Part shown: one piece after another, positions 1 to 64,000 of the stretch
How positions within the stretch are numbered: position 1 is the stretch's first letter
Layout: each line of letters opens with the position of its first letter
Assembly (NCBI RefSeq): GCF_964355755.1
Contig: NC_092676.1
Coordinates: forward strand, 20,540,871 to 20,604,870
Direction: 5' to 3'
Origin: Antedon mediterranea
Taxonomy: Eukaryota; Animalia; Echinodermata
Length of the DNA stretch: 64,000 nucleotides
Notes under the pieces: generated by a model
Database searches by the model: none
Told to the model about the DNA's origin: nothing
Seen by the model: the letters and a program-made list of their open reading frames with translations, nothing else
Program-made: the position numbers and the translations under genes

Positions 1-31
1 ACCCATTGGTTAGTAATAAATTTGACTAAAG

Positions 32-3000
32 TTACATACTGCTTGCCCGAATGACCACCGAAAAGCACTGCATAATATCATCTAACCCTAGGAGGTAGGC
101 TGAACTGAGTTTTGACTTGTTAAATGAGTCTATTATGGTCTTAAAAAGGTAAAGGCAAGAACTTACATAATTTCCATTTCTGGCTGCCATATGAAGTGCT
201 GTGTTCAGTGTTTTCTTTTCTTTTGCATTAATAAAATTAGGTTTCATATCCTTAAAAAATACTACCAGTTTCTGGATGGTATTGAGCTCTCCCAGCTTTG
301 CCGCTTTAAAGAACAAATTCTCCCATGGTTGGAAGTTACCAGGGAATACTTGGTAAAGGAAGCTGCCATTATAAGAAAAACATGGAATTCTATTCATTAT
401 ACTAATAATAATAATAATAATAATATTTATTCGGTTACTCATCTTATTTAGAATTTAAAAACTTACACAGTGCCAGTTTTCATACTTTTGTTTCTTGAAA
501 GACTTTCAAAATACATCTAAAAATGAACATTAAAGATAAATTTCTTAATATTAAAACCAAACTATCTATATGTCAACACTAACTAGTTTGACAAAAAAAA
601 GTGTGATGTGCCCAAATATGGTAGTGATATGCCAAAATATGGTAGTGATATGGCATCAGTTTGACAGAGCTAGAAACGCAAAAAATTGACCTTTGAGTTA
701 ATCAGCTTTCTATACTTGTTTTCGAATGAAACTCTTTAATCACAAGGTAGGAGGGGGTTTGGTAAATATTCAAACAGCGGAAACAAAATCATTAAATGCT
801 AACACGATCTCACACAATTTCGCAAACCAATATAATTTGTTTCTCAAATATAGGATGCAAAACTGGGTTTCAGAATAAATGTTTACCTCATATTGCGGAT
901 AATCACTTGGATTGATTTCAAGAACCTCATGAGAAGGAAGACCAAGTATGGAACGGATTGTTGCTGGAAAAGAAATAATATTCATTCATTCATTAGAAAT
1001 ATCATTATGATTTATTAATGTAATTTGCACATACTATATAGTAGCACAATATACCTAAAGTCAATTTTCTCTGAAAACCAGAAACTCTTCCAAAACCAAA
1101 CTTTTCTCAAGGTCTTAAAGGTCCCAAATTCTTTGTTTACCATTAAAAACACTTTCAGACTTTCTGGAAGACCTGACATATTAGCTGTTTCTCAAACAAA
1201 CTACAAAGTAACACTTTTCCTGTCCCAACAAAATAAAACAAGAAAAAATGTGTTTGTTACCTTTTGATTGACTTTTCCCCTGAGTGAAGTCGTCCATAAA
1301 TTCTCCAGTATGTATATTCTTCAGGACAATCTTGCGTTCTGGATTAACAGTCTCCCTCATCTTGCTCAAATAGAATCCAAGGCCATTTGACAAGTTTAAG
1401 TTTATCACCATCGATAAACATAGGTCACTGATTGTGATTGACCTAAGGAAGTAAATTATACAAATCGTACAGTAATTTTTAAATATATACAAGTTCACAT
1501 GTAATATAGACAAACAATAGCAAAAAGTGTACTTACCTAGGTACGGGGAATGTGTCAAACCGTTCCTTCATCTTCTTAGAAACAATTTCCCTAGTCTAAA
1601 AAAAATAAAATATTATTAGATTACATTATTACTAATAATTTTACTGCATAGTAGCTTTTGTAGTATCCTGTTGAATATGACAAATTTGAAAAATATAATA
1701 ATAACAGTAACTGTACCTCAATCTGTATTTTGTTTACATGCTCCCACCATGCCTTGCAAGCTTCAATGTCAAAGGTTATTCCAATAGTACTTTTTTCTGA
1801 AGAAAACCAAACCAAATAGTTGAGAGAAGATGTCAGAGTAGTTCTCATAAGCTAAAAATAGCTAAAGCAAATAATTGTATTTGTTAAAATAGTATTTTAC
1901 CTTGTTCATATTCTGCAATTAAGTTTTTAAGTTCTTTCCGTCTTTTGAGCATTGTAACGTTATGTACAATTTCTGGAAAACTTTCCACCTCATGTCGAGC
2001 TGCCCTCAACAGATGATCTAGTTCTCGCTGCAAACAAAAGTGTTATAATGTAGAATTATTTTAATTTTTACAGTAGTTTATATCAGCTACTGCTCGAGAA
2101 CTTTTTTTTGATTGGCACTGAAGTGTTTAAGGTGATGTTCTGGATAATGTTGCCAAACATTCAACAGCATAGTCAAATTAAGATAAACTTTTATAACAGA
2201 ATGTTTTGCTGTTACGCCGAACAATTATTTCAATATTATTAATTAATACTCATACAATTTTAATTAAATTTAATAATGTGAACAAAACATACCAAACGTG
2301 CCAAGATACTTCTAGACTGTCTTAGTTTAAAACCACACATGAAGTAAACACAAAATGTACTACAGATAGCCATCTCATCAGCCTGAAAATGTATAATTAG
2401 TATGATTGCAACAATTTAATTTAAAGATGTATTGTCCCCAAAAAACATGGAAAATAAAGATTAATAAAAAGAGACTTATGGTTTAAATCAGTTTTTTTCA
2501 GGTAAATAATTTGTGTAATAAAGTGAATAACTATTATGTGACATTAAATGGCATATTCAACAAAAACATTAAAAAAATTTTTTTTTTTTAGGGGAACAAT
2601 ATATCTTTAATGCTTTTCTATTGTTGTTTTTTAAAATACTTAAAAACCACCATGATATACTATAAAATACAGAAGTATCAGAGTGCTAAATTTTCAGAAA
2701 TACATCATCAAATTTAATTACAATATCAATTCCAGAGTATTAAAAATTAACAATATTAATCACAGATATACTGTATTACACGTTTAAACAATGATCAAAT
2801 TGACCTCAACAAGATCCTGTGAATCTAGTGGAGTATTAATACGCATTATCTTCTCGTAAGTACGCAGAGCCAGGTTGATTGTCCATCTATCATTCAACAT
2901 CACTTCTGTAGTGAATGTACCTGGAGCAAAACAGTTCACTAAAGCGCAAAGCACACGGCTATCGACCAAGTCATCCAATGTCTAAAACAGATAAAAAGAA

Positions 3001-5429
3001 AGTTACTTTATTTCACAGAGCTGTAGCAAAAAACATGTTTGCATGAGTTTGATAGTGTAGGCCAAGCTTTATAGTTAGCATTGTAGGCTCTTTTTTTTAA
3101 AAATGGGTAAACCTGTAAACACAAAATGAGTGGTGTACAACAGTATATACAACAACTATGTAAACAACACCTTATGCTAACATACCTGAACATGCAACTT
3201 ACGGCCTTCGCGGCTCGTCTGTAGCTGTGCATTTATCATTTCCAACACAGCGTCCTCAGCATCAGGCCTAGGCCACATTTTGTTCTTTGGCTTAAACTTC
3301 TTGCAATAATTATCCCCTGGAAATGGTGTGTAAGGAAGAGAAGGTGTGGCAGACACAGCCTCTGGTTCCTGTTGAAAATTAACATTTTTCTTGCTTCAAA
3401 ATGAAGTACAGTGAGAAAGAACAAATGTAATTTATAAGGTCTTGTTTTAATGACAGCTTACCGGAGATGAAGGAAGACTCTCTGATATCACAGCACCGCT
3501 TCCAAATCCTGATAACAATGATTTGGTCACTTTTGCTTTTTTCTTCTTTGCACTTTTTTCAGGACGAAGTTTAGGAATCCACTTGAAAAAACATAAAAAT
3601 ACAGTTTCAATGGTTTTTTGATTATTATTTAAATTGTGCAAGGGATAGCATACAGATCTTACAGCCTTGGCATGTTAAAACACTGTCAGATCATTGAAGT
3701 TAAGCAACGTTGGGTCCGGTTAGAGCTTGGATGGGAGACCATCTGGAAAAATATTGGGTGCTGTATAATATGGATCCGGGGTCGTCTTATTAGGCAGTTG
3801 AAATCAGACTTTCATGTATCTGCCTCAGACTTATTGGCTATGCCTCTTCTCTGGTCAAGGTGGGCACTGGATGAGAGAAGCCCTTGATTAATGATAGGAC
3901 CAACAGTCCATCATTCAGATTAATGTAAGACTAATTGACATTGTTGTTTTGCGACAGACGTCGGCCATAATAAATAAATCATAATAACGGGTCTTACCTC
4001 AAACGGAACTTCAGTGAGAACTTTGTCATCCTTGTGAAGGAGATATTCAAGTCTTTCCCAGGTAAACCAAATGTCATGACACACCAAACGCCACAACAAA
4101 TCAAACACCTGCAAAATTATATTTTATTTGTTAAATTTATTTATTAGGTAGATTTTCGTACATTATTGAACTCATTGTATATGCGCTATACTAACACCTG
4201 TTACTCTGAAACTTGGATGGATCATATTCAACAAGCTCCACCCACTACTTACATGTTCAGCGTGTCTCATTGCAAATAATCTACAATCAACAAATACATC
4301 AACTGGAATAATATCACTGGAAAAAAAGCAGGCGAAATATGTCAATATACTCAAATGTCTTCACATTAGTTAAATATGATGGAACCTTCTTTTTGGGAAT
4401 ATTAATGAATCAATGGGTACCTGGTCAGGTCAAAGCACTAACATGCTGATTACTGGCTGCAATATTATGGAAGTATGTTTCCATATATGTTTGATAAAAA
4501 ATGACCGGGGTAATATGTCGATATCCGTGATTGTGCAACTGGGTGCTAGCTTGGTTTTTTTGTCTTTTTGTTTCCATTCTTTCTCTTTATTGTCGAGCGC
4601 ATAGAGACATCGTTTATTTGCGCTATATAAATCTATCTATTATTATTTATCATTAAGCGTCATTTGAACATACAGTACATATATGGAATTTGTGCTATAT
4701 AAACCTGTCTGACATTTAGTTTATCTCATGTCATAATACTTACTTTTCTTTCAGTTCACCTATTACCCACTCCATACGAGACACTTTCTGTTGCTGTGTC
4801 AGCCCATCAAAACTTTTTAGCTTTTTGTTGTCAACACCTGTTAGGCCTTTTGGAAAAAAATAAAACAAAAGATAGCATTTTAGATCTTTAATTTATATTT
4901 AAGAAAGAAAAAGTACACAACAAAACTAATAATTTGCAATACTGCAATATAGATACTGTTTGTATACATACCTTGTAAAATAATACAGTATATGATTAAG
5001 TATACTTTATGATATGAAATTTGGCAAAAAATAGGAGGTGGGATTATACATCAGAATGGAATGTGTCATTCACAAATAATTATTGATGCAGGGGTGCTTC
5101 TAAAAACCTAGATGGTACATCTAATGGAGTGTCCATGTCCATCACTCTACCACCCACCACATCATGAACAACATAGTCACTGTGCGTCATGGTCACCTAA
5201 AACTTGTAAGTCACTAAGTCACTCACACAGTGGTCTGTCATGGTATTCATGGGAAGTTAAATAAATAATGTACGAAGTAAACCAAGTTCATATATTTACT
5301 TTGAATAAGCATTTTTAAGTTGGTTCCTTTTAGCAAGTCCATTATGACATTGTTCAGTAGATGGTCATACGATTGCAGACGGAAGTTCACCCATGCTGTG
5401 AAACCGTTGATTTTTGTTCGTAGAGACAT
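32..5429 (-). CDS. Uncharacterised multi-exon protein with N-terminal calponin-homology-like domains and ankyrin repeat(s); 3' end probably beyond the left edge of the window
   Basis: GT-AG exons join in frame: 5429-5300 (MSLRTKINGFTAWVNFRL...IMDLLKGTNLKMLIQ, CH-like), ~4846-4744, ~4317-4253, ~4108-3998, ~3582-3461, ~3368-3203, ~2981-2805 (DLVDSRVLCALVNCFAPG, second CH-like), ~2383-2292, ~2028-1901, ~1443-1261, ~963-886, ~516-467, ~363-167 (INAKEKKTLNTALHMAARNGN, ankyrin motif). Some small exons are uncertain. Confidence 0.7.
2425..2606. mobile_element. Non-autonomous TTAA-flanked DNA element (Kolobok-like MITE); related copies at ~46058-46370 and ~56010-56216 (opposite orientation)
   Basis: TTAA|AGATGTATTGTCCCC ... 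GGGGAACAATATATCT|TTAA gives about 15-bp TIRs. Internal sequence is shared with 46058-46370. Confidence 0.65.
3657..3900 (+). mobile_element. 5S rRNA-derived pseudogene or SINE3-type element in an intron
   Basis: 3686-3767 GTCAGATCATTGAAGTTAAGCAACGTTGGGTCCGGTTAGAGCTTGGATGGGAGACC...GGGTGCTGTA matches the 5S internal control region and 3' end. The 5' part has a deletion, there is no oligo-T terminator, and ~130 bp of non-5S body follows. Confidence 0.75.
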
Positions 5430-6039
5430 TCTTCACAATGTTTACACTTTTGTTTTTGAAATGTTAATGAAATGACGTTAAATTGATTTGCAAGAAATCA
5501 TATCAATAATTTTTCTGTAGTGTAACTTATACTTGCATGGTTGCAAATCCCTTTCAAGATAAAAAAAAAACAAGACTGTAAGTTAACATAAATACAGTAC
5601 ACAAATAAGCAATTTGAATTACTATACATATATAGGCCTAGGCCTATAAAGCCTCTAGTAATGGTGTTTTGAACAGCTGGTATAATGATAATTCTAGAAA
5701 TATTTATTTTATTAACCAATTAAATTGATCTAATTAATTTGAAAGGAGGACGAAATGACCACGCGATTTACCCCACAAAAGATCCCTTATTGTTCGGGCT
5801 TCGAAAATGCCTAAAAAACGAAAAGTACGAAATGTTTCACAATGCAGCCTAAAATAGTAAATAATAGAGTTAAAAAGTAGTACGTTTTATATAATATTAA
5901 TAAAAATGATATTATAATGTGTTTCTTGGTTATACATAAACATGATCAAACACATATTACTCAAATAAATCGTCTAAATCAACTACTAACCAAGTTTAAA
6001 AAAAATAAATCACGATTCAAAGTTACTATACTTTTTGTT

Positions 6040-6480
6040 GTTGTTGATGATGCCATGGCGAAGTCAAACAAATGTAAAGCGCATGCGCACTTCAATTAAT
6101 AACGATCGAGAGGCACATGTAAACAGGTCACGGATAACCACCGGAAGTATTGCTGAAGTTACGCAATCAAATAGTAAAACGCATGACGTTGACGTAGCAA
6201 CAAAATAACTCCACGCATGGTGTGTAGGCCAACGTGAGCACAGGTCTAAACATGGCGCTCTAAAGTAGGTTTTACACTACAAATAAGGTCACCGGAAGCA
6301 TTTTATCCTATAACCGGAAGTACTAGGTCATTATCTATAATTGATATTTCCGTTTCCGGTATAAATAATGACCTTTAACAATTGTACTTCCGGTACACTT
6401 CAACAACACATCCGGCGTTTATTCGTGACCTCTGTCCTTCTTTCGCTTCTCCTGTAAACAAACTTGGTACACGTGGGTGG
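6040..6480. promoter_or_regulatory. Bidirectional promoter between the CH/ankyrin gene and TFB1M, with NRF-1-, ETS/GABP- and YY1-like motifs
   Basis: GCGCATGCGCA at 6079-6089. CCGGAAG(T) or its reverse at 6141, 6292, 6314 and 6386, with a weaker TTTCCGG at 6353. CATGGCG at ~6054 and 6251. The region is CpG-enriched and lies between head-to-head genes. Confidence 0.65.
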
Positions 6481-6951
6481 TGTGGCGATGTCATAAATAG
6501 TGTAAAACTACTATACTTTATTACTCAGTTTTTAGATATATAACATAATATAATTATTACAATTTGATCAGACGTTTTTTCTAGTCTGTATGTTAAATGT
6601 AGTGATAGAATATACATTACTAGTAGTGGTTAGTTTTACAGTCTTTTTTAAAGCTAGGCCTAATTTTCGAGTATCACCATCCATGCTGCTGACATGCTGG
6701 CGTGTTAGTGTTGCATGCGTGATGTGGAGGAGACACAATAGGAGTCGATTGGTCCATTCGTACCATTACTGTACACATGTACATGATTGTAACATGTTCC
6801 TGTATAAATCCAGAGGTTTATATTATTTTAATATAAGTGTATTCATTCATTTTTTTCAGATGTTTAGTAATTTATATTATCTATTTTATTTAATAATTAA
6901 TAAATTATATAAATATTTAATTAATATATTGTTTTATATTATATAAAATAA

Positions 6952-9769
<2,818 letters not shown>

Positions 9770-10665
9770 CACATGCTAATTTATATGTTGTCGGCTACAC
9801 ATGGTTTAATAATGGCACAAAAGGACATTTTCAAAATGGACATGGCAGCCATCGCTGTCTGCAAGCTGGAACACCACATCGTATTGGCTACTGCTCCAAC
9901 TGCTTGTTCTCAATATTTGGGAGTATAATCTTTTTTACAAGATGGTATTCATTTCAATTAAAAACTACATTTTAATTTTCAGTCAAATTTTTTTTTTATA
10001 ATACTGTATGATAAATGGTAGAGCAAATTTGATGTATGTTAGAAGATGTGTATTCTTTTTTACCTTTTACGGCTCTATTTCCCAGAAGAAATTCTGGTAC
10101 ACTAGTCAACAAGCGGTTGTGGAATAAAAATATGATTTACATGGTATCAGTGGCGTAAATGCAGAAGCCCAAGGATTTTTCAACATATTTTAATGCCCAT
10201 TTTCTTTCTCATAGCATCATTGCTAGTTCGTGCACAAAACAATAATACATGTACAAAAATCTTTCAAAATGTAACAATGGTAACAATGGTACGAAAGCAT
10301 GAAAGAGTTTCTTTGACGTAAATTCTCAGAACACGCCCGTAATGATGGTTACAATACAGGCCTCGTAGAGGTAACATCAATGTAATACAGTTATAAGAAG
10401 CTAGTTTGAAAGTAAGAAATATCCCGGAATATATTATGTAGTAATTTATTACATTTGCGTTGTATGTGTGAATTGGGTATAGCTTAAATAAATCAAGGTA
10501 GTTGACAGTGTGTCTGTACAGTAGGTGTACATTTAAAAGATAACAAAGCTGATGCTTTGTACCACATGCTCAAACCCATCTCAATCAATAGTACATTTTA
10601 AATATATTGTAGATGGCATCTGCTACATTATGTCCCATAATTGTAAATGATAGATCATAATTTGG

Positions 10666-13600
10666 TTACAATGCAAGTAGTGCTACACCCTTCCTCTTTC
10701 TTGTTTGTTTTCTCTTGCGACCAGCTTCCTGGAACTTGTCTGTAGCGTCTGTAAAAAATGTCACCTCTTTCTTTGTTTCAATCTCACTTTGTAAGAACTT
10801 CAAGGCTGCCATATTGAAACCAATAGTATCCTGAAAACAAAAATTCTTTGTATGTAAACTAAAGCTACTATCAAACTTGATGTGACAAAAACTGTGTTGT
10901 GCCCATACCGTATATGGACGTGATGATGTCATATCTTTACCATATTTGGGTACATCACAATTTTTTGTAAAAAAAATTATGTTAAGCTAAGTTTACACCA
11001 TCTTAGTTTAATGCATGCTATTTATATGTTTTTCTAATTTAATAATACTGGACATTTATATCAACATTTATTCAATATTTACCCTCATGTTACCAACAGT
11101 TGATGAGATGTGACCCCTAAGTCGGTCAATGACTGGTAGGAGTACCTGATTAGATGTGATCTGCCCATGATGGATCCTGCAAAGAATATTTTTTACCATA
11201 CTGTAGTTATATTTATATATATATACAGTTCAATTATTTGACGTATCATATGATATGCATTATTGCAATTTAGGTGGTACAGTGCACGTTCAATTTAAAA
11301 AAGAAAGATTTTAAGCAACACAAGACTGGCGACTGAATATGTTTGAAGACCAACATGTAGAGTAGTGGGCATCTTTTCAGCAAAACAAATTCACACCCTA
11401 TTGTTTTTTATTCAACTAGGGACTTCGGATTGGAGATAATAAAGTTATCTCATGTCTTATGTCTAGCCTTCGACATTCACAGTAGGTGTGTTATAAAATA
11501 AATGAATGTTTTGCAGTTAAAATTAGAAAATGATAATCATACCTGAGCAAAAATAGAAGACATCTACAGGTCAGTTCAGACTCCCACTCCAATGACAAAA
11601 AAACATCAAGAAGTTTGAGTAAATCCTCAACATAATGGAATGGTAATACTAATAGAGCTTCTTCCAGTTCACTAAAGAGTTAATGAACAACAACTGAGTT
11701 AGTAGATTGAACAACATTGTTATTTCAATTATTGTAGTAGATATTAAGGAAAGGAATATGGAGAATTGAGTACAAGAGACTATTACTGTATTTCAAACAA
11801 CCTGAAGGTGCATGTAAATAAACTAATGACCCTAGCTAGTGTAGACTAGAATAGATAGTCTAGACTAGCTAGATAGTCTATCCTACAGTAGTTAGATAGA
11901 CTAGCTAGATAGTCCATCCTACAGTAGTTAGATAGTCTAGACTAGTTAGATAGTCTATCCTACAGTAGTTAGATAGTCTAGACTAGTTAGATAGTCTATC
12001 CTACAGTAGTTAGATAGTCTAGACTAGCTAGATAGTCTATCCTACAGTAGTTAGATAGTCTAGACTAGCTAGATAAGCGATACTACAGTAGTTAGATAGT
12101 CTAGACTAGCTAGATAGTCTATCCTACAGTAGTTAGATAGTCTAGACTAGCTAGATAAGCGATACTACAGTAGTTAGATAGTCTAGACTAGCTAGATAGT
12201 CTATCCTACTGTAGTTAGATAGTCTAGACTAGCTAGATAGTCTATACTACAGTAGTTAGATAGTCTATACTAGCTAGATAGTCTATACTACAGTAGTTAG
12301 ATAGTCTAGACTAGCTAGATAGTCTATCCTACAGTAGTTAGATAGTCTAGACTAGCTAGATAGTCTATACTACAGTAGTTGGATAGTCTAGACTAATTAG
12401 ATAGTCTATCCTACAGTAGTTAGATAGTCTAGACTAGTTAGATAGTCTATCCTACAGTAGTTAGATAGTCTAGACTAGCTAGATAGTCTATACTACAGTA
12501 GTTAAATAGTCTATCCTACAGTAGTTAGATAGTCTATACTACAGTAGTTAGATAGTCTAGACTAGCTAGATAGTCTATACTACAGTAGTTAGATAGTCTA
12601 TCCTACAGTAGTTAGATAGTCTAGACTAGCTAGATAGTCTATACTACAGTAGTTCGATGGCCTAGACTAGCTAGATAGTCTATCCTACAGTAGTTAGATA
12701 GTCTAGACTAGCTATATAGTCTATCCTACAGTAGTTAGATAGTCTATACTACAGTAGTTAGATAGTCTATACTACAGTAGCTAGATAGTCTATACTACAG
12801 TAGTTAGATAGTCTATCCTACAGTAGTTAGATAGTCTAGACTAGCTAGAAAGGCTATACTACAGTAGTTAGATAGTCTATACTAGCTAGATAGTCTATCC
12901 TACAGTAGTTAGATAGTCTAGACTAGCTATATAGTCTATCCTACAGTAGTTAGATAGTCTAGACTAGCTATATAGTCTATCCTACAGTAGTTAGATAGTC
13001 TATACTACAGTAGTTAGATAGTCTATACTACAGTAGTTAGATAGTCTATACACAGTAGCTAGATAGTCTAGACTAGCTAGATAGTCTATCCTACAGTAGT
13101 TAGATAGTCTAGACTAGCTAGATAGGCTATACTACAGTAGTTAGATAGTCTATCCTACAGTAGTTAGATAGTCTAGACTAGCTAGATAGGCTATACTACA
13201 GTAGTTAGATAGGCTATACTAGCTAGATAGGCTACACTACAGTAGTTAGATAGTCTAGACTAGCTAGATAGGCTATACTACAGTAGTTAGATAGGCTATA
13301 CTAGCTATATAGTCTATCCTACAGTAGTTAGATAGTCTAGACTAGCTAGATAGGCTATACTACAGTAGTTAGATAGTCTATACTAGCTAGATAGTCTATC
13401 CTACAGTAGTTAGATAGTCTAGACTAGCTATATAGTCTATCCTACAGTAGTTAGATAGTCTATCCTACAGTAGTTAGATAGTCTATCCTACAGTAGTTAG
13501 ATAGTCTATCCTACAGTAGTTAGATAGTCTATCCTACAGTAGTTAGATAGTCTATCCTACAGTAGTTAGATAGTCTATCCTACAGTAGTTAGATAGTCTA

Positions 13601-16600
13601 TACTACAGTAGTTAGATAGTCTATACTACAGTAGTTAGATAGTCTATACTACAGTAGTTAGATAGTCTAGACTACAGTAGTTAGATAGTCTATACTACAG
13701 TAGTTAGATAGTCTATACTACAGTAGTTAGATAGTCTAGACTACAGTAGTTAGATAGTCTATACTACAGTAGTTAGATAGTCTATACTACAGTAGTTAGA
13801 TAGTCTATACTACAGTAGTTAGATAGTCTATACTACAGTAGTTAGATAGTCTATACTACAGTAGTTAGATAGTCTATACTACAGTAGTTAGATAGTCTAT
13901 ACTACAGTAGTTAGATAGTCTATACTACAGTAGTTAGATAGTCTATACTACAGTAGCTATATAGTCTATCCTACAGTAGTTAGATAGTCTATACTAGCTA
14001 TATAGTCTATCCTACAGTAGTTAGATAGTCTAGACTACAGTAGTTAGATAGTCTATACTACAGTAGTTAGATAGTCTATACTACAGTAGTTAGATAGTCT
14101 ATACTACAGTAGTTAGATAGTCTATACTACAGTAGTTAGATAGTCTATACTAGCTATATAGTCTATCCTACAGTAGTTAGATAGTCTATACTAGCTATAT
14201 AGTCTATACTACAGTAGTTAGATAGTCTATACTAGCTATATAGTCTATACTACAGTAGCTAGATAGTCTAGACTAGCTAGATAGTCTATCCTACAGTAGT
14301 TAGATAGTCTATACTAGCTAGATAGTCTATCCTACAGTAGTTAGATAGTCTAGACTAGCTATATAGTCTATCCTACAGTAGTTAGATAGTCTATATTACA
14401 GTAGTTAGATAGTCTATCCTACAGTAGTTAGATAGTCTATACTAGCTAGATAGGCTATACTACAGTAGTTAGATAGTTTAGACTAGCTAGATAGTCTATC
14501 CTACAGTAGTTAGATAGTCTATACTACAGTAGCTAGATAGTCTAGACTAGCTAGATAGTCTAGACTAGTTAGATAGTCTAGACTAGCTAGATAGTCTATC
14601 CTACAGTAGTTAGATAGTCTATACTAGCTAGATAGTCTATCCTACAGTAGTTAGATAGTCTAGACTAGCTAGAAAGGCTATACTACAGTAGTTAGATAGG
14701 CTATACTAGCTAGATAGGCTACACTACAGTAGCTAGATAGTCTAGACTAGCTAGATAGTCTATCCTACGGTAGTTAGATAGTCTATACTACAGTAGCTAG
14801 ATAGTCTAGACTAGTTAGATAGTCTATACTAGCTAGATAGGCTATACTACAGTAGTTAGATAGGCTATACTAGCTAGATAGTCTATCCTACAGTAGTTAG
14901 ATAGTCTATACCACAGTAGCTAGATAGTCTAGACTAGCTATATAGTCTATCCTACAGTAGTTAGATAGTCTAGACTAGCTATATAGTCTATCCTACAGTA
15001 GTTAGATAGTCTATACTACAGTAGTTAGATAGTCTATACTACAGTAGTTAGATAGTCTATACACAGTAGCTAGATAGTCTAGACTAGCTAGATAGTCTAT
15101 CCTACAGTAGTTAGATAGTCTAGACTAGCTAGATAGGCTATACTACAGTAGTTAGATAGTCTATCCTACAGTAGTTAGATAGTCTAGACTAGCTAGATAG
15201 GCTATACTACAGTAGTTAGATAGGCTATACTAGCTAGATAGGCTACACTACAGTAGTTAGATAGTCTAGACTAGCTAGATAGGCTATACTACAGTAGTTA
15301 GATAGGCTATACTAGCTATATAGTCTATCCTACAGTAGTTAGATAGTCTAGACTAGCTAGATAGGCTATACTACAGTAGTTAGATAGTCTATACTAGCTA
15401 GATAGTCTATCCTACAGTAGTTAGATAGTCTAGACTAGCTATATAGTCTATCCTACAGTAGTTAGATAGTCTATCCTACAGTAGTTAGATAGTCTATCCT
15501 ACAGTAGTTAGATAGTCTATCCTACAGTAGTTAGATAGTCTATCCTACAGTAGTTAGATAGTCTATCCTACAGTAGTTAGATAGTCTATCCTACAGTAGT
15601 TAGATAGTCTATCCTACAGTAGTTAGATAGTCTATACTACAGTAGTTAGATAGTCTATCCTACAGTAGTTAGATAGTCTATACTACAGTAGTTAGATAGT
15701 CTATCCTACAGTAGTTAGATAGTCTAGACTACAGTAGTTAGATAGTCTATACTACAGTAGTTAGATAGTCTATACTACAGTAGTTAGATAGTCTATACTA
15801 CAGTAGTTAGATAGTCTATACTACAGTAGTTAGATAGTCTATACTACAGTAGTTAGATAGTCTATACTACAGTAGTTAGATAGTCTATACTACAGTAGTT
15901 AGATAGTCTATACTACAGTAGTTAGATAGTCTATACTACAGTAGCTATATAGTCTATCCTACAGTAGTTAGATAGTCTATACTAGCTATATAGTCTATCC
16001 TACAGTAGTTAGATAGTCTAGACTACAGTAGTTAGATAGTCTATACTACAGTAGTTAGATAGTCTATACTACAGTAGTTAGATAGTCTATACTACAGTAG
16101 TTAGATAGTCTATACTAGCTATATAGTCTATCCTACAGTAGTTAGATAGTCTATACTAGCTATATAGTCTATACTACAGTAGTTAGATAGTCTATACTAG
16201 CTATATAGTCTATACTACAGTAGCTAGATAGTCTAGACTAGCTAGATAGTCTATCCTACAGTAGTTAGATAGTCTATACTAGCTAGATAGTCTATCCTAC
16301 AGTAGTTAGATAGTCTAGACTAGCTATATAGTCTATCCTACAGTAGTTAGATAGTCTATACTACAGTAGTTAGATAGTCTATCCTACAGTAGTTAGATAG
16401 TCTATACTAGCTAGATAGGCTATACTACAGTAGTTAGATAGTTTAGACTAGCTAGATAGTCTATCCTACAGTAGTTAGATAGTCTATACTACAGTAGCTA
16501 GATAGTCTAGACTAGCTAGATAGTCTAGACTAGTTAGATAGTCTAGACTAGCTAGATAGTCTATCCTACAGTAGTTAGATAGTCTATACTAGCTAGATAG

Positions 16601-19600
16601 TCTATCCTACAGTAGTTAGATAGTCTAGACTAGCTAGAAAGGCTATACTACAGTAGTTAGATAGGCTATACTAGCTAGATAGGCTACACTACAGTAGCTA
16701 GATAGTCTAGACTAGCTAGATAGTCTATCCTACGGTAGTTAGATAGTCTATACTACAGTAGCTAGATAGTCTAGACTAGTTAGATAGTCTATACTAGCTA
16801 GATAGGCTATACTACAGTAGTTAGATAGGCTATACTAGCTAGATAGTCTATCCTACAGTAGTTAGATAGTCTATACTACAGTAGCTAGATAGTCTAGACT
16901 AGTTAGATAGTCTAGACTAGCTAGATAGGCTATACTACAGTAGTTAGATAGGCTATACTAGCTAGATAGGCTACACTACAGTAGTTAATTCAATCAATTC
17001 AATTCATCGACATTTTTATTCCATAATCAAAATAAAAACATATACAAATACAATACAAATAATAAGATAATGGAATGGGATACAAAATAAGCACAAGTGC
17101 TTTAAGCATGTAACCCTAACAAAAAGATCAAACAATTAGTACAAACAAAAAGAACAAACCAAAATAACATAATGTGATTTACTTAACTTAAATATTTCTA
17201 TTGTTATAATATTGCTTTAATCTCTGTTTAAACAAACTTAAAGTGGGGGATTGTTTTATATAGTCTGTTAAATTGTTCCAAATATGTGTTCCTTGGTAGG
17301 AAATACATTGCTGTCCGACTTTGGTGCGTTTTAGTTGTGGACAGTAGTTTGACCTGTTTCTAGTTGAGTAATTATGGAATGAGGCAGATGTACTAAATAA
17401 GTTATTAAATGATTCAGGTAATAGATTATGTTTATATTGATACATAAATATAGCAGTGTGTTTCGTATAAAGGTCAAAAATATTTAATGTTTGGGTTGAA
17501 ATAAAAAGTGGATGAGAAGGATGCATAAAATGAACATGACAAATATTTCTAAGTGCTTTTTTCTGGAGAATATGTATACGGTTTAAGTTTGTAGCAGAAG
17601 TAGCACCCCATACTGTGATAGCATACGTTATTCTAGGTAATATAAGTGCATTGTATACCGTTAACAAGATTTTACTTGATAACATAGACTTCACTTTGTT
17701 TAAGACACCAATTATTCTAGAAATACTGTTTGCTACCTCATTTACATGATAATTAAACGATAAAGTTTCATCCAGAAATAAGCCTAGAAATTTAACTTCA
17801 GTAGCTTTTACTATACATTCATTTCCCATCCTCAATTCTAGTGAGGTAGTGTCAGCTGACTTATTTCTAGCCTTAAATATAACATATTTTGATTTGTTTA
17901 CATTGAGCGTTAATTTGTTAGCAATAAACCAGTCCGAAAGTATAGATAACTCCTGGTTCATTGTATCAAAAGCTTGAGTAATATCATTGTGACTATAAAA
18001 CACATTTGTGTCATCTGCATACATAATCATGTCTACATGGTTACATGCTAGACTAATATCATTAATGAATATAAGAAATAATAATGGACCCAATATGGAT
18101 CCCTGAGGAACTCCAGTGTTTACTGTCATTTTACTAGATGCAGTATTAACAATAAATGTGTATTGTAGTCTTTTTTTAAGATAGTTTGAGAACCAGTTTA
18201 GCGGAACTCCTCTTATACCATAAAATCTTAACTTATCTAATAATATATCATGATCGATTGTATCAAACGCTTTTGATAAATCAAGGAAAACTCCTAGTGT
18301 GAACTCTTTATTCTCAATAGCGTTTGTGATTTTTTCAATCGATTGTATTAAAGCATGACTAGTTGAATGGTGTTGTCTAAATCCATACTGTGTTTTACTC
18401 AGTACGTTATATTTTGAGAGGTAACAAATCGTTTGATCATACACAATCCTCTCAAATATTTTGGAAAAAAAGGGTAAAATGGAAATAGGCCGATAATTAT
18501 TTATATCGGAGATGTCACCATTCTTAAATACCGGGATAACTTTAGCAATTTTTATATCAGCCGGGACACAGCCCGATGATAATGACGTATTAATAATATG
18601 CAATAAAGGTTTTAAAATAAACGGGGAAGCAGATTTTATGAGTTGGGCACTTATACCATCATGGCCAGGAGAAGTATTCTTTGTGTTTTTAATATAGTGG
18701 TTAAGTTCATGTTCAGTAACAGGCTTAAAAAACATTGAAGAGGTAAAATTTCCCTTTAAGAAAGTTCTGTGGGTGATTTCTTCATTTTGAGATTCATGCC
18801 TAAATTTATTATTTAGTTTTTCTCCAATATTAATAAAAAAAGAGTTGAATGCATCAGCTTTCTCATCATTATCAGAGAAAGTCTCAGTACCCAATTTTAT
18901 TTTTGTAGGCAAATTGGTAGTCTTTTTCCTACCCATTATATCATTTAGGATTGTCCACGTTTTTTTAATATCTTGTTTATTTCGTTCAAACTGGACCATA
19001 TAATATTCTTTTTTCCGATTTCTAATAGTAGTGGTTAACTTGTTTCTAAAATGTATGTACGTACTTTTATTAGTAGTGGTGTTATTTTGTTTGTACTTTT
19101 TATATAATTTATGTTTTTGAGAGATAGCTCTGGCAATTTCAGCTGTGATCCAAGGAGATTTTAACTTGTTCGCCTTATTTCTAAATCGTTTTAAAGGGAA
19201 ACAATTATCAATTGTTTTATTTAAAGTGTTTGTAAAATTTTGATAAGCAACATTCGCATTATTTGAGAATAGCACATCATTCCACTGATTACTTTGTAAT
19301 TCTTGCAAAAAATACTCCGTTTGTTGAGGAGAGTATTGTCGTTTATATACAAATCGAGGATATTGCTTATTATGTTTTTCCAAAGTATCTACACAGAATA
19401 TTGGGAAGTGATCAGAAATATCAGTAATAAGTATTCCACTTTTAAGGGACGTAGTAAAACAATCGATGTTGCAATAAATGTTATCAATTATTGAAGCACA
19501 ATTATCGGATATTCTAGTAGGACTTTTTATGATTGGCTGAAATGACTGAGAAAATATTGTGTCTAAGTGTGATTGGATAGTGTTGTCGGTAGATTGTTGG

Positions 19601-22600
19601 AGTAAGTTTATGTTATAGTCTCCCACAAGGTAAGCTTTCTTTTTTTCTAGATTAATCATTTGCATTACACATGTTAATTCATCATCAAACTTTTGCAAGG
19701 AACGTGAGGGTGGTCTATAAACTATACCACAAATAACATTATTTCCTGATTCTAACTCAATCTCAATAAAAATAGTCTCTGCTTCAGTCATACAAGATGA
19801 CAGATCATTTCTGATTTAGTTAGATAGTCTATACTACAGTAGTTAGATAGTCTAGACTAGTTAGATAGTCTAGACTAGCTAGATAGTCTATCCTACAGTA
19901 GTTAGATAGTCTATACTAGCTAGATAGTCTATCCTACAGTAGTTAGATAGTCTAGACTAGCTAGATAGGCTATACTACAATAGTTAGATAGGCTATACTA
20001 GCTAGATAGGCTATACTAGCTAGATAGGCTACACTACAGTAGCTAGATAGTCTAGACTAGCTAGATAGTCTATCCTACAGTAGTTACAGTAGATAGTCTA
20101 GACTAGTTAGATAGTCTATACTAGCTAGATAGGCTATACTACAGTAGTTAGATAGTCTATACTACAGTAGATAGATAGTCTAGACTAGTTAGATAGTCTA
20201 GACTAGCTAGATAGTCTATCCTACAGTAGTTAGATAGTCTATACTAGCTAGATAGGCTATACTACAGTAGTTAGATAGTCTAGACTAGCTAGATAGGCTA
20301 TACTACAGTAGTTCGATAGTCTAGACTAGCTATATAGTCTATCCTACAGTAGTTAGATAGTCTATACTACAGTAGCTAGATAGTCTATCCTACAGTAGTT
20401 ATATAGTCTAGACTAGCTAGATAGGCTACACTACAGTAGCTAGATAGTCTATCCTACAGTAATTAGATAGTCTAGACTATTATTTTAGATAGAATAGACT
20501 AGCTGGATAGTCAATAATTACAGTAGTTAAATAGTCTAGACTAGCTATATAGTCTATACTACAGTAGTTAGATAGTCTAGACCAGCTAGATATTCCAGAC
20601 TATTATTCTAGATAGTCAAAACTAGTTAGATAGCCTACACTAGCTAGATAGATTAGATTAGCTAACTACTGTAGTTTAGACTAGATAGTCTAACTAGTTG
20701 GATAGTCTAAACTAGTTAAGATAGTCTAGACTATTAACATGGTGTCTCGAGGAATTTTATTTAAGCTTAAGATAGCTCATAAAGGTTATAATGTAATCAA
20801 TGTTTTTTTAATCCACATACCTTGAACGCACTTTCTTGATGACATCTAAAACATATCTGGTAGGCTGAAATAAATACATGAATTAAATTGCATTTAGTGT
20901 TTATGGTTGAATATTATCCACTACCATACGGAAAATAAGGAAATAAAGGTGAAGATTAAAAGCACACAGACTGTTTACTTACAGAAACTTTGCCAAGAGC
21001 TTCAAGGATTGGGTGCATCTTGGGTAATGGGAGCTGAAAATGTACAAATATGTATTTGCATTATCTTGTATTTTCAAATAAATGTTTTTGATAGCGCACT
21101 TTCAACCTAGGTGTCACGTTTGGATCTAATATTATCCAATATACTTACAGGTTTCTTAGCTGCTTTACTTTTTTCTCTATGTTCTATAACCTTTAACCTT
21201 TCTTCTTTAAATAGCTCTATTGCTTCCATAATTCTTTCCGCTGCCTTCACGGTTTCAACTGTTTGTTTACCAGCTAGAACAGCTTCTACTGCCGTTTCAC
21301 CAGCAACCTGTATAATCAATACAACATAGTATACAATGTCATCGTGTCCATATATGGGAACATCACATTTTTTTGTCACATAAAGTTTGATTATTAGTCA
21401 TTATTAGTTGGTTAGATAGACCCTAAGACTTGTTTCATCCATTTCTAAAGCATGGTTACTTATCCTTCAGAGATTGGGATGAAAATGAATGACAGGACTA
21501 CCTTTCCATGATTGTGGAAGGCTAATAGTTTAACACTGACTACTGTATAAGTTCTATTAACAGGACATACCACTGGTTCCGAGTCGCGTTCAGCTACTGC
21601 TGCTTCATTTAACTTCTCTCTTTCGTTTTCTCGCTCCTCTTCAAGCACTAGCGGTTCTTCCGTCCGTTGCCACAACCTCAATGATTTATCGTGAGAAGCA
21701 GTGACTATGTGGTTACCACTAGGGCTGACAGCTAGGCACCACACTTCTCCTTGGTGTCCCTGAAAAAAAGTTAGGTAGAACCACAAATATATTAGTAATT
21801 CAAAATCTGTCAATAAAAACCAAACATATGGTAGCCGAGTGGACACTTGACCATCATACAGTATCCCTTAATCAAACCAGTTCTTTTATCATAAGGAATA
21901 GATTTTTTGTTATCCAAGACTGAAGAAATCCAATTATGCTCAAATATTAGTTTGTTTGTTATTATTTATTTATACTGGGTGAGTTCTTCAGTCAAAGACT
22001 GGCCTCCCAGAGGGCCCAGTTAGTGGCTGTGATGTATTAGTACACCGGGGTAACCTCCTACTCGTCTTGAAAGATGTACTAGATTCTTTAAAAGTGCACA
22101 TGAGCTAGATGTAGACACTGAGCTAGATGTAGACACTGACCTACGTTTTATGTCCTCATCCGAGAAGACTTGTTCTACCACAAGAGCCGTGGAGTGAGTG
22201 AGCTTTGAACCCTTGTCGATTTTATGGCTACGTATTAGTTATTTTAAAAAACTAATTTAAGCAAAATCATTGTAACAAAGTTAATGTGTTTTTTGTTTTT
22301 TTGTTTGTTAAATCTGAAAAATCAAAAAAAAAAAAGAATCTATAAATGCATCTCACCTCCAAGGTTGTAATAACTTCAAAGTTATCAGCATCCCATTGCT
22401 TTAATTTACGATCTTTTCCACAAGTAAAAAACAGATGAGTTTTGGGTACAAACTGAATTCCCATGATGCTGTCATCGTGAGCGAAGATGGAACGGTGACA
22501 ATCTCCGTAATCCAATCCCCAGATTTTGATATTTTTATCTGCTGATCCTGTGACAATCAATGAACTATCCTGTATGTCAAATAAAATGAAATAAATTAAG

Positions 22601-25600
22601 ATACATTTCTTAATGGATGTATGCAACTGTTTGGACTGAATTGAAAATTGTATGTTTGACAATAACATTTAAAATTAAAACTTACGGAAGATATATCCAT
22701 GGTCAATACTGGTAACTTATGCCCATATAAGGAGAGGAAGAACTGGAAGGGAAAAAAATAACAAAATTAATTTAGAACTAAAATAAAGAGTTGAAACCCA
22801 CTTAATATCTTCAATTCCCATACCTAAAATCACACTGTAGTGTTTATGAGTTACTTTTATGTACTTAGGCTATTTGCATATTACATACAACTAGAACGGT
22901 GCTTAAATGCGAATGTAACTTAGACTTGACCTGGTAACTAATACTACTGTCTATTATTGATTTTGTTGGTGTACATCACACACACATGAGTCAATGTTTA
23001 AAACTAGTTTGACCTCAAGTTGCGTTGTGTACAAACAAACCTTATACAAAACTGTTTCATTATACATACGTACGATTATGTACATACATATATTTAAATC
23101 CCACTTTGAGTAGCCATTAACTAAAAGGTCAATATTTTAGTGACTTACTTTAAGGGTGTCTGCGAAGAAGATCTTAACAGTGCTATCTAGCAGCGAGACG
23201 GCTATGAACTTCTGATCTGGAGAATACTTAACACACAGGACATCCTCCGACATTTCCAAGGTCCTCTTGTGTTCCATTGAAAGCCTTTTGCTGATTGGAC
23301 GTAAAAATCATAGCATCCTGTTATTAATTATGTATTTGTATCAAAATGTTCAACATCAAAGATATTGTAGCGAATAATAATATCAATGTCAAAATCAAAC
23401 ATATTTCAATATCAAACATTTTTTCACAATATTATGTGAAAAAACCCATCGCTTTCGCATAGCATATGAAATTATGTAATTTATACCTAGTTCAAGCCTT
23501 GTTCAAGCTTTAAGTGCTATACAAAAGAAAATTAATATTATTATTATAAAAGTAGAGCAATTTCAATACAATTTATTTTATTGCATGCAAGTTTGGAGCA
23601 TTACAAACACACACACACATGTTCCAATATATTCTGGACTACCTGTTATCGAAACGAGCATTTCAATGACAACACCGATATACAAACCTTTGATCAGTTT
23701 CTGAATCCACCAATTCAAAATCCCAGAATTTGATTGTCTTGTCTGTTCCTCCAGATACAAATCCACGCTATAGTAAATATAATATTTAAATAGAGATAGC
23801 ACATACAGAAGGTCTTCAAAAAACACAAACAAATCAATATATATTGTAGTTAGTTTTACATACCGCATATAAGCAGGCCAGAAAGACCTGGTACATAAAT
23901 TGAAGTAAATAAATGAAAAATCTTGTTGGAAAACAACCATGGCACAGCATTTCTATCGACTTAGTATTTTTGGCTAATCTAAGTGTGGGTTGTCATATAC
24001 TGCTCATGGGGTGTTGAAACGGCAATTGCAAAAAAAAGTGTAAATATATTAAAATTGCATAAATCTGGACTTTTAATGAGTAGCATTACAACTGAAATAC
24101 TTACTTTGTTAGGCATCAACGCTAATGACCAGACTGTATTTTCATGTGCCTTTATCTGCTCCATTAATGAACCAGTAGCAATGTCAAACAACTGCAGCGT
24201 TCCTTGCTTAGTTCCCACAATGCAATGCCTGTCACCGGGTACGAATATCGAGCATAATGCGTACGTGCAGCTCATAGATCGAATACACTTTAACGTGTCT
24301 CTAAAAACAAAGCAAATAAATAAAATGGAATAATGTCAAAGGTGTAGATATGGCAGAGGTAAAACAAGCTACTGTTTTTCATGCGAAAAGACAACATTGT
24401 GATTGTAAATTGAAGATCCTTAAACCAAGACAATCTAACAACAGGATGCTAAGCTCCACAGATCAAAGTGTTTATCTGTGGCTGCGACATGATCAGTCAC
24501 CGCGAACAATATGTACATAGTACAGTAATGTTGGTATTTGTCGCAGCCAGACATAAGATCAAAGGACTGTTATGAGTTCCTATCTTGACAAGGCGAGCTC
24601 AGTTTCCTGTTGGTAGATTGCCATCCTTAAACTTACCGGTTCCACAATTTAACACTGTCGCCAGAAGCCGAGAGTATCGCAGTGTTGTCCGAGCTGAAAC
24701 AGACAGTTCTCACGTCACTACGATGACCATCCCACAGAAGACGTTTAATATTATGATTTTCTGAACTCGTATCCGTGATGTTCATCTGGTGGACTTCAAC
24801 CGAGTTATTGTGAAGTAATGTTACCAGAGACACCATGTCGTTCTTTTCAACTAGTACATCAAAGGCTCTAATCAATGTAATACAATTATTTATTAAATAG
24901 ATGCACAAATTTTAACCTGTAAACTATCTATTCAAACAAATTTATCTATTCAAGTGAAAACTGTTATACATCCTACAGTTGTTTTTGAAGCAATGTAAAA
25001 TAGAATAAATGCCATTAATTATCATCTAGCACATTATAATAAAATGAAACGTCTTAAACAGAAAAGTAAAATCCATTTAAAATATTTTATTATGATGGAA
25101 GTAGAAAATATTTTATTTAATATTCTAATTCATCACTAATGGCAACACTTCATGGCTGTTTTCTTCTATGTAAGGATGAATGGCTTTCAATATAAACTGA
25201 CTTGATCACTATACCTGACTTTAGATGATGTTACAATTTTAGAATGATGTTTAATTTCATCTTCTGCTCCCCGTACTAATTCAACTTCAGGTATATCCTC
25301 TTCATTATCTCCAGCTTCTTCTATTTCCCTGATTAAACAAAGAAATTAAACAATTAAGAAAACAAATATGTTAAAAGTACACACAAGCCTACTGACATGT
25401 TTGAGGCTAAAGATTTGTTGTGTAATACATTATAGGTGCAGATTCATTCATCAGTGGAAATTTGTTGTCATTTGCATATAAAATATACATAGAAATTATG
25501 TTTTCTCCGAGATATACAGCAACAGATAAATAAAAAACATAAAAATAAACAAAAACATCACATCACTCTCATACAGTATACATGATAGGCGAGGGATTGT

Positions 25601-28600
25601 GGCCCGCTTCTGTGCATTCATGTATATCATTAATGATTACATTCAAGAAGAGGGCAGTTTCCATCTTGTCGGTACAAGATCTTTTTGGCTCCTTTTCACA
25701 TATATATATATATATCAGTTATAAAACCGCTTATAAAAAAGAAGGGTGTTGAATGTATCCTCAGGAATTATAGGCCAGTAAGCAATCTGTCCTTCGTATC
25801 CAAGCTGGTTGAACGCGCATGCTTGAACCAATTCATAGCTTATGTTGAAAACAATACCTTATTACCGGCGTACCAATCTGCCTATCGGAAAGGTTTTAGC
25901 ACAGAGACGGCTTTGGTTAAGTTAACCAATGACGTACTCTGGAATATGGAGCTGCAAAGGGTGTCTGCGCTGGTATGTATAGACTTGTCAGCCGCCTTCG
26001 ACACAGTGAACCACGAAGTACTCCTCGACGTTTTGCAGAACAAATTCGGAGTGGCCAATGCGGCATTGAACTGGTTTGATACTTACCTTCGTCCTCGATT
26101 TGCCAACGCAACAATCGGCGAAACTAACTCGGAGACAGCCAATTTGTCCTTCTCTGTACCTCAGGGTAGTATATGCGGTCCAGTTCTATACACCATATAT
26201 GCCAGCACTTTACAAGATCATATCAGTAAGTTTGATATTTCTGTGATGGGATATGCCGATGATCACTCAGTGTATGATTCATTTAATCCAAATTCTAGTT
26301 CTAGTATGGAAAATACAATCACCAAATTACAAGAGTGCCTCATACCCATCAACGACTGGATGAAGTCCAACAGACTAAAAATGAACAGTGAAAAAACAGA
26401 GTTCATACTATTGGGAAGCAGAGCTCAACTCCTGAAATGCGAGAAAGATCATATCATCGTATGTCAGGACAGAATACCCCGTGGTTCATCTGTAAAATAC
26501 CTTGGTGTTAATATCGACGACCAGCTATCTTTCAAGAACCACATACGTGATAAATGCAGAACGATAGCTGTTAATTTATACTATATTCGTCAAATCCGCA
26601 AATTTCTCTCCAAGGACCTTTGCCAACAACTAGTTCAATCGCTCGTGCTGTCACATATTGATTACGCCAATGCATTGTATTATGGTCTACCTGCTAATAC
26701 CCTTGCTCCAATGAATAGGTTACTGCACCAAGCTGCGAAAATAATTGTCAGGAAAGGTCGGTATGACAGTGCAACTAACGCCATGCGATCCTTGCACTGG
26801 CTTCCGATGTCTCATAGATGTCAATTCAAAATAGCGTGTCTTGTATGGCGTTCGCTTAAAGGTTCCGCTCCAAGTTACCTGAGAGATATTCTTACTGTGC
26901 GGAATGTTTCTCGCAGTACTCGTTCAAGCACCAGCAATTATAACCTGACAATCCCACGAACTAAACGAAAGACATTTGCTGACCGTACGTTCGCCGTAGC
27001 AGGACCCAAAATTTGGAACAGATTACCAAGTCACATTAAGCACTTAGACGACTATAATCAGTTTAAAAAACATTTAAAAGCACTATATTTCAAAGAATGT
27101 TACGATACTAATTGATGTGAAGCGCCGCTGATTATAATTAAATGTTATATAAATGTGCGCTATACAAGTAATAATAATAATAATAATATATTGTACTACT
27201 TATTTACGTATGATGTGAATAAAGTTGGTATTAAGTATTAAATTTACACACTCACCTTTCCCGTCTCCGTCGAGCACGCTTTTGTCTTTTCTTGAATCGC
27301 TTTTTTGCCTCTTCTTCGGTACATATTAGAAACACCTCTATGTTTGATTCTGGTCCCTGTTAATATAACCACAAGCAATAGTGTCTGACACTCAAGTATA
27401 TAAATTAGTAGTGAAACAGTAATGAAGAAGTTAACAGCATCTAAAGAACTCACTTTATTAATATTACTATGTTATTTGGTATTTTAAAACTATGCCTAAA
27501 GCTTTGTCTACACTCAAATTAGTTTGATTGAAAAACAAGTTTGATAGTGTATATAGAGTTTTAGAAAAGGCTTGGGTCATTCAACTTAATTTTGGCCATT
27601 CATTCTATCCACACATAATTATCAACACAGTTTCTTTGTCTATTAATTAAAAAATATAATGTCAATAAAACTTACATGACAACATAGCAATCGTCCGGTT
27701 CTATCTGTTCCCATGGAAACCAGTCTTTCTCTGCTTAATCTCATAATTGATCCTGCTTTAACACAGGTCAACAAACTCTACGATAACAAAATTATATAAA
27801 ATTACAACATCTTTCTTTCTAAATCAAATCATTACAAACAAGAAGTAATCAACCTTCGCCAAGAGTAAAAAGAGGAAGGACCAAGTATCGTGTTAAAGGC
27901 CAGGTGCGGGCAAAAATTTCTATTTATCATACATTCCAATAATTATAGATCTATAGTTTCCCCTATGTTTCATAATTTTTGGAATTTTATTTGTGTTACA
28001 CGAGCTTGTTGAAAATAAGCACTTTGTACACAAATTTTGTAAATAGAGAGGCATTTTAAAAAGCTATGAAAAATAAACAGTGTGGTAAAAAATGTTATCA
28101 GATGACTAAATATAGGTAATATAACTTGAATATTACATTTCTGGTATTTTTATTCAACTTCAGATTTTTATTTTCATGCTATAGCAAAAATTATCCACCG
28201 TATATCCACCATCTTTTTTCACCTTCTAGGGAGTCACCAGACATGTTATTACATTAGGTTAAGTGCCTAACTACTGAAAAAAAGTCTTCCTGGTTTTTAT
28301 GGAAGGATTTTGCCAAATTTTGTATTTGACCATATTAATGTAAATTCATGTTTTTTCGTCTTGATTTCTGTTACAAATATTTGATTTATGTACAATTAAC
28401 CAAATATTATATTTAAAATTCATGACTGTACCTGAGCTTTAAAGATCTGTTTTGACTTACGGCCTAAGATTAGTAAAATAATAAAAAGTGGTCCAGAATT
28501 GGAATCCTGGTCTGCGTTTGCAAATATTACTGAAGTCGTCTTTGACAATATATCTATCTGTGGTTTAAATTTGGTAAATATCTGTTTTTAGTTTACTTAG

Positions 28601-31062
28601 CGGAGGTTAGATTAGCTTAAAGTTTAGAAATAAAACAAACATGTTACCACTTTATCATCTTCTTCATCACTCTTATCATCACCTTTAGCCTTCTTAGATT
28701 CAGGAGCCTATAGAATATAAAAGTAAAAAATATGGCTACATTTTGTTTTCAACCATTTACCTTCTAGTAGACATTCAGATTGTACAGGAAAAGGGGGTAA
28801 AAATCAATGTTAAAAACCGTTAAAATCTGCAATCGTTGATGATTTTGTTCATTTACCTCATCTATATCCTCCTTGAAATTCAAATACCAAACTCTGAGTT
28901 CACTATCACCACAACCAGTTATTAATTTACTGTCATCAAGGCAGATGAAATCCCAAACCTACAAAATTAAGTATTATTATAGAATTATTCTGGTAAATTT
29001 TGAAAACAGCTATACTGTTAATTGACGAGTCAAGTCGCTGAGCGGTTATGGCAAGAGCGCAGCAAAACATAGATTGGCACAGGCAAACCACGGTTCTGTC
29101 TGGTGGTAGAATAAGTCTCATTTAAAAGTGGAGGTCTAGTATATACATACTGAGATCTGACTCTTAGGGAGATGGAAGTTGTGGAATGTGTTGTCCACAT
29201 CAGTAATAGACAGGTTATTCCCCTCAACATTTTCATTAAAAACATTTAATACATTTCTGGTTTTAAATACAGGAATATAATTTATCAGTAAACATTTGAA
29301 CCTACCTCTGTCCGATGCCCAACTAATGTTTTAAAACAATGTTGTGTGTCCAAATCCCAGAATTTAATAAATGTATCTTTAGAGCTAAAAATAAATTAAA
29401 TACAAATCTATAAATAGAAACATGCAACACTGCCCTCAATTTTCTTCAATCTTATAATCAACTTATTTTTTTATTTTTTACTTCTATCGATAAAGATCTT
29501 TTTCATTCATCATTCATCATGTTTAAAGGGTCTTTCTGGCGCTGGAAAATCAAATCAAACGTCAATGAAAACGAAACATTGACGTTCGCTTATGATTTTT
29601 CAGGGCCAGACTGGAACCGTGCCTGAACAGTTGTGAAAGACCTTATAGAAGAGGAGATGCTAGAGGTTTACATTCAGTAGTGAATGAATGGCATACCTTA
29701 ATGTGACGACATACTGAAAATGAACTAAACTACAATTTACCTAGTTATCAATATATTCTTTGTCTTCATAAACTGACACTTGGTTACAATACCCTTGTGA
29801 CCTTTCAATCGGTACAATCCTGATTCATTAACGATATCCCAAAGAATAACATCTGTATCCTGAAAATAAGGGGGAAAGGAGAATATTGTTATATTAGGAA
29901 GGTGCATAATGTTAACAAAATGTGCAAAATATTACATTATACCACACCCATCACCTCACTCTGGTTATATACAACATATTATGGACACCTGGAAGCAGCA
30001 CACCAAGTTTAATAATAAATAATATACAAATAAAATCATCATTTTTAGCTAATAAATTTGACTTATAATTAGGATTAGTTGATTGATGCCTACCTTAACC
30101 TAACAACCACCACAACTGTGTTGAAGAAATAGAGAAAGGAAACATGTCTCAACTTTCCCACATGTGCACAATGTGGAAAAGTCTTTTTGTTTGTTTCTAG
30201 CTTGCCACAAATCATACTTTTTAACTGTTTTTTTTTTACTTATTGTCTTATTGAACAAAATTAGAAATTTGAAAATAAAAAACCAGTACCAACCTTTGAC
30301 CCAGAAGCTAATGTCAAACCTGCTCTGTCAAATGTCAAAGTTGTTACAGCAGATTTATGACCATTGAAAACTATATTTGGTTCACCACTGGAAAGGTCAA
30401 ATAACTGGATAGAACCATCAGCATATCCTACAGCTAAAAGTTTACTCTGAGGACATCCAGTAAGAGCAGTTACTTCATGTTTATTTCCTTCTAAAATTAA
30501 CACCTGTAGAAGAAAAAAAGAGGTGGGATTAGTCTGAATCCTAAATCAAGGGGTGGGATTGCACTCGAGAATAGGATTATACTCATATCAAGTAACATAC
30601 AATATTAATTCAACAATATTGTACAAGGGTGGTCCATCCAGTCGAAGCTGATCATTAGGGTCCCTCACAAAAATAGAACATGATGAGACATGTAACAAAA
30701 CAAATTAAATTAATATAATTTATAAAGATAAAATAAAGAACAACAAATTTAGAATAAAAAATTAAATGAATTAAATTAAATTGATCATCTCAGAAGAAGA
30801 TATTATTTATGAATTATGGATTAGTAGGTAACAATTACCTGATAAATAATTTGGATAACAATTTAATTAAATAAAAAAATACAATTTTCACCTTTTCATT
30901 CTTTCTGATATTCCAAATGATGACATGCTCGACGGCTGGAACAGCAATCAAATTACTGCGCTCCCCATCAAGGCTAATGTAAACAATGTGTGCGTTATTA
31001 CTCGCAACGACACCAAAAACCGTGCTTTGAACATATCGTAGATACTGTTTTGTGAGACCCAT
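10666..31062 (-). CDS. WDR3: WD repeat-containing protein 3 (UTP12/DIP2, SSU processome UTP-B subunit)
   Basis: About 22 exons from 31062 ([10 protein letters not shown]) through WD40 exons ([61 protein letters not shown]) to Utp12-domain exons at 11671-11543 ([11 protein letters not shown]), 11177-11082 and 10831-10666 ([13 protein letters not shown]). A probable non-coding first exon has its donor near 32008. Confidence 0.95.
11830..16987. repeat. Intronic satellite of mixed 18-bp and 23-bp units (left block)
   Basis: Unit TAGATAG(T/G)CTA(GA/TA/TC)CTA[CAGTA]G(C/T) is repeated over about 5.1 kb. It contains the palindromes TAGTCTAGACTA and CTAGCTAG. Confidence 0.97.
16988..19816 (-). mobile_element. 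5'-truncated non-LTR retrotransposon (CR1/L2 group, Crack/Daphne-like) with an uninterrupted APE-tail + RT ORF
   Basis: ORF 19791-17188 (867 aa) contains YRPP, GDYNI, IDNI, SDHFPI (APE end), [13 protein letters not shown] and YADDT (RT). The 3' tail is (TTGAA)-like at 16988-17005. TAGTTA is duplicated at both junctions. Confidence 0.95.
19817..20735. repeat. Intronic satellite, right block (same 18/23-bp family, degenerating after ~20460)
   Basis: The same units resume immediately after the LINE junction. Confidence 0.95.
21965..22230 (-). mobile_element. Nin/Deu-domain SINE; a degraded relative lies at ~57560-57800 (+)
   Basis: The minus strand reads GTCTTCTCGGATGAGGACATAAAACGTAGGTC...TGCACTTTTAAAGAATC...GAGTAGGAGGTTACCCCGGTGT, resembling the conserved Nin/Deu central domain. 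It is preceded by a degenerate B-box (GGGTTCAAAG) and followed by an A-rich tail. Confidence 0.65.
24436..24614 (-). mobile_element. MITE family (~175-200 bp); other copies at ~33410-33612, ~52160-52345 and a partial one at ~39160-39230
   Basis: Imperfect TIR TAACAACAGGA..CTGAGCTC and an internal inverted repeat GGCTGCGACA/TGTCGCAGCC. The core GAGCTCGCCTTGTCAAGATAGGAACTC is shared (with variants) among copies. Confidence 0.75.
25714..27190 (+). mobile_element. 5'-truncated L2-clade LINE (RT domain and 3' end), antisense in a WDR3 intron
   Basis: The ORF to 27115 has [47 protein letters not shown] and [13 protein letters not shown]. The 3' UTR has the GCGC...GCGCTATA stem typical of L2 and a (TAA)n tail. 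The 5' junction abuts a (TA)n run. Confidence 0.92.
27897..28438 (+). mobile_element. Kolobok-like non-autonomous DNA element, copy 1
   Basis: TTAA|AGGCCAGGTGC ... GTACCTGAGCT|TTAA. Highly similar to 62976-63569. Confidence 0.85.
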
Positions 31063-31362
31063 TGTGTCTTCAACTCTTTTTCAAATTGTTTAATTTGTCA
31101 TTTTATTCTCTATAAAAAAATAAATAAATGTCAATGAGAGGTCAGATCAATTGTGAAGTAAATTATATGCACAATTTGCAAACAAAATTGCATGTGTAAA
31201 ATATTTTCCAATTAATAACTATTAAAAAACCTTGAATAAACCAATGAATACGACTAGGATACTATTTTTTTTTTTATTTTATTTTTTTTTATATATTTAG
31301 GCAAATTGCCAAGGATAACCATAAGCAAATTCAATCACTATCCTTCTTAAAGGTGGCAATCC

Positions 31363-31535
31363 GTTCACGAGACAAACATATACACACAATGCTCTACATA
31401 AACAAAGTCTTTATTACAAGTCTTTGGGAGTGAAGTTGTAAATTGTCATTAGAAAAAATCCTGACATATGACAGGACTTGAACCCAGGACCCTTGGATTG
31501 GCAGCCAAGCATCATAACCACCAGGCCACAACTCC
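31363..31535 (-). mobile_element. tRNA(Gly-like)-derived SINE, copy 2
   Basis: The reverse complement matches 8148-8310 and retains CTGCCAA (GCC anticodon-like). Confidence 0.8.
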
Positions 31536-32650
31536 ATTCCAGTATGTATACGTCCTACTTCCAATTTAAAATTGTGCAAATGGTTTATTGCATTATTTTT
31601 CCAGTCAGTCTTTTTAAATTCCTTATTTATTATTATAATATTATTAATATTATTATTTTATTATAAATATTAAATAAATAAACATGCAAAAATAATTTAA
31701 ATTCCAGACAATTGTTTATTGTCTTGGTTTGGACTAGCTAGGCCTAGGCCTATACATGGATTTAACATGGCAGTGTAAAATGCTGAGGCACGAATCTAGA
31801 ATTAGTTTAGGCCTAGGCTTAGCTACCAGTCCTCTCAGACCTGCATTGGCTGTGAGATGTCGTCTGGCCGCTGTGATAAATGTTTGGTTTGCCCTTCCTT
31901 GCTTTTGGTTGGCCTGGCTAAACTGGTGCCATTCATTTCGTTTTAAAGAGCTGGCCTGGGATGTTAAACCTTATTTATAGAAAAGCATCACAATTACAAA
32001 TATTCTTACCTTGAATAGGCCTAGTATTTAACTCATATATTATTCTTAATATAAAAAACGCATGAAATAAATTTTGTCTTATCTACTATCGAAGAACACG
32101 TGTGTTGATGTGTGGTCGTCGCGTAACATAATAACCTTTGACCTTACATACTATCAACCAATCACATGTCTGCTCAGCACCGTTAGTACCTAGTAGTTCA
32201 CCACTCCACCACCACACAACATACACCACTACCACCCCTGGATTTTTGGGTTTACAAAAAGGTTTAGGCTTCTATTTGATGAGCTTAAGCTAGTAGTCTA
32301 GGCCTAGCTAGAGGCTACCAGTACTACACACTACATTGGGCTAGACTCTAGTGGTTACTAACTAAGGATTAGGCCGCCGCCGCCGCGCCTGTTTTTTGCT
32401 GCGGCCCTGGATATTTAAGGAGGCCGGCCCTAGCTAGGCTAGCTATCTACAGGGGGACTACTACTACTAGACCCCTACTACTAGGGTAGGCAGTAGAACG
32501 GCCTCTCGGCCTAGTCTAACTGGTAGTAGTAGGAGGCCAAGGCTTTTATTTTAGTTTAGGTCTAACTTGTTACGAATGCGACATACATGATGAGGGTATG
32601 ATCAATGGTACATTTTCATTAATATCATGTTTTGTTTAAGATTTCTAAAA

Positions 32651-34444
32651 ATGCCATCTGTGTTATCAACTCTACCCAAGGAATATGGCTACGTTCTAGC
32701 AACTGGAACAGCTAGCTATCTGATGTTGCAATATATGGTCATGAAAGTGGTGATGGCAAGAAAGAAGTACAAGGTCAAAGTAAGAAATTTGTCATAACAC
32801 AATCTCATCTGCGGTCCGTAGTACTGGTCATAATCCTGATTAACTTTCCCCAATATTAAGTCCATTATAATTTATATGCATGAGGTAATGCCTGTTTCGA
32901 AGTCTCAAAACAAACGTAGGCCCCAACTATAATAAACTGAATTGACTGGTCGACAAACACATAAATTAAACGCATCACCACAATAATTGTTTGGTGTCGC
33001 CGAAGCTTCCATTTATTTGTTGTATTGGCTACACCCAGCACGAAGCTCAATTGTCGACTGGCCCGCACAACAACCTGTGCAATGTTTATATATAGCTAAT
33101 TTGCATAAAGGTGTAACAAAGAACAATACAGTATGCTCTATTGCACACTGATGTATTCACCTTCTGAACAATGCCTGTATGCAAATATTATTGACCAACT
33201 CAATGTCTGCACACATTCTGTGCCTCTAGATAGTTTCTTTCTATTGTTATAAATTCAATTAATATATGTATTATTTTTAACAGTATCCTATTATGTACAG
33301 TGAAGACCAGCCTGTGTTCAACTGTGTTCAACGAGTACATGCCAACACGTAAGTATATATCCACCAACAGGTTAGAAAATAAAGAATGCTTACAGATAGC
33401 AAGGAAATCTAACAACAGTACACTGAGCTCGCCTTGCAAAGATAGGAACTCGTAACAGTCTTTTGATCTTATGTCTGGCTGCGACAAATACCAACAGTAC
33501 TGTACTGTACATATTCTCCGCAATGCGTGGTTTCTGTTAAGAGCCGTAGAACTGATCGTGTCTTAGCCACAGACAAACCCTTTGATCTCTGGAGCTCATC
33601 ATCCTGTTGTTAATTGTTATGACTGTTGGATTTGAATCAAAGACCCACAAATAATAATTGATCTGATCACTTTTATTATTAAATTATTTTCTTTTATTTT
33701 TAGACTTGAAAGTTATCCGTCTTTCATATTCTTCTTGTTAGTAAGCGGTCTTCGCTACCCAGTAAGTATTGCTTATTCAAATTCGTTTAAAGACATTTTC
33801 TTTGTCCAAATGTATAGATACAACATTACAATAGCAGTTCCCCCCTCACCCCCATGGTTCCACAATTTAAATAACACTGTTTTTTTTCGCAGCGTGCTGC
33901 TTCTGGATGTGGAATGCTGTGGATTGCAAGCCGTTTCTTTTATTCATTTGGTTATTCTACTGGAAGTAAGTACTTAGACTATAAGCTAGGCTTAATGTTT
34001 TTACTAGCACTTTCACTGCTGGCCTTGAGTGATTAATCAACATAATGACAAAGAGGTTGTGAAATGTGGTGTGCACTGCATTTATAAATACAAGAGTAGG
34101 CCTACTTGTACCCAAAGGACTCAATTAGGGGCTTACTTACCATGACCAACGAATGCAAACTCGTTCTTCCTTATAGCGAACTGCATTCACCCACCAAATT
34201 TGAAGACTGTGAGACCCCTAGTCTTTGAATAAAGCGAGACAGACATGTAGATATTTGATGAATTATAGTAAAGTACACACAGATTTTAAGTAAAGTTTAG
34301 ATCGAGTTAAGTATGGTATGTTCTTGTTTCTTTATAGATCCACAGAAACGTCATTATGGGAGCTTTGGATTCTTTCCTTATGCCGCTCTTTTTGGCATGA
34401 CAATCAGGATGACTGGAGAACATCTTGGTTGGTGGGGATGTTAA
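32651..34444 (+). CDS. MGST3: Microsomal glutathione S-transferase 3 (MAPEG family)
   Basis: Exons 32651-32779 (MPSVLSTLPKEYGYV...ARKKYKVK), 33284-33348 (YPIMYSEDQPVFNCVQRVHANT), 33704-33761 (LESYP), 33893-33965 (RFFYSFGYSTG), 34338-34444 (PQKRHYGSFG...WWGC*). It contains the FNCxQRxHxNTLE signature. The ORF track misses it because the exons are short. Confidence 0.93.
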
Positions 34445-34891
34445 CAATCCTGTTTAATACTATCATGTCTGATATTTTATATAGTTCAGGAAAATATGTA
34501 ATTGTACAAATGGGTGTGTGATATCAATATAACAAAGACCAAAGCTATAACAATTTTCTATTTTGTGATTAATGTTTTTGGATTGCAAAAACATTTAATT
34601 CAGTTTCTCCCTTGATTATCTTTTACATTAATGGCGATGTATATTTTTTAATAAACAATGATGATTATACAGTTTTCAAACAATTTCATATTGTTGGTTT
34701 GCTAATTTTAATATTTTTACTTTTGTTTTTTACTATATTTTAATCAGTTTTAATCAAGTGTAAATTTTGTATTCAATAATTTAGATAAGAGTTGGTCGTT
34801 CCAAAGATATTTATGGCATCTTTGTTTCTGAACTGCATTAAGTACTATACTGTACAATATGTATACATAATTTACCCCTTCTAGATTAGAC

Positions 34892-35215
34892 AGAGGTACC
34901 TTATTTTGTAGATCTAATAGGAGGTACCTTAGTTTCTTAGAACTAATAGAAAAGGTACCTTATTTTCGTAGATCTAATAGGAGGTACCTTATTTTCGTAG
35001 ATCTAATAGAAAAGCTAACTACCTTTATACATCTAAACTTGCTTGTGTCATGGAGGACCACAAAACTTGGAAATCTAGCTATGCTGATGTCTGATTGATG
35101 AAGATGGTCGACTGCGGTCGATATATGATATGATAACTACCTTATTTTCGTATATCTAATAGAAAAGGTACCTTAGTTTCGTTGATCTAATAAGGGAGAA
35201 CTTTATTTTAGATAT
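34892..35215. repeat. Short minisatellite (~29-33 bp units)
   Basis: AGGTACCTTATTTTCGTAGATCTAATAG occurs 4 times, then after a ~110-bp interruption 2-3 more times. Confidence 0.75.
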
Positions 35216-35782
35216 AAATAGAGTAATGAAGTATCAACAAATATGTATTATTTTATTGATGATTAAGTAATAAACCAAAATGAAAACCAATTTTTTTTCT
35301 GTTTTTTCAAATGTGCACATTAGACTGCTCACCCCTGACGAGAGTGAGAGTACATAATAATAGTACTTTAATTATCTTGTCTGCTTAACGGATTGACATA
35401 AACAGTCTACATATTGATTAGTTATTTCAAATTTTACTTCTTGGAAGAAATTTAAACAAAACATTGACATTCTTTAATTACTGATAAGGTATTGGTTTCA
35501 CATTTTATGCTAGTACAGTAGTGGGAACTTAGTGGATAGCCGACTTTGTTGCAATTGTTGACTGTGACCCCTTCCATATTGTACAGACATTGTTTTCCTT
35601 GTTATGCTTCACTGGTTCACAAGGCTTCTAATACTTCCTCATTCATACAAACAAAGAAATCATTGAACCAAGATATGACAATATTGTACCAGATTTTACT
35701 ACACTTAATAATAAGCCATAATTATTTCCGGGAGGAAATTTGAGACTATGTCCTATACTGTAGTGGTATAATTGTGTTAAGT

Positions 35783-38700
35783 ATGTTACCATCATGTTTG
35801 TTACTAAATACATGTTGTTACCAGGTGCTATTACTTACTATAATCATAGTTTATGCTACAACCGGTGAACTTCTAGGTCAACGAGGACCGAATCTGACTG
35901 TTACTGACGTAAATGACTGGCCCAGGGCTAGTGAATTTTTTAACAACTTCGGATTGCCATCTAAACCTTTAGTTGCAAGAGGAGTCGGAGTAAAATCGCC
36001 TGCGTTTAGGCTATGGACAGACGAATATTTGAGGCAACATGTTGACAATGAAATGATTGTTACTGTGGAGAGGGAGAAGAAAGAGGACAGGGAAAATGGC
36101 ATCGCTGAAGGGCTCACATTTGACGAATTCTTGTCAAGGTATCAGGAAGAACAAATGTATATGGTACAAGATATTCCAGAAACGCTAAAGTAAATTACAT
36201 GTTGTTTCCTATTTCTAGTTGAGAAAAAAAAGAGTCATTTCTACTATTAATCACATAGTAGGCCTATATAGAAATTAGAGACATAGTATAAATTAGGAAA
36301 TTTAGTTAATTAAGACGATTTTATTGCAATAACTCGACCATTATTCAAAATAACAATAGAAATTCCTCATTGAATCCATGCAGTAGAACTACTAGAACAA
36401 TAGGCCTTTTCCAGTACAGTATTTGGAAATATCAGCTTACATTGATTATCCGATCAAGCACAGTAAAAAAACATTCATGTACAACAGAAAGTTATTAAAA
36501 ATTCAGCTAAATTTGATAAAAGTCTAATAATATCCTTGAAGAAACTTTTTATTTTTGCGCTTATTATTATAAACATATTTTTGTCTTACCTTAGGAAAGA
36601 TGTGATTGTACCTGCACCTCTTCAGTGTCACGTAATGAGTGATAGTATAGCAATATCGGTAATATTTTAACCTGCTAATATTACTAAATAATCATAACAA
36701 TTTATAACGATTTACCATAGTTCCAGTTTCTTTGTTCGATTTTCATGAGATTTTCCAATATCGAAGAAAGAGTATGCCTAATACAAAAAGTAACATTTGT
36801 TGTGACACGCTTTTGCACCGTAGACACAATTCACATTTTCTCGATTTAAACATTGCTTTTAAACTTTAGTTGATGTGGTTTAGTAGTGGTGGTACATCGT
36901 CTGTCCTGCATATTGATTCAATGGATAACATAAACTGTGTGTTATCAGGCCATAAGCATGTAGTACTCATTGATAGAAAATATTCAAATAAAGTAAGTAG
37001 ACAAACATAATCTGAACTGTTTAAAAACCACGTTTAATGTTCTCTTCATTCAATTTTGTTTTTCTAAACAAAATATATACGTTAATGCTTATTGTGTCAT
37101 TTTTTCATAGCGTGTATGTTTTGTAAATTGTTTTGCCTGCAAAATAAATGGTAATTATTTGATTTTCCTACAGGTGTCTTTAGACCATCCTTCTGAAAAC
37201 TATTGTGGTGTGGATGTAGACAGGTAAGATTTTGAAATAAATAATTACTACATTTAGGCATAGTATTTACATTAGAGCCTAGCTAAATAGGATGAGGTGA
37301 CTAAAAAAACCCCACACTACCTAATACCAGCGATAAAGTCTTCTAAACACTAATAATTCATACTGTACGTTGTCAATCATAATAAAAAGTACCGATTTTA
37401 CATTATTTCCAAGTGTTGACTTTGATAAGTATCCTGGTCTTCTTGAAGTTGAATACTATCACGTTGATTTACATCCAGGTGATTGTTTGTTCATCCCATA
37501 TCGATGGTAAGTAATGAGATAATCCTACAAACAACTACTTCAAGAAATTGTCATTCATTAATAAACATCAGTAGGCGTTGGCTGAATGTACTGTCCTATG
37601 TACCGATTCTTCAGCTGCTGTCCCTAGGTAGATTTTAACTTACTATTGACAGTCAACTAAGTACGAGTCTATGTGTATTAAGTACTTTATTACAAAGCAA
37701 GTATTCGGAAATGGACCCAATTGCTGCCTAACTAAATGTCCAGGCCTGAAGTGTCCATCCATCGTGCTAAAATAAACAGGGTCAGAATGTATGTTACTGA
37801 AACCTGAAGTTTGAGTTTGCTACTGATTAGGAACATACCACTTCTTCTTAGGTTTCACCAGGTACGTTCTTCTCAAGAAAGAAACATCGCAGTCAACGTA
37901 TGGTGGAAACATTATACAATGCAGAAACAAAACTTTAGTCAGTGTTTGGATATTCCACCAGAAGAACTTCAAACTTTCGATAAATTCACGTTGGCGGGAA
38001 TGGATAATACGTTTGACGAATTGGATTTAATCAGGTAACTTTCTTTGTAGATAGGAATTTTGATGGTTTGCTTGGCGAAATAATATAATAATATAAAGTA
38101 AAATAAAAAACAATAACATACCGGTACATGGTGTACCACAAACTCATATCATAGTCGTTTACCCTTTCTTTGATGTAATCAAGTTGCTTTTCGACGACCC
38201 CTGGACCTTCTGACTATTGGCAATGTACAACATACCGTATAATATAGTTACACTCAACGTAAACTAACCAATGAGTTTTCATTTCTTAGGGATCACGTGT
38301 TATCGGTAACCAGAAACTATGATGGTCCAATGGAGTATGAAGATTTTAAAGTATCGATCTTTAAACCACCTCCCGACGAGACGGGCAGAGAAATATTTTT
38401 CACGATGTCAGAAGAGGTACGCTAACAATTCTCATTTAAACCTCGAAAGAATTTTTAATTTACATTCTCACCATAGGACATAATTATTTCAGGATCAAAT
38501 TTTTGGGTACACACTATTCTATTGTATTCTATTTATTTTGTATGTCGCACTACCAAGAACAGAGCACCTACAATATTTAAATTATGTTGATACAAAGAAA
38601 AGTCTTAAGATTATGATTAAATATAGGTGCTGACTTCGTTTCTCGCAAATCAACAGGAATCATGTTCCAGATGTGCGTAGCGGTGACAGAAAACGCGTTA

Positions 38701-39547
38701 TCACCAGTAGATTAATGTATGTACACATTGTTTTATTTCAACAGTTGTTCTTACATCTTGACGATAACTACGATGATATCATCGATTTTGAAGAAGTGTC
38801 AAGTTTAGAAGAAAATGTAAGTAACTTGACATCATGTTATAACAATATTATATTGAGAAATAGGTTTTTTTTTTCCAAATATAGTTAAAAACATTTTTTG
38901 GACCATTCCGATCATTTGTGATAAACAAATGTACAGACTCTCTTTCTCTCTCTTATAATGATGATAATCCTGTAAACGTTTTATGTGCACCGTTGTTTTC
39001 TCCTGTTATAATAATAGTTATGGGTTTTGGATCTCTGACGATGTATAGAAACGCTCAGTGTTTACGTTTAGGTTAAGTTAGTTTCAGCTACAAAGGAATA
39101 ACCGCACTAGGTACCATAATTATCAATTATCATTATAACTAAGACAATCCAAAAATAGAAAACTGAGCTCGCCTTGCCAAGATAAAACTCTTAACAGTCC
39201 TTTGATCTTCGATACTTACTTCGTCGCATATTTATCCAACTTAAATCGTACTAAAAGACTATAATTACCTGATAAAAATGTTTATGTAAAAAAGTAAAAT
39301 CTACAATTTGTGCCTATTATGATCTTTATAGGTGTGGCAGGAGATTTCAGTCATTTTAGGAGAGTTTACCATCAAAGTACAAGAATATGAACGTATCAGA
39401 AGTGAAGAGGAAATCAGAAGTGAAGAGGAATGGAAGGAACATGAGAATATAAAGAACGAATTTGAAGAAGACGAACATAAACAAGATGAAAGTATATTAT
39501 TTGAAGAGCAAGCAAAAGAACATGAGAAAATAAAGGATGAACTTTAA
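35783..39547 (+). CDS. JmjC (cupin_8-like) 2OG/Fe(II) oxygenase with signal peptide, EF-hand and C-terminal KDEL
   Basis: Exons ~35783-36189, 36595-36658, 36870-36992 (MWFSSGGTSSVLHIDSMDNINC), 37174-37223, 37413-37506 (LHPGDCLFIPYRW), 37853-38034 (FHQVRS...NIAVNVWW), 38290-38416, 38744-38816 (DDNYDDIIDFEE), 39332-39547 (..KIKDEL*). The start codon is uncertain. Confidence 0.85.
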
Positions 39548-39895
39548 CAACTTATTTTGAGTGAAAAATGAGTCGAAGAACAGATAAACTGGCAAGCCAA
39601 GTATTTATTTTTCTAAATTGAAATACATTACTTTCTGGGAAACAATTATTTCCCCTATCTATAACATAAGAAACTATTTTTATTATTTGTCGAACAAAAT
39701 TAAATGCTGAAAGACAACTGATAATACACAACAGCATTTGTGAATGGTTTCAGTGTCAACCTAATTTTAGAGATATTTTAAAAATATAAATAATCATACA
39801 TGGTGACATTTTTTGTTAACATTACCCATCTTAAATTAGAAATACATAGAAACGCTATCTAATAATATAAAATAGTCATGAATCTGTACATTTGA

Positions 39896-42800
39896 CTATG
39901 CTAAATGTTGTATATTGGGCACATATCCAAAACAAGATACATCTACAACTGTAGTTATCGATATCTTTTTCTGTTGCATTGGTGAGCCCCATTTTATGTA
40001 GTCAGATGAATAGTTATGCTTAGTGTCTTGACATGGATTTTGCAATGTTTTGACAATAGGAGGTATTCTGATTGTTGCGTATGTATAGCCAGCTGTATCG
40101 TCTACCGATAGTATATTTGACGCAATTGAAACGTGTGACGCCGCAGTTGGGGATATTTTAGATGATTTAGATAATACAGATGACGGCGTTACCTGTGACG
40201 ATAATAGTATTTGTGACGATATTTGTGACGCACTGGACCGTCTTTGTGACGCATACGACACTTCTGGGGGAGATGACGGTGCGTGTGAGAAAGATACGGG
40301 AGAGTACTGCACTGCACTTGAAACACCAGTTGTTGTGGATGGCGTATCTGCCGTTGCAAATGACTTTGACTGTAACGGTAACTCCGGTAAACTTGGCCGT
40401 GTTCTTAACTCGTCAAATATCTCCTTTTCTCTCGGAGCTATTGTGTATGAGTCTTCATTGCCATATTTTGCTTTCCATGCTAACAGCTGTATACGTGCAT
40501 AAATAAAAGAACAAAACACGTTTTTTAATTCTAGTTATTTTCTGTGTCTGTAAACGTTTAAAAAGTTTGATAGTGTGCGTTTTAAACTCTTTCAAACATT
40601 TTATATACCTTATTGTTAGGTAATCATAATCTAGTATAGTAAATATTGTATGTACATAATATGTATTCTTAATCAATTCCTTTCTGTTTTAACCCAATCT
40701 CAATATAGGTCAATAAAACATTTTTTTTAATAATCATTATCTTTATCATCATCAGCATCATTATCATCATCATATCGTCGTCATCATCTTATTTAGCATC
40801 AACACCATCATCATCATCTTCTTTATCATTAGGACCATCATCATCCTTATTATCATCATCATAATTCAATTTTATTCCATGTTAAGAAATAGAGCACTAC
40901 GCCATTGGTAATCATTGAAACCGCTGGGAAACAAATCATAATATAGGAAAGTGCACTATTGAGTACATTCGCTATCTATACTACTTAATTCAGCATTCAG
41001 AATGGTATTTTGTCGTAATTTGTCAGTAGTAAATATAGTAAACACTATCAATAAAGGTAAACATTAATACAATTATTCAGACATGCCAACCTTCAATGAG
41101 GCTTTATTTTTTCGTCTTTCTTTTTTACTGTCATATATTCTTAATATACATACAATACTTCCTCCTACTCTTTGTAGTCAAGTTGACGTAAAGGTAACGG
41201 AAGCTTTTGTTTGTATCGTATCTTAATTGCGTCATTCTTAATTTATGTTACTATAATGTACTGAATATTGAGAATTGTAATTCAATGTAAGAGGTGTACC
41301 TTTTCTGCAACGTTTTGCGATATGATTTGATCTTCTTGCCATTTCTTGCGACACCAGCGGCTTACCGTACCGACAACTAAAGACACGGCTAACACAGCAA
41401 AGATAATGTAGATGATCTTATCCAAATATCTTGTTGATTTTGTTGTATTACTTATTGCTTGTTCTGGAATTAAAATGTTTTCTTGATGTTTGTATATGTC
41501 TTTTTTTAATTAATCCAGTTTATTTCCACTGTTAATTTTAAACACTATCGATTATATATTATTGATATTTTCTTCAGAAATATAACATGAAATGTATAAG
41601 CAATAAAACAATGCATATTGTCAATTTAAGAACAATCTTTATTGTCTAATAATCAAATTAGATAATGACACATTTAAAATTCACATAATTTGAACCTGCA
41701 ACCACCCGCTAGTAGCGACAATCATGCAGTATCGCGTTCTGACAGCAACATTTTCAACGCTTTTTTGCCACTCGGAAGTTTGTGATTCACCTTTACCATC
41801 AACAAACCTTGGTTCGAATCGAACCTCAGTGTGGTCGTTTAAATTCTGTTCCGGTGAGCTCTCATGGGAGATTCAAGGTGCTGGAGAGAACGGGGCGATG
41901 TAAAATGGTTCCCCTGCTTTTCTTCTTTTTAGTTTATCTTATGATATTTTATGGATCATTTTTGTGTGTAAAGAGCTTAGAAATATTTTATTATTTAGAG
42001 GGCTAGGAGTTGAGAGAGAGAGAGAATATTTTAGGAGTAGGGTGTTATTTGGCCATGTTGCTGTCAACCGACACGATCCTGCAGGATATTTGTCGCTACA
42101 CATACGATAATTGGCTGCTACTACAGGTCCTATATTTTGGAATATTGAAGAAACAAATTTAACTAATTTCATAAGAGACATGGCTTTAACATAAAAAAAA
42201 CCAGTTAAATTGCTCGTTTGCTGCAAATGAGGTAGAATTTTAAAGAGACTTAAATTTGAAGAAGAACTGCATTATTAACCTGTAGTTGTAACTGCTATCA
42301 CTGTGCTTCTGGTTTGTTTTTGATTATACCCGCCATACGTAGAGTAAGCTTCAATCTGGTATTTTGTGTCAGGTATCAGGTCGTCAAATTTAAATATTGA
42401 CTTTCCGTGTTTTAGTACCTATGAATGATAACGACAACAGTGGAGTATTTACATTCTAACTAACGTATCAGTTATACAAGCAGAAGGTTCCCAGTTCGAA
42501 TCTCGGTTAGAGCAGCTTTTTCTCATCCTTATAGATTTCCTTATCTTTATCGTATATCTATGATTTTCAGTATATCACCGAGCGGTTTAGAAATTGCGAA
42601 TTCTGATACTTTTGCATTTAATTCCGATTTCCTTTTTGAACTCAATGTTGCTATTAGTAACAATCTTTTTTTTAACATTTAAAATAAATGTATCTGCTAA
42701 TTACTCTGTTATTTCTGTATTTATCTTTTATGTTGGCTAATTAAATTTCAATGATTAACAATGTTGCGTAATAAATTTCCATAGCTTAATGATTTGTTTA

Positions 42801-44630
42801 TGTCTAAAGCTCTGTCTACACTATCAAACTTTATGTGAAAAAAAAATTTGGGCATATCACTACCATATTTAGACACATCACATTTTTTTGGTAGTGTAGA
42901 CAAAGCTTTACAGTGCATATTTTCATTTATTTATAAACGGCGTATTTACCTCTGTGTCTTCTGTTTGGTTTGATCTGTTCAGAAATAGGTAAGATGTGAT
43001 CCCGTACATATTTATATCCGGGTCATTCATCCTCATTCTCTCTTTACTGTTTTCCTTGATGTAAGGTGTCAGCGGATACACAATTTCACCAGATATGTTC
43101 GTACTTCCTTTGGAGTTGATCATAATTTTTAGTGGTCCCATTAAAGCTACCAAAAAATTGTAATTGTTTTACTAAAATAATAAGTGATAATCATTAAATG
43201 ATCAATTAATTAAGACTTTCCTATAAGGACATTCTGGAAAATATAAATGCATTCAACTACTAGTAATTATGTCAGGATTTCAGATCATGCTTTGGGTTGA
43301 ATGTCTGAATTCTATACTAATACGCAGAAATACTTTTGAGAAAATCAGCGACCAATTCTAGGAAATGCTTATTTCTTATTATACGTCAGTCGAAAGCTCC
43401 AAGCTAAAAGATACCTTACCTTCTGCCAAAATATCTTGTGTTGCTATACTTGACTCACTTTCGTTGCCTCTTGCGTAAGCCGTAACTTTAACATATCCGT
43501 TTTGTATAGACCTACTACGAGAATACTCGACTGTCCCAAAGACTTCAATGTGACATTGAAGCTGACGTATATTCTGACATCCACTTACTGGTTTCCAACT
43601 TAAACAATGATAATACAACCTCTATTAAGGAGATACTTTCGTAACCCTGTCAAGTGTTTCCTTAATAATGGATGCCCCCTGGTTAGTGGTTAGCAGTGTC
43701 GGAATGTATACATTATTTCCACCACCCGTTCTTTTTACGAGAAAGTGTCCCCTTAGTAGAAGTGTTGCCTAAACTGCTTATTTAATTATTTATTTCATTT
43801 TTTTTGTCCAAAAAGCAAACAAATCTACCCCAAGAATTGTAAAAGAGCTAACATATTCAGTTCAAATTATACCCTAAAAAAGGTAACAAGTACAAAAATA
43901 CAAAAATAATATACCTGTTGTAATATTCCCCGGATTCTACCGAATACGTCACATCTGTCATATTGCCAATATCCTCAGGAGGCAGCCATGATACCGTACT
44001 GTTCAAGTTAAATGTTTTTATTGTCACATTTCGTGGTTTGCTTATACCTGTCAACATCCATTTAACATGTGAAATGATTACAAAATTAAATTTTCAATGC
44101 GTAAATAAGCAAGTCAGGCTGTGATACTCAAATGCTCCTACCCAGGTCATCCACCCTTTTACTATATATTTGGTATAAATATAGTCACTGTTTTGACGAT
44201 ATGTTACGCGTTTTAATATACAATGTAAAAAAATAGGAACATTCAAAGTGGGATTGACTCTTAAGCTCTGTCTACTCTATCAAACTAGTTTGACAAAAAA
44301 AAATTGTGATGTGCCCAAATATGGCAGTGGTATGCCCAAACATGTAGTGATATGACATCATCATGCCCTTATATGGGCATTTTTGTTGGTCACATCAAGT
44401 TTGATAATGTAAACAAGGCTTTACCAGTTATTTTAGGCAGATGTCCGTAATTTTATATAATCATTTATATCGAGACATTTATGGGCACTTATGCTTCAAA
44501 ATAATGAAAACCGAAGGTTCCCAAAATACACAATGAAAAATGTAATAAAAAACAATGAATTACCTTCTGAGTTGCAGTTAAATACGATGAAAATAAGCAA
44601 CACTATGATATGCATTGACCACGATTCCAT
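39896..44630 (-). CDS. Class II helical cytokine receptor-like type I membrane protein (~489 aa; two FN3-type domains, TM, Ser-rich tail)
   Basis: Exons 44630-44564 (signal peptide), 44047-43915 (KPRNVTIKTFNLNSTVSWLPP...VTYSV), 43598-43420 (WKPVSGCQNIRQLQC), 43146-42950 (LMGP...PLTP), 42418-42280 (DDLIPDTKY), 41463-41300 (TM IIYIIFAVLAVSLVVGTV), 40486-39896. These join into one open frame of 1470 nt with intron phases 1-2-1-0-1-0. Confidence 0.82.
40730..40863. repeat. Degenerate (CAT)n microsatellite
   Basis: CATCATCAT runs in intron 6 of the receptor gene. Confidence 0.8.
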
Positions 44631-44668
44631 GTTTCAGAACTAAATAAAAATCAATAACTATAATGTTA

Positions 44669-44805
44669 AGCTCTGTCTACACTATCACACTTTATGTGAC
44701 AAAAAAAGTAATGCGTCCACATATGGACATGATGATGTCATATCACTATTATATTTGGGCAGATCACATTTTTTGTCACACTAGTTTGATAGTGTAGACA
44801 GAGCT
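44669..44805. mobile_element. Palindromic PIF/Harbinger-like MITE (best copy); family members at ~560-672, ~10860-10975, ~21310-21395, ~27498-27560, 42808-42907, 44264-44420, ~56250-56392
   Basis: TTA|AGCTCTGTCTACACTATCA ... TGATAGTGTAGACAGAGCT|TTA gives a perfect 19-bp TIR and a 3-bp TWA target duplication. Confidence 0.85.
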
Positions 44806-45683
44806 TTATCACAGTAAAATCTACTTTTTCTTGTTATATTATGATTAAATATTTCAACAACAAAAAAAGATTGGTGACCAGTAACCCTATAATTCACAAG
44901 ATTTTCTTTGTTTGTTTCGAGTTTGCTGGAATCTTAACAATTGAATATAATAGTCGAATACATCCGCACAGAATGTTAGGCAGATTTAAAAACCTTAAAA
45001 ATAAAAAAAGAAAAAAGAAAAAAAAGAAGAAAAACCAAGCTTAACTGACGACAAACTACATGGATAATTGGAACACAGCTGGAAGAAACACAAACTATCC
45101 GGAGATTTATTTATTAAAATGTAATTGGTAAATGAAAAATATGTTTTACGCGCACGCAAATTATGCGTTGTGCGCAGTAAAAATACTTACTTTTTGACTA
45201 CGATAGGCATGCTTTAATAGAAGTAATGTGTTACTGTTTCTCCATTGTGTGTTTTATATTGAATAGAACGAGTAAAAGAAAAATGAAACGACTATTTGTA
45301 AAAAAGATGATCAATGGTTGATGAATATGCATATACTTTAAAAGTTAATTAAAAAAGTTAAATCATAACAAACCGAAATATAAAAGCAATTAAATATGAA
45401 ACACAAAGGCCGTTAATGCATTGCGAAGTTAATAAATTGTGTTTTTATCTTCTTTCGACTCATTTACTTTGTCGGTTTTAAGTTATGTGCATTATTAATT
45501 ATCAGTTTCGATTGATTGTGATGAGTTGGTCGAGGTCAAAGTAATGGGGCTACCAGCTATACAAAAAAACATGACACGATGAGAATATATCGCGTGTATT
45601 TGTACTGTGTTTAAAATTAATCAGGTCACACATTTTGCTGTGTCATGTTTTATATAGAGATTCATATTAGCCAATGTTCGCGT

Positions 45684-45964
45684 GTCGCACGCATTTAACA
45701 CGCGATGCAACTGTAAATGCGTTTGACTACCGCTGGACAGATTGAAATCAAATAACGGTATGCGTAATAAAGCCATGTTTCGTAGAACTTTCAGTCAATT
45801 CTGCTCACTTTTTGTGACCGGCAGTATCATTCGTTTTCGTCTTTAATATAATCTGGATAGCCTATTGGTGTATACTTAAAACATCTTTAAACAATAAACA
45901 ATTAATGTTTACAGTCCATAGTCCTATCACATTGATGTTTTCTCCAAGCATACTTCATTATGTA
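45684..45964 (+). repeat. ~280-bp direct repeat near both ends of the tRNA array (second copy 48360-48636)
   Basis: GTCGCACGC.TTTAACAC.CGATGCAACTGTAAATGCG...CATAC...ATGTA occurs twice, each time followed by a deleted tRNA copy. Confidence 0.85.
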
Positions 45965-46028
45965 GTCATGATGGCCGAGCGGTCGCAGTCTACTCTTGTA
46001 GGCGTGGGTTTGAATCCCACTTCTGACA
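45965..46028 (+). pseudogene. tRNA-Leu(CAG) pseudogene, 20-nt internal deletion
   Basis: GGTC is joined to GCAGTC and the anticodon arm is lost. Confidence 0.85.
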
Positions 46029-46478
46029 TTACTCTTTTCGTATTTTACTTAAACAGGATATTGTATTGTCCCCAAAAAACATGAAAAATGAAGATTAATT
46101 AAATCAGACTTTGAATAGGTTATTTTGTAGTTTTAATAAAGTTCTTTTCTTCTCATATAAACTGACAAAATAAATTGTCAAATTCAATCAAAAACCCATT
46201 GGCTGGCAGTCAATTTGACTATTTTATGCTTTAAATTACAGTTTTTTTTTTCAGGTAAATAATTTTTCGATTCAATTTTTATTCAAAGTGGATAACTATT
46301 GTGTGTCATTAAAATGGCATATTAAAAAAATGTAAACAATTATTTTTTTAGGGGAACAATACCTCTTTTAAGAAATATTTATTATAGGCAGCCATCTGAA
46401 TCATTTATTCCATTCAGAGTTCGTAAGCTTTACCATATGTTGTCCTCACAAAAACTGTTTTACATATTATTGGCCTAA

Positions 46479-46555
46479 GTCAAGATGGCCGAGCGGTCTA
46501 AGGCAGATCGCAGAGTCTACTCTTATATGCGTGGGTTCGAATCCCACTTCTAACA
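46479..46555 (+). pseudogene. tRNA-Leu(CAG) pseudogene, ~9-nt deletion plus substitutions
   Basis: TAAGGC|AGATCGCAG junction. Confidence 0.85.
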
Positions 46556-46723
46556 ATACTCTTTTCGTATTATTTTTACGTTATTTTGCATATTAAATTT
46601 GGCTTAAAACAAGGATTTTAGAATAAAGTCTCTATTATAGATACCCACCTGAATAAGTGTTTTACGTTCACAGTTCATATAGGCCTTTCCATCTATTGCC
46701 CTCATAAAAAATTTGAAGATATA

Positions 46724-46794
46724 GTCAGGATGGCCGAGTGGTCTAAGGTCGCAGTCTACTGTTGTAGGCGTGGGTTCGAATCCCACTTCTGACT
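46724..46794 (+). pseudogene. tRNA-Leu(CAG) pseudogene, 13-nt deletion
   Basis: TAAGG|TCGCAG junction (AGG microhomology). Confidence 0.88.
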
Positions 46795-47129
46795 TAGTTT
46801 CACATTGAGTTTTTCTAATTACACACTAATCAATCATGTTGTTAATTCACTGGTATGGTATTCTTAAACAGTATTTATTTAGGCACATCTGATTCAACCT
46901 CAAATTTCTAATGAAAATGTTTAATTTATTCAGTTTAAACTTTTGAAACATTTAGGCTTTTCCATGTTGATGTATTTCCGCACAAAAATACTAAGCATGT
47001 GGTCAGGATGGCCGAGAGGTCTAAGGCAAAATTAAAGTCTATATAATGAATATCCACGAGAATCAATTTACGTTCACAGTTCATATAGGCCTTGCCATCT
47101 ATTACCCTAACAAACAATTTGAACATATA

Positions 47130-47206
47130 GTCAGGATGGCCGAGTGGTCTAAGGTTCAGGTCGCAGTCTACTCTTGTAGGCGTGGGTTCGAATCCTACTT
47201 CTGACA
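47130..47206 (+). pseudogene. tRNA-Leu(CAG) pseudogene, 7-nt deletion
   Basis: TAAGG|TTCAGG junction; the 5' strand of the anticodon stem is lost. Confidence 0.88.
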
Positions 47207-47371
47207 TAGTTCTTTTGTATTTTACGCTATTTTACATATTATATTTGACTTAAAACAAAGATTTTGAAATTAAAGTCTATATAATGAATATCCACCAGAA
47301 TCAATTTACGTTCACAGTTCATATAGGCCTTGCCATCTATTACCCTAACAAACAATTTTAACATACATATA

Positions 47372-47455
47372 GTCAGGATGGCCGAGTGGTCTAAGGCGCT
47401 GCGTTCAGGTCGCAGTCTACTCTTGTAGGCGTGGGTTCGAATCCCACTTCTGACA
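47372..47455 (+). tRNA. tRNA-Leu(CAG)
   Basis: 84-nt GTCAGGATGGCCGAGTGGTCTAAGGCGCTGCGTTCAGGTCGCAG...GGTTCGAATCCCACTTCTGACA with a full cloverleaf, long variable arm and a downstream T-run. Confidence 0.96.
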
Positions 47456-47618
47456 TTATTCTTTTCGTATTTTACGCTATTTTACATATTATATTTTGAC
47501 TTAAAACAAAGATTTTGAAATTAAAGTCTATATAATGAATATCCACCAGAATCAATTTACGTTCACAGTTCATATAGGCCTTGCCATCTATTACCCTAAC
47601 AAACAATTTGAACATATA

Positions 47619-47702
47619 GTCAGGATGGCCGAGTGGTCTAAGGCGCTGCGTTCAGGTCGCAGTCTACACTTGTAGGCGTGGGTTCGAATCCCACTTCTGA
47701 CA
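47619..47702 (+). tRNA. tRNA-Leu(CAG)
   Basis: Intact copy 247 bp after the previous one, with one variable-loop change. Confidence 0.95.
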
Positions 47703-47865
47703 TTATTCTTTTCGTATTTTACGCTATTTTACATATTATATTTTGACTTAAAACAAAGATTTTGAAATTAAAGTCTATATAATGAATATCCACCAGAATC
47801 AATTTACGTTCACAGTTCATATAGGCCTTGCCATCTATTGCCCTCATAAACAATTTGAAGATATA

Positions 47866-47949
47866 GTCAGGATGGCCGAGTGGTCTAAGGCGCTGCGTTC
47901 AGGTCGCAGTCTACTCTTGTAGGCGTGGGTTCGAATCCCACTTCTGACA
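47866..47949 (+). tRNA. tRNA-Leu(CAG)
   Basis: Intact copy, 247-bp period. Confidence 0.96.
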
Positions 47950-48115
47950 TAGTTCTTTTGTATTTTACGCTATTTTACATATTATATTTGACTTAAAACA
48001 AAGATTTTGAAATTAAAGTCTATATAATGAATATCCACCAGAATCAATTTACGTTTCACAGTTCATATAGGCCTTGCCATCTATTACCCTAACAAACAAT
48101 TTTAACATACATATA

Positions 48116-48199
48116 GTCAGGATGGCCGAGTGGCCTAAGGCGCTGCGTTCAGGTCGCAGTCTACTCTTGTAGGCGTGGGTTCGATTCCCACTTCCGACA
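48116..48199 (+). tRNA. tRNA-Leu(CAG), full length but variant (A4:C69 acceptor mismatch); possibly a pseudogene
   Basis: Three substitutions relative to neighbours: TGGCCTAAG, TTCGATTCC and TTCCGACA. Confidence 0.75.
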
Positions 48200-48636
48200 T
48201 TTTTCTTTTCGTATTTTACGCTATTTTACATATTATATTTGACTTAAAACAAAGGTTTTAAAGTTAAAGTCTTTATTATAAATATCCACTTCAATCAATT
48301 TACGTTCACAGTTCATATAGGCCTTACCATCTATTACCCCCACAAACATTTTGACTATAGTCGCACGCGTTTAACACACGATGCAACTGTAAATGCGTTT
48401 GACAACCGCTGGACAGATTGAAATCAAATAACGGTATGCGCAATAAAGCTATGTTTTGTAGAATTTTCAGTCAATTGTGGTCACTTTTTGTGACCGGCAG
48501 TATCATTTGTTTTCGTCTTTAATATAATCTGGATAGCCTATTGGTGTATACTTAAAACAATAATAATAAATAATTAATGTTTACAGTCCATAGTCCTATC
48601 ACATTGATGTTTTCTCCCAGCATACGTTAACATGTA

Positions 48637-48694
48637 GTCAGGTTGCCCGAACGGTCTACTCTCGTAGGCGTGGGTTCGAATCCCACTTCTGACA
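48637..48694 (+). pseudogene. tRNA-Leu(CAG) pseudogene, 26-nt deletion
   Basis: GGTCTA|CTC junction (GTCTA microhomology). Confidence 0.82.
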
Positions 48695-50661
48695 TTTTTT
48701 TCATATTCAGTTTCTTTTGCTAATTTTGCTAAATCTTACGCTATTTTACATATTATATTTGTGTCTTATTTTTTATAAATACGTTCACAGTTCATATAGT
48801 CAGGATGTTTTCATATTGAGTTTTGCTAATTACACATTAATCAATTATGGTATATTCACCATGCTATCGGGTATTATTCACTAGTATGGTATTCTTAAAC
48901 AGTATATTTATTTTAGGCACATCGTCAAATGTTCTAACCTGTTGATGTAGTTCTCTACCAATCTGACTCTATTTATACTGCATAACAACAATTTTACTTT
49001 ATCAGTTATATTTGTTGAATGTTCAAACAGGACTTTACCGGATGGTCAGACAGAAGGGTTGAACCATGGACTCCGTGGTCTGTGTATCTATATTATATCT
49101 GTATCAGATCTCTAAAATATCAATATCTGTGATCTGTAAATACGCACAGCAGTAGTAGGCCTTAGTCTAATTTTCTAGAGAACACAGCATTTTTCTAGTC
49201 GTGTTTAAATCATGATCTCAATACAATGTATTGGTCAATATTTAATTTTAAATTTATAGTGAGAAGAAGTAACATTTCTGTATCATTGCTTCGAGTGTGA
49301 TAGGAGTGTATTATTCATGTAAAACAACTAATGTTTACGTATGCCTAAAGCATTTTGTCTCGTGAAAATTAGCCATCGAAATTTACGAAAAAGATAAAAA
49401 AGCAAAATAATGATTATTTTTAGTCATATTAATTGGCACCAAGTATGACTTCACTTAATTATGTAGCCCTTGGAGTTCACTCGAGATGCACGCGCGAATA
49501 GCTGTGTTTGATGGATAGGATGTTTGAATATAGTACGGTATCTGACTACAATACTAATGAGGCAATTCATCCCCCGATTAATTCGTATGCATAGGTCTGT
49601 CACTACATAATCACACAATTACTGTAATCTGAAAAACTTATGAACCTTTGGAACATAAGTTAAGGGCAATGTTTTGTTTATCATTGTGCTTAAATGAAGA
49701 TTTAATAAGCTGGAAAATCCAAGTTTTGGGTGTTGCTCCAAAATGTGTTCCTCCGTGGTTTTAGTTATCAAAACTGAAACTGAGCAACTTCACAGCTTTA
49801 AGTCAATTAACTAGTTGTTACGATGTATACCAACCTAAATCTAGAGGAAAGAAAATATACAGTGACGTAGGCCTATCCCTATTTAAGATTTAATCTGTGA
49901 AAACATTTATAAAAGCTAATTTCACTTGATTTTGGTATGGGTGTCTTTCATGTTTATTACCCCAGTCGTACAGAATAATGATTGATAATGACGTAAGTTA
50001 TCATCCACAACACCATTATCATCATTGACACGGTTGACATTATCAATGTTTCAGTGCTGAAGTTACAATATATGAAGTGCCTAGGTGAAAATTGAAGCCT
50101 TACAAACCAGTTACTTTTTTTCTAAGGTGCAACAACAATATTTTAGAATATTTTTGAATTTGGATTACACAAAACCATTTTTTATAAGATTTTATTCTAA
50201 ATTTTGATTGATAAATCCGATCCCGGTGCTAAATCGCTAAAATTATCTCGTAGATATTGAACTTTACAGGACAAGCACAAGATAAGACAGTGGCTTGTAA
50301 GAGATGTCTCTCTGCTCATTATCAGCACATTTTAATCTTTCTAGTTAATATTTTGCTAAATAGAGATTTGCTACCTACAAATCAGAGGTGTTAATCAGAT
50401 CACGTGACCCAAAAATTACCTGGCGTACCCCGTCTCTGTACTAGGTACGCAATATCAAAGTGAACTATAACTTATGCTCGTTACAGATTGTTCCGATACC
50501 GACAGACTCTTACGTATATTATACAGTGGTCGGGTTTCGGTTTTAAAATCCTTCTCTTTTTAAGAAAAGGAGTGTTGTATATTTGTAAATTAGCATAATA
50601 AGTTAAATACTGTACAGATTAAGTTTTTTTTGTAATTGGAATACGAACCCATGTGTCCACA

Positions 50662-53600
50662 ATGGCACTCAGTAAGGTTGTATTTCTGATAGGTTTGCTG
50701 TCCTGTTTAACAGGTAAGTTACTCCATGAGTTATGTAATCTTAATTCACATTTATTCCGTTTGCATATATATTGTAAATGTTTTTTGTTGTTCCTATATT
50801 AAATATTCTTTGTAACAATCATATTATATTTGTTTGAAACAAAAGTTTCAGTGGTATAATTATACCATACATTTGGATATCATTATTACCGAAAGTGATA
50901 TAGGTTACTAAGAGAAGAGAGAATTGAGTAATGGGTCATTATTAAACACGCGATTTAGCAATAATGGTTGTATCGGTTTTTAGATGTAAGAATTATTATA
51001 TAAAATAATTTAAAGCTAATTTTGTTTTTAGACCATTTTAATATCATAGTACCGTAGTTCACAAACAATTATATACATGATAAAATCCTAATTTAAAGAA
51101 GAAGAAAAAAAGCCCACTGTATGGAAGTCGTGAAAATTAACAGTTTTTTATGCCTTTCTTTCTACTATTTTCATTCATTTCGTTTTTCAAAAAGTGAATA
51201 ACTATAAAATTTCCTATTCAAAATTTGATTTGTTTTCATCTTTAAGATTTATTATCGGGTGCGTTTAATGCTTATAATTATGGAATTTAACTATTAAATG
51301 TTTTGTAGCTCTCCCGATATTAGGAATATGCCATGTATTATCTATAGAGAGTAAACATAAAGGTTACACAAACCTATATAAATATTAGATATTAAAATTG
51401 TTATCATTTTCCACGTGTCATCCTCATGGCTACCACTTTAGTTTAAATAGGCCCTGTATAAAATGTTCCCGGTTGATGGACAGAACTTAAAACCTAAATA
51501 CAAGTTTTAAATGTCACGTTTTCAGATTCCCTTATGCTTTGTGAGGTTAATTAGATTAAATCATTTGCTCTCTGTTCCCTAAAAAAAAATTAAATTATTA
51601 GGCCCATATCAAAGAAATTGTTGGTATTAATTTTATATACTTTTTCAAATCTTTATAATGTACATTTTTTAAATGTCTTTTTGTTTGTTTTGTATCTCAT
51701 GAATGTACTTTTCTGATTGTCATTTTTGTATTTTAAATTGATAATAAAGGGCCCCTGGATATCAAGGCCCCTTGATATCAGGGCCCCTGGATAACCAGCT
51801 CCCCTGCGAGGGAACGGAAAGGGTAATCCTCTATAAACATTGTTGAAAATTTTTTTTTTTCAGAAATCAATGGTCAGTTTGACTGTACGTTTGAAAATGG
51901 TTTTTGTTCTTGGCAACAACTAAGAGATGATGTGTTTGATTGGACTAGGCTTAGAGGACCTTCAACGACTGGGACAACAGGACCATCGGTGGATCATACG
52001 TTAGGAAGTATATACAATTTCATTCTTTTTAATTTTATATAAAAAGGGAGTATGACTTATTCGTGGTGATGATGATTATTATTATATAAAGAAAATTAAA
52101 CAGTGAAGCAATAACTGCAGTGTAGTACATAAAAACAATTGTGTACAACCAAAGCATTCTAACAACAGGACACTGAGCTCACCTTGTCAAGAACTTGTAA
52201 CAGTCCTTTGATCTTATATCTGGCTGCGACAAATACCAACAGTTTGTATTATGCACATATTCTCCGTGGCGCGCGGTGTATTAATCGGATATAGAATTAA
52301 TTCTGTCGCAGCCACAGATAAACCGTTTCATCTCATGTTGTTAAATTGCCTTGGTACAACTGGCTACACCCAATGTATCTTGGTGTCAACAATTGTAGGC
52401 CTATTATTGTTTAATATTTAAATAACATATAATACTGTACAGATGATGAAAATAAATTGACGATAATGATAACAATGATTATGTATAATCTATTTAAATT
52501 AATATAACATTTTTCAATTCTAAATTATCCACAGCAAGTAGTGGTTATTACCTCTACATAGAAGCATCATCACCGCGTGTCCTAGGCGACACGGCCAGAA
52601 TTCTAGGCCCCTCAGTGACATTAAACCAGGGAGGCGTTAAATGCGTTCGTTTCTGGCACCATAGCTATGGTTCAAACATAGGGACATTCAATATGTATGT
52701 GTCATCGGATGGTGCTAAAGCGAATCTTGGCTCACCAGTGTTCACATTTACCGGAACTCAGGGTGACAACTGGATTCTGGGACAAGTGGACATTGATGAG
52801 GCGACGTATGGTGGTCAGTTCAAAGTAGTGTTTGAAGGAGTTGTTGGTAACGGCATCAATGGAGACATTGCCCTGGATGATTTTCAGATATTTTCTGGAT
52901 TATGCCCTCAAAGTAAGTAACCGATATCTGCGTATGATGCGCGTATGCTATTCATTAAACCCAGTAAACCTATTTTAGAAAAACGGCAGAGCATTAAAAC
53001 AATGATACATTTTTATCTTCGATTTAAATTATTTCCTTTAAAAATATGATATACTTTTATAGTTAGATAATTTTATCTAATTTAGTTTTAATTTGAGTTA
53101 TTCATATAAGAGTTAGGATTGCCATTGTCATCTTAACTTCCAGTGTGACTATTCATAAGACAAACATAATATTTCTTCACGAAGACGACTAACAGTCGTG
53201 TTGGTAGTCTACGAGAACGATTCATGTGTCGTGAGAGACGTTTACGGAGACCTGAGGTTTCCTTTCAAAAAGGAGAGTGTGTCTACGTTGGGAACTACTG
53301 TATAGCGTGTGTACTAAATGTAGGGAACTCATGAAATTTCCTTAACATTTTCAAATTACAGTTGTCGTTACACCAGCTCCTAGTGACAGTCCATCATTTG
53401 CTCAATGTGACTTTGAAGATCCACAAATTTGTAACTTTGTGCAAGACACGACGGATGATTTTGATTGGACGAGAGCTTCTGGTGGAACAGATTCTTCTGG
53501 TACGGGCCCAACATATGATCACACATATGGAACTTCAAAAGGTTAGTTCATCTATAACTATCAATTTTTGTATCTTCTTATAAGAATTATGATATTTTAA

Positions 53601-56600
53601 ATTTACGATAACAGCAATAGGTCTTGCAAAATAAAAAATGATAAATCGCCCGTTTTCACTGTCCCTTTATTAATTTATCTTAATTGATTATAGTTAGGTT
53701 TATTTTCTGAAATTCAATGATGATGATTCGTACAGAAAAATTATGAAAAAAATAAGTGATGTGGGCTTCAAATTCTTTACAGGATTCTACATGTACATTG
53801 AGACGTCAAGCCCCAGGACTACATCTGACGCAGCTCGGCTCTGGACAACAACATACCCAGCCACAAACGGGCAGTGCATTGAGTGGTTCTATCACATGAG
53901 TGGGTCCTCAGTAAACAGACTAAATGTATATATAGTTGATACATCGACGGGCACTGTTGGCACACCTGCGTGGACCAAATCAGATGATCAGGGTAACTTT
54001 TGGATACTTGGCCGAGTTTCTGTGGTAGCTTCTGGTGCATACGAAATTATGTTTGAAGGAATTGTAGGTAATGGGTATACTGGTGATATTGGTATAGATG
54101 ACGTCAGAATCACTGATGGAGCATGTTTGACACAAGGTTTGTATTGGTGATGTGTTATTAACCCTCGTGTATTACTATTAATTTAATCAGGCTACATTTA
54201 AAAAAAATGTATTTTAATTGATTAACTTGGACAAATCACTAATTTCGTATAAATCTTGATTATTGAAATTTATGCTAACATCTAAACTAATTGTACTTTT
54301 GGCAGTACATAACTCTTAGCATTTAAAAATGAATCAAGTGTATTAATTTATGTGGAGTGGACTTACACAAATTTTACATTAAATATGTCTCTGCTTAAAA
54401 TTACCAGCGCGCCCTCATTAAAGTTAAGTCAGACAAACTTTTTACGTCACATGACCTCAAACACCTTTTTGTTATCAAATAAGTAAAGTCTTCTACAAAT
54501 TACAGTATTTAAACATGTTATAATTATTCTTAACTATTCTCAATGTTTGTGTCGGTAAGTTGTCATAGAGCATAATAGGCTAATGTACACTAAATTGAGT
54601 ATGTTATAGGCTAACTAAACTCAGCTTAGGCTAAAGTAGGTCCTAGGCTAGCGCAGCACAGACAGGCCAGGCTGAGGTGAAGTAAAGTAGGCCTAGTGAA
54701 ATATTTACTTGTTGAGCACGACGGCCTCGCTCGGTCGCTAGGTAGACCTAGGTTATCGAATGAATGGGTTTGCCTCACAAATGTTTACCATGCGTGTAGC
54801 CTACATGAGTTGGATCAGTTTTACCTCATAAAATAGGCCCTACCTAGCCTAGGCCATGGTCAATAATTGGTGTGCAGGCTATTTTCATGGTCAGCTATGC
54901 ATTTAATTTATTGCTGGCCCACTGCTATGTGTGCTATTATAAGAATGAACTATTATATTATGTATACCCACAACAAAGACATTATTGATTTGGTAAATCA
55001 AGTATTAATGTTCCATGTTTGCTACTACTACTAGGTGATTGTAATTTTGAGTCAGATTTTTGCACTTGGAAAAATGATGCTGGTACAGATGACTTTGATT
55101 GGATTCGTATACAACCAACATTTACTTCAATACCCGATGTAGACCATACATTTGGTACTAGATCTGGTGAGTTTAAAATTAAAGAACAATATACGCCAGT
55201 CACTGGGGCTAACTTAATTTTCCTTGCTAATTACAACACAAGGGTGGCTGACACATAAATTATATATTATATAATTATGCACTGTCAAGTGTTATCGCCA
55301 AACTGTTGTGGTTTGGAAATTCTTTTACAACAAATACACTTTCACTACTTTAATTGTTTCTGACTATAATATTATTAATAGGAATTCAAACATATTTAAA
55401 CATTGTCATACAGTTAAATAGTTTGTAGTAAAGTATACCATTTTCTAATTGATTAGTATTTATCATAAACAGGTCACTATCTGTACCTTGACATCAATGG
55501 ACAGACCCAAGGTGAGACAGCAGCACTCAGTAGTAACACCTTCAGTGCCCTTCCCAAAACAGCAAGATGTTTTTCATTCTGGTACAGTATGCAAGGCCGA
55601 AATACTGGCCAGCTTTCTATTATCAAAGTGGTCAATGGTCAACGAAAGACACTGTGGTCACTCTCAGATGAGCAAGGGAATGACTGGAACTTTGGGCAAG
55701 TGACTGTCCGGCAAGATGATGACTATAAGGTAATCTATCAACAATGCTATAAATAAGCTTTATTCATAGGTTCTTTATTTTGCTCAGTAGAGTGTCTCTG
55801 CTAATACTAGCAATGCCCATTCATTTCTGGACTCTTTGCTAGTGAAGAATTAATTTTATTACCCCTTAATTAGCAATCATTTCCTAAGCATGCAATTTTT
55901 TTATACAGATAATTATTGAAGGTACCGTTGGTAGCGGCACATTTTCTAATATAGCTGTTGATGACATCCATTTTGGAAGCGCCACATGTGATGGTAATTA
56001 TAAGCCAACCCATTGTCCAGAAGTCAATATTTCAATGGGTTTTGGTTGAATTTTACTTTTATTCTGTATGTAAAGTCTTTATTTTTTTACATTTTTTTGG
56101 CCAAAAGTGATTAATTTTATAAACTACAAAATGGCCTATTCAAAGTTTCATTTTAGTCATTTTTATTGTTCATATTTTGGGGAAAATACATCTTAAACTA
56201 CTGTATTCTAATAGTCCCCTTTGATTTTATTTTGTGAAGCCTAGTTGTCTAGTCTATCAAGCTAGTTTACCAACAAAAGTGTGCCCAAACATGGTAGTGA
56301 TATGCCCAAATATGGTAGTGATATGACATCATTGTGTCCATATATGGGCACATCACATTTTTTTGTCACATTAAGTTTGATAGTGTAGACTATTCTTGGT
56401 AATGAAGTGAAAATGCAACTAATGCTTTAAATTATGAGCAGACTACTGAAAATTGTTATTACTTATAATTCAAATTGTTTTAACATTTTTATAAAGGAAA
56501 ACCAAACATAGCTGTACCACTGCCGACCTTTGCCCCATCAACAATACAACCTACCACAGCCAATGTTGTTGTTCCGTCCGGACCAGCCAACTGTGACTTT

Positions 56601-59600
56601 GAAGCCGGAATTTGTAGCTACACCCAGGATACGACAGATGATTTTGATTGGAAGACGACAAGAGGAAGCACCCCCTCTCGGAATACAGGTCCATCCTACG
56701 ATCACACACATGGAGCATGTATGTATAAGAATATAAATATAATGTTATTTAATATAAAATATACATAATCTCTATTACCATTATTTATATAATACTTACT
56801 GAATAATCTTAACTGCTGTGCTTCAAATTTAAATTTCATTCTGTTTGCATAGTAGTGGCTAGTTCCACTTTAATATTTAAAACTGAAATTCAAATATAAA
56901 CTGATGTGGGAGGCTTTTATGCAGCCCGCTACAGTGCCTGGACTGCTCCATTTTTCCTTTGAGGGGTGTCCATATTATATGAATAATGGCAATAGTATTT
57001 GTACTGTAGGTATCTCACTCATAGACTACAAATACCACTGTTGGTTTGTGTAATTTAGTTTAAAACTAATTCTTTATACTTAAATTGTTGTAGCTGGAAG
57101 TGGCAGATACCTGTACACAGAAGCTAATGATGCTGCATCGAAAGACGTTGCAAGGATCCTAAGTGCTAACGTAAGTCCTAGCAGTAATGGCATGTGCTTG
57201 AACTTCTGGTACCACATGCATGGTAGCGACATCGGCACACTTAATGTATACATTCAAACTGGAGTTAACATCGGATCTCCCGTGTGGACACGTTCAGGAA
57301 CACAGGGTGATCAATGGTTGACTGAGAGCATCCCAGTTACTACTCGTAACCAATATAATGTAAGTGAATTAATTAAATATTAAAATATTAAATTTTATTC
57401 ATTGGCAAGCCTAATAATAAATAAGATATACAGTACAGTAATATAGGCTTCACAACTGTACATATTCCTGAAATATAGGAATACCTAATTACTTTGGTTT
57501 TGTAAAAGTATTCTGAAATATAAAGTTAGTGAATGAATGAATGAATGAGTGGTCAAGACATGAACATCATACTAGCTGTTTAGTGGAATGTGTCCACAAC
57601 TGGCTTGATTAGAGACTTGGTCTTGGATAAGGACTATAAACCTTATATTTAGTGTAAATCCTTTGGTAAAAGTAGGGGTGACCCTGATGTATTTACCTAC
57701 TGGTATATGACTGCCTAGAACATGAGGTAATCATTATGGACTGAAATGTTGTTGATTAACATCTATTCCACTTTATAAGTGCATTGAGACTTATGTCATA
57801 TGTATTATTTTATACAGTATTGCATTTTGTAATCTTTCGTTGCTTAGGTGGTATTTGAAGCAATAAGAGGAAGTGGTAGTCAAGCTGATATCGCTCTTGA
57901 TGACATAATCGTAGAAAGCAAGCCATGTTCAGCAGGTAATGTTTTTATGAGTTCATTCACTCACACATGAACGGAGAATCTTTGGAATAATGGCAATAGT
58001 GTTTGTACTGTACAGTAGGTATCTCACTATAGACTACAACACCACTGTTGGTTTGTGTATATTAGTTATTTCTTTACATGATAATATGAAAAGATGAACA
58101 AATAAAGTTGAAATACTTTCATAATTTCGTCTTGATATGACGTGGATTGCTCGTGAAACTATTTTATTTTTACTATAAGTAAGTCCAAGTTGACTTACCA
58201 AACCTATTCATATTGGCTTGCCTCACTTTTTTGTTTCGTAGTATATATTCAACTTTATTAGTTGACTCTATGGTTTATTTCTGTATAGCGACATGCACAC
58301 ATTAAGTGTAAAGTTATTTTATATTTTATTGCAGTTACCCCCAGTCCTGGCACATTCCCAGGCCAATGTGACTTTGAATATGGAACTGCATACTGTGGTT
58401 ACAACCAGGAATCTCAATCTGATGATTTTGATTGGAAGCTGGGTAGTGGTGGAACTTCTACAATCAACACTGGTCCATCTACAGACCATACAACAGGGAC
58501 AAACACAGGTAAAAAGTTCTTGACTCTCTAGGCCTGCATTCATCATTGGGAGTTGGTGGTAGTTTATCAGGAAAAGATTGATTTAATTGGGTCAGTGAGA
58601 TTAATAATCTCCAGTCTTTCTTTGAAAACTGTTTGAAATACAATGGTTTTTAGATTAGAATAGTCAGGTTTGACTTTATATTGGATAATAATTTTAAATA
58701 AATTTCTCTGTATTATTAATGAGATAGAGTTCATGAATTGTATACCAGTAAAATAACGTACGTATCAAGACAGTTTTGTCAAGCTGTCAGTTAGAGTATT
58801 TTGTACTTTTTATTGTAAGGTGATGTAATTCATCTTCTTCTATTGTCAGTTGTGTGTTACAATTCATTTACAACTCCATCTCATTACTAAATCAAAACCA
58901 GGTGAAAATGTCTTTACATCTCTGTATTATTGTATTATTTTCCAGGCAAATATATGTTTATCGCATCATCAGAACAAAGCAAAGGAACCAGGGCCTGGCT
59001 ATATTCCCATACTTTTCCAGCATCGACAAGCCAGTGTTTAGAGTTCTACTTCCACATGTATGGCAACCATGTTGGCTACTTGAATGTCTATATTATGGTA
59101 TGTCAATTGTGGATAAGATTTGTATATTCTCTGTTTTCTATAATGTAAAATTTTTAGGCAGCAGCTGGGGATGTTCCAGTACTGCCGTTCATGGTGAGAT
59201 CATATAAATATATATATATAATCAAAGAACTTATAACACAAGAATCTCCTGTTCGTCCGAAGCGCGTAACAATTTCGAAAGGCATTGTGGGATAGAATAG
59301 AGCTATGGGTGGCGCCATTGTGAGCCATGGAGTAGGGCGCCCGCATCAAATTAGAAAGTCAAAATCATAGAGGGGATCTGCTAATACTCTAGGGGGGTAG
59401 AGTAATTGACTTCCTAGTTTGGAGGGGGCGCTGCTCCATGCTGTGAAATGGCGTCGCCCAGTTTGACCTTTTAACCCTGTACTTCCGATACTGTGTTTTG
59501 AATGCAAATTGAAGAACAGGAGATTCTTGTGTTATAAGTTCTTTGATATAATGTTGTGGAAAGTTAAGTCACAGTTTCATGTGCCTTTGTTGCTATGCAA

Positions 59601-62600
59601 TTTAGATTGTACTCAATGTATTCCCAAGCCATAGCTAGGTTTGTACAGTAACTGTTCAAAGTAATAGTCTAAACTCACATACATGTATGCTACAGTAGTT
59701 CTCTGATGTATATTTAATATTCAGTCCAGATATCTAATTACAAATCAATTAGAAAAATATTATTATAAAATCTTTGAAAGGTTGCAGAACAAAAACCATT
59801 GCATAATACTAAATTATGTAATGAGCACAATAATGCAACATAGATTAAATAGCAAACACACATGTTAGAATTACTGAAACTAATTTTATACTATTATACT
59901 ATACATTGTCTTTTGTTTAGATGAATGGCAAACTAAGCAACCCTGTTTTCTCGATGTATGGTAATCTGGGTAACTTGTGGAATGCTGCAGCAGTCTCATT
60001 CACAGCAAGTTCAACATTCCAAGTGTACTTTGAGGCAATTGTTGCTGATGGGCCTAAGGGTGATATTGCCATTGACGATGTTGATATCTTTCAGGGTACA
60101 TGCTCCACACAAGGTAAGCAATTAAAAAAGAGTGCATTAAAAAAAGAAGATTATTAAAATTACCAGAGTCCACTATTGGGATTACTGTAGTTAAAGAATA
60201 CAGTCGACTCTCACAAAATCAGATTTTCTTTCCCAAAGGGTGTCAAATTATATTCTAGAGTTAAAAACACCTTCAGAATACCATAAGAACTGGCATTCAT
60301 GTATGTTTCTCTTAGAAAGATGTATTGTGCCCTCCCATCCCCCCCACACCTGCATGAAAAATGAAAATTAATATAAAAAAAAGATCAAATTTTAAATAAC
60401 TATTATGTGACATGAAACTAATGAGTACAAATTAATATTTTCTAGGCGAGTGTGACTTTGAAAACTATGACTTGTGTACATGGGTAAATAGCAGGAGCGG
60501 AGATGATTTTGATTGGTCACTTGGAAATGGTGGTACTGTCAGTAGTGGGACTGGACCAAGTGTTGACCACACAAAAGGCACTCCACAAGGTATGGCCATA
60601 GCGGCATTTTTGTTTGTATGTGTGTGTTTTATTATGCAGTTAATAGTTGAAAAGCATTTAGAATTGTAAAAATATCATCAAGCTTATCACATTCTTTCCT
60701 TTTAGGTATTTATCTCTTCATTGAATCTTCTTCACCAAGAAAACTTGATGACTCCGCACAACTATACAGTCAGCCTTTCTCTCCAACATCCTCATCAGGC
60801 AGATGTCTTAAATTCTGGTACCACATGAATGGCGGGAACATTGGAAAGCTGCGTGTCTATCAGAAATTGTTACCAGAATCAATTAACCCTCAACTAATAT
60901 GGGAATATGGAAATGATGATGGGGACCAGTGGTTGCAAGGCCAAGTGCCTATTGTTAGTTCTTTCAACTACATGGTAAGCTTTTAATTACAGTACATGGC
61001 AATCTGAGGTTTTTGTATTATTATCAGTACATGTTTGTAAGTCTACATTAAAAGAGATTCAGTATAACTTTGTCAGCCTGTGTTTTCTAAATAGATCATT
61101 TTGGAAGGATTGGTTGGTTCTGGTTACCTTGGTGATATTGCCCTTGATGACATCACATTCTCTGATTCAGCTTGTGGCAGTAAGTATTCAAAACTAAGAA
61201 CAATAAAGGTTCTTCAATTTATATTCTTACCTTCCGTCATATAAATATCTTTTCATATGTTTTTTTTTATAGTTTTACCATCTGGAGCTACTCCACCAGG
61301 AATACCAATTGTAACCCCAACACCTGGTCCAACATTTGCACCACCAACGTTTTACACAAGTCCTGTTGACTGCGACTTTGATACCGACATTTGTGCATGG
61401 ACTCAGGTCCAAACTGATGTATTTGATTGGACAAGAGCACGAGGAAATACTGCCTCTGATTCGACAGGGCCACGGTTTGATCACACAACTGGAAGTAAGT
61501 TAACTATTGCAGTATTACCATTAATTAGAAGAAATAGATTACAAAAGGTTACAACAATTTTTATAAATAACAACATTATTATATTTCAAGCTTCCTAGAC
61601 TTTCTGCATTCTCACTCCTGAGGACGATCAAAGCATGTTGATCAAAACGGCGATAAACTCAAAAGTTCTTTTCAGAACTACTATATGTGGTGTACCGCAA
61701 AACTTTATATCATCATTATTTATTTATTATTTTCAGAGGGATACTATATGTACATAGAAACATCTAGTCCAAGACTGCCTGGAGAAAATGCCCAACTAAG
61801 CAGCTTAAGCATTGCGTCAGGCAGCAAGTGTTTCCGTTTCTGGTACCACATGTATGGACAACATGTTGACACTCTTAACGTATACATACAGGCTGGACCA
61901 TCACTGCCGAGCCCAACTTGGAGCAAAACAGGAGCTCAGGGTGATATCTGGCTTGAGGGTCAGGTCACAATTTCAACATCTAGTAGTTATTTGGTAGGTA
62001 ATCATTTTATGGAATTAATAAGTTTGTATATTTGAGAAAACCTAAAGGAAATAACAGTATAAAAGTGACTCCAAATAGCGAGAGGAAAAAATGTATTGAT
62101 TTTAAAATTGTAGTATTGAGAAAGCTTTTGGCAACTTATGTATTCATTAATTATTTATTGATTGTTTATTTCTTACTTTTTCTTTCTTTACAGATTGTAA
62201 TTGAAGGTATCAGAGGAAGTAACTTTTACGGTGACATCGCAATTGACGACCTTCTTCTGCTTGATGGCACTTGTCCTCCAAGTGAGATTTTAAATATTAA
62301 TGTATTATACGTTCTGTTCTTGTATTATGTAAAACCAAAACATATTATAGTACAATCAATGGAAATGGAAAATGGTTAGCAGACTGAGAAACCCTAGTTA
62401 CCTGCCAGAATGGTGAGAGGTTATGAGGTCAATCAGATGTGTGTGTGTGTGTTTCTTTATTGTTAGCAGGATTATTCAAAAAGTTATTGCCCGATTTTAA
62501 AGGATGGTTTCATAGCTGTATCATGGAAACATGTGATTAAATTGCCATATGCCTAGATGGAGATTTGCGCTCTCTGAATGCCCTTATAGTTTATCATTTG

Positions 62601-63980
62601 TCTTTCTTCATTCTTAGTTGTTGCTACGCTAGCTCCAACAGCCTTGCCATTCTCTGTAACCTGTGACTTTGAGTCTGAACTCTTATGTGGATTCCGTCAG
62701 AGTGCTGGTGATGATTTTGATTGGACCAGAGGCTATGGTGCAACAACTTCAACAGATACAGGTCCAGCCAACGATCACACTTATGGAACTGGATATGGTA
62801 CGTTTGTGAGAATCATATCTGTACTACCTATGTTATTATTCTAGAATGGACACCCATTCTAGAATACTCAAAGAAAAATGGAGTAGTTATAAGGTCACTG
62901 TAAGGTCTACTGAAAAAAGAAGATACACCAACTACTGTAGCAACAAACAAGCTGGCATAGATATTTTTAGTTTAAAGGCCAGGTGCGGGCACAAAATTTC
63001 TATTGATCATACATTCCAATAATCATCGATCTATAGTTTCCCCTATGTTTCATCATTTTTGTGATTTTATTTGTGTTACACAAGCTTGTTGAAAAAAAGC
63101 ACTTTCTTATCAGTGGGGGGATAGTTCAAATTACACAGTAAAATCTCTATTCTTTTGTACACAAATTATGTAAGTAGAGAGGCATTTTAAAAAGCTATGA
63201 AAACTAATTGGTGTGGTAAAAAATGTTATCGGATGACTAAATATAGGTAATATAACTTGAATATTACATTTCTGGTATTTTTATTCAACTTCAGATTTTT
63301 ATTTTCATGCTATAGCAAAAATTATCCACTGTATATCCACCATCTTTTTTCACCTTCTTGGGAGTCACCAGACATGTTATTACATTAGGTTAACTACCTA
63401 ACTACTGAAAAAAAGTCTTTCTGGTTTTTATGGAAGAATTTTGCCAACTTTTGTATTTGACCATATTAAAGGAAATTCATGTTTTTTCGTCTTGATTTCT
63501 GTTACAAATATTTGATTTATGTACAATTAACCAGATATTATATTTAAAATTCATGCCTGTACCTGAGCTTTAAGTGATCTTAAATATGCTTTACTAAACA
63601 AATGTCGTTTTGTTTTAATATTATTTCAGGCCATTACATGTACATAGAAACATCAACACCAAGAACAAATGGTGACGTAGCTCAGCTATACTCACCTACT
63701 TACAAGGCCAGAGCAGGCAGTGTTTGCCTGGAGTTCTGGTACCATATGTATGGGCCTAACATTGGTTCTCTGAATATCTACCAACAAAAGAATGGTATCG
63801 TCTCATCAGTCCTCTGGTCGAAGTCATCCAATGAAGGGATTATATGGAACATAGATCAATTGAGTCTTACGGCTGATGCAGACTTTCAAGTGGTATTTGA
63901 AGGAATTACAGGGAATGGTGCAAGAGGTGATATTGCGATCGATGATGTTACTATCAGAGAGGGCGCTTGTCCAAATTCAG
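50662..63980 (+). CDS. Secreted multi-MAM-domain protein (MALRD1/apical endosomal glycoprotein-like), 5' part; at least 8 MAM domains in the window
   Basis: Signal exon 50662-50713 ([17 protein letters not shown]). Repeated C[DTN]FE...DDFDW...GP..DHT.G / Y[ML]YIE.S / C..F[WY]YHM.G...G.L.V / VVFEG....GDIA[IL]DD modules at ~51864-52912, 53362-54136, 55035-55993, 56497-57934, 58335-60112, 60446-61179, 61273-62281, 62618-63980. The gene continues beyond the window. Confidence 0.92.
59223..59545. mobile_element. Non-autonomous TIR element with 7-bp TSD (P-superfamily-like)
   Basis: Perfect 32-bp TIR CAAAGAACTTATAACACAAGAATCTCCTGTTC. ATATAAT is duplicated on both sides and the interior is GC-richer. 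Confidence 0.8.
62976..63569 (+). mobile_element. Kolobok-like non-autonomous DNA element, copy 2 (about 50 bp longer)
   Basis: TTAA flanks, with the same termini and body as 27897-28438. Confidence 0.85.
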
Positions 63981-64000
63981 GTTAGTTATAGTACAGTTGG

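Follow-up and report, generated by a model that had tools for sequence, protein, structure and literature searches.

Class II receptors and their relatives outside jawed vertebrates

Class II receptors are defined by four conserved extracellular cysteines in the accessible part of PMC3210801, and class I receptors by a cysteine motif of their own and WSXWS in that of PMC1963337. IL20RA (PDB 4doh_R), IFNLR1 (5t5w/3og4/9bpu), and IFN-upsilon R1 (PMC8863823, available in part) are vertebrate class II receptors with one D200 module; human IFNAR1 (PDB 3s98, 8y31, 3se3) carries two. Excerpts of PMC8863823 give IFN receptor genes, IFN-upsilon R1 included, the intron phases 1-2-1-0-1-0 and describe a role for the PxxL box1. 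Section 7 of a preprint (10.64898/2026.05.30.728932) gives 1-2-1-0-1 for all lamprey CRFBs. Lamprey CRFB7/14 feature Interfer-bind and PxxL, and the latter is needed for STAT1 phosphorylation by these receptors, according to the sections available of the same preprint. Tissue factor (F3), which lends its name to the Pfam family Tissue_fac, is a class II module without cytokine signaling in the accessible text of PMC1963337.

Class II-type receptors outside jawed vertebrates are known in Ciona, amphioxus, and lamprey (10.64898/2026.08.17.745176, 10.64898/2026.05.30.728932, and PMC3210801, each in excerpt). Their hosts are chordates, and these CRFBs are set against the crinoid protein here by description. 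Amphioxus BjCRFB1/2 have four and three FN3 domains (10.64898/2026.08.17.745176). Interferons and class II receptors arose in basal chordates, according to two 2026 preprints (10.64898/2026.08.17.745176; 10.64898/2026.05.30.728932). In the portions available, one of them reports that two sea urchins yielded no secreted protein with an IFN fold, and a 2012 paper (PMC3296744) that there is no evident system of cytokine receptor signaling in the sea urchin. Oyster CgIFNR-3 is another invertebrate protein termed an IFN receptor, and the accessible text of PMC8218723 names it 'cytokine receptor-like 3'. We read it—by name, not by sequence—as of the CLF-3/CRLF3 type, which PMC1963337, in excerpt, ties to class I. 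No echinoderm class II receptor surfaced in the literature searched; key reviews and supplements may mention non-chordate ones. Pre-vertebrate class II receptors are already published (Ciona, amphioxus), and the novelty here is the non-chordate host.

The crinoid gene and its reading frame

The gene lies on the minus strand of the window, i.e., the whole 64-kb stretch of DNA that was analyzed. The host is a crinoid: the adjoining WDR3 gene matches Antedon mediterranea, in agreement with the invertebrate host presumed in a preliminary description. Splicing the minus-strand exons in silico from 44630 to 39896 yields seven exons, a 1470-nt CDS, and a protein of 489 aa with one stop codon, the terminal one, and so reproduces the exon number, protein length, and phases 1-2-1-0-1-0 proposed before. 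All six introns are GT-AG at the predicted junctions. The predicted protein runs from a signal peptide through two FN3-like domains to a single transmembrane helix and ends in a 216-aa tail, with exons and features as follows:

44564..44630, minus strand: exon 1, start codon ATG and a hydrophobic stretch resembling a signal peptide (aa 1-22; 19-mer Kyte-Doolittle average reaching 1.77, the call being one of hydropathy only), then a phase 1 intron
43915..44047, minus strand: exon 2, N-terminal half of FN3 domain 1 (aa 23-67; Tissue_fac and PDB matches), then a phase 2 intron
43420..43598, minus strand: exon 3, C-terminal half of domain 1 (aa 67-127; Tissue_fac match), then a phase 1 intron
43553..43597, minus strand: W68-x5-C74-x7-C82 motif with a predicted domain-1 disulfide, spacing as in IFNAR1 and IL20RA
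42950..43146, minus strand: exon 4, probable N-terminal half of domain 2 (aa 127-192; from position, length, and phase), then a phase 0 intron
42280..42418, minus strand: exon 5, C-terminal half of domain 2 (aa 193-239; weak fn3 match) without the class II Cys pair, then a phase 1 intron
41300..41463, minus strand: exon 6, a short stalk leading to the transmembrane helix, with a basic stop-transfer segment and the first part of the tail behind it, then a phase 0 intron
41363..41416, minus strand: predicted transmembrane helix in exon 6 (aa 255-272; hydropathy peak 2.58 at aa 255-273)
39896..40486, minus strand: exon 7, remainder of the 216-aa cytoplasmic tail and stop codon, read from the sequence
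39679..39684, minus strand: AATAAA, candidate poly(A) signal about 215 nt past the stop codon (weak, being common in 33% GC DNA)

A second AATAAA is located at 39604. Upstream, an acceptor-like AG lies 9 nt before the ATG, and a non-coding exon may therefore precede exon 1; a high-copy repeat lies about 35 nt upstream of the ATG. The phase string equals those published for class II receptor genes, as had been claimed (PMC8863823 and 10.64898/2026.05.30.728932, both in part). All six donors follow an exon-side AG, compared with 7.1% of GT dinucleotides across the region (p of about 1e-7, an upper bound on the surprise since the sites were chosen by frame). The pyrimidine tracts of the acceptors are weak at exon 2 (41%) and exon 6 (47%).

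Allelic variation bears on exons 5-7, the scope of the silent-site test. Of 16 exonic variants, 11 are silent and five are replacements (p 1e-4 to 7e-4 vs 22-27% expected); exon 5 accounts for nine of them (seven silent) and exon 7 for five (three silent). None of the 10 indels in the gene is exonic, and the splice dinucleotides are untouched by variants.

The spliced protein found no paralogue in the 64 kb by tblastn. A scan for upstream ISRE, GAS, and NF-kB sites yielded one GAS-like word in 2 kb compared with 0.5 expected, which was rejected as chance. The X1 contigs were rejected as RNA: they read through intron 6, with no splice joint among the rows listed. Because they cross this intron unspliced, they behave as DNA and are uninformative as to expression. 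In word-based protein searches, exon 3 drew 12 candidates and exon 6 drew 24, with nothing at E<=10—blanks that count as weak evidence by the searches' own account. The protein collection queried with these exons, which includes A. mediterranea WDR3, apparently lacks the gene; this absence suggests that such genes are overlooked by annotation. Scanning metagenomes with exon 3 produced 597 pattern matches, none of them confirmed.

Extracellular domains and cytoplasmic tail

Exon 2 matches Tissue_fac with 25.6 bits (E 1.2e-5, profile 23-58) and fn3 with 14.8 bits. Exon 3 matches Tissue_fac with 14.7 bits (E 0.028, profile 65-106) and does not match fn3. Each half-domain score is below the Pfam cut-off of 27 bits, and 25.6 + 14.7 is to be read as an arithmetic sum, not as one search. 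The two exons are collinear on Tissue_fac, with a gap of 6 positions in the profile compared with 5 residues in the protein. In PDB, exon 2 matches IL20RA first (E 0.0026), close to myosin-binding protein C (E 0.0045), and IFNLR1 (E 0.027-0.033) and titin are also among its matches. The three matches of exon 3 are all IFNAR1 (E 0.4-0.8, not significant alone). Tissue factor is not among the PDB matches of exons 2 and 3.

The domain-1 motifs of the preliminary description are all found in the 489-aa translation: P-x-N-V, S-W-x-P-P, V-T-Y-S-V, and W68-x3-SGCQNI-x4-C82 with its C-x7-C. WSXWS is absent from the 489 aa, likewise as described, and the class I pattern CX(9-10)CXWX(26-32)CX(10-15)C is absent from domain 1. 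The SGCQNI previously attributed to human IFNAR1 is identical in the PDB IFNAR1 chains at the aligned place (six consecutive residues within W-x3-SGCQNI-x4-C); the match spans 18 residues at E 0.4 and thus does not show orthology. The W-x5-C-x7-C spacing is common to both IFNAR1 D200 modules and IL20RA, and the N-I after the first Cys also occurs in both proteins. The pattern W-x(3-5)-GC-x7-C occurs once in six frames of the 64 kb. C74 and C82 are the only cysteines of the mature ectodomain, i.e., two of the four family cysteines.

Generic FN3 proteins served as controls. Searched by HMMER with exon 2, a set of 1.84 billion representatives returned 90 matches, all multi-repeat proteins with summed scores and none an orthologue or class II seed; the 16 scanned by Pfam are generic FN3 proteins. 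Six of these 16 also match Tissue_fac, five above the cut-off, with fn3 ahead by at least 88 bits in all six. Exon 3 is unmatched by all 90 (<=2.4 bits). Because Tissue_fac outranks fn3 in the crinoid exons and the order is reversed in all six controls matching it, domain 1 reads as class II-type, an assignment supported by the Pfam ranking and the PDB matches.

Domain 2 is less telling. Exon 5 matches fn3 with 14.4 bits (E 0.044, profile 51-80) and nothing in PDB; exon 4 has no Pfam or PDB match at E<=10, and neither exon, scanned singly, matches Interfer-bind at E<=10. Of the two class II Pfam families proposed for a check, Tissue_fac is the one matched by exons scanned singly (2 and 3). Domain 2 has no Cys and hence no second class II pair, and PxxL box1 occurs nowhere in the 489 aa. 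Exon 6 has no meaningful PDB match. The tail—that of tissue factor is very short compared with its 216 aa—features nine Tyr, with YASQ at 371, GYVP at 480, and GYVPNIQ near the C terminus, and a Ser/Thr/Pro-rich middle (46% in aa 331-425). GYxP has an uncorrected p of 0.017; YxxQ and ITIM-like motifs, which are at chance level (p about 0.47), were discarded as evidence. The missing Cys pair, the missing PxxL, and GYVPNIQ had all been noted before and stand in the translation.

The crinoid protein thus resembles the vertebrate receptors with one D200 module in its predicted layout (a signal peptide and two FN3 domains ahead of a transmembrane helix and a long tail), its phases 1-2-1-0-1-0, the similarity of domain 1, the W-x5-C-x7-C spacing, and the lack of WSXWS. 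It differs from them by lacking the second Cys pair and PxxL box1, with single exons that miss Interfer-bind; from lamprey CRFB7/14 by lacking PxxL; and from IFNAR1 by having one D200 module instead of two.

Interpretation and meaning for the family

The gene quite probably shares its ancestry with the class II D200 module. On a slight balance of probability, the intact reading frame encodes a divergent class II receptor homologue, a long-tailed chain that would bind a secreted helical cytokine. Two of four cysteines, no PxxL, and exons 4 and 5, each scanned singly, without an Interfer-bind or PDB match count against this explanation, as do the half-domain scores below the Pfam cut-off and the sea urchin preprint without an IFN-fold ligand; we class the protein as class II-like and divergent rather than canonical. 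Our best guess is an orphan long-tailed cytokine-receptor chain. In such a chain, the two FN3 domains would present a ligand site at their elbow, and ligand binding would join the chain to a partner. JAK may sit on the partner, or on this chain at a motif other than PxxL within the first ~55 residues of the tail, which are charged; its phosphorylation of tail tyrosines, with Y371 and Y481 as candidates, would let STAT dock there. For this scheme, drawn from family knowledge, we put the chances at even. Of the pre-vertebrate class II cytokine/JAK-STAT proposal made earlier, the invertebrate host, the class II-type domain 1, and the phases are supported; the gene may belong to a working system of this kind, but PxxL is absent and the tail Tyr motifs are mostly at chance level.

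Unlikely, yet the most serious of the alternatives, is a true class II homologue that is not coupled to JAK: a decoy, an accessory chain, a tissue-factor-like cofactor, or a non-cytokine receptor with other tail signaling. The lack of PxxL and of the domain-2 Cys pair would fit, as would the chance-level tail motifs, the precedent of tissue factor (PMC1963337, in part), and the sea urchin preprint without an IFN-fold ligand, although that screen, in the portion available, covers two sea urchins and no crinoid. A pure decoy would not need a tail with nine tyrosines that appears constrained (three of five variants silent, no indels), and the full seven-exon receptor layout is retained, including the final phase-0 intron. 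Clearly less probable is that the class II likeness of domain 1 arose by chance or convergence, either in a generic membrane protein with two FN3 domains or in a class I-type D200 receptor that has eroded. The controls above the Tissue_fac cut-off, the modest half-domain E-values, titin and myosin-binding protein C among the exon 2 matches, and the blanks of exons 4 and 5 point that way. FN3 modules commonly have phase-1 flanks, and 1-2-1-0-1 is typical of class I receptors too, so that the pattern marks the D200 module and not class II alone. However, Tissue_fac never leads fn3 in the controls, two independent exons find class II chains in PDB, the cysteine spacing and N-I are those of IFNAR1 and IL20RA, and class I motifs are absent.

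It is very improbable that the gene is silent or died recently, or that the exon chain is partly wrong. The unmatched exons 3 and 6 in a collection that includes A. mediterranea gene models, the weak pyrimidine tracts, and the repeat upstream of the ATG would agree with this, but such blanks weigh little, 1470 nt run without stops or frameshifts, and AG|GT holds at every donor. The excess of silent variants in exons 5-7, the unvaried splice dinucleotides, and the absence of exonic indels also count against it.

The wider reading of the divergent receptor is tentative and rather doubtful: echinoderms may have a working class II cytokine system in which this gene is the signaling chain for an interferon/IL-10-like cytokine, with JAK coupling without PxxL. 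The significance is bounded by a single gene, known here from its sequence. If it is a true class II-type receptor, the receptor module would date to at least the deuterostome ancestor, and the family would predate chordates. If the echinoderm system is real as well, the interferon/IL-10 axis would stem from the deuterostome ancestor or earlier, not from basal chordates. With the crinoid gene, a ligand search gains a concrete bait, and whether the receptor preceded its cytokine becomes directly testable.

Gene model and predicted protein

The receptor gene is a predicted seven-exon, minus-strand gene and is real as a gene model in the DNA sequence.

Predicted exons of the receptor gene
44630–44564, minus, exon 1
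44047–43915, minus, exon 2
43598–43420, minus, exon 3
43146–42950, minus, exon 4
42418–42280, minus, exon 5
41463–41300, minus, exon 6
40486–39896, minus, exon 7

The six introns are all GT–AG, have lengths of 516, 316, 273, 531, 816, and 813 nt and show the phases 1-2-1-0-1-0. Five of these lengths (516, 273, 531, 816, and 813) are divisible by three, probably by chance. The spliced model of 1470 nt encodes 489 residues with a single, terminal stop; the sequence bears out the gene model of the preliminary description. The protein features a hydrophobic N terminus (residues 1–22); an ectodomain of ~215 residues that carries eight N-glycosylation sequons as far as the stalk; a predicted transmembrane segment (residues 255–272); and a tail of 216 residues. 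The mature ectodomain carries two cysteines, at 74 and 82, and a motif scan of the 489 residues found no WSXWS, class I cysteine motif, or PxxL (the box1 motif for JAK).

AG precedes the donor GT in 6/6 introns compared with 7.1% of the regional GT dinucleotides. Allelic variants within the gene span—those beyond it being excluded—were drawn from contigs of five runs (two samples, two studies). Among the exonic substitutions, 11 of 16 are silent against an expected 22–27% (binomial p 1e-4 to 7e-4), with the sites linked to one another and four exonic sites stemming from one depth-5 contig alone. No exon frame or splice dinucleotide is hit by any of the 10 indels within the gene or by any substitution listed; two intronic variant rows fall within a high-copy repeat. 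All 16 exonic variants sit in exons 5–7, and exons 1–4 carry none. Exon 5 (42280–42418) has nine allelic variants in 139 nt and exons 2–4 (42950–44047, 509 nt) none in the runs covering them, which may reflect sampling, as one sample alone spans exons 2–4 fully.

Host and genomic neighbourhood

A WDR3 exon 20 kb from the receptor gene is 100% identical to 'WD repeat-containing protein 3-like [Antedon mediterranea]'; identity drops to 74–84% in the next matches listed. The whole-protein WDR3 alignment has 898 identical positions out of 905; the seven mismatches arise where the alignment runs beyond a splice site. This identifies the host as the feather star Antedon (Echinodermata, Crinoidea), either A. 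mediterranea itself or a form that WDR3 does not distinguish from it, and the invertebrate origin suspected earlier holds.

Neighbouring features
35–5200, minus, ankyrin-repeat gene at the window start
6950–9770, plus, TFB1M-like exons, recognised by eye from the translation
10669–31062, minus, WDR3 gene, exons identical to the Antedon mediterranea record
33875–38600, plus, MAPEG and Cupin_8 neighbour region
33875–34033, plus, MAPEG-family exon
35744–38035, plus, Cupin_8/JmjC-like gene with a signal-peptide-like start, converging on the receptor 3' end
44664–44808, 44259–44405, and 42803–42910, three copies of a MITE-like ~140-bp element with terminal inverted repeats
45900–48760, plus, tandem array of ~247-bp units
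51827–64000, plus, large multi-exon MAM-domain repeat gene (two exons by Pfam, further ORFs MAM-like)

The receptor neighbours offer no immune-cluster context: Cupin_8 and MAPEG lie on one side, the tRNA-Leu array and the MAM-repeat gene on the other. The array lies upstream of the receptor, starting ~1.3 kb from its ATG, and contains four tRNA-Leu(CAG) genes called by ARAGORN at 47372–48199, plus several degenerate copies; the tRNA-Val(TAC) called at 46723 appears to be a degraded version of the array unit. The MITE-like copies lie ~35 nt upstream of the ATG, in intron 1, and in intron 4; the element has very high depth in DNA runs. Two WDR3 introns hold long ORFs, 17188–19815 (875 aa) and 25637–27115 (492 aa), which we take to resemble LINE reverse transcriptases.

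Domain similarity and proposed class

Profile and PDB searches were run one exon at a time, each exon of the two FN3-like domains encoding half a domain. For domain 1, exon 2 matches the Pfam profile Tissue_fac with 25.6 bits (E 1.2e-5, profile 23–58) and fn3 lower, with 14.8; exon 3 matches Tissue_fac alone (14.7 bits, E 0.028, profile 65–106), and the two Tissue_fac matches run collinearly and abut to within one residue. For domain 2, neither exon taken singly gave a family match: exon 4 matches nothing in Pfam and exon 5 only weakly fn3. As a control, 16 of 90 FN3-repeat proteins retrieved with exon 2 were scanned; Tissue_fac matched six, five above the cut-off, with an fn3 lead of at least 88 bits every time. 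A Tissue_fac match alone is thus not diagnostic, and it is the ranking against fn3 that counts. In a search of 177,635 PDB sequences, the best exon 2 match is IL20RA (E 0.0026), followed by myosin-binding protein C (0.0045); IFNLR1 takes places five to seven. Exon 3 has three matches, all IFNAR1 (E 0.4–0.8), aligned on W-x3-SGCQNI-x4-C; the 90 generic FN3 proteins include no match to it. The W-x5-C-x7-C spacing also occurs in the second IFNAR1 module and in IL20RA.

Class I receptors also have the phases 1-2-1-0-1, and FN3 modules are often flanked by phase-1 introns, so that the phases favour a receptor with the two-FN3 D200 module more than class II specifically. The gene for IFN-upsilon R1, like other genes of IFN receptors, has the entire string 1-2-1-0-1-0 (PMC8863823), and all lamprey class II receptor family members (CRFBs) match its first five phases (preprint 10.64898/2026.05.30.728932).

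The class II assignment proposed from sequence alone was thus largely right for domain 1, by the Tissue_fac ranking and the IL20RA and IFNAR1 matches, and for the gene layout; it falls short in two features. The receptor lacks two of the four family cysteines (definition in PMC3210801) and PxxL, on which STAT1 phosphorylation by lamprey CRFB7 and CRFB14 depends (preprint 10.64898/2026.05.30.728932). Because these two defining features were tested and found absent, it is described here not as a canonical member but as class II-like and divergent. It probably descends from the same ancestor as the class II D200 module.

No orthologue was found: a full HMMER search with exon 2 returned multi-repeat proteins only, and exons 3 and 6 gave nothing in word-based searches, although the collection includes A. 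mediterranea models. The gene thus appears to be unannotated, such blanks being weak evidence.

Proposed function and place among class II receptors

Slightly more likely than not, the receptor is an orphan long-tailed chain of a cytokine receptor. A secreted helical cytokine would bind at the elbow between its two FN3 domains; the chain would pair with a second one; and a JAK, either partner-supplied or held via a non-PxxL motif, would phosphorylate tyrosines in the tail. All steps beyond domain-1 homology are drawn from the receptor family. The main rival, a class II homologue acting as a decoy, accessory chain, or tissue-factor-like cofactor, is possible at distinctly lower probability. In the tail, YxxQ (Y371) and an ITIM-like word (Y354) occur at chance level in shuffles, and the uncorrected p for GYxP at 480 is 0.017.

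A generic or class I-derived FN3 pair is unlikely: the intron phases and the second-ranked myosin-binding protein C would suit it, the IFNAR1 matches of exon 3 and the missing class I motifs would not. Least likely is a dead or mis-modelled gene, for which the blank orthologue searches speak and against which the silent-variant excess and intact frame stand.

Class II receptors outside jawed vertebrates have already been published for Ciona and amphioxus (PMC3210801), with functional tests of the amphioxus receptors in preprint 10.64898/2026.08.17.745176, and for lamprey in preprint 10.64898/2026.05.30.728932. The lamprey study found no secreted protein with an IFN fold in a tunicate or in either of two sea urchins, and PMC3296744 describes the sea urchin as having no apparent cytokine receptor signalling system; a term search of a 2026 sea cucumber immunity review (PMC13673367) gave no instance of 'cytokine receptor', 'JAK', or 'IL-10'. 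The oyster 'IFN receptor' is termed cytokine receptor-like 3 (PMC8218723), and the portions of PMC5332411, PMC13337447, PMC2654155, and PMC3877593 added nothing on non-chordate class II receptors. Literature searches, mostly at the level of listings, turned up no class II receptor described from an echinoderm; for other invertebrates, automatically assigned database names along the lines of 'interferon or interleukin receptor-like' may already exist. The crinoid receptor is a class II-like gene in a phylum for which the literature searched held no report, and it bears on the currently argued question of class II receptor origin.
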